From positions 22,838,534-22,902,533 of the forward strand of contig CM120644.1 in the NCBI GenBank assembly GCA_051362555.1: a DNA stretch of 64,000 nucleotides, written 5' to 3'. The first letter of the stretch is position 1; each line of letters opens with the position of its first letter. The DNA is from Lingula anatina. Its lineage: Eukaryota; Animalia; Brachiopoda. Position numbers and translations under genes: made by a program. The notes under the pieces are model-generated. The model saw only the letters and a program-made list of their open reading frames with translations. It had not been told where the DNA came from and did not search any database. Shown here one piece after another: positions 1-64,000 of this stretch.

Positions 1-3000
1 CTATATCATAGTATGGCTGTGGTAGGTACAATATATCACCAAATACAAACGTGATATTGTAGTGGATTTAAAACCGAGCATACATATACATATACATATA
101 CATATAACTAATTTGATCATTTGACTAGCACAGTTTTGAATTCACGTTTTGCAATAATGAAACAATCACTACAGTGTGGACGTTCCCCTAATAAGCTGTG
201 ACTATAATACATGCTATATGCACAAGAGTTGTCAAAAATCTCTCGACTTCTCCAAGCTCTAAGGCTTCGTTCACATGCAATGTCTATTTTCTATTTTCTA
301 TTTTCTATTTTCGGTATGTCTTATGATCACGGTCTGTGCACTGAATATCCCGCGGCGTAATTACTGGCAGCGCGAGCCAGTTACTATAAGTTACTATAAG
401 TAATTACTGGCAGCGCGAGCCAGTTACTATAAGTTACTATAAGTAACTGGCTCGCGCTGCCAGTAATTACGCGGCGGGATATTCAGTGCACAGACCGTGA
501 TCATAAGACATACCGAAAATAGAAAATAGAAAATAGAAAATAGACATTGCATGTGAACGAAGCCTAATTGACAATTTACTGTGATACATGTAATAAAAGT
601 GAGTGACCCGTCAAGTACTCTGAATAAGAAATATAATTATTATCACAAGCATTGCATTATTATTACAAGGCGGATCTTGGATTATTTGAAGAGGGGGGTC
701 CGCTTAATGGCCCCGACACATTTTTGGTATTTACGAATGCGAACAGTGCTATGATTCAGCTAGTGAGCAAAAAGGTTCATTAGCTTGGTTGTTGGATAAA
801 TATGAAAATTCTCAGACACAAGCCTAAAATTTTCCGTACTCACGTCAGTCTGATGAAGGCCTTCGACCAGGTTGGCCGTAAGCTAACGGTACGGAAAATT
901 TTAGGCTTGTGTCTGAGAATTTTCATATTTATGATTCAGCTAGTTGAAATTCTAATTTCAAGAGGGGACCATTGGTGATTTTTCTTCAGAAATCGAAAGG
1001 GGTCAGGGCCTCCAATACCTCTCTCCCCTAAATCTGCCACTGTATTATACCTATCCCTAAGATAAACAACCCGTGTTATTTTGCATTTAGGCAGAGGATA
1101 GACAGTTTCCGTGTGTTCAAGAAGATGGGAATCAACGGTCCTCCGCCAAACCTCATATTCGGAAATTTCAGACAGATAATGGTTTGTTTTCACATTGGAA
1201 AATAACAAAACTGCAAATAAACAGTGTATTTTTAATCAGATAATTGTGAAAAATTACTAGCTCATTCCCGAAATGATGAAATACGCTGCATTTACTATCA
1301 ACGTATAAAGTAATTGCCAGTTGTAATATCATACATGTGGAAGGCTTTTCACAAGTAGTTGCCCTCGTCGTTACTTTATCCCAGTAACACCGTGCATGTA
1401 TTGGGAAACAGCATTCATGTCGATTGTGTCCTCAGGTGACCATGATATTTAAGCTGCAATAACCTTTAATTACAATTATACTTTTAAAAAGGACGTAGGG
1501 ACATTTGTTCACGTTTTGGGTTGCTATATCAATGTCCAATGTTTACGATGTAAAGCCGTTCCAATTTGCATCCAGAGTTTGTAAAAATATATAACTCACT
1601 CTGGATACCAATATTTGAACTACAAAAAATAGTGAAATGCACATTCATTTTGATCTAGTCCCAGCCAGTTTGGATGGCATACAGAAAGTGGGAACAGCTC
1701 TATGGAAAAACGTTTGGGTATGTATGAACGCACTCTTCACATATATACAACATATTCTCAAGTCCTTTTTAGTCTTTATTATCATTTACTATTTTTGTTG
1801 CTTTAAGCAACTCTTCAAAAGATTGGTGCCTAATCGCCACTATTTATTGCGATACATGCCAGATATATAATACCAGTGTTCCAAAGCATATTTTAACAGG
1901 GTCTTGTCTTTATTTTAGGGTCTTCTTCCTCAATTCTCCCAGTATAGTGACCTCAGATGTCGATTTTCTGCAAGAAGTCTTTGTCAAACAGTTCAGTAAT
2001 TTTCACCAAAGAGCAGTGAGTAACAATTATCAATAATACCATAAAGATTTATTGGTGGTATTATCATCAAAATTATTTCCCCCAAACATGCCGCTTACCA
2101 AGAATGAGCATTGTGTTTTCATTTTGATTAGTTGACCAGTGCATTTAAGACCCGATTCCTATGGATACTATCTGTCCATGTCAGACGACCCAACTCTGCA
2201 GGGGCTCTTGCTAAGTACAATCTGCTTAACTGAACGACACACCTTCTCCTGTTTCAAACTTACTCGTTTAAGCACCAACTTAATTTTTTTCTTGTATTCT
2301 TCTTAACGGCTGGAGGAGGCGTGACATTCAGTTGTTGCAGACAGCGAGCGTCCCCACGGAGTTAAGTCGATCGATGGTAGACCTATGGTGACTCTGTGAA
2401 TGAGACCTTAGAAAATGTTTATTGTCGGGCTGGCTAGACGATGTTTTGGGGTGAAATAGCATACTTGGTAGTGTAATTCAAACAAAAAAATGTAAATTGA
2501 ACAAAATATCAGGCCTGCTGCAAAATCGCTGCAAACTGCATTTCATTCTTGCAAATTTGTAACAACTCGCTGCTGCTTAGTTTTCGTTTAATATTGCTGC
2601 AGTTTTGCTAGAATTTTTTCACTTTGCTAATTCTTTTTGGGTGAGCACTATACATGTAACTTCGTTTTCCACTAACAATGACACTGATCAATTTGAATTC
2701 ATTTTTTTAGATTCCTAATTCAATAGACACGGAAGATGAAGAAACACAGATGGTTTTCGCGAAAGGAAAACGATGGAAGCGCTTACGTGTAATAATCAAC
2801 CCGACATTCTCCTCCCTTAAATTGAAACAAGTAAGAAAACATATGATTATGAAAAGTAAAAAGTTCGATTCGAGACTTAACGTGTCGGCATAAGATGCTT
2901 CTGTCGTATACAATGCTGAGTACTCCGACCCCCAAGGTGATAGATTTATTTAATCTCTCTTCGATAAATATGCGGTTGTATAGACTGTGGCATGTGTAGC

Positions 3001-3512
3001 TTCGTTTCATTGCAGATGGCGCCACTGATCCAGGAGTCGGTGAACAGTTTCATAGAGTCCATGGAGAAGCGTTGCCAGGAAGAAAAACCGTTCGATATCC
3101 ACGGGTAAGTACTAACTACTGACAAAGTCACGTAAAGTTTCACAGCTTGAATGGAAATGGATGAATAAAGCCGAACGTTAGATGTCAGCTTCGCGATTTC
3201 AATAAAATCGTACGTTTCTGTACTTTTCCCTATGGTATTTAACCTCGAGCTTCAGTTTTATGAATAATGTTGAGTGTAACAAGGCATAAGAGCTGGTGAC
3301 GTTTGTGTGACAGACAGTGGGATAGACAGAGGGGCTTTAGACGTTACGACTGCATATGTATTCAAAAAGGATGAGGTTCGGGGGAGATTTAATCCTCCTG
3401 CACATTAAAAGTACCAGACATACATTCTTTATATAGTTATTTTCATCCTCTTACGGTACAAATGCATATACACAGATTCCGTAGCCGCCATTATCATGTT
3501 TTTGTAACGATC

Positions 3513-3543
<31 letters not shown>

Positions 3544-6500
3544 GTAACTGGAGTTTGATAAAGCTGGCTGTGATTTCGGGTTATTCAATACGCTATATTT
3601 TGTGGTATATGATTTCAGTGAATTCCAAGGCCTCACCCTGGAAGTCATTGGCTCATGTGGCTTTGGTCTCGGGATTAACTCAGTGCGAGATAACACGTCA
3701 CCATTTTTGGCAGCATGTCGTAAAGTGTTCAGCACGTCACTGATGATGAAGTGGCCAATGTTAATTTCCGGTATGTTCACGTCATAACAATGTTAATTTT
3801 AGAAAGAAAAGGCCAGTTTTAGAGAAAGTCTTAAGTACTGAGACTTAAAATATAGCTGCAAGAATGTTTTCAGTTTATTGTTTATTTAAACTATGTGCAA
3901 TATTCATCTTCTTACAGTGTACTATGAATTATTCTAGACCCAAATTATAAACACATCTAAAGTCACTTGTATATCATTTTTGTGAAGTGCAAGTTTGGGT
4001 TGGCAGGTTTGAGATAACCACATATGTAATTTTTTGCTGATATTTACCAACATTGTAGAAAATGTATAACAATGAATACTGGTGTTCAAACAAATAAACG
4101 CATTGAACGCTACTTATAAAGCTAAGGATCAAACTATCATTAAAGCAAATAATATTTTTATACGATCTGTACCTTATATATGTCTCTGTTTGCAGATCTT
4201 TTTCCATCGTTGACCGGTCTAGCCAAGGTGTGGAACAAATATCTGATGAGAAAGACGAGACATGACATAAATGTACTTGCCAGGGCTGCCGTACAGTCCA
4301 GATTAAATGATCCAAAGGTAAACTATAAAAAATGCAAAACTCCAAAGCTTCCGGCTTTTTTCTTTCTCTTTTTGGGCGTTTTTATCCAATATATTTATTT
4401 GATGACAATTACAATTGTTATAGTTATAATGTCAATAATTTGATTAAGGTGAATAATTGAAATGAGATGAGATGAGATCACATATATCAAATACAGTTAA
4501 AACAACGTGAATAAATACCCTTCAACAAAGCATTTCAGTGACCAATAAACTAACTGAAACTGGTTGACAATCATGTAGTAAACTTTCAGTCTCGACGCGT
4601 GGATCTTCTACAGCTAATGTTGGACGCAAAAACTGACAATCTGGACTCGACTGTACCCCAAGCGATGACGGACAGTGACGTAATAACAACACAAGAGGGA
4701 GGCGAAACGGGTCAGCAGAACGACTCTTCGTCATCTCAAAGAAGAATTACACAAAAGGCCAAACTCACAGAAAAGGTAAAATTTAATCTTGTGTGTTTGT
4801 GGGTGTGTTTGTGTGCCAAAAAATTCCACGTTTCACGGCTATATGCAAACACGTTAATTAATGCCAACACAAGCAGCACCATTATTTCACTAAAAGATGA
4901 CTGAGCAATCATGGGTAGCTATGGTATTTTTATCTTTAGGAGATCCAAACGCAGTGCTCGTCGTTTCTGTTGGCTGGATATGAAACCACCAGCACCGCCC
5001 TGGCCTACGCCGCCTACCACCTAGCAACGAGTCCGGAGGCACAGAAAGCTCTCCAGGAGGAGGTAGACCAATACTGCAATGATGAGGTAGGACTGCAAAC
5101 ATATCTCTCTTGAATGGAAGCGACTATATATTGAAACAGCGGTGTATGAATATACACGCAGTTGGATTTGGAGTAATATAGTTAGATTTAGATGTAGCTT
5201 CTGTACACACCTTTTTAATAAAAACGGTGGACGTGTACTATTATGTGCTGTAAAGTGCTGCAAATGTTCATAACTGATGCAGAGTGACATTTTTTTTTAG
5301 AAGATGAGCCGACCATTACCTATACATGAAGTATTGATCGTAAATGCGCATACATTGTGTTGATGTCGTGATTTTTAAGGCGGAAATAGGAGAATTTGAT
5401 TTCAATTTCCGTATGGAAAGAATTATCTTTGTCATGTTGATTCATTATGGTTGTTAATTGGTCTTTTTTTCAAAACTCTTTTAGGGTCCTCCATCGTATG
5501 AGACCATAAGTAAGATGCAGTATTTGGACATGTTCCTCAGGGAAACGCTACGACTACACCCTGTCGCTTCAGTGTAAGTGGACTCAAAAATACAAATTTA
5601 ATTAACATTTATATTCTTATATAAAAGGTTAGTATAAGCAGCTACATACTTTATTTTTCGCTAAGGAAATAACAATTAATGAATTATTGGAAGCACCTGC
5701 TTTGTTCTACCCTTTCCCTACATACCCTTTCTTTGGAAACGGATTCTAAAAAATGAGGTTAGTCATTTTTCAGGGAAATAGGTTTTTCATTGGCTTTTGT
5801 GTAATGATTAAATATTGAATCGTTTATGAGGAAGTCTTGTAATCAGGGTCTTTTAAGGAAAAGTCTTATAGATAGAAAGCACGATTTGGGTAGAATAAGC
5901 CTCTTTAGAAACGATTACTTTTCATCATGGACTCCTTTGTCAAACTACTTCTATAAACCAGCATGTTTTCACTAGTGGACCAGAGAGAACAGCCCAGGAA
6001 TCATGCACAGTGATGGGTGTTCACATTCCCAAAGGCATGAGTGTCCGCTGTAACATATACAGTATCCACATGGATCCCGATCACTGGGGACCCCCAGATC
6101 CCAGCCTCTTCTGTCCTGAACGGTAAGGTGCTGCCGTCTATCGATTTTTATATGATATTGCTATATATCAAGTTTAAAACGAGTTGTTGTAAACTGAGAT
6201 AAACTATGGAACTATTATTAAATCTAAATCTTTGTGCTTACATTTGAAATGTTTGAGTCTTAACTTTTCAGTTTTTTTCTCTCTAAAGCCCTTTCAATCT
6301 TGTTTATTATCCTATTACCTTATATTTGATTATAAAAATAAATAAATAACTTTTCGGAGGATGCTTTTAGTTATTAGAAAAGTCGTTTTTATTTTAATAA
6401 TAAATGTAAAAGCTTTGTAATTGTAAAGTCATCCAATTGCCATCCAAGCGTATTCATGCTCAGCTATAGTCGTTGTTGAACACGGTTCACGTGACGTGAC

Positions 6501-6802
6501 GTGTAACTCTACATCATCTTTGTGCTGTTCTTGTATCCAGGTTCACGGCAGAGAGGATCGCTAAGCGTCACCCTTTGGCCTGGCTTCCATTTGGGGCAGG
6601 CCCCAGAAACTGCATTGGTATGAGGTTCGCCCTGATGCAGGCCAAGATGACCTTGGCGTGTCTCGTGAAGAAGTTCAGCGTTGAGAGCTGTTCAGAGACG
6701 CAGATTCCGTTGGTTCACGTGGCCAGGAGCACAGTGCAGCCGGAGAAAGGTGTCACCGTGCGTCTTACAAGGCTGCATGTGGTGGCCAATAAGACCGAAT
6801 AA
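1..6802 (+). CDS. Cytochrome P450, clan 3 (CYP3A/CYP5-like), 13 exons, 5' end outside window
   Basis: Exons <1-21, 1091-1181, 1659-1717, 1919-2015, 2711-2830, 3016-3104, 3619-3770, 4196-4317, 4590-4775, 4940-5086, 5485-5573, 5976-6122, 6541-6802. All introns are GT-AG with compatible phases (527 codons in window incl. stop). Motifs: FKKMGINGPPPNLIFGN, WKRLR (C helix), AGYETTST (I helix), ETLR (K helix), PERF, PFGAGPRNCIG heme ligand. Exon 1 (YIIVWLW) is inferred from the phase-2 donor at 22. Confidence 0.93.
263..564. mobile_element. Foldback MITE, PIF/Harbinger-like, in CYP intron 1
   Basis: Near-perfect inverted arms of more than 110 bp starting ggcttcgttcacatgc and ending gcatgtgaacgaagcc. 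TAA flanks both ends (260-262, 565-567). There is an internal ~43-bp tandem duplication. Confidence 0.85.
666..1042. mobile_element. hAT-like MITE (ggcggatc...atccgccactg family) carrying a nested insertion
   Basis: Aligns by eye to the copy at 36667-36946. Imperfect 8-bp flanks tattatta/tattatac. Interrupted at 765-929. Confidence 0.65.
796..932 (+). ncRNA. Type I hammerhead-ribozyme-like motif (Penelope-type) inside a 44-bp hairpin; GAAA mutated to GUAA
   Basis: CTGATGA (850-856), extra A, stem II ggcc/ggcc, GTAA (878-881), palindromic AGCT stem III, then A. Perfect arms at 796-839 and 889-932 form stem I. The insertion is flanked by the 15-bp duplication tatgattcagctagt (750-764, 930-944). 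Confidence 0.6.
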
Positions 6803-7068
6803 TAGACATTAACTGAACGTATTCACAAAGTTACATAGCACGTGTCATAATTGTCAATATCTGTCAGCAAGACTTAGCTTACATACTTTTTCAATTTAAT
6901 CAACATACTTTTTATAGAGATATTATTTCACAATGCGTTTTAAAACAATGTGCAGCGTAACTCCAGCTATCCAGTATGAGATGTCTGTACACATACCAAT
7001 ATACAGTGATGAATATAACAAATATGTTTTCATTTTTCATATAAAAGTTTATTTGTTGTATTTTATGT

Positions 7069-7128
<60 letters not shown>

Positions 7129-7142
7129 TTATATTTTATGTA

Positions 7143-7388
7143 ATGTATAGAGATAATAATCTGGATCTTAACGTATCAGACATTTATACTGACATGAACA
7201 TCAAGAGGTTTGAGAGAAATATCGCAACTCGGTTTAGGTTGTCATCTCACGAATTGTCAGTAAAGAAGGGCCTCCCCTCCTGCACCCCTATAGAGGATCG
7301 AAAGTGTATCTGTGGTACCGGTGAAATCCAAACATTTTGTGTTTTTATTGTATGGCAATCTGTATACGCAAGGAATATCCTGCGTTAG
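7143..7388 (+). mobile_element. LINE (CR1/L2-group) ORF2 C-terminal remnant
   Basis: TRFRLSSHELSVKKG...PIEDRKCICGTGEIQT resembles the C-terminal TRFRLSSH..L.IE.GR / CxC-E.QTE.H motif of L2/Crack/Daphne-type ORF2. Confidence 0.6.
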
Positions 7389-9235
7389 ATTTTAGAGAGG
7401 CGGAACTATACGCACGATGTGTGTCATTGTAAATATGCTGTAAACTGTTTGTTTACCTAGGTTGTAGCTAGCTTCGTCGGGTAGGTGATCAGTTGAAGTT
7501 CCGTTTTGGGGAATATCGCCATGTTCAAAACAAGACCCTGCTATTTTTGCATCCAAAGAAAGCTGGAAAAGCAAAGTAAATGATTTCTGCAGAGTCATTC
7601 GAAGAGTTTAGATTTCATTCGAAAATATTGGATCATTGAACAACGGCAGCACTGATATAGATCAAGGCAGTATTGTTCATCATTTTGATTTTGAATTACA
7701 CTCATACGCGTTTGACAGCGGTTATGGTGGGTACATTGTTAACTCGTCCGTATTAGACTCGGACAGCGATACTAACGTCCTTATTCCAAGTATCGATATT
7801 TTTCAAGGTAGTTAAGTTTTTCCTGATTCAAGCAGAGAGTTCGATTTCAAGAGTCAGAAAGAAATTGGAAGAGGTTTGCCCTGCATTTTTGGAATCGAGG
7901 GTACATAACATGTCACATTCAACTGGGGGTTGCAAAACAATTCCCTCATTTGAAGTAGACAGCTTCATTGCGAGGAACATAACTAGGTCAAGGTCACACC
8001 CCGTTTTGTTATTTCCGAGCGTGTATGCGGTTTCGAGGGCACATTGCGCGTCACATTTGGTTGACGATGGCAAAATGATTGTGCCTCTGACAGACAATAT
8101 TCTCAATGCGAGGAAATACAATGAGCTTCATCCGTTTGTATGAGATTCGAGTGTGTGTGAGGCTTCGGGAACATTGCGCGTCACATTTAGATGTCGGTCA
8201 CTCTAGATCTCTGAATATCATGTATATTCATTATCAAATATATTTTATAGGGCGTTGATTTGTACAAGTTAGCACATTTCCGTCCCGTCACGAATCTTCA
8301 ACAGTGAAGTGAGATATCTCAGTTGTTGGCATATCTCTAAACATTCTGCAACCTGTACAATTCTTAAGGTCAATAGATGTATAAAATGTAAACAAAAGTG
8401 AATTTACTCAACGAATTTATGACGTATCAAAAGATGAATAATGTTTACATTTGCTTAAAGTATCAAGTATCAGAAAATAATTAGACATACAGTAGAAATA
8501 ATAATTATGTTTCCGTTGTACGACGTTTTAAAAGCGTCAGAATGTTTTAATCCCTATCCTGTGAATAGAAGGGGGCGGACAAACAATGGAAAGCCGTCTA
8601 ATCCCTTCAAAATTCGAACGCAAAAACACAATAGTTTAGGCGTAATAACACACAATACCTTAGGCGAGTGAACCCCATGACGCCTGTTTCTGTGGTCCAG
8701 CGCGAGCGCGACAATCCGCTGTGACTAGGTGTAATTAACAGCAGGATACATCAGCCAGAAGGTGCCCATTGTTTGTTGCGGCGATAGGATTATAGCTTTA
8801 AGATGCTAGAACCCATGCTAACGCGTGCCACTCCCGTGGCCACCTATCCTTATGTTCACTAGCTTGGCACGCGCAGCTGATCATGTTTTAAGTGTTGCAA
8901 GATAACTGCTAGTTTAATTTAGTATCAATTATTTAATTCAATATGAAGTGTTCTGTGGTCAAAAATTGAATTTGATAAACATGCATCAGCATCGTACATC
9001 AGCATGATCAACAAATCACCCCGTCTCAAAAAGTTTAAAGATGCTCCGTACACAAATTTTCATCATCGCGACCTGTGTAAAAATAGATTACTGTTTAGAA
9101 ATAACAAAGAAAAACATTATTAAAACAATTTATTCACATTACAAGCTGACGCGTTGCCTCAATTACTACATTAAGTTACATTTTATATAAAATAATAGAG
9201 CGAACCCGTAAAAGGATAATAATAGAAAATCTTAA

Positions 9236-9266
<31 letters not shown>

Positions 9267-9283
9267 AAAAAATAAATAAATAA

Positions 9284-9451
9284 ACAGGCCCGCAGCCAGA
9301 GGGAGTTCAAGAGGTTCGAAAGAACCCCCTTTTGCTGAAAAAAGGTCTACTCTGGGTAAAATTTGACATAAGTGCATGGGGATTTTTCGGTAAAAGGTCC
9401 ACTTTTTCAGAAAAAGACCCCCCCCCCTTGAAATTGCTGGCTACGGGCTTG
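9284..9451. mobile_element. hAT-like MITE inserted in an (AAAT)n tract
   Basis: Termini caggcccgcagccag / ctggctacgggcttg, embedded in AAAT repeats. Confidence 0.55.
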
Positions 9452-12159
9452 ATAAATAAATAAATAAATTATTTAAAGAATTAAGTAAATAATTAGATGA
9501 CATTAAGAATCAAATAAAAAAGATAAAAATTAGATGGTATAAATCATTAAAAAAAAAGGTAAATTATTTCAAATAATTTAATAAATATATTATGATTTAA
9601 TAATTAAATGAATAAATCGCTGTGAAGAAATAATCATTGTCGCAACTAACGCGGTGAGTGTCTAACCATTATCAAAGGCCACAGATAGATTTTCACTAGT
9701 TACCAGTATAGACAGATGTGTATCTGGTTATTTGATGGGACCTTTTGGCACGCGCGTTAGGGGAACGAGCACATTAACTAACTTCTTTTAAGATTAAAGT
9801 GAGTGTCCTATCATTTGAAAGCCAACAAAATATTTCATTCCACATTAGAGAAATTAGCCTCATAATTACATTTGTAATTTTGTAACTGGGTTTATGTAAC
9901 TCTTCGCTGTTCAGTAACAGTTATAAAGGAAAGTTAGATTTTGCTTGTATGAAACACACTTTTTATTTTGATAAAAATCGACTGCGCATGCAGCATATTG
10001 ATATAAGGCTTTCGATGATGATTGTGCATGAAACGTCAAGTCATTTTTCCTTTTCATAATAGTGCTGGGCACCCAGGTGTTGAATCTTTTACTCGACGTG
10101 CATCTCCTAATATTGTATAGGCATGATTTCAGGTTGTTCGGCAGCGATGACGATTGCGTTCAAAATGGGTTGTTTGCAGCATAACGCCCTTATGCTTTGT
10201 GATATATGTGAATAAACCTAGCTTACTAAATAACTATTACCAAAGTGAAGCATGGCTTTAGGTTTAACAGTCCAAGATTTATTCAGTATGGGCAGTTAAC
10301 TTGGACCAGTCTTGTTTCATTAACTTTGCGAATGGAAGTCTCCGTCGTCAACGTAAATTCCCAATATGATTTTACATCACTTATCTGCTTTAACAATCTT
10401 ATTGTTTAGGTGTTGTTTAAGGTTGTATGAGAAAAGATGATGATCGCGTTTAACAATAGATTGAGGGCTACAGTAAGTCCCTCCTCTTTGGGCGATGTCG
10501 AAGACTGTTAATTCAATGTACTTTCATAAACATGTAGTGTGACCACACTGTCAGCCATCCCCCTTGTTGCACGTTGCAAGCGATTTGTCTCATAACTATG
10601 ACAAGGCGTTCTTTTTTCTCGTTGTTGTTTAAAAACGGACCACTTTGTCAAGGCTAATTGCTTAGCTCTTTGCGCGTCATATGTACTTAGCTCTTTGCGC
10701 GTCATATGTAAACGCTAAGATATGAATGTTATACCGGGTAGTTGATTGTTTTGCCCGGGCGCCGCACTTATGCTTTCTTACTAGAGCGATCTAGAACAAC
10801 TAAGTCGCTAGTTTTCCCTGTTTGTAACTGTAGCAAAATATGTTCGACATGCCGTTTCTGCACGACAGCCGGAGACACAGTAATTGTATAAGGCATGGTT
10901 TAAGCTTGTTCGAGAGATAATAACAGTCGCGTTTAACAAAAGATAGTACGACCCCCTCCTCTTTAACTGATGTCTTACACTGTTAATATTGACCGCACTT
11001 TCATATATTATGTAATACACTGTCAGACTTTCCCCTGTTGCACGTTGGCGTTGGATTGTACTTGTGCCTCTGTCAATGCACCTCATTTAGTTTAAATATT
11101 TTTACCGCACAACCTTTGTGGTTTAGAGTTATTAGTTTAGTAGTAGGAATAGGATGCTTGGACAAAAAGCTTCTAGTCAACCCGCTTAGACCTAGGGTGT
11201 GATGCTGTTATCATCCGAGAAAACACCTACACTGAATCCTCTACCTGAAGTCCCTAGCTGAAACAAAAAATGCCCCTTGAACCGGTCCATTTTTAAAGCG
11301 TCGAATCATTTTTGATATCATTGAGCGTCTTTAAACGAAAGCTTTTAAGTGACAAAAACAGACCCGTGTGGTGATTATTTATTAAAGCGTAGGTTTATTC
11401 GTCATGATCTATTTTGTAAACAATACTTGCCTAGATTTTACTTGGATTGATCATCATCACTGTTTCGCTACTCGCCTATAATGCGTGCTGAACGACAGAC
11501 AACTTATAAATATTATCTGTGTTACTGTGTATATGACCACGTTAAGTTAAAATAGAACGGTGTCGGTGATTTAATCCATCCAACATATTTAAATTTCTCC
11601 TTTTAAAACCAGTGTTAGGTTAACATCAAGTCAAAGCAAGCCTTGCAGATTGATTTTGTTTAAATTTTCGTAAATTAAGTAAAGCTAAGTAAAGCCTGTT
11701 TCCAGTTCATCCACGCTATAAAACTGCATAAAGGATAACAAGTCTCTGTAGCCAATTAACTTTCACAATGTCCTGTGCTTTAGAGTCCCATGTTATACAA
11801 TAAAATGAGTATGGCCTGAGAGAAATATAAATATGAGGCCGTGTATGAAGATGTTTCAAATAATAAAAATCAAGAATTTAAACATGTTCGGTACATACAC
11901 ATCACTTAATAAGTCATTTCACAAAAATGGCATCTAATTTTTCAGATAAACCTCCACTTTTATCGATCTCAACGCCTTGTCTGATGTTTACATGTAGGCG
12001 GTATACTCCAATATTAATTGCGAACAATATCAACAGCGACTCGAGATCGTTGCCTGTCTTTCACACTTTTACACAAACTCATGAAGAGTTAATAAAAGGA
12101 TTCGCGTTGCGACATCTATCTCTTTCTTTCGGACAAGCAAATTAAGGGCTGACCCGATG

Positions 12160-14414
12160 CAAGAAGTTATAATGAGAAGGAGTAGAAACAAGGGGTTTCC
12201 TTTCATCCTATCCTCGTAACGGGCTTAATCCTAATAATTACCCAGCTTGTGGTCTTAGGGAGAGCTTGTGCCTAATACATATTCAAAAGACCATTCACGT
12301 GGGTTGCTTCAGCCAATTGGGATAAAGCCTCGCGAAGTCTCTAATAATCTCACAGAGAAAACATGGTGGGATTACAGAAAGGTGTAGAGAGAGAGATTTC
12401 AAGCCTGGATGCAACCATTTCGGGAAATAAAACTCAAATTATGCAAGATACACCTTCATTTGATCTAGAGCCGATCAGTTATACAAAATTTAGTTTCACA
12501 TCAAGAATGTATGAGAACAATTTCACAAACCCACCTTCAACGCTAAAATTTGCACCTGTAGAAGTCTCATATTTATTTTAAATTATTTTTGTCGTGTAAA
12601 GGCGTGTAAAGGAAATTTACCTTCATCTAGGAATGACACATTCAATTCACAGCCGTGTACACAAAACAGTAGTACTTGCAATTTCCGTATGCCAGCCTCG
12701 TTTCTTTCTTTTTTGGCACATTATTGCTTATATACCAGGTAGAGCTTAAACAGGAAAATTGGGGAAATGTAAATAAGTTATTGCACTTAGTATGATTCTA
12801 AATGAAATTTCATCAATACATATTTTTGTTTATATCTTTGTCTATTACATGAGGCCAACTAATAGTAGACTGATAGTTTAAATTCATTAGAAGAAAAAAA
12901 CAAAGAAATATTTTTATTGATTGATATTGCTTTATTTCAACATTCGAGCAACTTGTATATTATCTAAAACAAAGTACCAGCAATGAAAATATATCAATAT
13001 TGTTACACCCAACAGTGATTAAAGCAATACAAAAATGGTTAGTTTTTATTTTGATGTGGTGATTATTTTATTTTATACTTTAGACAATTAGCCAGTGAAC
13101 ACTAAATTCCCTTTTAAAACTTGGACCACTAAATTCCCTTTTAAAACTTGCACCTCTTGTGCACTATAGTTTAATATTAGTGGTGGTAAGAAAACAGAGC
13201 CTTGTGCCTCATCAAGTTGCTGCTGGAAACAATCATTTTGACTGTTCAATTATGGCTACATGTACATCTGCCAGCAAAACTAAAGATCTTTCACCTGCAT
13301 TCTCTTCAACCTGAAATGAGTAAGTGCGGAATTCATTACAAAATATAACTCTATATCCTAAACGAAACTCTGCAAACATCATATTGCAATGAAAAATTGA
13401 AAAAAATTCCGAGAGTTCCCTGTCATCAAATTTTGGACCCACCATTTTGAAAAAGTCCCATGAAAAGTTGTTTATTTGAAATGATGTTTTCCATCTAAAG
13501 GATTGATTCATTTAATATCACAATGTTATATTGTAACGGTGCACGTGCTTAACTAACCAGAAAAACATAAATTATGTGCTTACACCACGTTAAAATTAGC
13601 AAAAATTGTCCCAAACTGTCACCCAACTGTCTCTAACCAATTTAGGGACCCGCCATTTTGAAAAAGTCGGATGAAAAGTTGTCTATTTGAAACGATGTTT
13701 TTCATCTAAAGGATTGACTCATTTAATATCACTATGATGTATTGTAATGGTGCACGTGCTTAACTAACCAGAAAAACATAAATTATCTGCATACACCACG
13801 TTTAAATTACCAAAAATTGTCCCAAACTGTCACCCAACTGTCTCTAACCAATTTAGGGACCCGCCATTTTGAAAAAATAGGATGAAAAGTTGTCTATTTG
13901 AAACGATGTTTTTCATCTAAAGGATTGACTCATTTAATACTAAAGGGATGTATTGTAATGATGCACGTGCTTAACTAACCAGAAAAACATAAATTATGTG
14001 CATACATCACGCACTTAAGAAGAAAAAAGTCCTAAACATGGAGGTCCCGCTGAATCGGCCTCAGATCTTCGAACTAACGCTGCTTTCTGCACTGACAAAT
14101 TTGACTGACAGCCACCGTATGAACATAAAACAATGCTCAAAGCAGATTATCAACTCTCACTCACCTTTATATCGCTCGACTTGGCGTTTTTCTAAGTATA
14201 ACTTCCAAATATTCGCATTAAACATGAATAAATCAAGACGTATACGCACTGGTTCAGCTTCCCCGTCTTGAGTCACGCGGAGGCGAGCGGAGGATTAGAC
14301 CAGTTACGAGGATCGAATTTCAAAGGACGCCGCTTTGAAAAGAATGCTGCGATCTGATTGGACGAGAGAGATAATTGATGTCCCGTTTCTACTCCTTCTC
14401 ATTATAACTTCTTG
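12160..14414. mobile_element. Non-autonomous P-superfamily-like DNA transposon
   Basis: Perfect 30-bp TIRs CAAGAAGTTATAATGAGAAGGAGTAGAAAC and a 7-bp TSD cccgatg (12153-12159, 14415-14421). Subterminal inverted repeat atcctcgtaac..taatcct. No transposase ORF. CA..TG ends with a 7-8 bp TSD are typical of P elements. Confidence 0.8.
13435..14010. repeat. Tandem repeat, 211-bp unit, ~2.7 copies
   Basis: The unit start ggaccc(a/g)ccattttgaaaaa recurs at 13435, 13646 and 13857. Confidence 0.9.
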
Positions 14415-16651
14415 CCCGATGTAAGCTTTCATAACTAATTTCTCTTTGACTGTACAGGGGTATATTGTAATTACCCCACTTGGTCGCCTCCATTGTCTTG
14501 TAACAGTGACAAAGAATGTGTTTTCACACGCTAGTTTACATAACTCCTTTACCTTGTGTCTTTATCAAGGTTATAATCAGTTTGAATAAGTTGTCTTGCC
14601 TCACTTAAAAAGGGAGTTGTTCTTCACACTGGTTGTTGCCTAACTTATGCTAACCTACTTTGTACAATTATGGTTTTAATACATCGCCAAAATTATGACA
14701 CTAGTGAACATTGTGTATCAAACGTTTTGATACGATTAAATAAATGTGCAGGAAGGATTACGGAATGAGTTACTATTTACCCCCCCCCCCACGCGCCCCC
14801 CAAAAATGCTCTTTTGATTTCGAAATGAATTTGTTTTTAACGCAAAGAAGTCCAAAACCCCTTTCACGACTCGGTCATTGTACAGCATGTTGTAATCGAT
14901 ATTTAAAAAAGTTAATTTTTGTACCCCGCCTTTCAGTGTTTATTGTGGTGCTTGCTTTCGTCGGGTACACTACCTGTTGAGGTTACAATTACGTCGCTAG
15001 CCTATCTCCATAGGTTACTGGAATATATCTAAGTACACGTAAAGCTTTGTAAAGTCTCTTTTGTCACACATCATAGTTATTGAATTTTGTCTTGAATGAA
15101 AAAATACCCTCAAATTATCGTTTTGTGCTTAAACATTTCATAACTTGGACCGAAGTTTGATATACAGTGTACTGTAGCTACAATGGCATTCCTCAAGTTG
15201 GGTCTGCTGGGGGAGGGGGGCATTTAAATGGTAAACGAAGAAGTCCACCTGTAAACAGCAGGGGTTTAAATGATCGCTATCTCGGTTCCTTTTTCTTTGA
15301 CAGCATCATAGAAAATGTTAAGGGAGAAAGTCACACATACCCACGGCGTTGTTTTGTCTTCAGCATTTCCTCCTTCTTGCTTACTGCAATTATTATCGTC
15401 AATTAATAAAACCGAGAAAGCAATTAAATGATGGCACATTGAATATAATCACTAGGTGCATTTCGCTGAGTGTTTACAAGATCTAGCGAAACGTTTTATT
15501 TCAAAATAAATTTATATGTGATTTTACCTCTGTCGTGTGTGTTATTTCAAACAAAACGATTTCCTGAAAGACCAACTTTAAAATGTATGTCTATTCAGCA
15601 AAATAATGTAATTAAATACAACTATGAGTAATGTATTTAAACTACGGCCGTATATGCGATGGCCGTGTGGGATTATAATTGCATACCTTGATGCAAAACA
15701 GTCGATCGTTTCTTCCACCGCGAGTCCCTTTAATTAATGTATTATATTACTCTTTACCCTTTTTATTTGACACTGTCTCCGTTTCTCTCCCCTTTTCCTT
15801 TCTCTTGTAAGAAGGAGGGCAAATAATTAAGCATTCGAAATATGCATCACCAATCTTCAGAAAAGAATAAATTAAGTAACAGCTTTCACAGATTTAACTG
15901 CATTTAGCTGTATAGCGTCACTATATACATAATCCGCTGCACGCGCGAAGCTGTTGAACAAAAGGATAGTTCTCTATGGAAGACCTTTTGTTTACATAAG
16001 TACTCTAAGGGGGCGTGCCTACCCAGGCGACAAGAGGATAAGGCTAGTCACTATATTCCGTCAAAATCGTTTAGCGACCCTATCATTATCACACTCCCTC
16101 TATTGTATTTTCTGACGTTATAATTGTATCTAATCTTCTTACGTTAGATGGAATAAATGCACACATACATAATCTTATGACTGTACAAGGCATATTCACC
16201 AAACGCATTTTACATGCTGTTATATACATAGGTGATACGTTTGAAAAGTCTACAATCAATAATTTATTCCTTGTAAAATATTTTGGGGAGTTTTCCTTGT
16301 CAAACATTCAACCGAAGCACAGACATAATAACATCTGTAAACTGACCTTTTCAAAAGTACACTGTACATCATGCTTAATGCTAGCTACGTCTTTTGAATG
16401 ACCTTATGACCGATCGTAATATCACCACGTAAACTAGACAAAACTGTACTTTAACTTGTCTGAATAACAAAGTGTAAAGAACCTCTTAGATGGGGTGATT
16501 TTCTTCCTTCTGTAACATTTAACTGATGTTAGAAAAGGAAAAAAAAAAACATCGCCTATCTCTAACAACGACAAGCTGAGCCTCTTTGTTATAAAGTGAA
16601 AGTTCCTCTGATGTCAGGTACGTGATAATTGACGTAAGGTTTGATTTTGAA

Positions 16652-18152
16652 TTAAATCATCCTTTGCATTGCGGGTGACAAAGTACTCTTTTCGCAGAAT
16701 GTACAAATACATGTAAAAATCCCGTCATAAAATGAATTGTAAATGTTAATGGTGTATGTTATAATTATACTTCTTGTGCATAACTTACAAAGTGGATTTC
16801 CTACGTTATTTCTACTATGCCTTCCGTTAGCTAGTGGCATTAACTTTGCGTGTACACATCTTATGTCATTTGAAGGTATAACGTTTCCTAAAACGAATAG
16901 AATTAATGTCCTTGCTTTATACCGTTTCTGAGCTGCTTCCCTGTTCTGGATGTCCTTCAATTATTCAACGTACTGATGTAGATTATTATTTCCATAAAAT
17001 TCAGTGATTAAATCACTATCTAATGGTGTACGCATTTCTCGTCCAAAAATTAAATTACAGGGAGAAAACTGTGTAGACTGAGTACTAGGAGTCGTGCGTA
17101 ATGCCATCATTACTCCTGGAAGCATATCAGGCCAATAAGCTTGATCTGTATCACAATATGCCCACCGTTTTGCGCAATTATTGCTGAAGCATCTCTACGT
17201 CTCTACATCTCTACGTACCTTTTGACACACTTCACATGAATTTACGTACTCAATGACATCTTTATAAAGTGACTTCCAAAATACTTATTCCCAATGGAGG
17301 CAAATGTTCTATCACCACCCTGATGACCACCGGCTGTTGATGAATCATGCTATGCATGTAAAATATCACTTGATAATTGTCATATTATTCGCATCTTTTC
17401 TGGCATTCCCCGTGTACGAGGTCGATACATATGATACAAGACATCATCTATCATTACATATTTTTCTGATTCTACAATGATTTACGCGCTTGTTTTAAGT
17501 CACTAGGTAAACTTTTTTTTTCTATGTAACGTATTATTCTTGAAACTCAGGGCATTCACGTTGGTCTTGTTTTAACCTCTCTTTATCGTTTACATTTGTA
17601 ACATCACTGTTCATGTAATCATATTGACTTAACTTATGTTCAATATTTTTATCTGTTTGTTTTGGTAGGAAAAGTTTAGCTTGGGTCCAATGTTTATCTT
17701 GACACATGCCAATATCATCCGCGCCTGAGTGACTATCGTTGCTAACAGTATCCAAAACGTGTACTGGTTCATATTCTCGTTTCGAAAGTGCGTCGGCGGG
17801 TTTGGTTTTCCAGGTCTGTAAATTATTTCAAAATCTAGGCCTTGTAATTTAATGACCATCTGATAAGCCTGCAATCTGTATATTTAACATCTTGCACCCA
17901 AGAAATCGCTTTATTATCTGTATACACGTTGAAGTGGTTGTTGGACAAATATAATTCAAATTGCTTTATCCTTTCAACACTAGTTACTGCTAAACACACT
18001 AACTTATGAATTGTGTAGTTCTTTGCTGCGTTGTTTAAAGATATCCCTACATACCCAATAACCCTATCTTGATTGTTGTCATTCTTTTGACCTAAAATAT
18101 AAACTATAGCGGAAGTGGATGCGTCCGTCGTTAATGTTAACTCGAGCGACAC
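16652..18152 (-). mobile_element. Ty3/Gypsy LTR-retrotransposon pol remnant (RNase H-integrase), degraded
   Basis: RNase H LTTDAS..AI.YILGQ...KNYTI..L.CLAV..FELYLSNNHFNVYTDNKAI..RLIRWSL, then FEIIYRPGK. Integrase zinc-finger region GHQGGDRT and core WPDMLPGVMMALRTTP..STQFSP. Many stops and frameshifts. A possible PPT and LTR start near 16093-16100 is less certain. Confidence 0.85.
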
Positions 18153-18547
18153 ATCTGTCTGTTATATCTCCACCAAGATGTCATGCATGCAGAAACACAC
18201 AGAAAACCACTTGTTCATGCATAAAACCAACTATGATTAATAAGTTAATGTTTATGCTGACAAAGGATGATGAAAACTGTTCTCTCCACGCCGTCTACTG
18301 TCCAGCGAGCGAAAAGAGTCGGTGAAAGGGGTCAGCCAAACACTTGCCCCCCCCGGTAATTTGACTTTGATTGTTGAGTCAGATTGACTCCATGAGAGCC
18401 AGGGAGTGATTGACTATGATAAGAGAGTAAAGACTCTGGTAGTGGGGTTATTTGACCCTTATATAGGAGTCAAATTAACTCCATGAGGGTCAAGTGGTGC
18501 TGGACTCTGACTAGAGAGTCAAATGGCTTCAATTTTATTCTCAGTGG

Positions 18548-18608
18548 ACGTAGAAATTCCAGCGTTTCATCCTCATCCCAAGGACATCTTCAAGGAACTG
18601 TCACTACG
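18548..18608 (-). ncRNA. Degenerate type I hammerhead motif in an inverted Penelope pLTR
   Basis: Minus strand reads cgtag..gttcc TTGAAGA t gtcct-tgggatg-aggat GAAA cgct ggaat..ctacg. Stems I and II pair; the NUH triplet is mutated. Confidence 0.55.
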
Positions 18609-18663
18609 GGTGACACTGCTGGTAGTATTGCAGTTATTAGCCTACGTGACAGTCGGCGCCGAA

Positions 18664-18872
18664 GGAATCAAAATGACTTTTTTCAAGTTTATCAACAGGC
18701 TTAATAGTAACACTTTCACACAGGAGGAGTGCAAAGAATGACGCATTACCTTTTCTAGACTGTCTGGTAACCTTAATGAGAGACGTGAGTTCGATACCCA
18801 AGTATACCCTGAGAACACACACACGGGCCAGTTCCTCCATTTTACCTCCAATCATCCCTCATTCACAAGCTA
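18664..18872 (+). mobile_element. Penelope-like element reverse-transcriptase C-terminal fragment
   Basis: Frameshifted translation FFKFINRLN..FTQEECKE..ITFLDCLVTL..FDTQVY...THTGQFLHFTSNHP..HKLG matches the PLE motif FLD.LV...T.VYRK.THT.QYLHF.S.HP. Confidence 0.75.
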
Positions 18873-20572
18873 GGGGAGCATTCCCAGACCCTATCGTGCT
18901 GACTGTGGATCAATCTATTTCCAAGGGGATTCTTGCCAAATTGCAATCAATTTAAGCAGCTTAGATGTCTGTCACGCCTACTGAAGCTGATAGGGGGTGA
19001 TCAATTAACGATTTGAGGTGCAAAAAAATCGCAAAGGTAAAAAAAAATAATTGCAAAGTTGGTATCAATTCTGTGAGAAAATGCACTCATGGCCACTAGA
19101 CAATCATTCAACAATCTGTTTACAAAGGTGTACTGTTTATAACCAACTCAGTTCATGCCAAAAAGCTCACCCTCCCTTAGGGAGCTATCCCCCAGGCTGT
19201 TATCAGGTTATTGTTTACCCTGACTGTTTGCCCAACAAAGCTGTGAGGGCTGTTTTGAGCCTGCAGAGAACATGTTGCATGACCTTTATCAGTATGTGGG
19301 ATCAGTTTACATAGTGTTTAGCCTGGACATGATGTAAACTGACCCCACAGCCTGAGTCGGTCTGTTGCACAATAACAACAGTGTGTATGTGTTCACAGCA
19401 ATGCGACTATTAGACATCTTCAGAAAAGCACAGACTAGACTGAATGGAATCTAGGATTATTTCTTGATCTTTTAGAGTACAGATTATCTTTACTTTGTTG
19501 ATGATGACGACTCCATCGAGAAAAAGATCGAGTTCTCAACAGTCAATGTTACACTTTGTCACCAAAAAAGTTAGGTGAGACATTATTTATATACCGGTAC
19601 TCCTGAGATCTATAAATTTTGTAAACTAATGAACTAAATTGTAATCTTGAAAAATTAATTTGAACTGTAAAAATTATCTGCTCTTTTTGAGCGTATGAAT
19701 TATTTGGAATAATTTTACATATAGGTAGATACAGAGATATGGGTCCAGGGGATCTGTATCCCCCCTATTTTTTGTCCGAAATTACATTTTTCGTTAAAAA
19801 TTGCCAATTTTGAGGTTAGACGCCTACTTATTGTGCGGATCTACCTTTTCCGGGTGTCATTCAAGCGCTATAGAACTCTTAAAAGCTGGACCCCCCTTTC
19901 CAAACCCTGTATCTGCACTTGTTTAAATTTTGTATCTATTAGTTTGGGAAACGTTATTCCTGATCCTGAGACAATCTACGAAATGAAGTCCAATTGGCGT
20001 GTTGTGTTGAAAAAATGACTGTACTTATGGCAAAATGAACCCAAACCCCCTCCCATACCCTCCCCCCTCGGGGGGCTTTGCACCCTCGTGTCCACTTACT
20101 GCCTCCCCTGGCATTTTGTTCAGGCTACGGCCCTGGAATTTCTACGTCAGTGTCCAGTATTAGGGTGTACATTTTTTTGGCATCATTAAGTAACGCTTAA
20201 ATGCCACATCCATCTACTGAGTATACATACAAACTATTACGAAAATAGGGTAGTAAATTTTAAATTATATCCACGCCTTTTGGATTATGCGAGCAGGTTT
20301 TTAAGAATACAAAAATGTAAACAACATCTACAGTTCAGTTCATAAAAGACCTTGAACGACCGTCAAATTACGAAAATAAAAGCACGCTCACCACAACCAC
20401 GAGTTCAAAATATTAGCACGTGCCACCACCATCTTAACGCCCAAGATGATTGGCTGGATTTGAGAAGAAGGTAAAACCTGCGCAATTGGAGATTATATTA
20501 GCGATGTAATGTATCTTTGTAGTAACACGTAATCTAGAGATATTGCAAGTTACTGTAAAGTCTACCATCATC

Positions 20573-20977
20573 ATGTTGAGTTCAATACTCTTCATTTTGT
20601 TCACTGAACTGTGTTTTCTTGCTGTAACCTACGGCTGTTTCATCTTCAACGACGGGTGTAGAGATTACCACTGTTGTCAGGGAGACACGTGGCCTACAGT
20701 TGTCAACGGAATGTGCTGCGAGAAATGCACATGGAATCAGAACACGTATTCTCCAGGACAGTGGTTCTACCCGACTGGCGAGCCTAATCGACTTTGTATC
20801 TGCGTGAGATGCGGAAGAGTGTATTGTTCGGCGTCACAGTACCATCTTTGTAGTGCATCACGATATTCCAAGAACAAGTTGTGGTTCACGGGTTCATCCG
20901 TCGGTCCACTGTGTCGCTGTCGATCTGACACTACTGTTGCTTGTGGTGCTGCAGCATGTTCCTGGCTATCCAAGTAA
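20573..20977 (+). CDS. Secreted small cysteine-rich protein (134 aa, intronless) with two VWC-like Cys repeats
   Basis: ATG at 20573, hydrophobic signal peptide MLSSILFILFTELCFLAVTYG, and 16 Cys in the ~113-aa mature part. Two internal repeats of C..YS...WF.....LCxC....VxC. ATTGG/CCAAT-type motifs lie at 20449-20490 upstream. Confidence 0.75.
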   Translation: MLSSILFILFTELCFLAVTYGCFIFNDGCRDYHCCQGDTWPTVVNGMCCEKCTWNQNTYSPGQWFYPTGEPNRLCICVRCGRVYCSASQYHLCSASRYSKNKLWFTGSSVGPLCRCRSDTTVACGAAACSWLSK

Positions 20978-21071
20978 TGCTTCCTTGAACATAATTTTAA
21001 CAAGCACTTGAACCTACAGGGTACATAAGCCTGCCATATTAATAATACCACTAAAGTATGAGAGTCTTTAA

Positions 21072-21448
21072 AGATGCATACAAAGTCAATATTTTGTCAC
21101 AAAAACCAACCAAATGCCAGCATATAGTTTCAAGTAGTATAACTAAGAGAATTACCAAAAGGCATTGTTTAATTTTACCCGAAATTGATGTTTGAACAGG
21201 TTTTTCTGCTGGCATTCTAAGCTGTATGTCAATGGGGAAGGAAAGTAAATCACGGAAGTAGGTTAAATTTACAACCATAAATTTAAAAAAAGGAGCAGTC
21301 TAAAGGTCTTTTATGGCTAATCGAGTGATCTATTCAGTTTATCCCTTGGCATGTCAAATTTATTTGAGTCATATAAGAATGTAGTAGAAGTGGTTTACAT
21401 GTGTTACTAGGAATCCACGCTCCACCGATGCTCGGTTCGTATGTACCT
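21072..21448. mobile_element. Kolobok-like (TTAA) MITE, copy 1
   Basis: TTAA at both ends and imperfect TIR AG..RYATACRAA. The same 377-bp element occurs at 59140-59516. Confidence 0.75.
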
Positions 21449-24400
21449 TTAAATGTATGGACATAAGTTTTGCCTGCATTTTTTTTAAACATAAATGTTA
21501 ATTGTTTGATATGTTTTATTTGAAATATAGAATTGAGCCAAGAGAAGATGGACTGCAGGCCACGCTGTCCCCTGATGCTGCACCGCAGGCGTCATAGGGA
21601 GAAACTGAAGGAACGGACACGGGAGAATCTGTGTTCTGGCTCTGTTCTCACTAGACCACATTTTAAAATTATTTAGAGGACAATAGTATGAATACACCGG
21701 AACTATGATATTATATATTGAACTATGCATTGCTGTTAATACATCATGTATTTTGATCGATTCCTTTGACTGGTGTCGATAGAATTATCTGCTTTTCTTC
21801 CATTTTCACGTGTAAAGCTATTATTAGAATACCTTTAATGTTATGAAGAAAAAAATGTCCAACTCACTCACGGCCAATAAATGTGTGGATTGAGCAATCA
21901 AGTTTTATGACCATCGTTTTTTCCAAACGCGATGTAACGTTAATGTACTCTATAAAATATAAAACTGCGTTCAGCCTAATAATATGACTAGGCTTTCTTG
22001 GTCACGTGCTGTCAAAGCCTCTGTTGCAACACTTCAAGAATGTATTTTTGCTTATTTTTCTTCAAGATTCACGACAATACTAATGCAACTGGGAGGGAGA
22101 CCTCGTTTAGTTGTGTTTCGTTTCGCTGGTGACACTTTTCTCAATCCACTCATTAAATGATTTTTTGTTTTTGTTTTGGAGGGGGGAGGGGTACTTCCAA
22201 AGAAAAGGTGGTACATGCCCACTGTGGATACCTCCGATCCCTACCGCGTTTTGACGTTTAAATCAACCATTGCTTGTTAAATATTAATACAGCGAAAAAG
22301 TCGTAGAATGCAATGACTCCAACCAATCGAGACATCAAGTAGGAGGAAATAAATAGAAAATGTATTCCTTGTGTCTTTAGGAGAGGAATTTAGTATTAAA
22401 AAAATAATAAAAATAAAATTTCTGAACTGCTCGTTGCCACTAATTAGGTCATCTGTGGTTCAGCTTGAACCACATGGACTAGAGCAATAAATGGGGATAA
22501 CAAGGTTGGCTGAAAATACAGTGCAACCGTCAGGAGAAAAGCACATTATGAACATCATGGAGTGTTATATCTGTAATAATCCTGGATCCGCCCCTGGGTG
22601 TCAGAGGACTTTTTTTAAATACCTTACTCGACGAGATGAATCCTTTGACATAAAAAAGTTGCGACAATTTCGGTCAGAGAGAAGTCGGTGGTCGAGTCAT
22701 TTTTTCTCGACACCCGACACTTTCTCCTGACGACAATGTCATGTCAGATGACACTGCAACGCTGTCATCTACGAGTTTTGCCATTCTTCTAGCTAGAAGT
22801 CAAAATGGTTGATTTTATGTTGGAGTGACCCCACATGAAGTATGTTCATGTGTTTACGCAATTCACGGTGCTCTTCAGGGGAAGCAAGGCAAGCATGCAT
22901 TATATGTTTGAGACATATTATACAATTATAGCGCAATTCATGACGTTCTAAGGTATTAAGATGTAGCACTGGCGGCAAACCCGTTTTTGTCAGCTTGCTG
23001 AATTATTTATTGGAAGCTATTACATAATTCTACTCGGCAGTTCTGTAAAATTAGTTTTATGGATGAATGGGATAATTAAGGATATTTTTTTTGTTACATT
23101 TCTCACGATGATATGAATGTCAAGTCAAACATTTGAAGAATCACTGAACTGTCGACGGTCACATTATATCTAACTGATTTTTGCTTCACAGATAATATAC
23201 ATAGAACAGTATAGTACCACTGTATGCTGTATTATATTACACCAGCATCAAGCTTCAGATCAATTTCTCCCTGACCACAGCTATGGAAACCTAGTAACAG
23301 CTAGCTCATATGATTTTATACGGCACTATACAGATCTATTCTATTTCATCTATTATGAATCTACAACAAAGAGTTATTCATGGTTACAGAGAAAACATGA
23401 AATGGAATGTACAAAATGGCTACGAGGGTGGTGTGAGGCAGAACAAATTTGACACGACTTGCAATCACCATGGAGGTTATTTTTTCTGTGTGACAATAGA
23501 CAAACTCTGGGAATAAGTGATTATAATGAAGAAATCTATATGTGAAAATCAAGTGGAGGGAAGCAGACTAGTTAACAAACAAGTTAACAAATTTTATTTG
23601 GTCGCGTTTTAGATTATGGCTGACGACTGGTTGAAGGACTGTTGAAACGAACTTACATATGACATTGAAAAGTGCAGTGACCATTCGAGTAGCTTAGGAA
23701 ATAATGACAAACACATAACTATCATCCATAAGGTGACAGGAAATCAAGTTTGTTCAGTATGCGCTGGATAATATGGAGTAGTTAACGCTGAGATACAAGG
23801 ATTATGATGGCAAATAAAGGAACTATGAGTAGAAATGTAATAGATGAGGGTGCTCGTGTCGAACAGGAGAATGAAATGACGATTGAAGACCAAAAACCCA
23901 CCAGAGGTAAGGCAAAGAAAATATGATTGAATACAAGGCGTGATTATGGATTTAAATATACAACTGGTTATCTCTCTCTCTCTCCCTAAATGTCTTGTCC
24001 TAAAGGACGTTCACTAACATAGCCCTCCACCACTTCCGTTCTTTATTGCAGCACAAATATTAATCCCATGCGTCTTTCTTCACCACTGAACAACATTTAT
24101 CAGCAGGGAGTCCCGCTCTATCTGGAAAAACGGTCTTTATGAATCAAAAAGAGAAATAAAAGCTCAAAATGTTGCATTCACGTCAAGGTAGCCTCATAAC
24201 AGAGTGGTTCTTGAACGATTATTTTCTTTAACTTACTTGCTACTTTTTATCCATTTTCATGACATTGAACGGCATTGTGTCACAATGAATGAGAACACCT
24301 TCAGTTTCTTAAAATATTTAGCACTAATAATCATGAATCATAAATTCTGCGTCAATTTTACAAGCTACCGATCCAGTGATAATGTGCAATTTTCTTTAGC

Positions 24401-24473
24401 GCAGGTGAACTTGCATCGCCGTATTTGGTCCTTCATTTTAGTCAACCATTTTATCTCCTAACAAAAACGTGAC

Positions 24474-24480
24474 CGTCCCT

Positions 24481-24535
<55 letters not shown>
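24474..24535 (-). pseudogene. 5'-truncated tRNA-Asn(GTT)
   Basis: Minus strand CAATCGGTTAGCGCGTTCGGCT-GTT-AACCGAAAGGTTGGTGGTTCAAGCCCACCCAGGGACG matches metazoan tRNA-Asn from about position 13 on. A T5 terminator follows. The first 12 nt (5' acceptor strand) are absent. Confidence 0.85.
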
Positions 24536-24859
24536 GGGAACGATTGGGGAACGTTCGACTGTCTTTAGGGGTAAAAGGGGGAAAAGAAGGGGGGAAAGAG
24601 AGGAAGGAAGGAAGAAAGGAGGAAAAGAAAAGGAAAGAAGAAAAAAAGGAAAAGAGAGAGAAGAAAAAGAAAAAAGAGAGAAGGAAAAAGAAAAAAGAGA
24701 AGAAAAAAGGAAAAAAGAAAGAGGAAAAAACTGGGAAAGAAAAAAAGTTGAAAGATAGATACGTGAGGTTGATTTAATAGTAAATTTGGCCATTCCATAT
24801 TAAGTTTAACAAATTAAAAGAAATAAACAGCAATATTAAAATACAAATATTGTTTATTC

Positions 24860-25432
24860 AAAAGCCAAAAATATTCAAAATTGTTTTCACAAAAGTTCTA
24901 AAAAAAACGAAAAATATGATTGTAAATTGTTCAAAAGTAACAATGTTCCACAAGCATCTGGTATAAAATCACATGAAGTAAATGTATCCCTTATCCAGGT
25001 ATTTTGTATCAAAATTGCTAGTATTGTAACTTGATGAACTTTTTACTCAATAAATGTTTTTCCTTTCCTGTAACTGTAGCTATTTTATACAAAGTTAAAC
25101 AAATATTTAAAAAAATGAAAAAAAATCCAAAAAAAAATTAAATATAAAGTTACAAAATACTTATTGATTTTGTTCTACATCCTACAATAAAATAACAGTA
25201 AAAAACTAGGTATTCAGAAGGGTGCTTTTACAAAAGTTTTACATGATAGTAAATTGTTCAAAAATGTCAAGCGTCTTTTCTGCAAGCGAGCATATATCAT
25301 GAAATAAATGATTCCCTTATCTGAATCTTTTGTAACAAAAAATAAAGTAATCATATCTTATCAAATTCTATTATACAATTTGTGCTTCTAACACCAAATT
25401 AACAACACAAATTGTTAAAGCCATTGTGCATG

Positions 25433-25468
<36 letters not shown>

Positions 25469-25890
25469 AAGAAAATTCTAACGTTATGAATTATTTTTTC
25501 TCAGTATGTTTTCTTCAATCTCTTCACCTTTAACTTTTCTATACAAAGTTAAACAATTATCGAACACCTATACTGGCAGCTTAAATACCTTTCATCAAGG
25601 AAAAAAATGTGGATTCTATTCCTGCAACTTGAACCATTATATACAAAACTCACTATATCTTATAAGAAATAAACACTGATAAAATATAAATACTGTTTTA
25701 GTAAGTCCTAAAACAAACAAAAAAGTATTATATAAAACAAGATATTCAAAAGCATGATATTACAAAAGTTATACAAGAAATTAAATTGTTCAAAATGTCA
25801 AAGCTTCACATCCCACAAGCAAGCAAGCATCTAGCATGAAATTAGATGAAATAAATGTATCAATTAGCCTGATCTTTTGGATCAAAGTTG
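24860..25890. repeat. Three degenerate AT-rich direct repeats following a purine-rich low-complexity tract
   Basis: The motif series tattcaaaa..caaaagtt..aaattgttcaaaa..atgaa(a/g)taaatg recurs near 24871, 25211 and 25741. A (GA/AAAG)-rich tract lies at 24567-24750. Confidence 0.55.
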
Positions 25891-27294
25891 TATTCTTTTA
25901 GCTGACTGCTTTTAAGTAATCAGATTGTTACATATGTCAATTAAAGGAATATTTGTAATAAACTTACTCAATAGTTTTCAACTGCTTTTAATTATGTTGT
26001 TTACAGGCTAATTCTTACCAACTATTATTTAGCACCTGGGGCTCTCATAACGGCATGTAGATTGAGATTAAGAGGTTATAACAGAATATAGCCATCAATG
26101 GAGGTCACGTGGTCTAAAGACAAGATCAGATATCAGAATAATAGCTATAACTGCCATATTTGTGGTACAAAAGAATATGTTATATTTGTTGTTCCCAATG
26201 TTTTTGTTGTTAAATATAGATCTCATATAAAGAGTTATTATCCCTTTAACAAAAGCATGCTATATTTATAGTTCTGTTAAATGGCGTGTGCTACCCGGAC
26301 CTCCATACCCTGACGTGATTTGGACGTCTCAAAAACACCTGAAAGAATTGGACACGCTGCAAAACAAATTCGTTACAAAAATTATGGCTGTTTCTTCCAA
26401 AATTCGTACATCAAATCTTTTAATTTTTTTTATTTTTTTTAGAAATTCTAAAGACTATAGTGCTACTGTTATAAAATTAGCTAAGTCTCTGTTCTGTAGG
26501 GTCAAGAGCATTGCTTCACCGTGCCGTGAGACTTTATCATAGCAGGTTTCTCATGTTATACCCAATCACTCACTGGTGAGAGAGACCCAGCTACATGTAG
26601 AAAGGCAAACCTTCTATGTTAAAAAACAATGTTATGTCTGAGCAACATGGAATTTGCTCACAAAATGATACGGAATCCATCAAGACTAGAAGACACGTTG
26701 CCTTCATGACAGACGATGTAAGGAATGCATGATTGTGGGACTACATTAAAATATTTTAACTGTCTTTTAGATACGCTGTGTCATCGTTATGTATTTCATT
26801 TTATTCCATCCCATTCTGACTTATTTATTTAATTCGTTATTCGTTTTCCTTTTGGTTTTCATTCATCTTTTTAAGGTGACTTTATACATAAATAAATAAA
26901 TAAATAAATAAATACATAAATAAATGTCATAGAGTAATTTAGTAATTTAGTAATGTATTTCAAATCTTGTATTTTGCCACAGAGTGTGATTTAGGGTAAA
27001 AAATGAGTGATTTTTTAATTTGTTAAATAGTTGAAATAAAAGGGGGTGTGGAAGGATGATGGAAGCGTAGTAAGTTTGATGTAATCTGCATGCATGTAAA
27101 TAGGTCCTTCTTGATAAGTGAGCTGATTACGAATTTGGAATTTGATACAAATGGCGATGGATCAATGGGTAAACGATGGGTTTGAGAACCAAGAGTAGAA
27201 TACACCATGCATATGCATGAGCAGAAACAAGTCTCATTGCATGCTCGCTTCATAGCACTTTGTTTATGTGAGATTTTGATAAACGCATCAGATC

Positions 27295-27360
<66 letters not shown>

Positions 27361-27499
27361 CGTACGAGAGAATTGTTTTTTAAATCACTGCTGTTTGTTT
27401 TAAATTAACAAGATGTGAATGCCCACCATAATTTAACTCTCTTTGCTTCACCAGGAATGAAAACATAAAAAAATAATATTAATAAAATAACTAAAACTT

Positions 27500-27615
27500 C
27501 CGGCCACAGGGCATTTTCAATCGCAGCACCCGTTTTATGGAATGAACTACCCTCACACATTCGGGCTTTACTGTAGATAGTGTTGAAGACTTGGAAACAC
27601 TCTTATTTGCACAGT
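27500..27615 (+). mobile_element. L2-clade LINE 3' end remnant
   Basis: GHRAFSIAAPVLWNELPSHIR is the typical L2 ORF2 terminal motif. Confidence 0.65.
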
Positions 27616-27820
27616 ACTTACATTGGAATTTAAAACTTGAAATTATATATTTTCTCATTATATCAGAGAAACTTTACTGTTTAGACGATTACTATTATAA
27701 CCAGCATTAATCATTTCAATTGTTTTCTTCACCTCAACTGTTTTTATTTATAAAATTACTTGTTATTCTGATAATTTTGCTTGTAAACAGCACTGAGACG
27801 TTAGTGTAGTGCGGTTTAGA

Positions 27821-27902
<82 letters not shown>

Positions 27903-28090
27903 GCATATGTGCCAGTCATTAGATAAGTTTGGGGAAAAAAGCACTGACAGTGTGCCAAATATAAATATGACATTGATTATGATGATGTTGGAGAATGAGA
28001 ATGAGACGTGTACAGGAGATAAAACACGTAAGATAAGGTGGACCTTAATAAAGGCAAATTCAATGAAAAAGCACATGCGCGTAATATATA

Positions 28091-28201
28091 TTCAGGTGAA
28101 GGTGAACAGGTAATTATTTCAGTCTTGATGATGACTTGTTAGTCCCTCTCGCCCCCTCCCCCATCAAGACTGAGATAATTACCTGTTCACCTTCACCTGA
28201 A
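28091..28201. repeat. 40-bp inverted repeat containing a truncated second hammerhead half
   Basis: Arms 28091-28130 and 28162-28201 with 1 mismatch. The left arm and loop contain TTGATGA t gact-tgtt-agtc with no GAAA. Confidence 0.75.
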
Positions 28202-28212
28202 CAGGTAATTCA

Positions 28213-28255
28213 GTTGTGACCAAGTCTGTCAGAGTGAACAGACGAAACAGTCAAC
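28213..28255 (+). ncRNA. Type I hammerhead-ribozyme motif, G3-C8 variant
   Basis: gtt GTGACCA a gtctgt-cagagtga-acagac GAAA ca GTC aac: 6-bp stem II, intact GAAA, GUC site, minimal stem III. Confidence 0.55.
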
Positions 28256-29128
28256 AGGTAAATCAAATTTCAGGATCTAACATAAATGAAACCTTTCTGA
28301 CTAGCCTTATTATAGTTATGAGTAAAACAGCCTATGCGACTGGCAGCATACTATAATGTGTTAAGTGGCCAAAGAAATGTAATGATCATGATAAAACGCT
28401 TAATAAAAGAAACGATGAATATTCATGATGTACATTGTATTTATGGCTCATTCTGCTCAAAAACATCAGGTTGCTTTTAAAACGAACTTCTAAATAATAT
28501 CAGAAACGAATTTTAATGAAAGTTAAACGTTCATTTTTCATACATACAGTGTTTTATTTGACACATAACATATATAATAATTCGAATTCGATAGAACGTA
28601 GGAAAAAAAGTATTTAATTATTTAGGCATTGGAGGTTTTATGTTAATCTTATACTGGCAAGTAGAAACCTTTCGGCTCCATCGCTTCATTAAATATACGA
28701 CATCTTTGCTTTTTTCATCATATTTTACCTCAACGCCTTTACAGTAATTAAGATATTCCGAGAAAAAGATATGGCAGCTAGCATATGGCCGTTGGAAAAA
28801 TACATTTTGCTAATTAAGTGACGGAAGGAAGGGGTAAATCTACATGAGCCATGGCAAATAAGAAACTCTCAACACGCATCTTTGTTGCTTATACAAAACG
28901 TGCATTGCATCCCTTCAACAAATATAGAATTGACCAGGAAAGGAAAAGGAATGATTAAAAATCAAATGTGTTCAGACAGAATCGAACAGTCTTTCATACA
29001 TATAATGGTATTAGCGTCAGTGTGCAATCAGATACGGCCTTTACTATTGAATTACCGGCTGTCCATGTAGTCGCTTGTTTGTCGTCTGGTACGGACTCTG
29101 ATCAATTTTGAATCATTTGATTCTGACT

Positions 29129-29176
<48 letters not shown>

Positions 29177-29601
29177 CATTATTATTTATTTATTTATTTA
29201 TTTATTTTTAAAGTTTTAAATCAAATTATATTCAGGAGACTCCACAGTATAAATATATATGTACCACATAAAAAGGCCAATATAAAAGAGGGACGATCAA
29301 CTATATCATGCATATCATGCAGATATTAAAATGGTTCATCAAGTCATGTTAAAAAAGTCCTAGACATAATTTTGACATGATTGATTTACAGTTATTGATT
29401 GTGAAGAGAAGTTGATATGCGAAAAGGTACACTAACTACATGTGAAGCAATAATGGACATCTGTAAAGTCTACAATCACGTGAACCTTCAACATGGATAC
29501 ATGACTAGATGAGATCACTTATTCCAACATGAACTGCCCTAAGTGACAGGGGACTATAAAGCTAGCTTGCTAACATAGACTCTTTTCATGTGGTAGCCTT
29601 A

Positions 29602-29815
29602 GGGCGCATTTCCATAGATTTTAGATCGATCTATCCCCGTGGGGAGTCTCACTAGATTACTGTCAGATAATCCGGCTTAAATGTCCGTCCCGCGTACTAC
29701 AAGCTGTAAGGGGGTAATTAACTTGCGTGCCTACTCGGCTGACAGCTATTAAGTGTGAACCCCCAGGGAGTTAGGTCGATCTTATTGGATCGATCTAATC
29801 TCTGGGAATGGAGTC
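29602..29815. mobile_element. Harbinger-like MITE family (TTA TSD); related copies at ~18873-19010, 56807-57058, 63819->64000
   Basis: TTA flanks. It shares gatcgatctat and aagctg..agggggtaatta blocks with the other copies. Confidence 0.55.
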
Positions 29816-31281
29816 TTACAGTGCCCCTGAAAAACAGTGGCAATCTTGAGTATCCTTTAATCAAAGGAACTGCTCCGCCGTAAATCTGCGGTTGAATGTC
29901 AAAATTGAAGGTCAAAATGAAACGTAAAGCTTATTTAATTTTGCTTTATTTAATTTTATTTATTGTATTTAAAATGTGAATTGAAAAATATATAATACAT
30001 AATATAATTTTGCTAATCAAAACATTTGCTCCTGGAGATATTAATACAATACACGTGCTTGCCGTGTGCCAAGTTTGACAGCTACTCTGCATGTTCGTTA
30101 CCACCATAAGGACTGTGCGGCTACACGAAAAATCAGTTTTTAAAGCAGAAAGATATGCTTTAGTTTTGGCACTGATTTTCGATCGCAAGGTATTCTTAGT
30201 TCAAACTTCAAACTTAGGGTCAGCCAATTTGCTTCTTTGTCTCGTCTGCACGAGATGACGTCGGCTCAAGGCGGGGAAGGTAGCTCCAGGCGGGACGTAG
30301 CCATAAGGTACGAGACATGTGACTTCCATATAAGGAAGCGCTCTAGGCAAAATTTTACCAAATGCGCCCCCAGTATGCCTCTGGTGGCTAGAGTCAACAT
30401 TTTGTAAGTTATATATGTAATAAAGATCGAGCTGGCAATACTGAGTTGAGACAGAATTGTTGTACGTTATATATGTAATCAAGATTGAGATGGCAATACT
30501 GAATTCTTAAAGTTAGGGTAACATGAGCAGTGAATATGCAAACAATTTTACTCTCCCAGAATCCACAAAATAAGCATTCAACCTAGCCAAAATTAGTTCA
30601 CTCTTTCATGCCTATGCGACAAATATTTAGATTCTTTATAAATCAAATCAATTGTATTTACATTTTTACCGTAACTACCATTACTTTATGTAAAAAATGT
30701 GCTATAACAGTTTTCATCAAGCCCAGAGGAAAAACAGAGATGAAACCCACATAGTTCCTGGGACCAAAAAAAAAAAAAAATCTGATAACTGGGCATGATC
30801 TAATTAAATAATTATATATAATGTAATATTTTTGGGAAAAATGATCCTGCCCTTCCGTAAACAGGATAGAAAGTGACAACTACCCGTATCCTCTCTTGTA
30901 TACAACCCACGCCAATCTTCATTGGACGTGTATTGAACTACTACTCATAACTGACCTCATTACGTCATCCATCCAAACATCTCTGCATACCTTCTTTTTC
31001 ATCACAAACCGTGAATACAATAATTTTCCGCTATACTAACGAAACGCGGAAAATATTAAAAATCTTCACATTGACTCTTTTCCAGAATTCTACAAATGAA
31101 AGAAATAAAGTAAGGCATGGGACAAACGTAAACAATTTTTAAAACTCTGATGACGTCAACATTAATATTCATCAAAACGTTCATTGGTAGTTTCTGTTCC
31201 GTCGTAATGAAAATTTAATAAACGCGAGGACTTTAAAAAGCTGTACAGTGACGACTGCTGACACAGCTGCTTGCCGACAGC

Positions 31282-33219
31282 ATGGATCGACAACTTATTT
31301 CCCTGACCGTGGCCATACTGCTGATTTGTCTGTGCGTTGGGCCTAGTACGGCTGTATACGACGAGGAATTTAATGAAATTGAAGCCAATTTAGCACCACT
31401 TATAGGCAGCGAATCTTTGGCACCTGAAAATTTTTATGAACGTAAGTAGATATGACAGTTTTAATACCAGAGAAACGCAACGCACCTTTTAGTAGCTCGT
31501 TGATTTTAGTGTTCTGCGTATTTGACAATGGCGAAGAAAGACACATATTTTATGAAGTAAATGAACTCTAAAGCTTCCATTTGCCAATTTACTTTTGAGC
31601 ATGCATGTGATTTTATCAAAGGATTAATGATTGGGTTTGTTTCCTACGTTCTATCCTACTCCGGGATTTTTAAAGGCAAAAAAAATCAAACGTGACAAAA
31701 AATTAAAAACATTTTTCTTTAAGTTTTGAAATTGCTGGATCAAGCTATTCTTCTGTCTCTCTTAACGACAGTGTGACGGTTTAGGAGTAATTAAAATAGG
31801 ATATATATAATATATATATTTTATCTGCCTCGTCTCGGCGTTTTACTTTTAACAAAGTTTGTTTAACGAATCCCACAACACCAGGGGTTTCTCATTTTAT
31901 CCAGACATAGAACTAGTGCGATTTCGTATACTACATGGACGCAGCACGGAAAATGTAACCTAAGCTTAGTTTGAAACTTCTGTTTTTATTTTATTTTGCT
32001 GCGTATCAGTTTAAAAAACCTATTTATTTCCACTCTTCTCTCAAGCCTGTATAGTCAACAGAGGTTGAAACTCAAGGTAAAAAATTAACCATATTAAGCT
32101 GAAATATTCATTCATTGATAACTTCAGCATAATGTACTGAAATTTGGAATCCTCTGTTCATTTAGTTCCGAATGCCACTTGTTGGGCACGAGGCGATGTT
32201 CGCTACAAGACGTTTGACGACCTGCACTTCAGTTATAACACTCCTGTTCAAACTATCAGTCTACCAGTCGTTACGAAATTCGGCATCATGGTCATGCCTT
32301 GGAAGGGTAATTATTGGTGGGTGGTCACGGAGCAGGAGCTCTTTAATGGGGGACCAAAAACACGCATCAAACGAGTATACGTGAGGTGTTCAGGTGAATT
32401 TTTCGAGGCTGATTTAGGCTCAACTGTGACGTTGAGGGTGAGTTTTATTTTTCCTTTTAGTTTTATAGTCGACATGATTGGATTGGCACAAAGGAAAGTT
32501 TGACTATGCTGATCATTTGCATAGGTAGTGCCCAAATTTTCAAAGTGATGCTTGGCAACGGTTGCTGTAGAAGTGATTTTCTTTAGTTACAAGCTAATAA
32601 GACCTTTTTTGTCCAGTTTAAATGGTTTAGAAATGCTAGTAATAATGCTCATTCCCTCCCCCTCTCCCTCTTTCACTCGTATGAATTCCATGTCAGTGCA
32701 GTGCAATCCATTCCAGTCGTTAACGGTTTGCTGTTCATCACACATATTGCAACATCGAAATTGTTTGCATTTTCCTTCAGAACCGAGTCAGAGATAACCC
32801 CAGCCCCATTCCGCTTCTGTCTTCCTAGTGCAACACTATCTTGTAGAAACGTCACATTATTTTATACTGTTTCTGTGATTAAAAAAACAACAACATATTT
32901 TGGATTTTCCTTCCAGAACCGAGTCACAGGCGTAATTACTGAAACGCCTTTCGTATATGCCGGTGGACTTGTTACAGGGGATAGTCTTGAACCCAGAGGG
33001 TACATTATACGTTGCCATGAAGTTCCAATGACTGTCATTGTTTATCTACACACTGATGAGATAGAAATGACTGGCAAACATTGCGCCTCTGCCCTGGGGG
33101 TACGTGGAATCTGCGGAGACTACAATGGGGACGCGGCCAACGACTATGACGACTTGAACCCACCTGATCCACCTGGTCTGCCAGCGTGGGAACCTTTCTT
33201 GGTACCTGAACGACCGTAA
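31282..33219 (+). CDS. Secreted single von Willebrand factor type D (VWD) domain protein, ~245-249 aa
   Basis: Exons 31282-31441 (signal peptide MDRQLISLTVAILLICLCVGPSTA plus acidic segment), optional 15-nt microexon 32062-32076, 32166-32437 and 32917-33219. VWD hallmarks ATCWARGDVRYKTFDD (cf. C..wGDPHY.TFDG) and VRGICGDYNGDAAND (cf. GLCGNYNG...ND). Confidence 0.85.
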
Positions 33220-35429
33220 AAGAAACAAGGACAATAACACACACAACGGAAACATATTGACGGTGGGGAAATATTAAATATGGACAAACAAAACAGGACT
33301 GTATACACAGGACTGAATTCCATATGAATACGGACTATGAGAACTGAAAATTGGGAGCGTCAACTGCAGTTTTAGTTATCTTACTCTCTTAAGATGTGGG
33401 TCTGAGTGACTAAGATGTTTCTTTTCATAGCTTCGAATAAGAATGGCTGTCCACTTTGTCGATTGGCTTGGTGTTTTCTTTTTTTTTTTTTTTTTTTTTC
33501 ACGATATTAAATTTTTCTTACTATAGTCAAGGTGCTTTATGGAAGTTTTGTTAATTAAATATATATTTGGCGCTGTGCTGTCTTTAAAATGTAATATGTA
33601 GCTTTGACAGTGTTTCTAATTCCATGTTATTGTACTACTAACTGGGTGGCACAGGGACACGGAACTTGGGGAACACACGATATAATTCCACTTTATCTAA
33701 TTAATTGTAATTTAATTGTAATTTGTGGATTGGAAAATGATATTGTTTCAGTTGAATATATATCTTTTGGTGTTCTTTTTGAATAATTATTTTAATAATT
33801 ATATTTATTGGAGGGGGTGTAACCATAAGACACAATTTGAAAATGTTGAATGCTTGGTAAATTTGCTTTTAAGTGATATTTTCTGTTTTCAATACAGTAC
33901 TTTAAAGGAGGTAAATTGTAGAAAATAGTGTATATTTACAGGGACCGTCTTTTAGTTCCATCTTTTAGCTTTGCTTTTTTCCGAATAATGAGTGTAAAAG
34001 TAGTTTTTGTTGACATTGGTATCTCTAAAGGGAATAAAATTAGGGCAAAAAGATCAAGCTGAGTTTTAACTTAGAAATGTAAAAAAATAAAATAAAATAG
34101 ATAAATAAGAACATAATATAAATGTGAAGAAAAACATGGGCGCAACACTTGGGATGCAATGCTAGAGTGTATTTACACAGTTCACACATCAGTCAAATGG
34201 TTAAGAAGGGTAAAAATAATGCCGCTATTGGTATAATCACTGGGATAATCAAGGGAAAGGGGCAGTGCAGTAGGAGGGTCCTGAGGGTTAAAATGATGCC
34301 ACTCGTGGTACAACATATCCACTGGAGGATCCAGGGAGAAGGGACTTAACAGTGGGAGGGTACAGACGGTTAAAATAATGTCGCTTCTATACAACATTGG
34401 TCAAAAAGGTTGTCCCACCCCCATTTCCATGCACTTTTATTTACAAATGATCACCTCACAGCTGTGAATTGTTAGAAATAGTGCTTTTTATACCAGATAC
34501 AGTGTCAAACACGATTAAGGGTTCGAAAAAATGTAAAATAGTGGTGAAAATATACAAATTTTATGCAATTAAGTAAACTTTATAGCAAATCCAATGTTTC
34601 ACAGTGATTTCAACAAAAAAAGAAATGTCTATTAAATTAAAACGAGGCCATCAAATGTCACCAAATTTACAAACAATTAGCATTAGGATGTGTTCGTTAA
34701 AGGTCACGTGCCTAATAGTGAATGCGGCTACCACCTACTGCAATTATCTCCTGTAGATGGCGCGACAAGCCTTCAGCACAGGTAACAGTTCTGTTATAGC
34801 CTATATTAACGACCATGCGTTCTTAACTTCTTCAGAGGGCCCGAATAAAATGAAAATCATTTGATAACTCCAATCAATAATAAATACATACAGTGTGTTT
34901 ACCATGAAAAGAACAGAAATAACAGTAACGCTTGTGGAACTACACCAAATCTGTGCATTAACCCTGTTCCAGAAACTGCCGCGAAAGTTTGACAAATTAT
35001 TGTCGTTCTTGAAACTTGTAAATCAATAAAGTGGTAAGATTGGACAATACAACGCATTGATAAATTGACCTTTATATAAAAATAAGACGCAATTTTCGTC
35101 ATATCCATAACTGTAAATCGATGTACTGTACATTTAAATATATCAACATCTAACACTGTAGAGCTGGGATTATGCTGGTTATTATAGCCTAGTTAGGGCT
35201 CTTTAAAACATGCAAAGTGATAAAGTATCTCTGTATAAAAAAATATGTGGATAAAATATAAAGGGATATATAATAAATTTAAAATAATTTCTATACATAT
35301 CTTAAAAATTGTTCGCATAAATTGTCATCCTCACTAAATATAATGTTGTTCATTGTCAACTAAATTCGACATCCATCCGCGAAATCAAACATTTTAAACG
35401 GAATGCAGTTCTAAACATTTTTCTACTGT

Positions 35430-36149
35430 AAGCATGAAAGATAATCCTTGTCGCCAGATATAAGTCATAAAACATAGCCAATCATGACAAAAGCTATGGA
35501 ATTTTTTGAATACGTTCAGTTATTGTCTATTCTTCACTATTATTGACCACCACATGCCGCCTTGTAAGGTCCCTATTTCACACAGACCACAATTCCCACG
35601 AATCGCCAGGAAATGACAAATTTCAGGAATCGTGAGGATTCGTGAGATTTGGCCAATTTTCTGGTCTAATTCGACACGCTCACGATTCAGTTACGATACA
35701 GGTGCGATAGTGTTACGAATATTCGTGAGATTCGGCTGGAATCGCACGAACATTGTCCAGAAATTCACTACGATTTTTTGGAATCGGGATTCGTGGCCAA
35801 GACCTTGAACAGCTCAAAATGTTTGCCACAAATTCCCGATTGATCAAGAATTGCAAGAACTGGCTACGATTATATACGAATCTGTTAATAACTTCACGAA
35901 CTGATTAGGATTCAACCACGAATCCGGAATTTTCAATTCCTGGCGATTCGTGGGATTCGTAGTCTGTGTGAAATAGGGGCATAAGACGCACGGCGACACC
36001 TTTCTCCGGCTGCACTGTGCTCCTGGCCACGTGAACCAGTGGGATCTGCGTCTCTGAACAGCTCTCAACGCTGAACTTCTTCACGAGACACGCCAAGGTC
36101 ATCTTGGCCTCCATCAGGGCGAACCTCATACCAATGCAGTTTCTGGGGC
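35430..36149 (-). pseudogene. Inverted relic of a clan-3 CYP last exon and 3' UTR
   Basis: Minus strand PRNCIGMRFALMEAKMTLACLVKKFSVESCSETQIPLVHVARSTVQPEKGVAVRL is nearly identical to 6600-6770. Homology resumes after the MITE at 35567 and continues into the 3' UTR. It is truncated inside the heme motif. Confidence 0.88.
35568..35981. mobile_element. PIF/Harbinger-like MITE splitting the CYP relic
   Basis: TIR ccctatttcacacagac...gtctgtgtgaaataggg with TAA TSD (35565-35567, 35982-35984). The intact CYP gene shows the empty site. Confidence 0.88.
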
Positions 36150-36666
36150 TTTATATTCTTATGCTGTATTTGTTGGTATGACAGAAATAAACTAATTAAT
36201 AAAATAAAAAACGGTTGCTGTGACAAAGGTCTCATCTGTAGCAACGACAGCATTTGTGAATGCGTTCTTTGATTTTTCAATCACGATAAGGGGATCGGTA
36301 AATATTTGAACGGAATACTAAAACTATATGTAGTCAACAAAGAAAAACATTTAAGATCTATTCACTCTTTTGTTTCTTGGTTTTGATTATGTTTTTCTTG
36401 CCTTTTTTCCTCTTGCGCTGACAACATCTCAACTGTAAATTTGAGTGCACGGTGCGGCTGATGGTATTCGGTGTTGGTTGTATAACTTGTGCAGCTACAG
36501 TTAGTGGAAACCGACATTCCGATGTAATCCGCGCTTTTTCATAGTAGCAGTGTAGTAGCTCTATGCATATTTGAATGTTTGAAATAAGGGCAGCACGGTA
36601 TTCGGTATAAAATTGCAGTAAGCATTTAATGATGTCCTGGGAGACGGCATGTTCGTCTGTCTCACC

Positions 36667-36946
36667 CAGGGGCGGATCCAGGATTATTTGAAGGGAGGGG
36701 GGTCCGCGGATGCAAAGCCTCCCCCTTCCAACCCCCCACCCCACCCCCACCCCCACCGGGTTGGCGTGGGGTTCAGGGCCCGCTGAAGTGTTTTGGAGGG
36801 CGAACGATGTCATTTGGTACTGTTCAGCCCTATAAATCAGCTAGTCGAAATATTACTTCCAAGAGGGGAATATTAGTGTGATTTTTTTTATAAACCGAAG
36901 GGGGGCCAGGACCACCCTGCCCCCCCCCCTTCTAAATCCGCCACTG
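36667..36946. mobile_element. hAT-like MITE
   Basis: Termini caggggcggatcc / aaatccgccactg with an exact 8-bp TSD gtctcacc. Confidence 0.85.
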
Positions 36947-37528
36947 GTCTCACCTATCTAAGGTACCCTTATCCCCCCCCACATTCACACAACCACACAC
37001 ACACATACACACACACGCACGCATTCACGCACGCACACACACAACAGCCAGCAGCCAGGCAGAGAGAGAGATAATGGCTAAACTTGGTTATTTCATTAAG
37101 AAGTAGAATTTTATCATTGCTGTATGTACGCAATACGGTAGACCTACACATCTTGAAATCATTTGACAGAGCATGTCAACAGGAGGGCAGCGATTGCGAA
37201 ATACAATCACCTAATTCTAGGGGCTAAGGCCTTGACTTGTTTATAAACCGATTCCCCTAAACATTCATTTTCACTTTACGGAGGCGTTTTTAATGCAGTT
37301 GACCCAGAAACCCCGTAAAAGTGATCTGCTTTAAAAAGCTTTGCGGTTTGTTTTACAATCCGAGTGCAGTAACAGTGGCAAACAGGACATACAGAAAATT
37401 AACAACACATGTGAGTGTGACACCAGACTTATTTTGGTAGTTTCTTGTGTACAGGCCTATACATGTATCTCTGATTTGTCGGAGTGGACTTTGTCCTGTT
37501 GTGCAAGAGCTTACCGGTAAAACCACTG

Positions 37529-37537
37529 TATATAAAG
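37529..37537 (+). promoter_or_regulatory. TATA box of the LRP1-like/pentraxin gene
   Basis: TATATAAAG 66 nt upstream of the ATG (aaccATG) at 37595. Confidence 0.6.
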
Positions 37538-37594
37538 GGAGCCACCCTAAGAAAAAATAAGAAAACGAACTCGTGCCGGGGCCAGTCGAAAACC

Positions 37595-39073
37595 ATGCAT
37601 CTTTTAGCAGCGTGGATACTGCTCCTTTCCGCTGGCTCAGTCTTCACAGGTAAGTCTGTATTAAATAGTTGTATCTATTTAAAATGTACTGATATTACGT
37701 ACGATTCATTGTGGTGGTGAAAACTTAGAACAACGCAGTTCCTACTAGGTCAAATATATATCTCACATACATGTTGTTTCTTAAGAAATTATTTTTTGAC
37801 AACTAAAACTAACTGATAGCCACTTTACTGTACCTCTATATCCTGACGTATAATAAACAAACTGGTCTGTAGAGATAAAAAAATAAACATTTTTTACTTG
37901 TACCCGCTTTGTTCTCTCAGGTTGCGACATGACATTGAACCAACATCAAATTTTGACTCCTGAGATGATTTTTTTTCTGGCCAAAAAGGCGTTTTTCTAG
38001 CAAGAGACCCAACCCTGTTCCATGTAACCCCCCTACATTGTATACGGCCTGACTCATGAAGTACAATATATTATTTTAAAAAAAGTGCCAAGGTACGCTA
38101 TAATTGTTGGCATTACTGAACCCGGTTGGAAGAAAACTAGGGGGGATTAAACAAGAGGAGCACATCCGGATTTTTTGTCCCCGTGAAAGTTATTTTCCTT
38201 TTCCCGAGATGCGAAAAATGTTCATATTCATTTAGCGAGATCCTTGAAGTACCTCGCACCGTACCCCGTTTATATATTTTCTAGAAATTATCCCTCGCTG
38301 TACGTGAAATGAAGTCATTATACTCGATTATTCGTGATTTCCAACTCATTTGTCCTAAATTTTCCACGAGAAGTTTTATTTCCTGTGATCTACGAATTGA
38401 TGAATTTATTTCCTGTTAATTATAATCCCACCCCACTAGCGCCCTCCATAAAGCAGATCTGCCATAGTATTACTATGAGCGGGAACATGCCAGTGAGAAG
38501 AAAGAGTGTAGTTCTATAGGATATCGCATCATTTAATCTTCTAGTCGTATATTCAATATTTCTGTCGTACCTGGTGAAAAGGCATAAATAACAATAATAA
38601 TAATAATAACACAACTATGAAAAAAATCAGTTACAGATTTTGAGGACATCCGTAAAATTCCATTAATACTAAGATAATATGAATGATAAGTTATGAATTA
38701 TTTTACATTTAACATTTTAACTGCCGAACTTTTAATGATTTTAGACTTTAAATAAATATCAGAATTGTTTTTTTTTTTTTTTTTTATTATTGTTCTATTT
38801 AGATCGTTGCCTGTATCTCATTTCAGATGTCTCGCCATGTGATCAGTGGGGTGCCTGCAGCCAGCAGTGCTCACAGACGTCACTGGGTTACACGTGCTCT
38901 TGTTACCATGGTTACATTTTAGACCCGGATGGCTGGACTTGCAAGCCAGAAGGTAGTTCCGGATGTTTTTTTTTTTTTTTTTTTTTTTGATAGTTCTCAT
39001 GGAATAACCATCAGTTTTGTAAACGTGTGAGGGTGGTTAGAGCAAAACTAAAAAAAAAATAAATAAATAAATT

Positions 39074-39104
<31 letters not shown>

Positions 39105-40221
39105 CGTATGTAATACAACATTTACAGCCAACCTAGTCCTTTTTGGTGGTTTGGTATTTAAACAGAATTTATTATTTTGTAATTGACATCAGCTTTATTT
39201 TGCACGCTTCAATAGCTGTATCAATTTCACACAACGTAGTACATTGTTTCTCTTTCAACAAGATCTTTTCATGTCCTCCCTGGGCTAAATAAAAAAGAAA
39301 AGGTCACAAGTAACAACATCTAGAAAATAAATAAATACTGGGTAATATAGCCGCACCGGATAAAACCCATTTCCATTGTTGCCTGGATACAAAGTTAATA
39401 TATTTTGCAATACTGAAATATCTGTCACATGTTATACATTTAACACTTCAGGTACGGAAAGACCGTATATATTGTATACGCTCCGTCATGAGATAAGACT
39501 AGTGGACTTGGATGGACAGGCGTCGGTTGCTCTGGACAGACTGAGAAACACTGTGTCCCTGGATTACTACGATAAGAACAGAACCATATTCTGGTCGGAC
39601 GTCATGGAGGATAAAATATACAGAGGAGTCATGGACGCCAACCGTAAGTACAACTACATTGGTTTATATGCGCCGCAGCCTCGTGCTTTCAGTATTTCAT
39701 TAGCAATCAAAAGTAATTGTGGATATTAAAGACGCATGCAAAGCGAGAGATGAATCCCTGTTGAACATATAAATCGCTACTATCAGTCTCCTACTGAAGA
39801 CATATAAGGTGTATGCATGTTCAAAAAGATTAACCAAATTGTTCACTCGGTTGGCAAAAGTACTACTTAAACACTGCATCTTCTTCAAATATCTGGTCGT
39901 AAACTTGTCCTGTTAATTCGTCTTGGCAGTTCGTAAAACTCCGCCAAATGACGTAGTAATGCAGAAGGTATTAGGTAAGGTTTTGCGTGTGCTTCTTATT
40001 CAAACGAGATACGAGTTGAAAATATTTGTCGGGTTTAGAGGCAGTTACTTGACTTGCCTGTTGACTCTGTATGCTACTTGAAAGGACGAGTAAAAACATT
40101 ACTTTTTGCAGTGACAAATTTTTGTTGCTTTTCTTGAATTATCCCTAGAAATTCGAACATTTATACTTTTGTCACCAAGCGTCGTTACTGTGGTGACCTA
40201 GTTGTCGAAGGGTAGTTTTTC

Positions 40222-40261
<40 letters not shown>

Positions 40262-40796
40262 GTTGTTGTTGTTGTTGTTGTTATTGTTGTTGTTGGTGAT
40301 GATATTGTTGGTGATGTTGCTACTGTTGTTTCTGTTTCTTGATGTTGTTGTAAATGATACAATTTTTAAACTTCAAGACTTCATGTAAAACACCTTCCAT
40401 CTGATTTCAGACATAACCGATATCCAAGAGGTCGTTAGTGTTGGCCTGATAAGACCAGAGGGCATTGCTGTCGACTGGATAGGAGAGAACATCTACTGGG
40501 TGGACAGCAATCAACGCCAGATAGAGGTCGCCACCATGCAAGGCAAGCTCAGGTCGACGCTTGTAGCTGGGAAGATTAAGCAACCCAGAGCCATTGCTGT
40601 AGATCCCAGTGCTGGGTAAGCTGGTGACATTCTAAACGAACTTAAATTTAATTATTTTATAACGTTCTATTGAAATAAAATACGTCACCTGAAAAAAGAA
40701 AATTTACAATTAATTAGATATAATTAGAAATATCTGATTTAAGCCATATGTAATATGCGATAAAGACCTATAATTCCTGTATTGTTTGAATGATTG

Positions 40797-40842
<46 letters not shown>

Positions 40843-41100
40843 GACAAACAATTGCATTCAAACATTTCAGTCTATTATTCTGGACGGACTGGGAGAAGAA
40901 CAATCCTCGTATTGAGAGCTGTTCTATGAGTGGACATGGCCGGGCAGTCGTGGTCAACATCACTCTGATGGACAGTGAAGGGGCGTGGCCAAATGGACTG
41001 ACCCTGGACTATGACTTAAGGAGAGTTTACTGGGTGGATGCCAGGTACGGGCATGTTGTGCTGCTCTGTGTGTGGACACACATACACACACACACACACG

Positions 41101-41131
<31 letters not shown>

Positions 41132-44100
41132 TAGGATACCGGTATTTTAGAGTATACGCAAATTGGTTACGTGTCCTGCGCTGAGGAGCACGGAGGGGTG
41201 TTTAATGAACTTTAAGAATATCACAAAAGGCAGCACTTGTCACTGAGCAACTTTTCACAAGTTTCCACAGACTCACCATTGCCCAGGAGAACTTTGTCAC
41301 AAATTATTTTGACCCGAATCTTTGAAACTAAAAACTGTAACACGTAACTCAAACTGGCTGCTTTTCCATTTTTGTGAGTTTATTGCCTGAGAAGCGAAAA
41401 CCCCTCATGCGAACCAACATGCATATTTGATTGGAATTTGCAGACACGTGGATAAAAAGTAGACGACCTTGAACGGTTGACTACAAGGCATCTGTTTACT
41501 GGAACTGATAGGACTACAGGCTATTTGGGGTTGAGGTCAGAGAGTCCAACATGTCAGCAAAACAGCTATGCAAACAAATGTTATAAAGCAGGCCTTGTAA
41601 ACGGAAAAGAGCTATCGCCAAATTGACCATTCAAGCCGCGATAATGACAAGCAAAAGTAAAAATACTTGCTGCGCACACAGCGGTGCGAATGAAATCAAT
41701 TCATCTTCCCGTTTGGTGCGTTTTAAATTAGAATAATGATCAAATTAGTGCAATTCATGTATTAATACACGTATTAATATTGAGGCTTGCATGGGTAGTA
41801 CACTGTATATTTTAATATCACACTGTATATTTTAATATCACACTTATAATAAATATCATTCTTTAAAAAGAATGATATTTATTATAAGTGTGATATGTTC
41901 TTAGGTCTTAAAATCTAATTCTAATTATAAAGATATGCAAAGATGGGCATCAAAGTAATAACAAAACTGTCAAACCGTACTACTGTCTAGGTCGGACACC
42001 ATCAGCACGGTACGGTATGACGGAAGCGACTACAGGGTCGTGTTGAAGAACCATCGTCTGCTCTCACATCCCTTCGCCATTGCTGTGTTTGGCTCCAATG
42101 TGTACTGGACTGATTGGAGAACCAACTCGCTCATGGAGGTAGTTCTTGAAATACGTTGTGTAGACATGTTCATAATTGTGGCAGTGTTGGAAATCGTTGC
42201 TAATATGTATATATTATTGGGAAACATCTCGCTTTTACATATTTGTATGTATACTGTATATATAATGATTTGCTTATTTCGTGGGGACTTCGGTATATGG
42301 TGAAGTGCACATGGCAGTTTTGAAAAAAGTTCAAAAAAGTTCAAATGAATGTACTATTTATCGTTGAGAAACATGTCGCTTTTTATATATTTTACATATA
42401 TATTTATTTGTACGTCATTTTTGCGCTGAGATGCGTCTTCCCTGTGGGGACTTTGGCATATGGTGAGATATGCGTATATGTGTTGCCTCTTTTTTTAGGC
42501 AAATAAATTTAATGGCAGCAGCGTCCGTGTGGTCCAGAGAACTTATGCACAGCCCTTTGACCTTAAAGTCTTCCACTCTAAGAGGCAGGCCCAGAGTAAG
42601 GGGTTCTCTCTTTATAAAAGTCGCACATGTGTCTTAATAAAAGAAAACAACAGAAAACTCCTTGTCATGATTAGAGATATATTCAATAAGCGTATTAATT
42701 TAATGCTCGTTTCATTTTTTACCTATATAGCTGGAAATATTGTGAAATAGTTAAAAAGTTAGTCTTTTAGTCGGGAACTTAACGCAAAACGCTGTTTTAT
42801 GTCTGTATGTTTTTAAAATACCAGTCTACTGGAATTTTAGTTTTTCTTAATTAAATATTTGACGTGGTTATATTATCCAGTGAAGAACCCGTGTGGTGAA
42901 AACAATGGCGGCTGTTCTCACCTCTGTCTGCTGGGTTTCAATGGCACAGCGGACTGCACATGTCCTTACTTCCATGTCTTACTGTCAGACAGGAAAACAT
43001 GCGCCCGTAAGTAGACTGTTCTTGTAAATATAATTTGTTAAGGTCATTTTGTAGTTTTGTTCTTACGAGATCCATGTTAGCTAAAGCTAGCTTGTCAGGG
43101 ACGAATGGATCAAGGCCGTTTTCTGGGTCTTTCAAAGGACGGTCAGATTTTCAAGTAAACATTGACGGGTATCTATTTTTGCTGTCGGAATAAAATGGAG
43201 GATAAAATGGAGGATGTATCAACAAAGTTAATTTTGAAAACTACCAGAAATTATCTGGACCCGCCCCTGCCTGTAGTATATAATTAACTCCAAACTGGTT
43301 GAGATTTAATTATGGCGTACCAGAAAGTTTGACTAGCTCAAAAGACAGCTTGTCCATTGTTCTCCTCTTTCAGTCAACAGTACATTCCTGCTCTACGCAC
43401 GTCACTATGAAATCCGTGGATTGGACTTAAACAACACCGACTTTGACGCCATGCCGACCATGTCGTCCCCTCACGTGGAGTTCCCTAAAGCAATGGACAT
43501 CGACCCTGTGTCCGGCATGTATTACTGGACAGACAGCCGTCATGGCACCATAAAAAGAGCTCGTATTATTGATGGGACGGACATTGAAACGGTCGTGAAC
43601 ACAGGTAATGTCTAACTGGTCTTTGCCTTTTGGTTTGGTAGGCGGTGTAACGGGAATGTAGTCCGCTAGGTACCGTACTTCACTTCCCATTACTTTGTAC
43701 AGGTGACATTCGTCCCATATACTAACCCAAATACTCCAACCAACCTGTACTCAGTGGCGGCTTTAGAGGGGGATCAGAGGGGTCCTGACCCTCTTTTAAA
43801 GACCAAAGATTTCCGGGCCCTCAAGCGGCCCCGAACCCCACGTCAAGCGGGGGGTGGGGGGTGGGGTGGGGGGCTTGCATTTGGGGACCCCCCCCCCTCC
43901 TTGAAATAATCCCGGACCCGCCCCTGCCTTTACTTATCTTATGGGAGCCCGAACGTCCATTCCAGGTACACCAGTGTAACGTGACCCGTGTAACGCTTCT
44001 CATTTATTTGTTCGTATACAAGTAAGCCTCGCCCTAGATTTTGATCCACTTAGGTCAGGCTAACTCTAACCATTATAACTAAAGGGAGGGTTGACTGTGT

Positions 44101-47100
44101 GTAACACGGACCCTCAGTTTCGTTACACCGGCACCCCTAGCATATATGCCAGAACACCTCGAGAGTCAGCGAGATGTCGTCTAAGCACATATGGCTAGAG
44201 GGTGGCAATGTAGTTCTTGACATACATACTTGGGGAAAGTACTAGCATTTCACCGAAAAACACCACTAAAACTGAATTAAGTTTATACCGCTACGTTCAC
44301 ATAAAAATAATATCTATAACATTTTGAGAGCAAGGGAAGAACAACACATTTATAATTTGACATTGCTATGTTAAAATGAACTGACGTACCACAGCATGCT
44401 GCCCCAGAACATTTTAAAAATAGCTTGTTTTGAAGTACTGTGACTGCAATGACACTGTTTGAATACTTTATTTATTAATTGTTTTGAAGGACCACACTGT
44501 ATCAGAATTCATCACTGTTTTCACCAGATCTGGACAACCCCAGTGGTTTAGCTGTGGACTATGTGTCTGGTAATATGTACTTTAGCACCACCAGGGAAGG
44601 TGTGGGCAGTATATGGGTATCTAGGCTGGACGGCAGGCAAAGACTGAAAGTGGTATATGATAGAAAGCCGATCACATCACTAGCTATCCATCCAAATAAA
44701 GGGTACGTTTTAAATGGTATTATTATTATTATTATTATTGTTGTTGTAGTTGTTGTTGTTGTTGTTGTTGTTCTCTTGTTCATGTATATGGTTGTTTAAA
44801 CTGTTTGGACAACCTACATTGTATATTTCCATATATCAGCTCATTACTGTTGTCAACAATTGTGATGTATTATTTGAAATTCCAAGTTATATAATTTCAG
44901 GTATTGGAACTTGGAATGAAATACATAATAGCAATCTGCGGAAGAGATAAATTTGATGATTGATGTAGCTGTTTATTTTGCTCTCCCAATACCAATGTTC
45001 CGTTTCAATAAAAATCATTTACAAATCAGATTCACTTCACTGTGGGTTTTCAGTAAAATCTTCTGGACGGAGGATGGCACCAATGCCCAGGTCGTATTTG
45101 TTGCCAATATGGACGGCAGCAATGTCCAGCAGTTTGTTCCCGACAGCCTGACCCACGTCGATTCTGCCTTCAAACTCTACAGTAAGAATTATACGTAGAT
45201 CTTAGATGATGTCCTTCTGTGTCGTATCTCTAATGGTTGTGAAGCCTTCAGCTTTTTTAATGAGGGGGTATCTGATTAGCGTTAATTGTTCTCGGAAAAC
45301 AGGTTTTCTACCTCCCCGCACCACCTTGTAGAGCAGGGATCCATGTATGTTGTCAAATTGTAATGGTTATAGACTTTCAAAACATTGAGAATTTAATGTT
45401 CTATTTATTCAAGCATCATGCGGCACTGTAACTTAAAGAAGCATTACATATACACTCTTTATTTGCACTAGGCACTGAAATAAACACACATCTATCAACT
45501 TAAATGATCAAAGCAATGTAACAGATATTTGGTAATTAGAATAAGATGTTATTTGATCCAGGTTTGACAATAGACGTAGACAACGAGAAGCTGTACTTTA
45601 TAAGCCAGGGTCTGAACTCTGGCACTCGCCGGATTACCTGGTGCAACTTTGACGGTTCTGACTCCCACATGGTGTCATTTGATCACAGTTTGAGTGACGT
45701 CAGAACACTAGCTGTCCACCAGGGTCAGCTCTACGTGGCCACAGGGTCGTCCATTGCTCTGGTTCACAGGACCGGAAGTGACGTCAGAGTGGAGATCCTG
45801 CGAGAAAAGACAGATGATATAACGTCTGTTAAGATCTTTGAAGGGAAGCAGAAATCTAGTGAGTTTCGATTTTACTTTTATCCTTTTTGTAGTTCTGAAT
45901 AAATTTGAATTACTTATATGCAATAAGGCTAGACTAATTCGTGATCAATTGAAATAAGATTATTTTAATTTAATGTTCTATTCATGCAAGCATAATATAA
46001 AATTTACTACTTGTCATCTAGGCCTATGGCTAAAATAACCAATTTTCCCAAGTAAAAACCAGGATAAAAGTGACATAAAATAGAATAATTAGTATAATTG
46101 TGCTTGTTAAAGAGTCTAATAAGCTCCAGCTTTACACAATCAGACAACGAAAAAATTAAAATGTCAATACATTGCGTAAACAATTAAAATTTAAACTTAA
46201 GTTCATGACCCGTCTAATGTTTTCAAATTCCTTCTATCCAGATCTCGGTAAGAACGCGTGTAGTGAGAACAATGGCGGCTGCTCCCAGGTGTGCGTCCCT
46301 GGCAACAACAACAATAACAACGCTGTATGTCTCTGTACAGACGGTTTTAAGCTTGGAGAGGACGGCAAAACCTGCCTTGGTGAGTGGGCTTTATCAATAG
46401 TATTGATTGAACAGGGTGGGCGGCATCCATTATCACTTTGTCTTGTTGTGAGTTTGGTTTTGTCATGGAAACAGATACCTAGATTGAAAATACGGATGTG
46501 TTTGTTATGGAGTTCATGTACTCAGTTGCTTTTATGATTAAAAAAAATAAATAAAACATGCATAATGTAAATGACTGTTTATAGCTCTGATAGGAGTATA
46601 TCAACAGTATGTGTCGCCATTACTGCATGTTTATTCTAAAAAAATATTACGTTTTAAAATTAATAGATTTATTAAATTGTAAATAAAAAAGTGCTATTCG
46701 AATTACAATCGATAGTATCATTGCGCCGCTTCGTCAGTAGTAAAATGCGTGTCCTTCCATTCCTTAGATATGAAACCGTTCCTGTTAATCACACTGGGAG
46801 CTAACATCCACGGCCTCTCTCTGAATGCAAGCTCCGCCCCAAACCGGACGACGACCACGCCCATCTATAGCTTTGGTATGCCAACAACCGCGGATTCTCA
46901 AGAAGGTAGGTGTATAATTGTTTTTTTAAAAATGGACTATTTTGACACATGGGCAGTGCTGAGAATAAATTTAATAAGCTGTTCTCTGTACTTAAGCTTT
47001 GTTTGGGTAAGATGTCCAATGTTTGTACTAACAGAAACGACAAGTGAAAAATATAATCAATGTTATGAAAGATTATAAAATTTTTTGGTGGTTCCTTAAC

Positions 47101-48501
47101 AGACTGTTATTAGTTCACTGTTGCATATTTATCCCATTTATTATCATTAGTGTCCATTTTCATTTTAATTCGTTTTCGGTGTGGTTTAAAAATGAATGAG
47201 TAAAGTATTAGGTCAAATTTAATTGACAAAAATATCACATCAAATCACCAATGCCTATTTTGAAGATGTACAAACAAACACATAAAACACATAACACACA
47301 TTAAGTATGTATTAACACCTAACACATTAAGTTAAACATATATTTCCCAGTATTTATCGACGTGTTAAGATTAAATATTATTGCCCTCTTTTATTGTTTC
47401 AATAATTATTTCACCATTTCCAGATCCCGAACCCTCCCTGTCACTCTCCTTGGGGGCAGAGATCCTCGGAATCTCTCTGAACGCTGATATCAACTCACAG
47501 CAGACGACAGACATGCTGACCGCAGCGGCTGTTGTGGATTTCCATGCAGGTAAAATATTTGATAAAAAGTGACATTGTATGGTTGAAAGTATACTACATT
47601 TGGATATTTGATTTAAAAAATCCCTCATTGGTTTCAAAAGTTAGCCAGATTAATTGGTTTACATAACATCAGTTACGACCAAAAGACTTTAAGTGATTTA
47701 TGTTGCACACTAATGTTTACTAGATTGAAATAGGGTTGATAATAGAAACTTTATATCTTTAACAAATTGAAAAAGAGAGAAGAAAAAAAAACATGAGGTT
47801 CATTTGAGAGACAGTGGAAGTCGCACATCATTTTGATATTTTTTATTATATTTTTTTCATTTTTATTATAATACCTCAGCTAATAGGTTCATATACTGGG
47901 CGGACAGCAGCTCCAAGACCATCTCCAGAATCCATCGAGACCGGAAGGAGATGCAGACACTAGTTTCCGGTGAAATCAGCTCAGTGCAGGGATTGTCTGT
48001 GGATTGGATAGCAGGTAAATTTACATGTAGATCTCAATAAGAAAGTTCTCAGTTTAAAAAACATAAGACCGAGTCCACTTTCTTACAATGTATATGTAAT
48101 TCTTGTCTTAAAACGGAAAACCTGTAATCAGGCCTACCCAACTACCAGACTCTGGACCGAATGATCCCGAATTCACCGGTAGATCAGACCACACTACCCG
48201 TTCCCAAGGTGTGTATCAGTACGCATTACACAGTATCAGATGCGACACCGCTCTTTCCTAGTACGCGATATGATTGTAACGATTCTCAGCGGAGTTGAAA
48301 AGTAATGCATCACGACTCAAAATTTGTTCGGGGTATGATACTGTGTAATGCGGACTGACTAACACCTTGAAAACGGGTAGTGTGGTCCGATCTACCGGTG
48401 AATTCGGGATCATTCGGTGCCGAGTCTGGCAGTTGGGTAGGCCTGGTAATGCTATCTGCAGTACTTAAACAAGCAACTGGTGTCTTCTCAATACAATGTT
48501 T

Positions 48502-48586
<85 letters not shown>

Positions 48587-48658
48587 CAGAAAATCTGTAT
48601 TGACCACAACGTGAGTAGGGCTAAAATATCTAAGAACAGATTTTCAAGGTATACTTCA

Positions 48659-48704
<46 letters not shown>

Positions 48705-51700
48705 AAAGTTCTTCAATACCAGAAAACCTGTACTGGACCGACAGTGACCTTGACTTAATCCAAGTGTCCAAACTAAATGGGTCATTCAGACGTGTGTTGG
48801 TGGCATCTGACCTGGACAGTCCAGCTGATATTGTGGTGCATCCAGTCCTGGGGTAAGGGAAACAGAAGTTGCTGAATCAGCTAATGGCATTTTATTTTAG
48901 TTGGAAACCCCTGCTGCATGCCAATTTAATTTTTAAGATAAAACATAGGTATAATCAAATGGGTAACTTGATGAGACAATGTGACAATTGCTATTCTGTA
49001 TTTTTCCAATTCTTGTGATTTTATAGCTGTGATATTTACAAATTACATTTAAAGAAAGCATTTAATGAGACTTTTTTATAGCTAAAATTAGTATTCCTGA
49101 GTTTTTAAAAAATTCAATTCCAAGGCATACACTATTCAAACGTTACCATCTATAAACCAATGTCCTAAGTTATTTTTACCTGTCAAAAGTGATGGCCGAA
49201 ACTCTCCAAAGCGCGTTTCAAAAACACGTTTATGGATTGTAACAGTTTTGTATATCGTACACGCAGACGATTGAATAGGAGTCTTGAAATTTGATCTACA
49301 AATTCCAATGCAGATTGGGTGACTTGCAGTTTGTCTATTTCTTTAATGCTTGTTTCGTCAACCAGGTACATGTTTTGGACTAACCAAGGTTCAAAACCCA
49401 GAATCGAGCGTGCACGACTCGATGGTTCAGAAAGAACAACAATCATGTCTCACACAGAGTTCACCCGGGAACCCAGCGGTCTGACCATAGATTACGACAA
49501 GGACAGGTTATACTGGTGTGACAAAGCACTTGACGTCATCTGTAGTAGCAACCTAGACGGAAGTGACGTCACATACATCATCCGGGACACTCTGACGGAT
49601 CCTTCCTCTATTACAGTGTCCGAGGAATACATCTACTGGACTGATAGGTTGGTACAGGGAATGTTGTATAGAAGACATAATGTTAGCATGATATACCTGA
49701 ATTGTATAAATAAATTGATAAAGAATGAATAAGTAAGTAACATTTGTCTACCACTTCATGTAGATTAGTAGTACAGTCATTTTACACATGAATATGTTTC
49801 GTCTTTTGTTTGATTAACATAATCGTCAAGGACAATGGTGTGCAGATACATATGAAGAAACCATCTGTCAGAGTCCCTAAATCAGTGTTGTGTGCAGCAC
49901 AATACATACCTAATAGAATAAGATAAAAAAAAAAAAAAATTCCATTTGTAACTCTTTTATCTGTTGCACGTGAAATTGTAATTTATATTTGTAATCTTGG
50001 CCGCGTAGCCCACCTAGCGCCCCCTATGGAGTTGTAATGAGAGCATTCAAAAATGGCACAGACCCAGTTATCATGTGGAGAAACACGGACTCAAAGACCC
50101 CGAGACCACATGATATAAAAGTGCATGACGAAGACAGACAGACAGGTATTTTAAGAAATAGAATTATAAAGTCCCTCTGTACAAGAAACGAACTGAATTC
50201 TTTCAAAAAGAGTGACACATTTTTGATGTTATTTTTTACTATAGGCCCTAGCTAAATTGACCTATCTATGACAAATATTAATAATCTAAGCTCATACTAT
50301 TCCCTTATTTTATGATTCCATATGCTTGCTTTTAAGTGCACGTTATTAATGATAAACATACATTCAGTCGCATTGGTGATCTTTAGAGGGAAATATTGCA
50401 GCCACATCAAACGGCTTCACTTGTTTTGGCACTTCATTTTTCAACCATCTGTCAATTGCAACTTTTTAACCATTCCGTCATCCTCTCTTGAATCGCCTCT
50501 AGCTTTCTCTTTAACGCTAATGGGATTTTGTTCCCTGTTGTAGGTGACAACATCTGCGGTTCAAATAACGGGGTCTGCAAGGAATTGTGTCTGTACATTG
50601 GTAACAACAGTAGGATATGTCAGTGTACAAAGGATGAGGAATGTCACAGTAAGTTGGCATATTCATCTTATCACCCCTGTATACAAACGTAAGCTTAGTT
50701 TAAATGAAAAATATATCACGAGTTAGTGAGGCGAATGACACACACGCGAGGACGAAGCGGAGTGATATTTGTTACCTGCACTTCACCTCCCACCAGGCTA
50801 AATTGTTTCTACCTGTAATCCCAGCTGTCTCTATTAAATGTTAAATTTTTGCACAGTCTGTGCACCTTATTTGGTTTTGACTTCAATTCTTATTGTTCAA
50901 ATCATTTACTATGTATGGATAAGAAACAAAAGACCTCTTTTGACTTAGGAATCTTACAATAGCCAATAGAAATGCACTACAAAATACATTTTCAGGAGGA
51001 GCCACTGTCCTGCGTTTTCCAGCGTCCCAGAGCACTGACAGATATGTTAAACTCACACCACCAGTGTATCGGTATAGGCCAGTATTGCCCGCCATTACCG
51101 CCTGCGTGAGATTAAAGACAACAGTCTCCACGGGAGAAAGATATTTCCTTTCGCACGCCACGTACTCATACGACAACTCCTTCATGTTGGGCTACAACTT
51201 GGCCGGGTCCTTCGTATTTCATATAAATAATGCCAAACAATACATACCTCTAGGGGGCTATATGATATTTGATGGAACTTGGCACCACTGGTGTTTCACA
51301 TGGGAGCAGCAAGGTGGCAAGTGGGCGCTGTATCTGGACGGCAAACAAAGAGCCAACGGATCTGGATTTATGAATCTTAGGTCAATAGTACATGGTGAGT
51401 GCTCGTGACTACAGCGTATAGATGGACACTTTTGAACAGGAAAAGGAAACATTATGTTGTTGGTTCAGTACTTGTCTTTCGGCAGAAAACCCCAGTGAGT
51501 GCCATAGTTTTAAATCATTGCGGTAAATTAATAAGTCTCTATTGATAAAACATTGCATTTACCAATAAATTTAAATGTCAAAAGACTACTCAATACCGGA
51601 AAATCTAAATTAAAAACTGTTTTTTTCCAGATGGAGAGTGGCTACTAGGACAAGACCAGGACTCGATGGAAGGCGAATTTCGAGCCGGACGGTCGTATGT

Positions 51701-54700
51701 AGGCGACCTATCCAGTATTAACGTGTGGGACCACGTCAACGTGAACATCACTGCCGCCGCTGACTGTAACGACACGCTCAGGGGAAACGTATTAGCGTGG
51801 GAAACTGTTGTCAAAGAGAGACACGGAGTCTACACCTATAACACAGATTTATGTAAATATAGCTGAGAGAGAGAGAGAGAGAGAGTGAGATAGAGTGAGA
51901 CGTGAAATATTTTCAATTACAAGTTTACCGTCCCAGACGCAAATATAACAGCAACTAACTCTTCTTATCAATTATCCATCGCGATGCTATTCGTCCCTTG
52001 GTTAAGGATAAAACTTGTATATGTATACAGTATACATTTTACCGTTAGCTGTATGACTGCTCTGCGTTCAAGCTTACTTAGTGATATTTCCCGTTAAATG
52101 CAGATTAAATCAAAATACAGAGATGGGTCACATATTGTCATTACATGTTATCCAATATTCATACTTCATATGTCTCTTAGCATCTTACATTTTCTTTTAC
52201 ATGTTAAGAACAAAGGTAACGAGGATCTACCGGTACTGTCTTTTATAGTAAGTTATATAGACTACAGGCTTACTTGAATATATATCAAACTTAAATTATT
52301 TAATTACTTATTTTAGGTCCCTTCTTAACTGAGTGGACGAATTGGGTAGACTGCAATGCCACGTGCGGCGAGGGCAACCAAATAAGGACTCGAAAATGTT
52401 TGCCAACCGGAAGTCTGTGTACCGGAAGTACCGTTGAGAAGCGTTTAGCTGTGACAAAACAAAGTAATTTAAATTTTAAGTCATTGATCAACTTATTTTT
52501 TAATAAGATGATACTTTGAAAAAAGGTACAGTAATAATATTGTAATTGTTTTTTCATTATTTAATTTCTGAAGATAAGTAAAGACGTTATTGCGTTGTAT
52601 AATTTTGGAACACCATTTGTTTCTTGTAAATTATTTCCTCTGCACCCTTAACCTTACACAGCCATTCAGAATGCATCTGATGCCTAAACGAATCTTCCAA
52701 ATAACTTACATGTTTTTATACTAACATTATGGAAGTCATCATTTCTGATGTATTTTATGAATTAAGTCTCGACAAGTGCAGATCTTTGGTAATGCTAATC
52801 AGCTGGGTATTGTACTTTATTGAGAATAAACAAATTCACATTTTTATCCTGAATATCTTCATGTAGATTTTTTATACCGGATATTGCACTTTATTAAAAA
52901 ATTCAGCTGCCTTCTTTATATTTTAAATATTTGCACACATATAGGCTAACCAAAAAGCAATATTTTCAGGGAGGGCCTCAGTGATCCGTTGGACAGCACC
53001 CCAGAGCATTAGCAAGTACGTGGAACTAACGCCAACCACACCAAGTATGACTGCGGTAACGGTCTGCTTCAGAATGAAGACCACGCTCGCCAAGGGGGAA
53101 ATATACGTCCTCTCGTACGCCACAACTTCGTATAAAAACGCCCTCTTGTTCGGGTACGACATGGCGGGATCTTTTATCGCCCTCGTGAATAATGTTAAGA
53201 AATACATACCTGTCCCAGGCTATGAAATCTTTGATGGCACGTGGCACCACTGGTGTTATACTTGGAACAAAAATGGCGGTAAATGGGCACTTTACATGGA
53301 CGGCAGACGGATATCATCGGGCGCTGGTTTAATGAATTATAGGACTGTACCTTCCAGTGAGTACCTATAACTATAGATTAACTTTTCAGCTAGTGTGAAC
53401 ACAAATGTTATATCTTAATATTTTATTTCTGTCGCAAATTTCACATTATGAATCAAATTGTTTAATGTTTGTCTATTTCAGTCGATTGTTTCATTTTCAT
53501 ACAAACATTTCACGTTCACCGATATCATACTCGATTGAAAACAACAAGACATTAATTAAAGATGCGAATGATTTTCTAGAAAGCATAAGGTTCAAATGTC
53601 TTCTTATAGGTGGAGTGTGGATAGTTGGACAAGATCAAGACACTGTTGGGGGCGGATTTCAAGTCTTTCAGTCATTTATCGGAGACTTGACCAGTATCAA
53701 TGTGTGGAATCACGACTCACTTAATCTCACTGAGGCACCAAACTGTGACGACACAATCAGGGGAAACGTCATAGCGTGGGATGACGTCACAAAGAAAACC
53801 CACCAAGTGACAACACATGAAGAAGATCTATGTGAGTATATAAGGAATTTAAAGGGAGTGAGAGAGATGAGACGCCAAAAAAACAACGTTGACTTAAAAT
53901 AAAATATTATGTCACATTATTTTAAGCATTGGTGATCGATTGTAAAGAGAATATGCTTGTTTTTTTGTGAAACAGGACGTTTCATTGATGTCACCCAGGC
54001 TCTTTGAATGAGTTACTGACTGTCATGCCTCATGGGAAATATGTTTTCATAGAAACGGTTTATAATATATTAACAATATTGAAAATGAAAATAAGTATTT
54101 CCAATGGCACACTCTTATTAAATTTTCATCGTGGTTTATGATCACTGTTCTGATGCTACCCGCAAGAAAATGCAGTAGTATCGAAGTAGCAAAGAAACAG
54201 TAACGCAGTAGTGGTGTGGAGCATATTTGCAGTAGAAATGCAGTATAGCCTACTGCAATTCTACTTCAAAAATTACATAGGGTTGTACAGAGGAGGAGCA
54301 TAAATGCAGTAGATTAGCAGCATGATAGAAGCATGTTTCAAATATGCTAATTAGCTCCCACATCGAATCAGATTTGAAGCATGTTCGCAGTATAATTGCA
54401 GTAGTCTACTGCGCTGGAGTATCTACTTCATTTTCGTGCGGGTACCGACAGGACAAGCCTATAAGACTTCCACGGTTATACAAAGACAGATGTTTGTCAA
54501 TTGTAACTGTGATTTTCATTTCTGGGTTATTTTTGAATTTGTAAACATTGAATAAGTTGGAATATTGTCACAAAATTGCTCAAAATGATGTCTAGTGTGA
54601 TACTTGCTTTCGCTTTTTCTTCTTATCGATTTTCTGTACACATTCCCTAAATAAATAAACACATAATAAAGCATTAAAGGTGAAACACATCTTTCAATTC

Positions 54701-57700
54701 CTGTACATTTTAGGTTCCTACTTGAGTGAGTGGTCAGATTGGTCGGATTGTGACGTCAGATGCGGCCATGACAACCAAAGGAGTCGAGAGTGCATGGATA
54801 TGAGCAAACAAAGTAATCTTGAATTTGTGTGTGATTGGTTTGCCACAGTGCCATTTTAGTCTGTTTTTAGAATTAAGTATAGGCAATAACATTGCACAAG
54901 TGTGGAAGCCCGTGAAATCAATGTGTGAATTCCAGTAAACTTTTTATTGTGGGTAGGGGCGACAGTTAACTCCTAGTGTTGTAAATCAGATTCAATGACA
55001 ATACCTGTGTCGTATAGTTCAATAATTTTGGAATCCATCTGAATCGAACAAATTTAGTTAATTTTCAGTGTCGTCGCTTATATACCTGAACTGGAACCGT
55101 AATACTGTAAACGACTTGAAAACATTAAAAAGTTCCACACATGCTCTTTTGTCGCAGTTGTCCAGTTAAGTATGTTCTGCTCCGAATTTCATTCAGTTTC
55201 GTCTGTCTTTAACTCTGAAGACGGTTAATACAAAAGGCACATACTATTTCCAGAGAGGGCATTGGTGGTTCATTGGCCGGCGCCTCAGACTACGCGTAAA
55301 TACGTCCAGCTTAGACCTGAGAAAGTTCCAATGTCTGCCATCACAGCCTGCTTGAGAGTTAAAACCACGCTCATGCCACGCATTGAAACGGGCATCCTGT
55401 CGTACGCTACCCCTGCGCACGATAATGCCTTCCTGTTTGGATACAATACAGCAGGAACACTTTTCTTCTACATCAATGGTCAAAGGAGAGTTAAAACTGT
55501 AGAGGGTTACCGGATTTTCGATGGCAATTGGCACCACTGGTGTATTAGTTGGAGCCAAAACGGTGGGAAATGGGCGGTGTTCGTTGACGGCAACCAAAAA
55601 GCATCCGGTTCTGGTTTTATGAGGAATAATGTCATCGATGCTAGTAAGAGCTGATCACATCGAAAAGTGGTAGTTTATTGGAAAGTCTAACACATGAAAG
55701 GCCTTCAGTCAGTTGTTTTTTATGTATAGAATCAGAGTTTGCTATGTGCAACATACCGTATAGGAGTTACATTCTGATTTTAATATAATTTTGTATAGTT
55801 GTATGACGTTTTTTTTTTTTAATTTTCAATAAAAGTCACTTACATTCATTAAGCTTTCAAATAAATAAAATCCGGAGATTTATGAAGAAATAAAGCAAAT
55901 GTGTCTTGTGTGTCTTGTTTCAGATGGCGCCTGGATACTTGGACAGGACCAGGATCATATTGGAGGCGGATTTCAGGCACAACAGTCCTTTTTAGGCGAC
56001 ATATCCAGTGTTAATGTGTGGAACCATGACTCTGTCGACGTCACCGCCGCGGCAAACTGTGACGACACCATCAGAGGAAACGTCATAGCATGGGAGACTG
56101 TGGCCAAAAAGAGCTCTAGAGTATTGAAGTATACAGCGGATCTCTGTGAGTATGAGAAGAGAGAGATGGAGGGGAAGACGATAATCTTTGTTGAAAATAA
56201 AACATTCAAAAATCAAGGCCAATATATTTCAGTTCAGAAGCATATATAAATGTTGCGTATGCTAGTTCCTGGTCCTCGATATCTTATATATAGGAATTCG
56301 CATCTCGGTCCTATTGCCGTTTTACGTTTCAGTCATTCCAACATATGGACCGTCCTGCTTATCTGTTATTTTAAATTCTCTACAATGACTATCATTCAGT
56401 GTTGGACTGGCTTGTATTTAGGTCCCGACACAAGTAATTACCTGACGGGCTCCGCTTGTGACGTCCCGTGCTCCAAAATCAACCAAACAAGGACCCGAGA
56501 ATGTTTGCCATCTGGAGCGGTGTGTACCGGAAATACCATAGAGAAGCGGGGACCTTGTGCGTGAAAGACTTTGGTTATGTCTATCTCTATATAAACCACA
56601 ATATAATTGAATAAGCTTTTGTATAAATTAAAATACTGAAATTGTACAACATTTATATTAAGATGACGTCACATCTCGTTGATGTGAGTGTATTATTTTG
56701 ATTGAACGCGCCCTTACTTCTCGTTAATAAATGTATTTTACTGGATTTGAATATAATATTAATCCAACCGAGGATATTTAGATGGAACTGTCATTGTAAA
56801 CAATTAGGGACCAATCCCAGACCCTATATGTGGATCGATTAATATCTAAGGGGTTTCTCGCTAAATTTATTTCAACTTAGATGACTGGCACGCCTACTGA
56901 AGCTGCAAGGGGGTAATTATTTATCGCTTAGTAGCTTCAGTAGGCGTGTCAGACATCTAAGTCGCTTTAGCTAAAAGCAATTTAGCAAAAAAAAAAAAAA
57001 AAAAAAAACTGGGAAATGGATCAATCCTGCTTGATCGATCTAGTATGAGAACGGGATCTTATTGTTATCATTTATGTTCCTCCTGCTCATGTTAGGTCCC
57101 TATTTAACTATGTGGAGCGAGTGGACAGACTGCGACGCCACATGCGGTGAAGGAAACCAAAGAAGGACACGGGAGTGCCTACCATCCGGAAGTGTGTGTG
57201 TCGGAAGCACTGTTGAGGAGCGTTTGGCTGTGATAAAGCAAAGTAATTTTATTACATTGTTGCTCATATTTAAGACAGTGTATATTTGTTTTGATAAGCC
57301 TCCCAGTATAAGAAGACGGAATTGATTTTGGTCGCTTGTTAGTTTCCTACAACTGATTCATTTACCTTATCTATTCAATTATGTAGCACGAAGAGGTAAA
57401 ATTATTCATATCCATATATTACTGTATGTGGAAATGTGTCATGCTTATTAAGAACAGATAAATTCAGGATTCAGTATGTTTGCCTTTGAGAATTAAACAT
57501 CCATGAAGGCTCAGCATGGCAAAATATATCGTTTTCAGGGATGGCCTCAGTGATTCGTTGGACAGCTCCCCAGAGTATTGGCAAGTACGTGGAACTCACG
57601 CCAACCACACCACGTATGACTGCCGTAACAGTTTGCTTCAGAATGAAGACTACCCTCGCCAAAGGGGAAATATACGTCCTCTCGTACGCCACACCTTCGT

Positions 57701-58504
57701 ACAAAAACGCACTCTTGTTCGGGTACGATATGGCGGGGTCTTTTATAGCCCTCATAAATGATGCCAAGGAATATATACCAGTTCCAGGCTATGAGATATT
57801 TGATGGCACTTGGCACCACTGGTGTTTTACTTGGAACAAGCGTGGCGGTAAATGGGTGCTTTACATGGACGGCAGACGGATATCATCAGGCACTAGTTTT
57901 ATGAGTTATAGGACCATACCAGCTAGTGAGTATTTGTAAACATCCGTTGATTTATGCGCTATGTTGGCAACGTGGCAAGTGTTTCTTGGTCTTTCTAAAG
58001 CAGGTTATATTTAAGAAACATTAAATAGCGTTATTTTAGAAAACGCATTCATTGAAAATCACGCCAATGGCCATTAACTATACAGATCATGATATTGTTC
58101 GGTAAACGATTCAAACTCAATTTGGTTCACATTTGATAGTGAACATCTTATTAAAAAAAAAAGTACGTATGCAGTAATTCAATTCAAATTCATCAGAGGT
58201 CAGATGCAAATAATTTCATCAACAAGTGTAATTCGAACCATATCTTCTTTTAGATGGAATGTGGATAGTTGGACAAGATCAAGACACAGTCGGGGGCGGA
58301 TTTCAAGTCTTTCAGTCATTTATAGGAGACATGACCAGTATCAATGTGTGGAATCACGACTCCCTTAATCTCACTGAGGCATCAAACTGTGACGACACAA
58401 TCAGGGGAAACGTCATAGCATGGGATGACGTCACAAAGAAAACCCACCAGGTGACAACACATCAAGCCGATCTATGTGAGTAAAAGAGAAGAAGAGCAAA
58501 GTGT

Positions 58505-58542
<38 letters not shown>

Positions 58543-60667
58543 TCTTTATTTTAGTTCCTCTTAAGTCTCGAATATAATATCCATATCAGTACAATTTTAA
58601 AACGTTTTTTTTATTTTATTTCCCATCGTGGTACATCCGAATATTATTTCCATACATGTATAAGTCAAACATCTCTAGATTAGTACATACTTTTATTTGA
58701 AGTCCTTTGTTTCACTTTCAAATGTGCTTGCTCGTATTCCATGTATTCCTTTGAAGTGTTTAAATTAGTAATACAAACTAGAATGTAAGAGTTCTATGAC
58801 TGACTATTACCTTTTACCTATATCAGATTGACTAAATTGATAGTCACATAAAGCTTGGGAATATCTTCTCGTCTAGGTTCCTACCTTAGTGAGTGGTCAG
58901 ACTGGTCTGATTGTGAGGTCACGTGTGATGATAGCAACCAGAAAAGGAGCCGCGAATGTCTAGCCATGAAGCAGAAAAGTAATTGTTAAATGGCTGTTTT
59001 GGGTTCATGTGCTGACTGACAAGTTTGGTGACGATGTAAGAAGTTGGTAAAATGATGGCGCGAAACAGTTGATTACAGTTTTATTCATTACAGCACAAAC
59101 CTGTTCATGCACAAAACGAGTGTGTTTTCTCGTCCTTAAAGAGGTATACAAAGTCAATTTTTTGTCACAAAAACCAACCAAATGCCCGAATATAGTCTCA
59201 AGTAGTATAACTAAGATAATTACCAAAAGGCATTGTTTAATTTTACCCAAAAATGATGTTTGAACAGATTTTTCTGCTGGCATTCTAAGCTGTATGTCAA
59301 TGGGGCAGGAAAGTAGGTCACGGAAGTAGGTTAAATTTACAACCATAAATTTGAAGAAAAGAGCAGTCTAAAGGTCTTTTATGGCTGATCGAGTGATCTA
59401 TTCAGTTTATCTCTTGGCATGTCGAATTTATTTGAGTAATATAAGATTCTAGTAGAAGTGCTTTACATGTGTTCCTGGGAATCCACACTCCACCGATGCT
59501 CGGTTCGTATGTACCTTTAACATACCAGGCACATCTCCTGAAACATTCTAATCTTATAACCACATCTCTTTAACTTCTTATATCATACTTTATTCCTTTC
59601 CTTTATGTTTGCGGCGCTCCCCTACAGATCCACACGCATTCTTAAGATACTTTTAAATAATACTCATTTATGTGCAAACGATTATAAAAACTTTTCCAAT
59701 CCAATGCAAATAGTTACATACAACTGCTTTTTTTAAGCTTGTAGATTTATGAACATCAACTGTTACAAACTACAAACATATTTCCAGAGAAGACATCAGT
59801 GGCGTATTGGTCACCACCTCAGAGCACTCGAAGATACCTTCAGCTTAGACCAGAGAAAGTTCTGATGTCTGCCATCACTGCTTGTTTGAGAATCAAGACC
59901 ACCCTCACCTCGGGAACAACATGTATCCTTTCTTACGCCACACCTGAGTACGATAACACCTTCCTGTTTGAGTATCATTCAGAGGGAACCATTGGTGTCT
60001 ATGTTAACGGTGAAAGAAAAATCATCCCTATCCCAGGCTATCAGATCTTCGATGGTGTCTGGCACCACTGGTGTTTTACATGGAAGAGGCGTGGAGGGAA
60101 ATGGGCACTGTATGTGGATGGCGAGAGAAAGGCAGCAGGCTCTGGTTTTGTGAGATATAAAACTATGCCAGCTGGTACGGGTCATTTACCATTGATAAAG
60201 AAGTTTAGATATGTGATTAAAGAACTGCTTTCATTGCTTTCTGAAGCAATTATAGTACTTAATAAAATATAATAAGATTGATTGTATCGATAACGTTTTT
60301 GCATTCAGGAATTCTTTACTATGACACATTTTATGAGTGCTTTTCACCAAAAAACACTAATATATATATTTCATGATCACATAATATGATGGAAAATTGT
60401 ATCCATAAAATGAGGGTTAAAGAAAACGTGCCTGAATTGTTTCAGATGGAGTGTGGATAGTTGGACAGGACCAGGATAAAGTTGGGGGCGGGTTCCAAGC
60501 CGAGCAATCATTTCTGGGCCATTTGAGCAGTGTCAATGTGTGGGACCACACTGACGTTAACATTAATGCCGCGGCTAACTGTGACGACACAATCGGTGGA
60601 AACGTCATATCATGGAATAACGTCACCATAGTGAACCATGGGGTGCCCACGTATGGCGCAGATCTGT
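37595..60667 (+). CDS. Chimeric secreted protein: signal peptide + LRP1-like EGF/YWTD propellers x3 + (pentraxin-TSP1)n, at least 5 pentraxin domains; 3' end of long form not seen
   Basis: Exons 37595-37649, 38827-38952, 39452-39643, 40411-40615, 40871-41044, 41991-42138, 42499-42595, 42881-43006, 43374-43604, 44528-44702, 45054-45181, 45562-45858, 46242-46379, [46768-46905 and/or 47424-47549], 47880-48014, 48723-48852, 49366-49647, 50009-50145, 50544-50648, 50996-51394, 51631-51852, 52317-52463, 52970-53356, 53610-53831, 54714-54812, 55254-55643, 55924-56145, [terminal 56422-56564 or] 57096-57242, 57539-57925, 58254-58475, 58877-58978, 59788-60174, 60446-60667. All are GT-AG, phase-compatible and stop-free. 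Confidence 0.8.
41835..41896. repeat. Perfect 30-bp-arm hairpin in an intron
   Basis: atatcacacttataataaatatcattcttt-aa-aaagaatgatatttattataagtgtgatat, preceded by a 20-bp tandem duplication at 41801-41840. Confidence 0.85.
43752..43926. mobile_element. hAT-like MITE
   Basis: cagtggcgg...ggacccgcccctg with a 7/8 TSD cctgtact/cctttact. Confidence 0.65.
48129..48445. mobile_element. MITE with ~100-bp TIRs and a 5-bp TSD
   Basis: caggcctacccaact...agttgggtaggcctg with GTAAT on both sides. Confidence 0.85.
54159..54442. mobile_element. MITE with CCC termini and TA TSD
   Basis: cccgcaagaaaatgcagtag...ctacttcattttcgtgcggg flanked by TA, with internal gcagtag repeats. Confidence 0.7.
56807..57058. 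mobile_element. Harbinger-like MITE (TTA TSD)
   Basis: TTA flanks and an internal hairpin ttagatg..tg.cacgcctactgaagct/agcttcagtaggcgtg.ca.acatctaa. Similar to the copies at 18873 and 63819. Confidence 0.65.
59140..59516. mobile_element. Kolobok-like (TTAA) MITE, copy 2
   Basis: Same length as 21072-21448 and highly similar to it, with TTAA flanks. Confidence 0.75.
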
Positions 60668-60715
60668 GTAAGTGTGTGTGTGTGTGTGTGTCTGTGTGCT
60701 CTTGTGCACGCATTC

Positions 60716-61010
60716 TAACCGAGGACACACACCCGCCCGAAACCCACTAACCGAGGACACACCTCCAACCGAGGACGTCCTCGGTTGACATAAGCAGTGG
60801 AATGCATAAAGGGGCCCATTTCAAGTTAGGTGGTGAAATTTGACGCTATTCTGAGCCAGTCCTCGGTTATGCTGTATAGCGCGGGCCAAATTCCCGCCAC
60901 GAGTGTATCAGAAATACTGTCCAACTTTTTGTCTGAAATCGGGCTATACACACGCGTCCTCGGTTGTGCTGTAAAGGGCGGACCAAATTCCGCGTCCTCG
61001 GTTGTGCTGT
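60716..61010. repeat. Cluster of direct and inverted aaccgaggac motifs (transposon-like subterminal repeats)
   Basis: aaccgaggac x3 followed by gtcctcggtt x4. Confidence 0.5.
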
Positions 61011-61872
61011 AAAGGGCAGACTAAACTGAAACTAATGTTATATCTCAGATGTCTATATATTCAGTAAGTTCATATTTTTAAACTAAAGGTCTTTTTTATC
61101 AAATTAAGCTCTCCTACTCTGAAGTATCAAATAAACGTACCGGTACGTTAATTAATTTTCCAAATTTCTTCCCGCCGGTACGCTCCATTTTCACCCAGTA
61201 GCCTACGCTTATTAATTTTTCAAAAATCTTCCACCCGGTATGTTTATTAAATACCTATTGTACCGGTGGGAAATTACACAAGTACAAGTCACGCTTTTTA
61301 TTTTCTTAAATTGAAGTATAATGAGAAGAAAATCGAGATCTCAACTCATTACCTACTGTTCCACAAACAGCACTGGAAAGTAGGTCAAGCGGAAGTCGCT
61401 CTCTGAACACAACAGTACATGCGTCACCTGATTTCAGTTTCTATAAATAGACGTGCTTTCCCTTCAGCAGTGACAACTACTCATGTATATCAATCGAATG
61501 ATGCAATGTCGCAAGGTGATAGGATCATATTTATAGCTAAGGAGGTCATTTCAAGTGCAGCAAAGAAGTTGTGTCTGTTTTCAAACGTCAATTATTTCAT
61601 GCCGATTTATGATTTAAACGATGTTAAATCACATTTCTATGTAAGATAAACCCTTAGGAGTTTACAGGTATGCAAAACGAACCTTATATCTGAGAATAAA
61701 TTTACTAGTATGAACCGTATGGCTCTCGGAGGCGGCTTAGGTGCGATATATCTGGGTCTTCGGCCCCTGACAATTATGAAATTTAACTCATCCCGTTTTT
61801 AAGATAAATTTTAATACTGAGTGAATTTTACCTGGTGAATTTTTTTTTTTTTTTACAATGATCAATAGCTAG

Positions 61873-62290
61873 CTTTTTATGTACAGACACAGATGTGTCT
61901 GTACATATAGCCGTCATCTGTGTCTGTCGTCGCCGTCGCTGTCGCCGCCGTCGCCGTGCACTTTTACCGATAACACGATAAGTGGAAAACTGTTTTTTCT
62001 TTTGGCTTGAAACTTACAGAACTGATGAATATTCGTAATACGCAGGTCAAGTTCGAAAATCAGCATGATCGGGTCACTTATAGGGAATTTATGCTGTTTT
62101 TTCCACTTTTTTCAGCATATATGCAGCACCGATAACACGATAAGTGGAAAACCATTTTACCTTTTGGTTTCAAACTTACAGAACTGATGAATATTCATAA
62201 TACGCAGGTCAAGTTTGAAAATCAGCGTGATTGGGTCATTTTTAGGGAAGTAATGCTGTTTTTCACTTTTTTCAGCATGTATGCAACACC
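61873..62290 (+). mobile_element. Helentron/DINE-like non-autonomous element end with a 162-bp tandem repeat
   Basis: ttttta-tgtacagacac/gtgtctgtaca hairpin, then a (GTC/GCC)n microsatellite, then a unit starting accgataacacgataagtggaaaac at 61966 and 62128. The right boundary is not defined. Confidence 0.5.
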
Positions 62291-63653
62291 TTTGTGCTAT
62301 ATGATGGTACTGTATGGATGGCAGTCTATAAAATTGTCCCTTGGGTGATCACTAATTAAATTAATGTCTATAAAGTCACTTGCCTACTCATTAATTTTCA
62401 ATTGGCCATTAAATGAGATTACATAAAACACTCCTTGAGATTTCCCTGTAAAGTCCCATAGGTTTAGCTCTCTTAACTGTGTCACAAAATTAGGATTTGG
62501 TGATAATTGTGCAGATAAATGGTGTTAAACATTGCAAATAAATTTACAACAAAAAGAATGTGTTATGCCAACATGCTATAGATGAATAACAGTGCTTTAT
62601 TTTTCTCAAACTTGGTGGGGTTATTAATATCAAGTTAATACAGCTAGATTAAAAGTTTGAATAGCAGCTTTATTGGAATTTTTTACTTTTTTTTTTAAAT
62701 TTTTTTTAAATTATTTTTCAAACACTAGCATCTTCAAGATGTGATTTTTTACTCCCATCCACCAGAAGTGCTGTGCATTTTCTGTATTTTTGTATATAAT
62801 TGTTATTTCTTCAGATTTAATTCTTAGGCATGTTAACAGTGTCATTATGGAACTAATAAGATATGTAAAAGTGTTGTTTTGACATTTTCTGCTTCTTAAC
62901 AATATTGTTGATTATATAAAAATGACGGTAAACCTGTTATAATATTGTGCATTGTGTAATAAAGTATCATAAATGGAAAGGAACTCATCATTGCAGTTTG
63001 TCAGATTTAATCATTCACTATGTTCAGCATCTGCAAATGGAGCAAATTGGACATTGAAAATTGTTCTATTGATAGTTTTCCTATGTCAACAATTTTCCTA
63101 GTTGAACATTTAAAAATGACAGTTTATTGATCATTTTGTTTTAAAAAAGGTGTTGAAAATGGAAAGAAAATCATTTCAGTACAGTTATCTCTTGTTTACA
63201 TTTTGGCATTTTGAAAGTGTGACTCTGAACTTCCATGGCCTTGAAGACCTTCCCAAATCACATTTTCTGAATATTCATGATACTTTTATTTTTTTATAAA
63301 AAATTTGATGTTCATTATGCTGTTAAGTATTATGGTTTATTGCATGAAAGTTGAAGAAAACCCTATTTTGGACACTGCTGCCAGGATAGCGGTTAAGGGA
63401 AAACCATGTTACTCACGATACTGAAACTTACTGAAAAGTTTCGTAAGTCAGAAGTGCAGCTTGTGTTTAAAAGCCAGTGTGATTGTTTTCTGTTTTGGAG
63501 GCAATGCAGGTTTATAGAGTGCTATACTGGCATTTTCAAGTCGTGACTTATCACTCCCATCTGCCAGGAGCCCTGTACTCTTACTTTGTAACATTTTCTG
63601 TATTTTGTTAAGTTACAAGAATGATTCTTAGGATTGACATACAGCAAAAAAAA

Positions 63654-63729
<76 letters not shown>

Positions 63730-63818
63730 TGAGTTTAAGCAATTTTTTTTGTGTTTAATTTTCACTGTACCTCATTCTGGCATTTCCAAAGTTTAACTCT
63801 TATCAGCCTGACAACTTA

Positions 63819-64000
63819 GGGACTATTTCCAGACCCTATCATGCTAACTGTGGATCGATCTATCTCCATGGGAATTCTCGCTAAATTGCAATCAATGTAA
63901 GTGGCTTAGTTGTCTGTCACGCCTACTGAAACTGGCATGCCAGAATCCTAAGACTCTCAAACTGAAAGCAATTTAGTGAGAAACCCCTTGGAGTTGGATT
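63819..64000. mobile_element. Harbinger-like MITE, runs off the window end
   Basis: Starts tta-gggactatttccagaccctatc and is similar to the copies at 18873 and 56807. Confidence 0.6.

What the first reader, a model, noticed from the sequence alone, without database searches (positions are those of the whole stretch)
37595..60667. Chimeric LRP1-propeller / multi-pentraxin secreted protein: candidate novel lectin-scaffold system
Seen: a TATA box and an 18-aa signal exon splice straight into EGF-[YWTD-EGF]x3. The last EGF exon (50544-50648) ends in phase 1 without a stop. Only 347 bp later a phase-1 pentraxin exon begins, with no signal exon visible in between. Known: the propeller sequence follows LRP1 propellers 3-5, whereas true LRP1 has LDL-A ligand clusters and a transmembrane tail and no pentraxins. 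Inference: a mid-gene piece of LRP1 was duplicated, given a new promoter and leader, and exon-shuffled onto a tandem pentraxin array. This yields a ~1745-aa or >2180-aa protein that puts several pentraxin domains on one chain instead of in a pentamer. It could be a pattern-recognition, adhesive or matrix protein. I know of no described protein with this architecture.
Basis: partly seen in the sequence, partly recalled or inferred. Interest (0 to 1): 0.85.

Follow-up and report, generated by a model that had tools for sequence, protein, structure and literature searches.

The report
Brachiopod LRP1-propeller five-pentraxin fusion protein
In the lamp shell Lingula, RNA reads join a copied middle piece of the LRP1 receptor gene to a row of pentraxin domains, giving a predicted secreted chain with five pentraxins that likely bridges a host protein to calcium-binding targets; databases hold it only as split, misnamed automatic models.

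Summary
A 35-exon model (37595-60667, 2278 aa, no stop, all GT-AG) reads signal-EGF-[YWTD-EGF]x3-PTX-TSP1-PTX-TSP1-PTX-TSP1-TSP1-PTX-TSP1-PTX. RNA reads span 37649/38827 (4 reads), the key joint 50648/50996 (45 reads in X7, 29 in X8; none listed in X5 or X6) and 54812/55254. The organism is Lingula anatina. RefSeq already holds the fusion as XP_023930314.1, named LRP1 and cut after the second pentraxin. A second database copy supplies the end beyond the window: TSP1 plus a mucin WxxW domain, no membrane helix, about 2420 aa in all. The propellers are LRP1 propellers 3, 4 and 5 and evolve 1.6-2 times faster than annelid LRP1. The five pentraxins come from a Lingula-native family. Of the 150 best array relatives among 1.84 billion representatives, only this protein also has propellers. 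Multi-pentraxin chains as such are predicted in amphioxus and hemichordates, so that part is not new. Function is inferred: a secreted bridging protein. An intact Lingula LRP1 was not checked. Verdict: a real, apparently undescribed lineage-specific domain shuffle of moderate interest, not a new kind of system.

The parts
37529..37536 (+). TATA-like box, 59-66 nt before the ATG
   Evidence: sequence only; no start cluster listed in RNA
37595..37649 (+). exon 1, predicted signal peptide (aa 1-18)
   Evidence: hydrophobicity scan; spliced to 38827 in 4 reads with 4 starts, run X4
38827..38952 (+). exon 2, EGF domain that precedes LRP1 propeller 3
39452..42595 (+). exons 3-7, YWTD propeller A = LRP1 propeller 3; keeps E141, R184, N234
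   Evidence: 50-55% identity to LRP1; tree support 100; residues
42881..43006 (+). exon 8, EGF
   Evidence: RNA joints on both sides
43374..45858 (+). exons 9-12, YWTD propeller B = LRP1 propeller 4
   Evidence: 27-37% identity; tree support 100
46242..46379 (+). exon 13, EGF
   Evidence: joint to 46768 in 6 reads of X7
46768..47549 (+). exons 14 and 15, tandem duplicate of the first exon of propeller C (42-aa insertion if both are used)
   Evidence: they align to the same LRP1 position in 6 of 7 and 7 of 7 LRP1s; 0 of 2000 shuffles reach their mutual score; no RNA joint 14-15 or 15-16 listed
46768..50145 (+). exons 14-19, YWTD propeller C = LRP1 propeller 5; E/R/N positions are Q822, A865, S911
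   Evidence: 35-40% identity; tree support 96
50544..50648 (+). exon 20, last EGF, six Cys kept, last loop shortened
   Evidence: RNA joints on both sides
50649..50995 (+). 347-bp phase-1 intron at the fusion point
   Evidence: spliced out in 13+32 reads (X7) and 12+17 reads (X8)
50996..51852 (+). exons 21-22, pentraxin 1 (Arg at CRP positions 147 and 150)
52317..52463 (+). exon 23, TSP1 spacer
   Evidence: RNA joint to 52970
52970..53831 (+). exons 24-25, pentraxin 2 (Lys at CRP position 60)
54714..54812 (+). exon 26, short TSP1 spacer; RefSeq ends its model here, RNA splices on to 55254
   Evidence: 24+31 reads in X8, 62 in X7
55254..56145 (+). exons 27-28, pentraxin 3 (calcium-ligand positions kept or conservatively changed)
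56422..57242 (+). exons 29-30, two TSP1 spacers
57539..58475 (+). exons 31-32, pentraxin 4 (89% identical to pentraxin 2)
58877..58978 (+). exon 33, short TSP1 spacer
59788..60667 (+). exons 34-35, pentraxin 5; open GT donor at 60668, with the TSP1-WxxW end outside the window

Best explanation
This is one expressed Lingula gene whose RNA splices three LRP1-derived beta-propellers in frame onto a row of pentraxin domains, and its product is predicted to be a secreted chain of about 2420 residues with five pentraxins that likely works as a bridge in mucus or extracellular matrix. Origin (inferred): a DNA-level copy of the LRP1 exons for EGF-[propeller-EGF]x3 (propellers 3-5) gained a leader exon and was joined through phase-1 introns to a Lingula pentraxin exon pair and TSP1/WxxW exons; a TSP1-PTX-TSP1-PTX-TSP1 block then doubled. 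Action (inferred): propeller A keeps the Glu-Arg-Asn top face that grips short peptide loops in megalin and related propellers, so it likely holds a host protein; pentraxins 3 and 5 keep the calcium-ligand positions and likely bind an anionic surface other than phosphocholine; TSP1 rods space the pentraxins so that avidity comes from one chain; the WxxW end points to mucus or matrix. Propellers B and C and pentraxins 1, 2 and 4 are likely spacers or have changed specificity. My odds: single fused gene about 0.93, all five pentraxins on one chain about 0.85, bridging role about 0.5.
For: Shown: open 35-exon model. RNA joints 37649/38827 (X4, 4 reads), 50648/50996 (X7 45 reads, X8 29) and 54812/55254 (X7 62, X8 55); the flanks of these two joints are only 46-73% like other joints of the array, below the 86% cut-off. 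Stranded run X6 reads only the + strand in exons. Both database contigs (126,345 and 184,323 bp) carry propeller-half and pentraxin-half models. Propellers fall in the LRP1 p3, p4 and p5 clades at 100, 100 and 96; A and B are sister to the annelid Owenia at 85 and 88. The five pentraxins group with a stand-alone Lingula pentraxin at 97; the TSP1 spacers are about 50-65% identical to a Lingula TSP1-WxxW protein. Of 59 codons touched by 62 listed read differences, 31 changes are silent and 28 change a residue, none gives a stop, against 23% silent sites by chance. E141/R184 align with megalin Glu469/Arg512. CRP Asp60/Asn61 align with the DN of pentraxin 3.
Against: No binding, location or tissue data. 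X5 and X6 list no read for 50648/50996 (X5 has no depth there, X6 depth 2-3, 7 joint rows hidden), and the supporting reads are mostly only 90-95% like the window, so they come from a divergent allele, copy or population. X1 shows no coverage of the exons at 95% likeness. Three of five pentraxins have lost at least one calcium ligand, and position 147 is Gln in the other two. Selection looks weaker on the propellers (12 silent, 18 changed) than on the array (19 silent, 10 changed; the PTX2 rows may hold PTX4 reads). LRP2 was not in the tree, and an intact Lingula LRP1 was not among the 120 listed of 887 hits.
Confidence: 0.55

Rival explanations
1. The propeller block is a dimerising stalk: it pairs like the head (propellers 3-6) of megalin or LRP1 and presents ten pentraxins as an agglutinin or opsonin.
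For: The captured block is three of the four head propellers, which form about 40% of the megalin dimer interface (PMC11145282) and the main interface of the modelled LRP1 dimer (PMC13403279). The model has 19 N-glycosylation sequons.
Against: Propeller 6 is missing, and propeller 3-6 hydrogen bonds are singled out in the LRP1 model. Propellers B and C have diverged fast.
Confidence: 0.2
2. Shell-matrix protein that binds calcium phosphate through its pentraxins.
For: Lingula builds shell proteins by domain shuffling, TSP1 and WxxW domains occur in its shell proteome, and Pentaxin is an enriched term in one supplementary table whose gene set I did not read. That pentraxins can bind apatite is recalled, not tested.
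Against: The domain table of the published shell proteome has no Ldl_recept_b and one Pentaxin, in another (21,010-aa) gene model. The array is not acidic (pI 7.6).
Confidence: 0.1
3. Soluble decoy that competes with LRP1 for ligands of its head region, the pentraxins only setting its place.
For: Propeller A is the best-kept part (50-55% identity) and keeps the peptide-binding triad; megalin binds ligands in this region.
Against: It lacks all LDL-A clusters, the main ligand sites. The array shows the stronger constraint, which a mere tag would not need.
Confidence: 0.08
4. Two or three neighbouring genes with read-through splicing, or a shorter product that ends after pentraxin 2, as the RefSeq models have it.
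Against: Fusion-joint reads in X7 (45) and X8 (29) are as many as at the joints before it (38-55 and 24-42). The RefSeq ends run through splice donors, and P0002 starts at an inner Met without a leader. No second signal exon was seen in the introns read.
Confidence: 0.05
5. Not a copy but the remains of the only LRP1, broken up in this lineage.
For: No Lingula LRP1 among the 120 listed of 887 long hits; no genome was held to check.
Against: Full-length LRP1 is present in the vertebrates, amphioxus, urchin, arthropods and annelid. The faster rate fits a freed duplicate. That search took only proteins of 2735-5000 aa, so a split annotation would be missed.
Confidence: 0.02

Closest known systems
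LRP1 (LDL receptor-related protein 1), propellers 3-5
   Same: Colinear EGF-[YWTD-EGF]x3, 38-42% identity over about 1030-1060 aligned residues; each unit's best match is propeller 3, 4 or 5 in 7 of 7 LRP1s.
   Different: No LDL-A clusters, no propellers 1-2 or 6-8, no membrane helix or NPxY; fused to pentraxins; faster rate; doubled first exon of propeller 5.
RefSeq XP_023930314.1, XP_023930315.1, XP_013395146.1 and XP_013401690.2 (Lingula anatina)
   Same: The same gene or its allele or copy, 83-100% identical exon by exon; the first already joins propellers to two pentraxins.
   Different: Automatic models named LRP1, uncharacterized, or neuronal pentraxin-2-like; split into pieces; none gives the whole chain.
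Neuronal pentraxins NPTX1/NPTX2, Limulus SAP-like pentraxin and CRP
   Same: Best solved relatives of the pentraxin domains (E 4e-30, 5e-22, 3e-16); signature and calcium-loop motif present.
   Different: Those have one pentraxin per chain and oligomerise (CRP pentamer); here five stand in a row, and CRP Phe66 and Glu81 are not kept.
Predicted multi-pentraxin chains of Saccoglossus (9 and 4), Ptychodera (5) and Branchiostoma (5 and 7), and a 4-pentraxin SVEP1-like protein of Sinanodonta
   Same: Several pentraxin domains on one chain.
   Different: No YWTD propeller, no TSP1 in the Pfam scans of these, and separate origins in the tree. All are uncharacterised models.
Fusion pentraxins such as zebrafish CA VI-PTX and SVEP1
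   Same: A pentraxin exon added to an unrelated secreted protein (PMC5723433).
   Different: CA VI-PTX has one pentraxin and forms a pentamer of chains; the partner domains differ.
Nidogen (works-like comparison; its role as a matrix bridge is recalled)
   Same: Secreted, with a YWTD propeller that grips a peptide loop and other binding modules at the far end.
   Different: No nidogen G1/G2 domains; three LRP1-type propellers at the N-terminus.

Membership tests
LRP1 / LDL-receptor family | YWTD propeller-EGF modules | tested here: met
   Pfam PF00058 E 3e-79; alignment and tree
LRP1 / LDL-receptor family | LDL-A (complement-type) ligand clusters | tested here: not met
   No PF00057 in P0001-P0003; no motif in six frames of the window; exon 1 splices straight to the EGF exon in X4
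LRP1 / LDL-receptor family | Membrane helix and NPxY tail | tested here: not met
   No hydrophobic stretch after the leader and no NPxY in the model; the database copy of the end stops after WxxW, highest 19-mer 1.18
LRP1 / LDL-receptor family | Descent from LRP1 rather than LRP2 | tested here: inconclusive
   The named rows among the 120 best long hits are LRP1 or generic names, none LRP2; colinear over the whole block; LRP2 was not in the tree
Short pentraxins (CRP/SAP) | Pentraxin domain with HxCx[ST]W signature | tested here: met
   5 of 5 domains; PF00354 E 3e-56 and 2e-86
Short pentraxins (CRP/SAP) | Calcium ligands D60, N61, E138, Q139, D140, E147, Q150 | tested here: inconclusive
   PTX3 and PTX5 read D,N,D,Q,D,Q,Q; PTX2 and PTX4 have K60; PTX1 has R147 and R150. 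The 138-150 loop was mapped by motif spacing. Binding not measured
Short pentraxins (CRP/SAP) | Phosphocholine pocket (F66, T76, E81) | tested here: not met
   In the CRP alignment PTX3 has G, Y, R at these places; position 66 is G or E in all five
Short pentraxins (CRP/SAP) | One domain per chain | tested here: not met
   Five domains in one reading frame; RNA links PTX1 to PTX3 except for the unlisted joint 22-23
Short pentraxins (CRP/SAP) | Ring assembly of the domains | not tested
Adhesion GPCRs with a pentraxin domain | GAIN and 7TM region after the pentraxin | tested here: not met
   P0129 ends in TSP1-like plus Mucin2_WxxW (E 1e-8), no 7TM
Deuterostome multi-pentraxin chains | Three or more tandem pentraxin domains | tested here: met
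Deuterostome multi-pentraxin chains | Common origin of the array | tested here: not met
   Lingula domains form their own group with a single-domain Lingula pentraxin, support 97 (quick tree of 62 rows)
Lingula shell matrix proteins | Peptides in the shell proteome | tested here: not met
   No Ldl_recept_b in Supplementary Table 27 of PMC4595640; absence from one proteome is not proof

The most novel reading that the evidence does not exclude
A brachiopod has turned the ligand-binding, dimerising head of the LRP1 receptor into a free secreted module and welded it to a single-chain pentraxin pentamer: the five domains close into one mixed ring, or two chains pair through the propellers to show ten, giving an opsonin with alternating specificities. 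It would be a natural stand-alone test of what the LRP1/megalin head does without the rest of the receptor.
Probability: 0.15. Interest if true: 0.72.

Novelty: new variant of a known kind. Interest (0 to 1): 0.45.

Why it matters
It is an RNA-backed case of a new secreted protein built from the middle of an old endocytic receptor and two Lingula-native gene families, with the steps readable in intron phases and trees. It corrects four split or misnamed RefSeq models. The captured block is most of the LRP1/megalin head, only lately recognised as a ligand and dimer site, so the protein offers a soluble natural version of it. Against that, domain-shuffled secreted proteins are common in marine invertebrates and are already a stated theme of the Lingula genome paper, and no function is shown.

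Tried and rejected
No genome was held, so an intact LRP1, the number of copies and the DNA after 64000 could not be read. No indexed RNA holder was listed; the nine runs came by species label. The first lay at 95% likeness did not list the fusion joint; the second at 86% did. A single-sequence AlphaFold2 model of P0002 was useless (mean pLDDT 38.8) and was not searched. Complex prediction of pentraxin 4 with pentraxin 5 was not available: no verdict. Atlas look-ups gave only leads under 0.9. The word-based search with the array found 6 proteins of 859-2734 aa; only P0001 has PF00058. Pfam missed the WxxW domain in the cut P0002 even at E 10 and found it in the complete P0129. Rfam found nothing in 33000-64000. 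Earlier findings of this scan: none in three look-ups. One spurious Owenia interval was dropped before the propeller tree. The pentraxin tree used 62 rows: 5 window domains and 57 chosen from 155 database domains, with 3 of 9 from P0130 and 2 from P0133.

Full report
1. Observation. The sequence is as described. A TATATAAA stands at 37529-37536, the ATG at 37595, and exon 1 ends in phase 1 at 37649. I built the exon model by hand from the six-frame translation and corrected three boundaries over two trials. The final model has 35 exons from 37595 to 60667, 6835 nt, 2278 codons, no stop, and GT-AG at all 34 introns. It reads signal-EGF-[propeller-EGF]x3-PTX1-TSP1-PTX2-TSP1-PTX3-TSP1-TSP1-PTX4-TSP1-PTX5 and ends on an open donor. 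Every intron from 50145 on is phase 1.

2. Organism and database state. The first pentraxin exon is 100% identical to XP_023930314.1 of Lingula anatina (P0001, 1562 aa, named prolow-density LRP1), which already joins three propellers to PTX1-TSP1-PTX2-TSP1 and stops by reading through the donor at 54813. The next model on a contig of the same length (P0002, 846 aa) starts at an inner Met of PTX3. A second contig (184,323 bp) carries the front half (P0003) and the end (P0129: PTX5, a TSP1-like module and a complete Mucin2_WxxW domain, E 1e-8); that these pairs share a contig is inferred from equal contig lengths. The tail has no match in 60668-64000. Adding its 146 residues gives about 2424 aa, with no membrane helix.

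3. RNA. Nine runs were offered by species label; seven were laid. At 95% likeness over 33000-52999, run X4 gave 4 reads with 4 starts across 37649/38827; the fusion joint was not listed and X1 did not cover the exons. At 86% over 49300-55500 the joint 50648/50996 appeared in X7 (13 exact reads plus 32 with one other letter) and X8 (12 plus 17), about as often as the two joints before it; X5 (no depth) and X6 (depth 2-3) list none, with 7 rows hidden. The joint 54812/55254, where RefSeq cuts, has 24 exact plus 31 variant reads in X8 and 62 variant reads in X7. Its flanks are 69-73% like the similar joint before PTX5, and the fusion flanks are 46-61% like three other joints, so cross-mapping is unlikely. 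The X7 and X8 reads are mostly 90-95% like the window, so they show the fusion in a divergent allele, copy or population rather than in the window's own haplotype. Of 59 codons touched by the 62 exonic differences displayed in the two tables (a small, best-supported part of those found), 31 changes are silent, 28 are not, and none is a stop, against 23% silent sites: both halves look constrained, the array more.

4. Origin of the parts. The front 1030 residues align in one piece with LRP1 residues of about 1230-2310 at 38-42%. In 7 of 7 LRP1s the three units match propellers 3, 4 and 5 best, and in a tree of 56 LRP1 propellers plus these three they join those clades at 100, 100 and 96, two of them beside the annelid Owenia at 85 and 88. 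They have 1.6-2 times as many unique changes as Owenia LRP1 (160 to 82, 131 to 81, 140 to 86). LRP2 was not in the tree. Nineteen introns lie in the front half (exons 1-20), which favours a DNA copy over a retrocopy (inference). The first exon of propeller C is doubled. The five pentraxins are 50-61% alike except PTX2 and PTX4 (89%) and group with a stand-alone Lingula pentraxin at 97. The TSP1 spacers and the tail match a Lingula TSP1-WxxW protein. The order of spacers suggests that a TSP1-PTX-TSP1-PTX-TSP1 block doubled (inference).

5. Distribution. Against 1.84 billion representatives, P0002 found 3613 proteins at E 0.001 or better; of the 150 listed, 1 has a YWTD propeller, P0001 itself. 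The word-based search found 6 array relatives of similar length, again only P0001 with PF00058, and none of the 120 listed long propeller relatives carries a Pentaxin domain. Chains with several pentraxins do exist as uncharacterised models in Saccoglossus, Ptychodera, Branchiostoma and Sinanodonta, with separate origins. Other brachiopods may simply be missing from these collections.

6. How it likely works. Megalin propellers grip peptide loops through a Glu/Asp-Arg pair, some with an added Asn (PMC11145282, passages and section 6). Counting along the alignment, megalin Glu469 and Arg512 fall on E141 and R184 of propeller A, which also keeps N234; all three are invariant in 7 LRP1s. Propeller C has Q, A, S where most LRP1s have E, R, N. 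CRP binds calcium by D60, N61, E138, Q139, D140, E147 and Q150, and phosphocholine by F66, T76 and E81 (PMC6503050, one passage). PTX3 and PTX5 read D,N,D,Q,D,Q,Q; PTX2 and PTX4 have Lys at 60; PTX1 has Arg at 147 and 150; the choline pocket is not kept. The simplest reading is a secreted bridge: one working peptide-binding propeller at the front, two likely calcium-dependent pentraxins and three altered ones spaced by TSP1 rods, and a mucin-type end. None of this binding is shown. Propellers 3-6 also form the dimer head of megalin and of modelled LRP1 (PMC13403279, passages), so pairing is a live rival, weakened by the loss of propeller 6. A shell role is less likely: the domain table of the shell proteome has no Ldl_recept_b (PMC4595640: passages, two supplement searches and supplement part 9 of 24).

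7. Literature. I found no description of this architecture in these searches: Lingula+pentraxin (17 papers, 15 listed); YWTD+pentraxin (2 papers; the passages read concern separate proteins: PMC7853314, PMC6626399); brachiopod+pentraxin+immune (3, listing only); multiple or tandem pentraxin domains (33 papers, 30 listed, none of them with either of those two phrases); and three broader searches seen as listings only. PMC9334734 and PMC5723433 were read as passages. Subscription journals are mostly not in the library; a survey of Lingula immune genes in one (recalled, not seen) could mention the gene, and supplements other than that of PMC4595640 were not read.

8. Verdict. Real, expressed, constrained and, as a combination, unique in what I could search, but already present as an unnoticed automatic model and built in a way that is common in marine invertebrates. 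It is not a member of the LRP1 or CRP families; it likely works like a nidogen-type bridge with pentraxin heads. New variant of a known kind; interest 0.45.

Noticed in passing
window 37595-43604 against P0001 and P0003: The window is 94-100% like P0003 in exons 1-11, but only 83-96% like P0001 in exons 1-9 and 96-100% in exons 10-26. This looks like a mosaic of two haplotypes or copies, by recombination, gene conversion or assembly.
   Followed up: partly
window 49300-55500, runs X6-X8: Reads of X7 and X8 are mostly 90-95% like the window and X6 shows two types near 50:50, well above the 1.6% genome heterozygosity reported in PMC4595640. Deep alleles, a paralogue or a divergent population.
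   Followed up: partly
window 2968-6799 (+) and 35982-36149 (-): Cytochrome P450-like exons (by eye), and a 168-bp inverted copy of the last exon at 97% identity 1.4 kb before the fusion gene's ATG.
   Followed up: no
window 31283-33216 (+): Small secreted-looking gene with a leader exon and a VWD-like domain (weak Pfam hits, E 0.03-0.09), 4.4 kb upstream; its leader does not look like the fusion gene's.
   Followed up: partly
window 20510-20974 (+): Single Cys-rich ORF with a hydrophobic start and no convincing Pfam hit.
   Followed up: partly
window 54156-54444: Intronic stretch with read depth near 450 in X6 and mixed loose ends on both sides: likely a dispersed repeat transcribed elsewhere; no Rfam match.
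   Followed up: partly
window 59132-59520, 48129-48445 and 262-565: A 389-bp repeat 93% like 21064-21452, and two palindromic elements of about 310 bp that look like small non-autonomous transposons.
   Followed up: no
P0131, P0132, P0138: Three other predicted chains also have exactly five pentraxins (amphioxus, Ptychodera, one unnamed), of separate origin where tested; other arrays have 3, 4, 7, 8 or 9. Whether five is favoured is open.
   Followed up: partly
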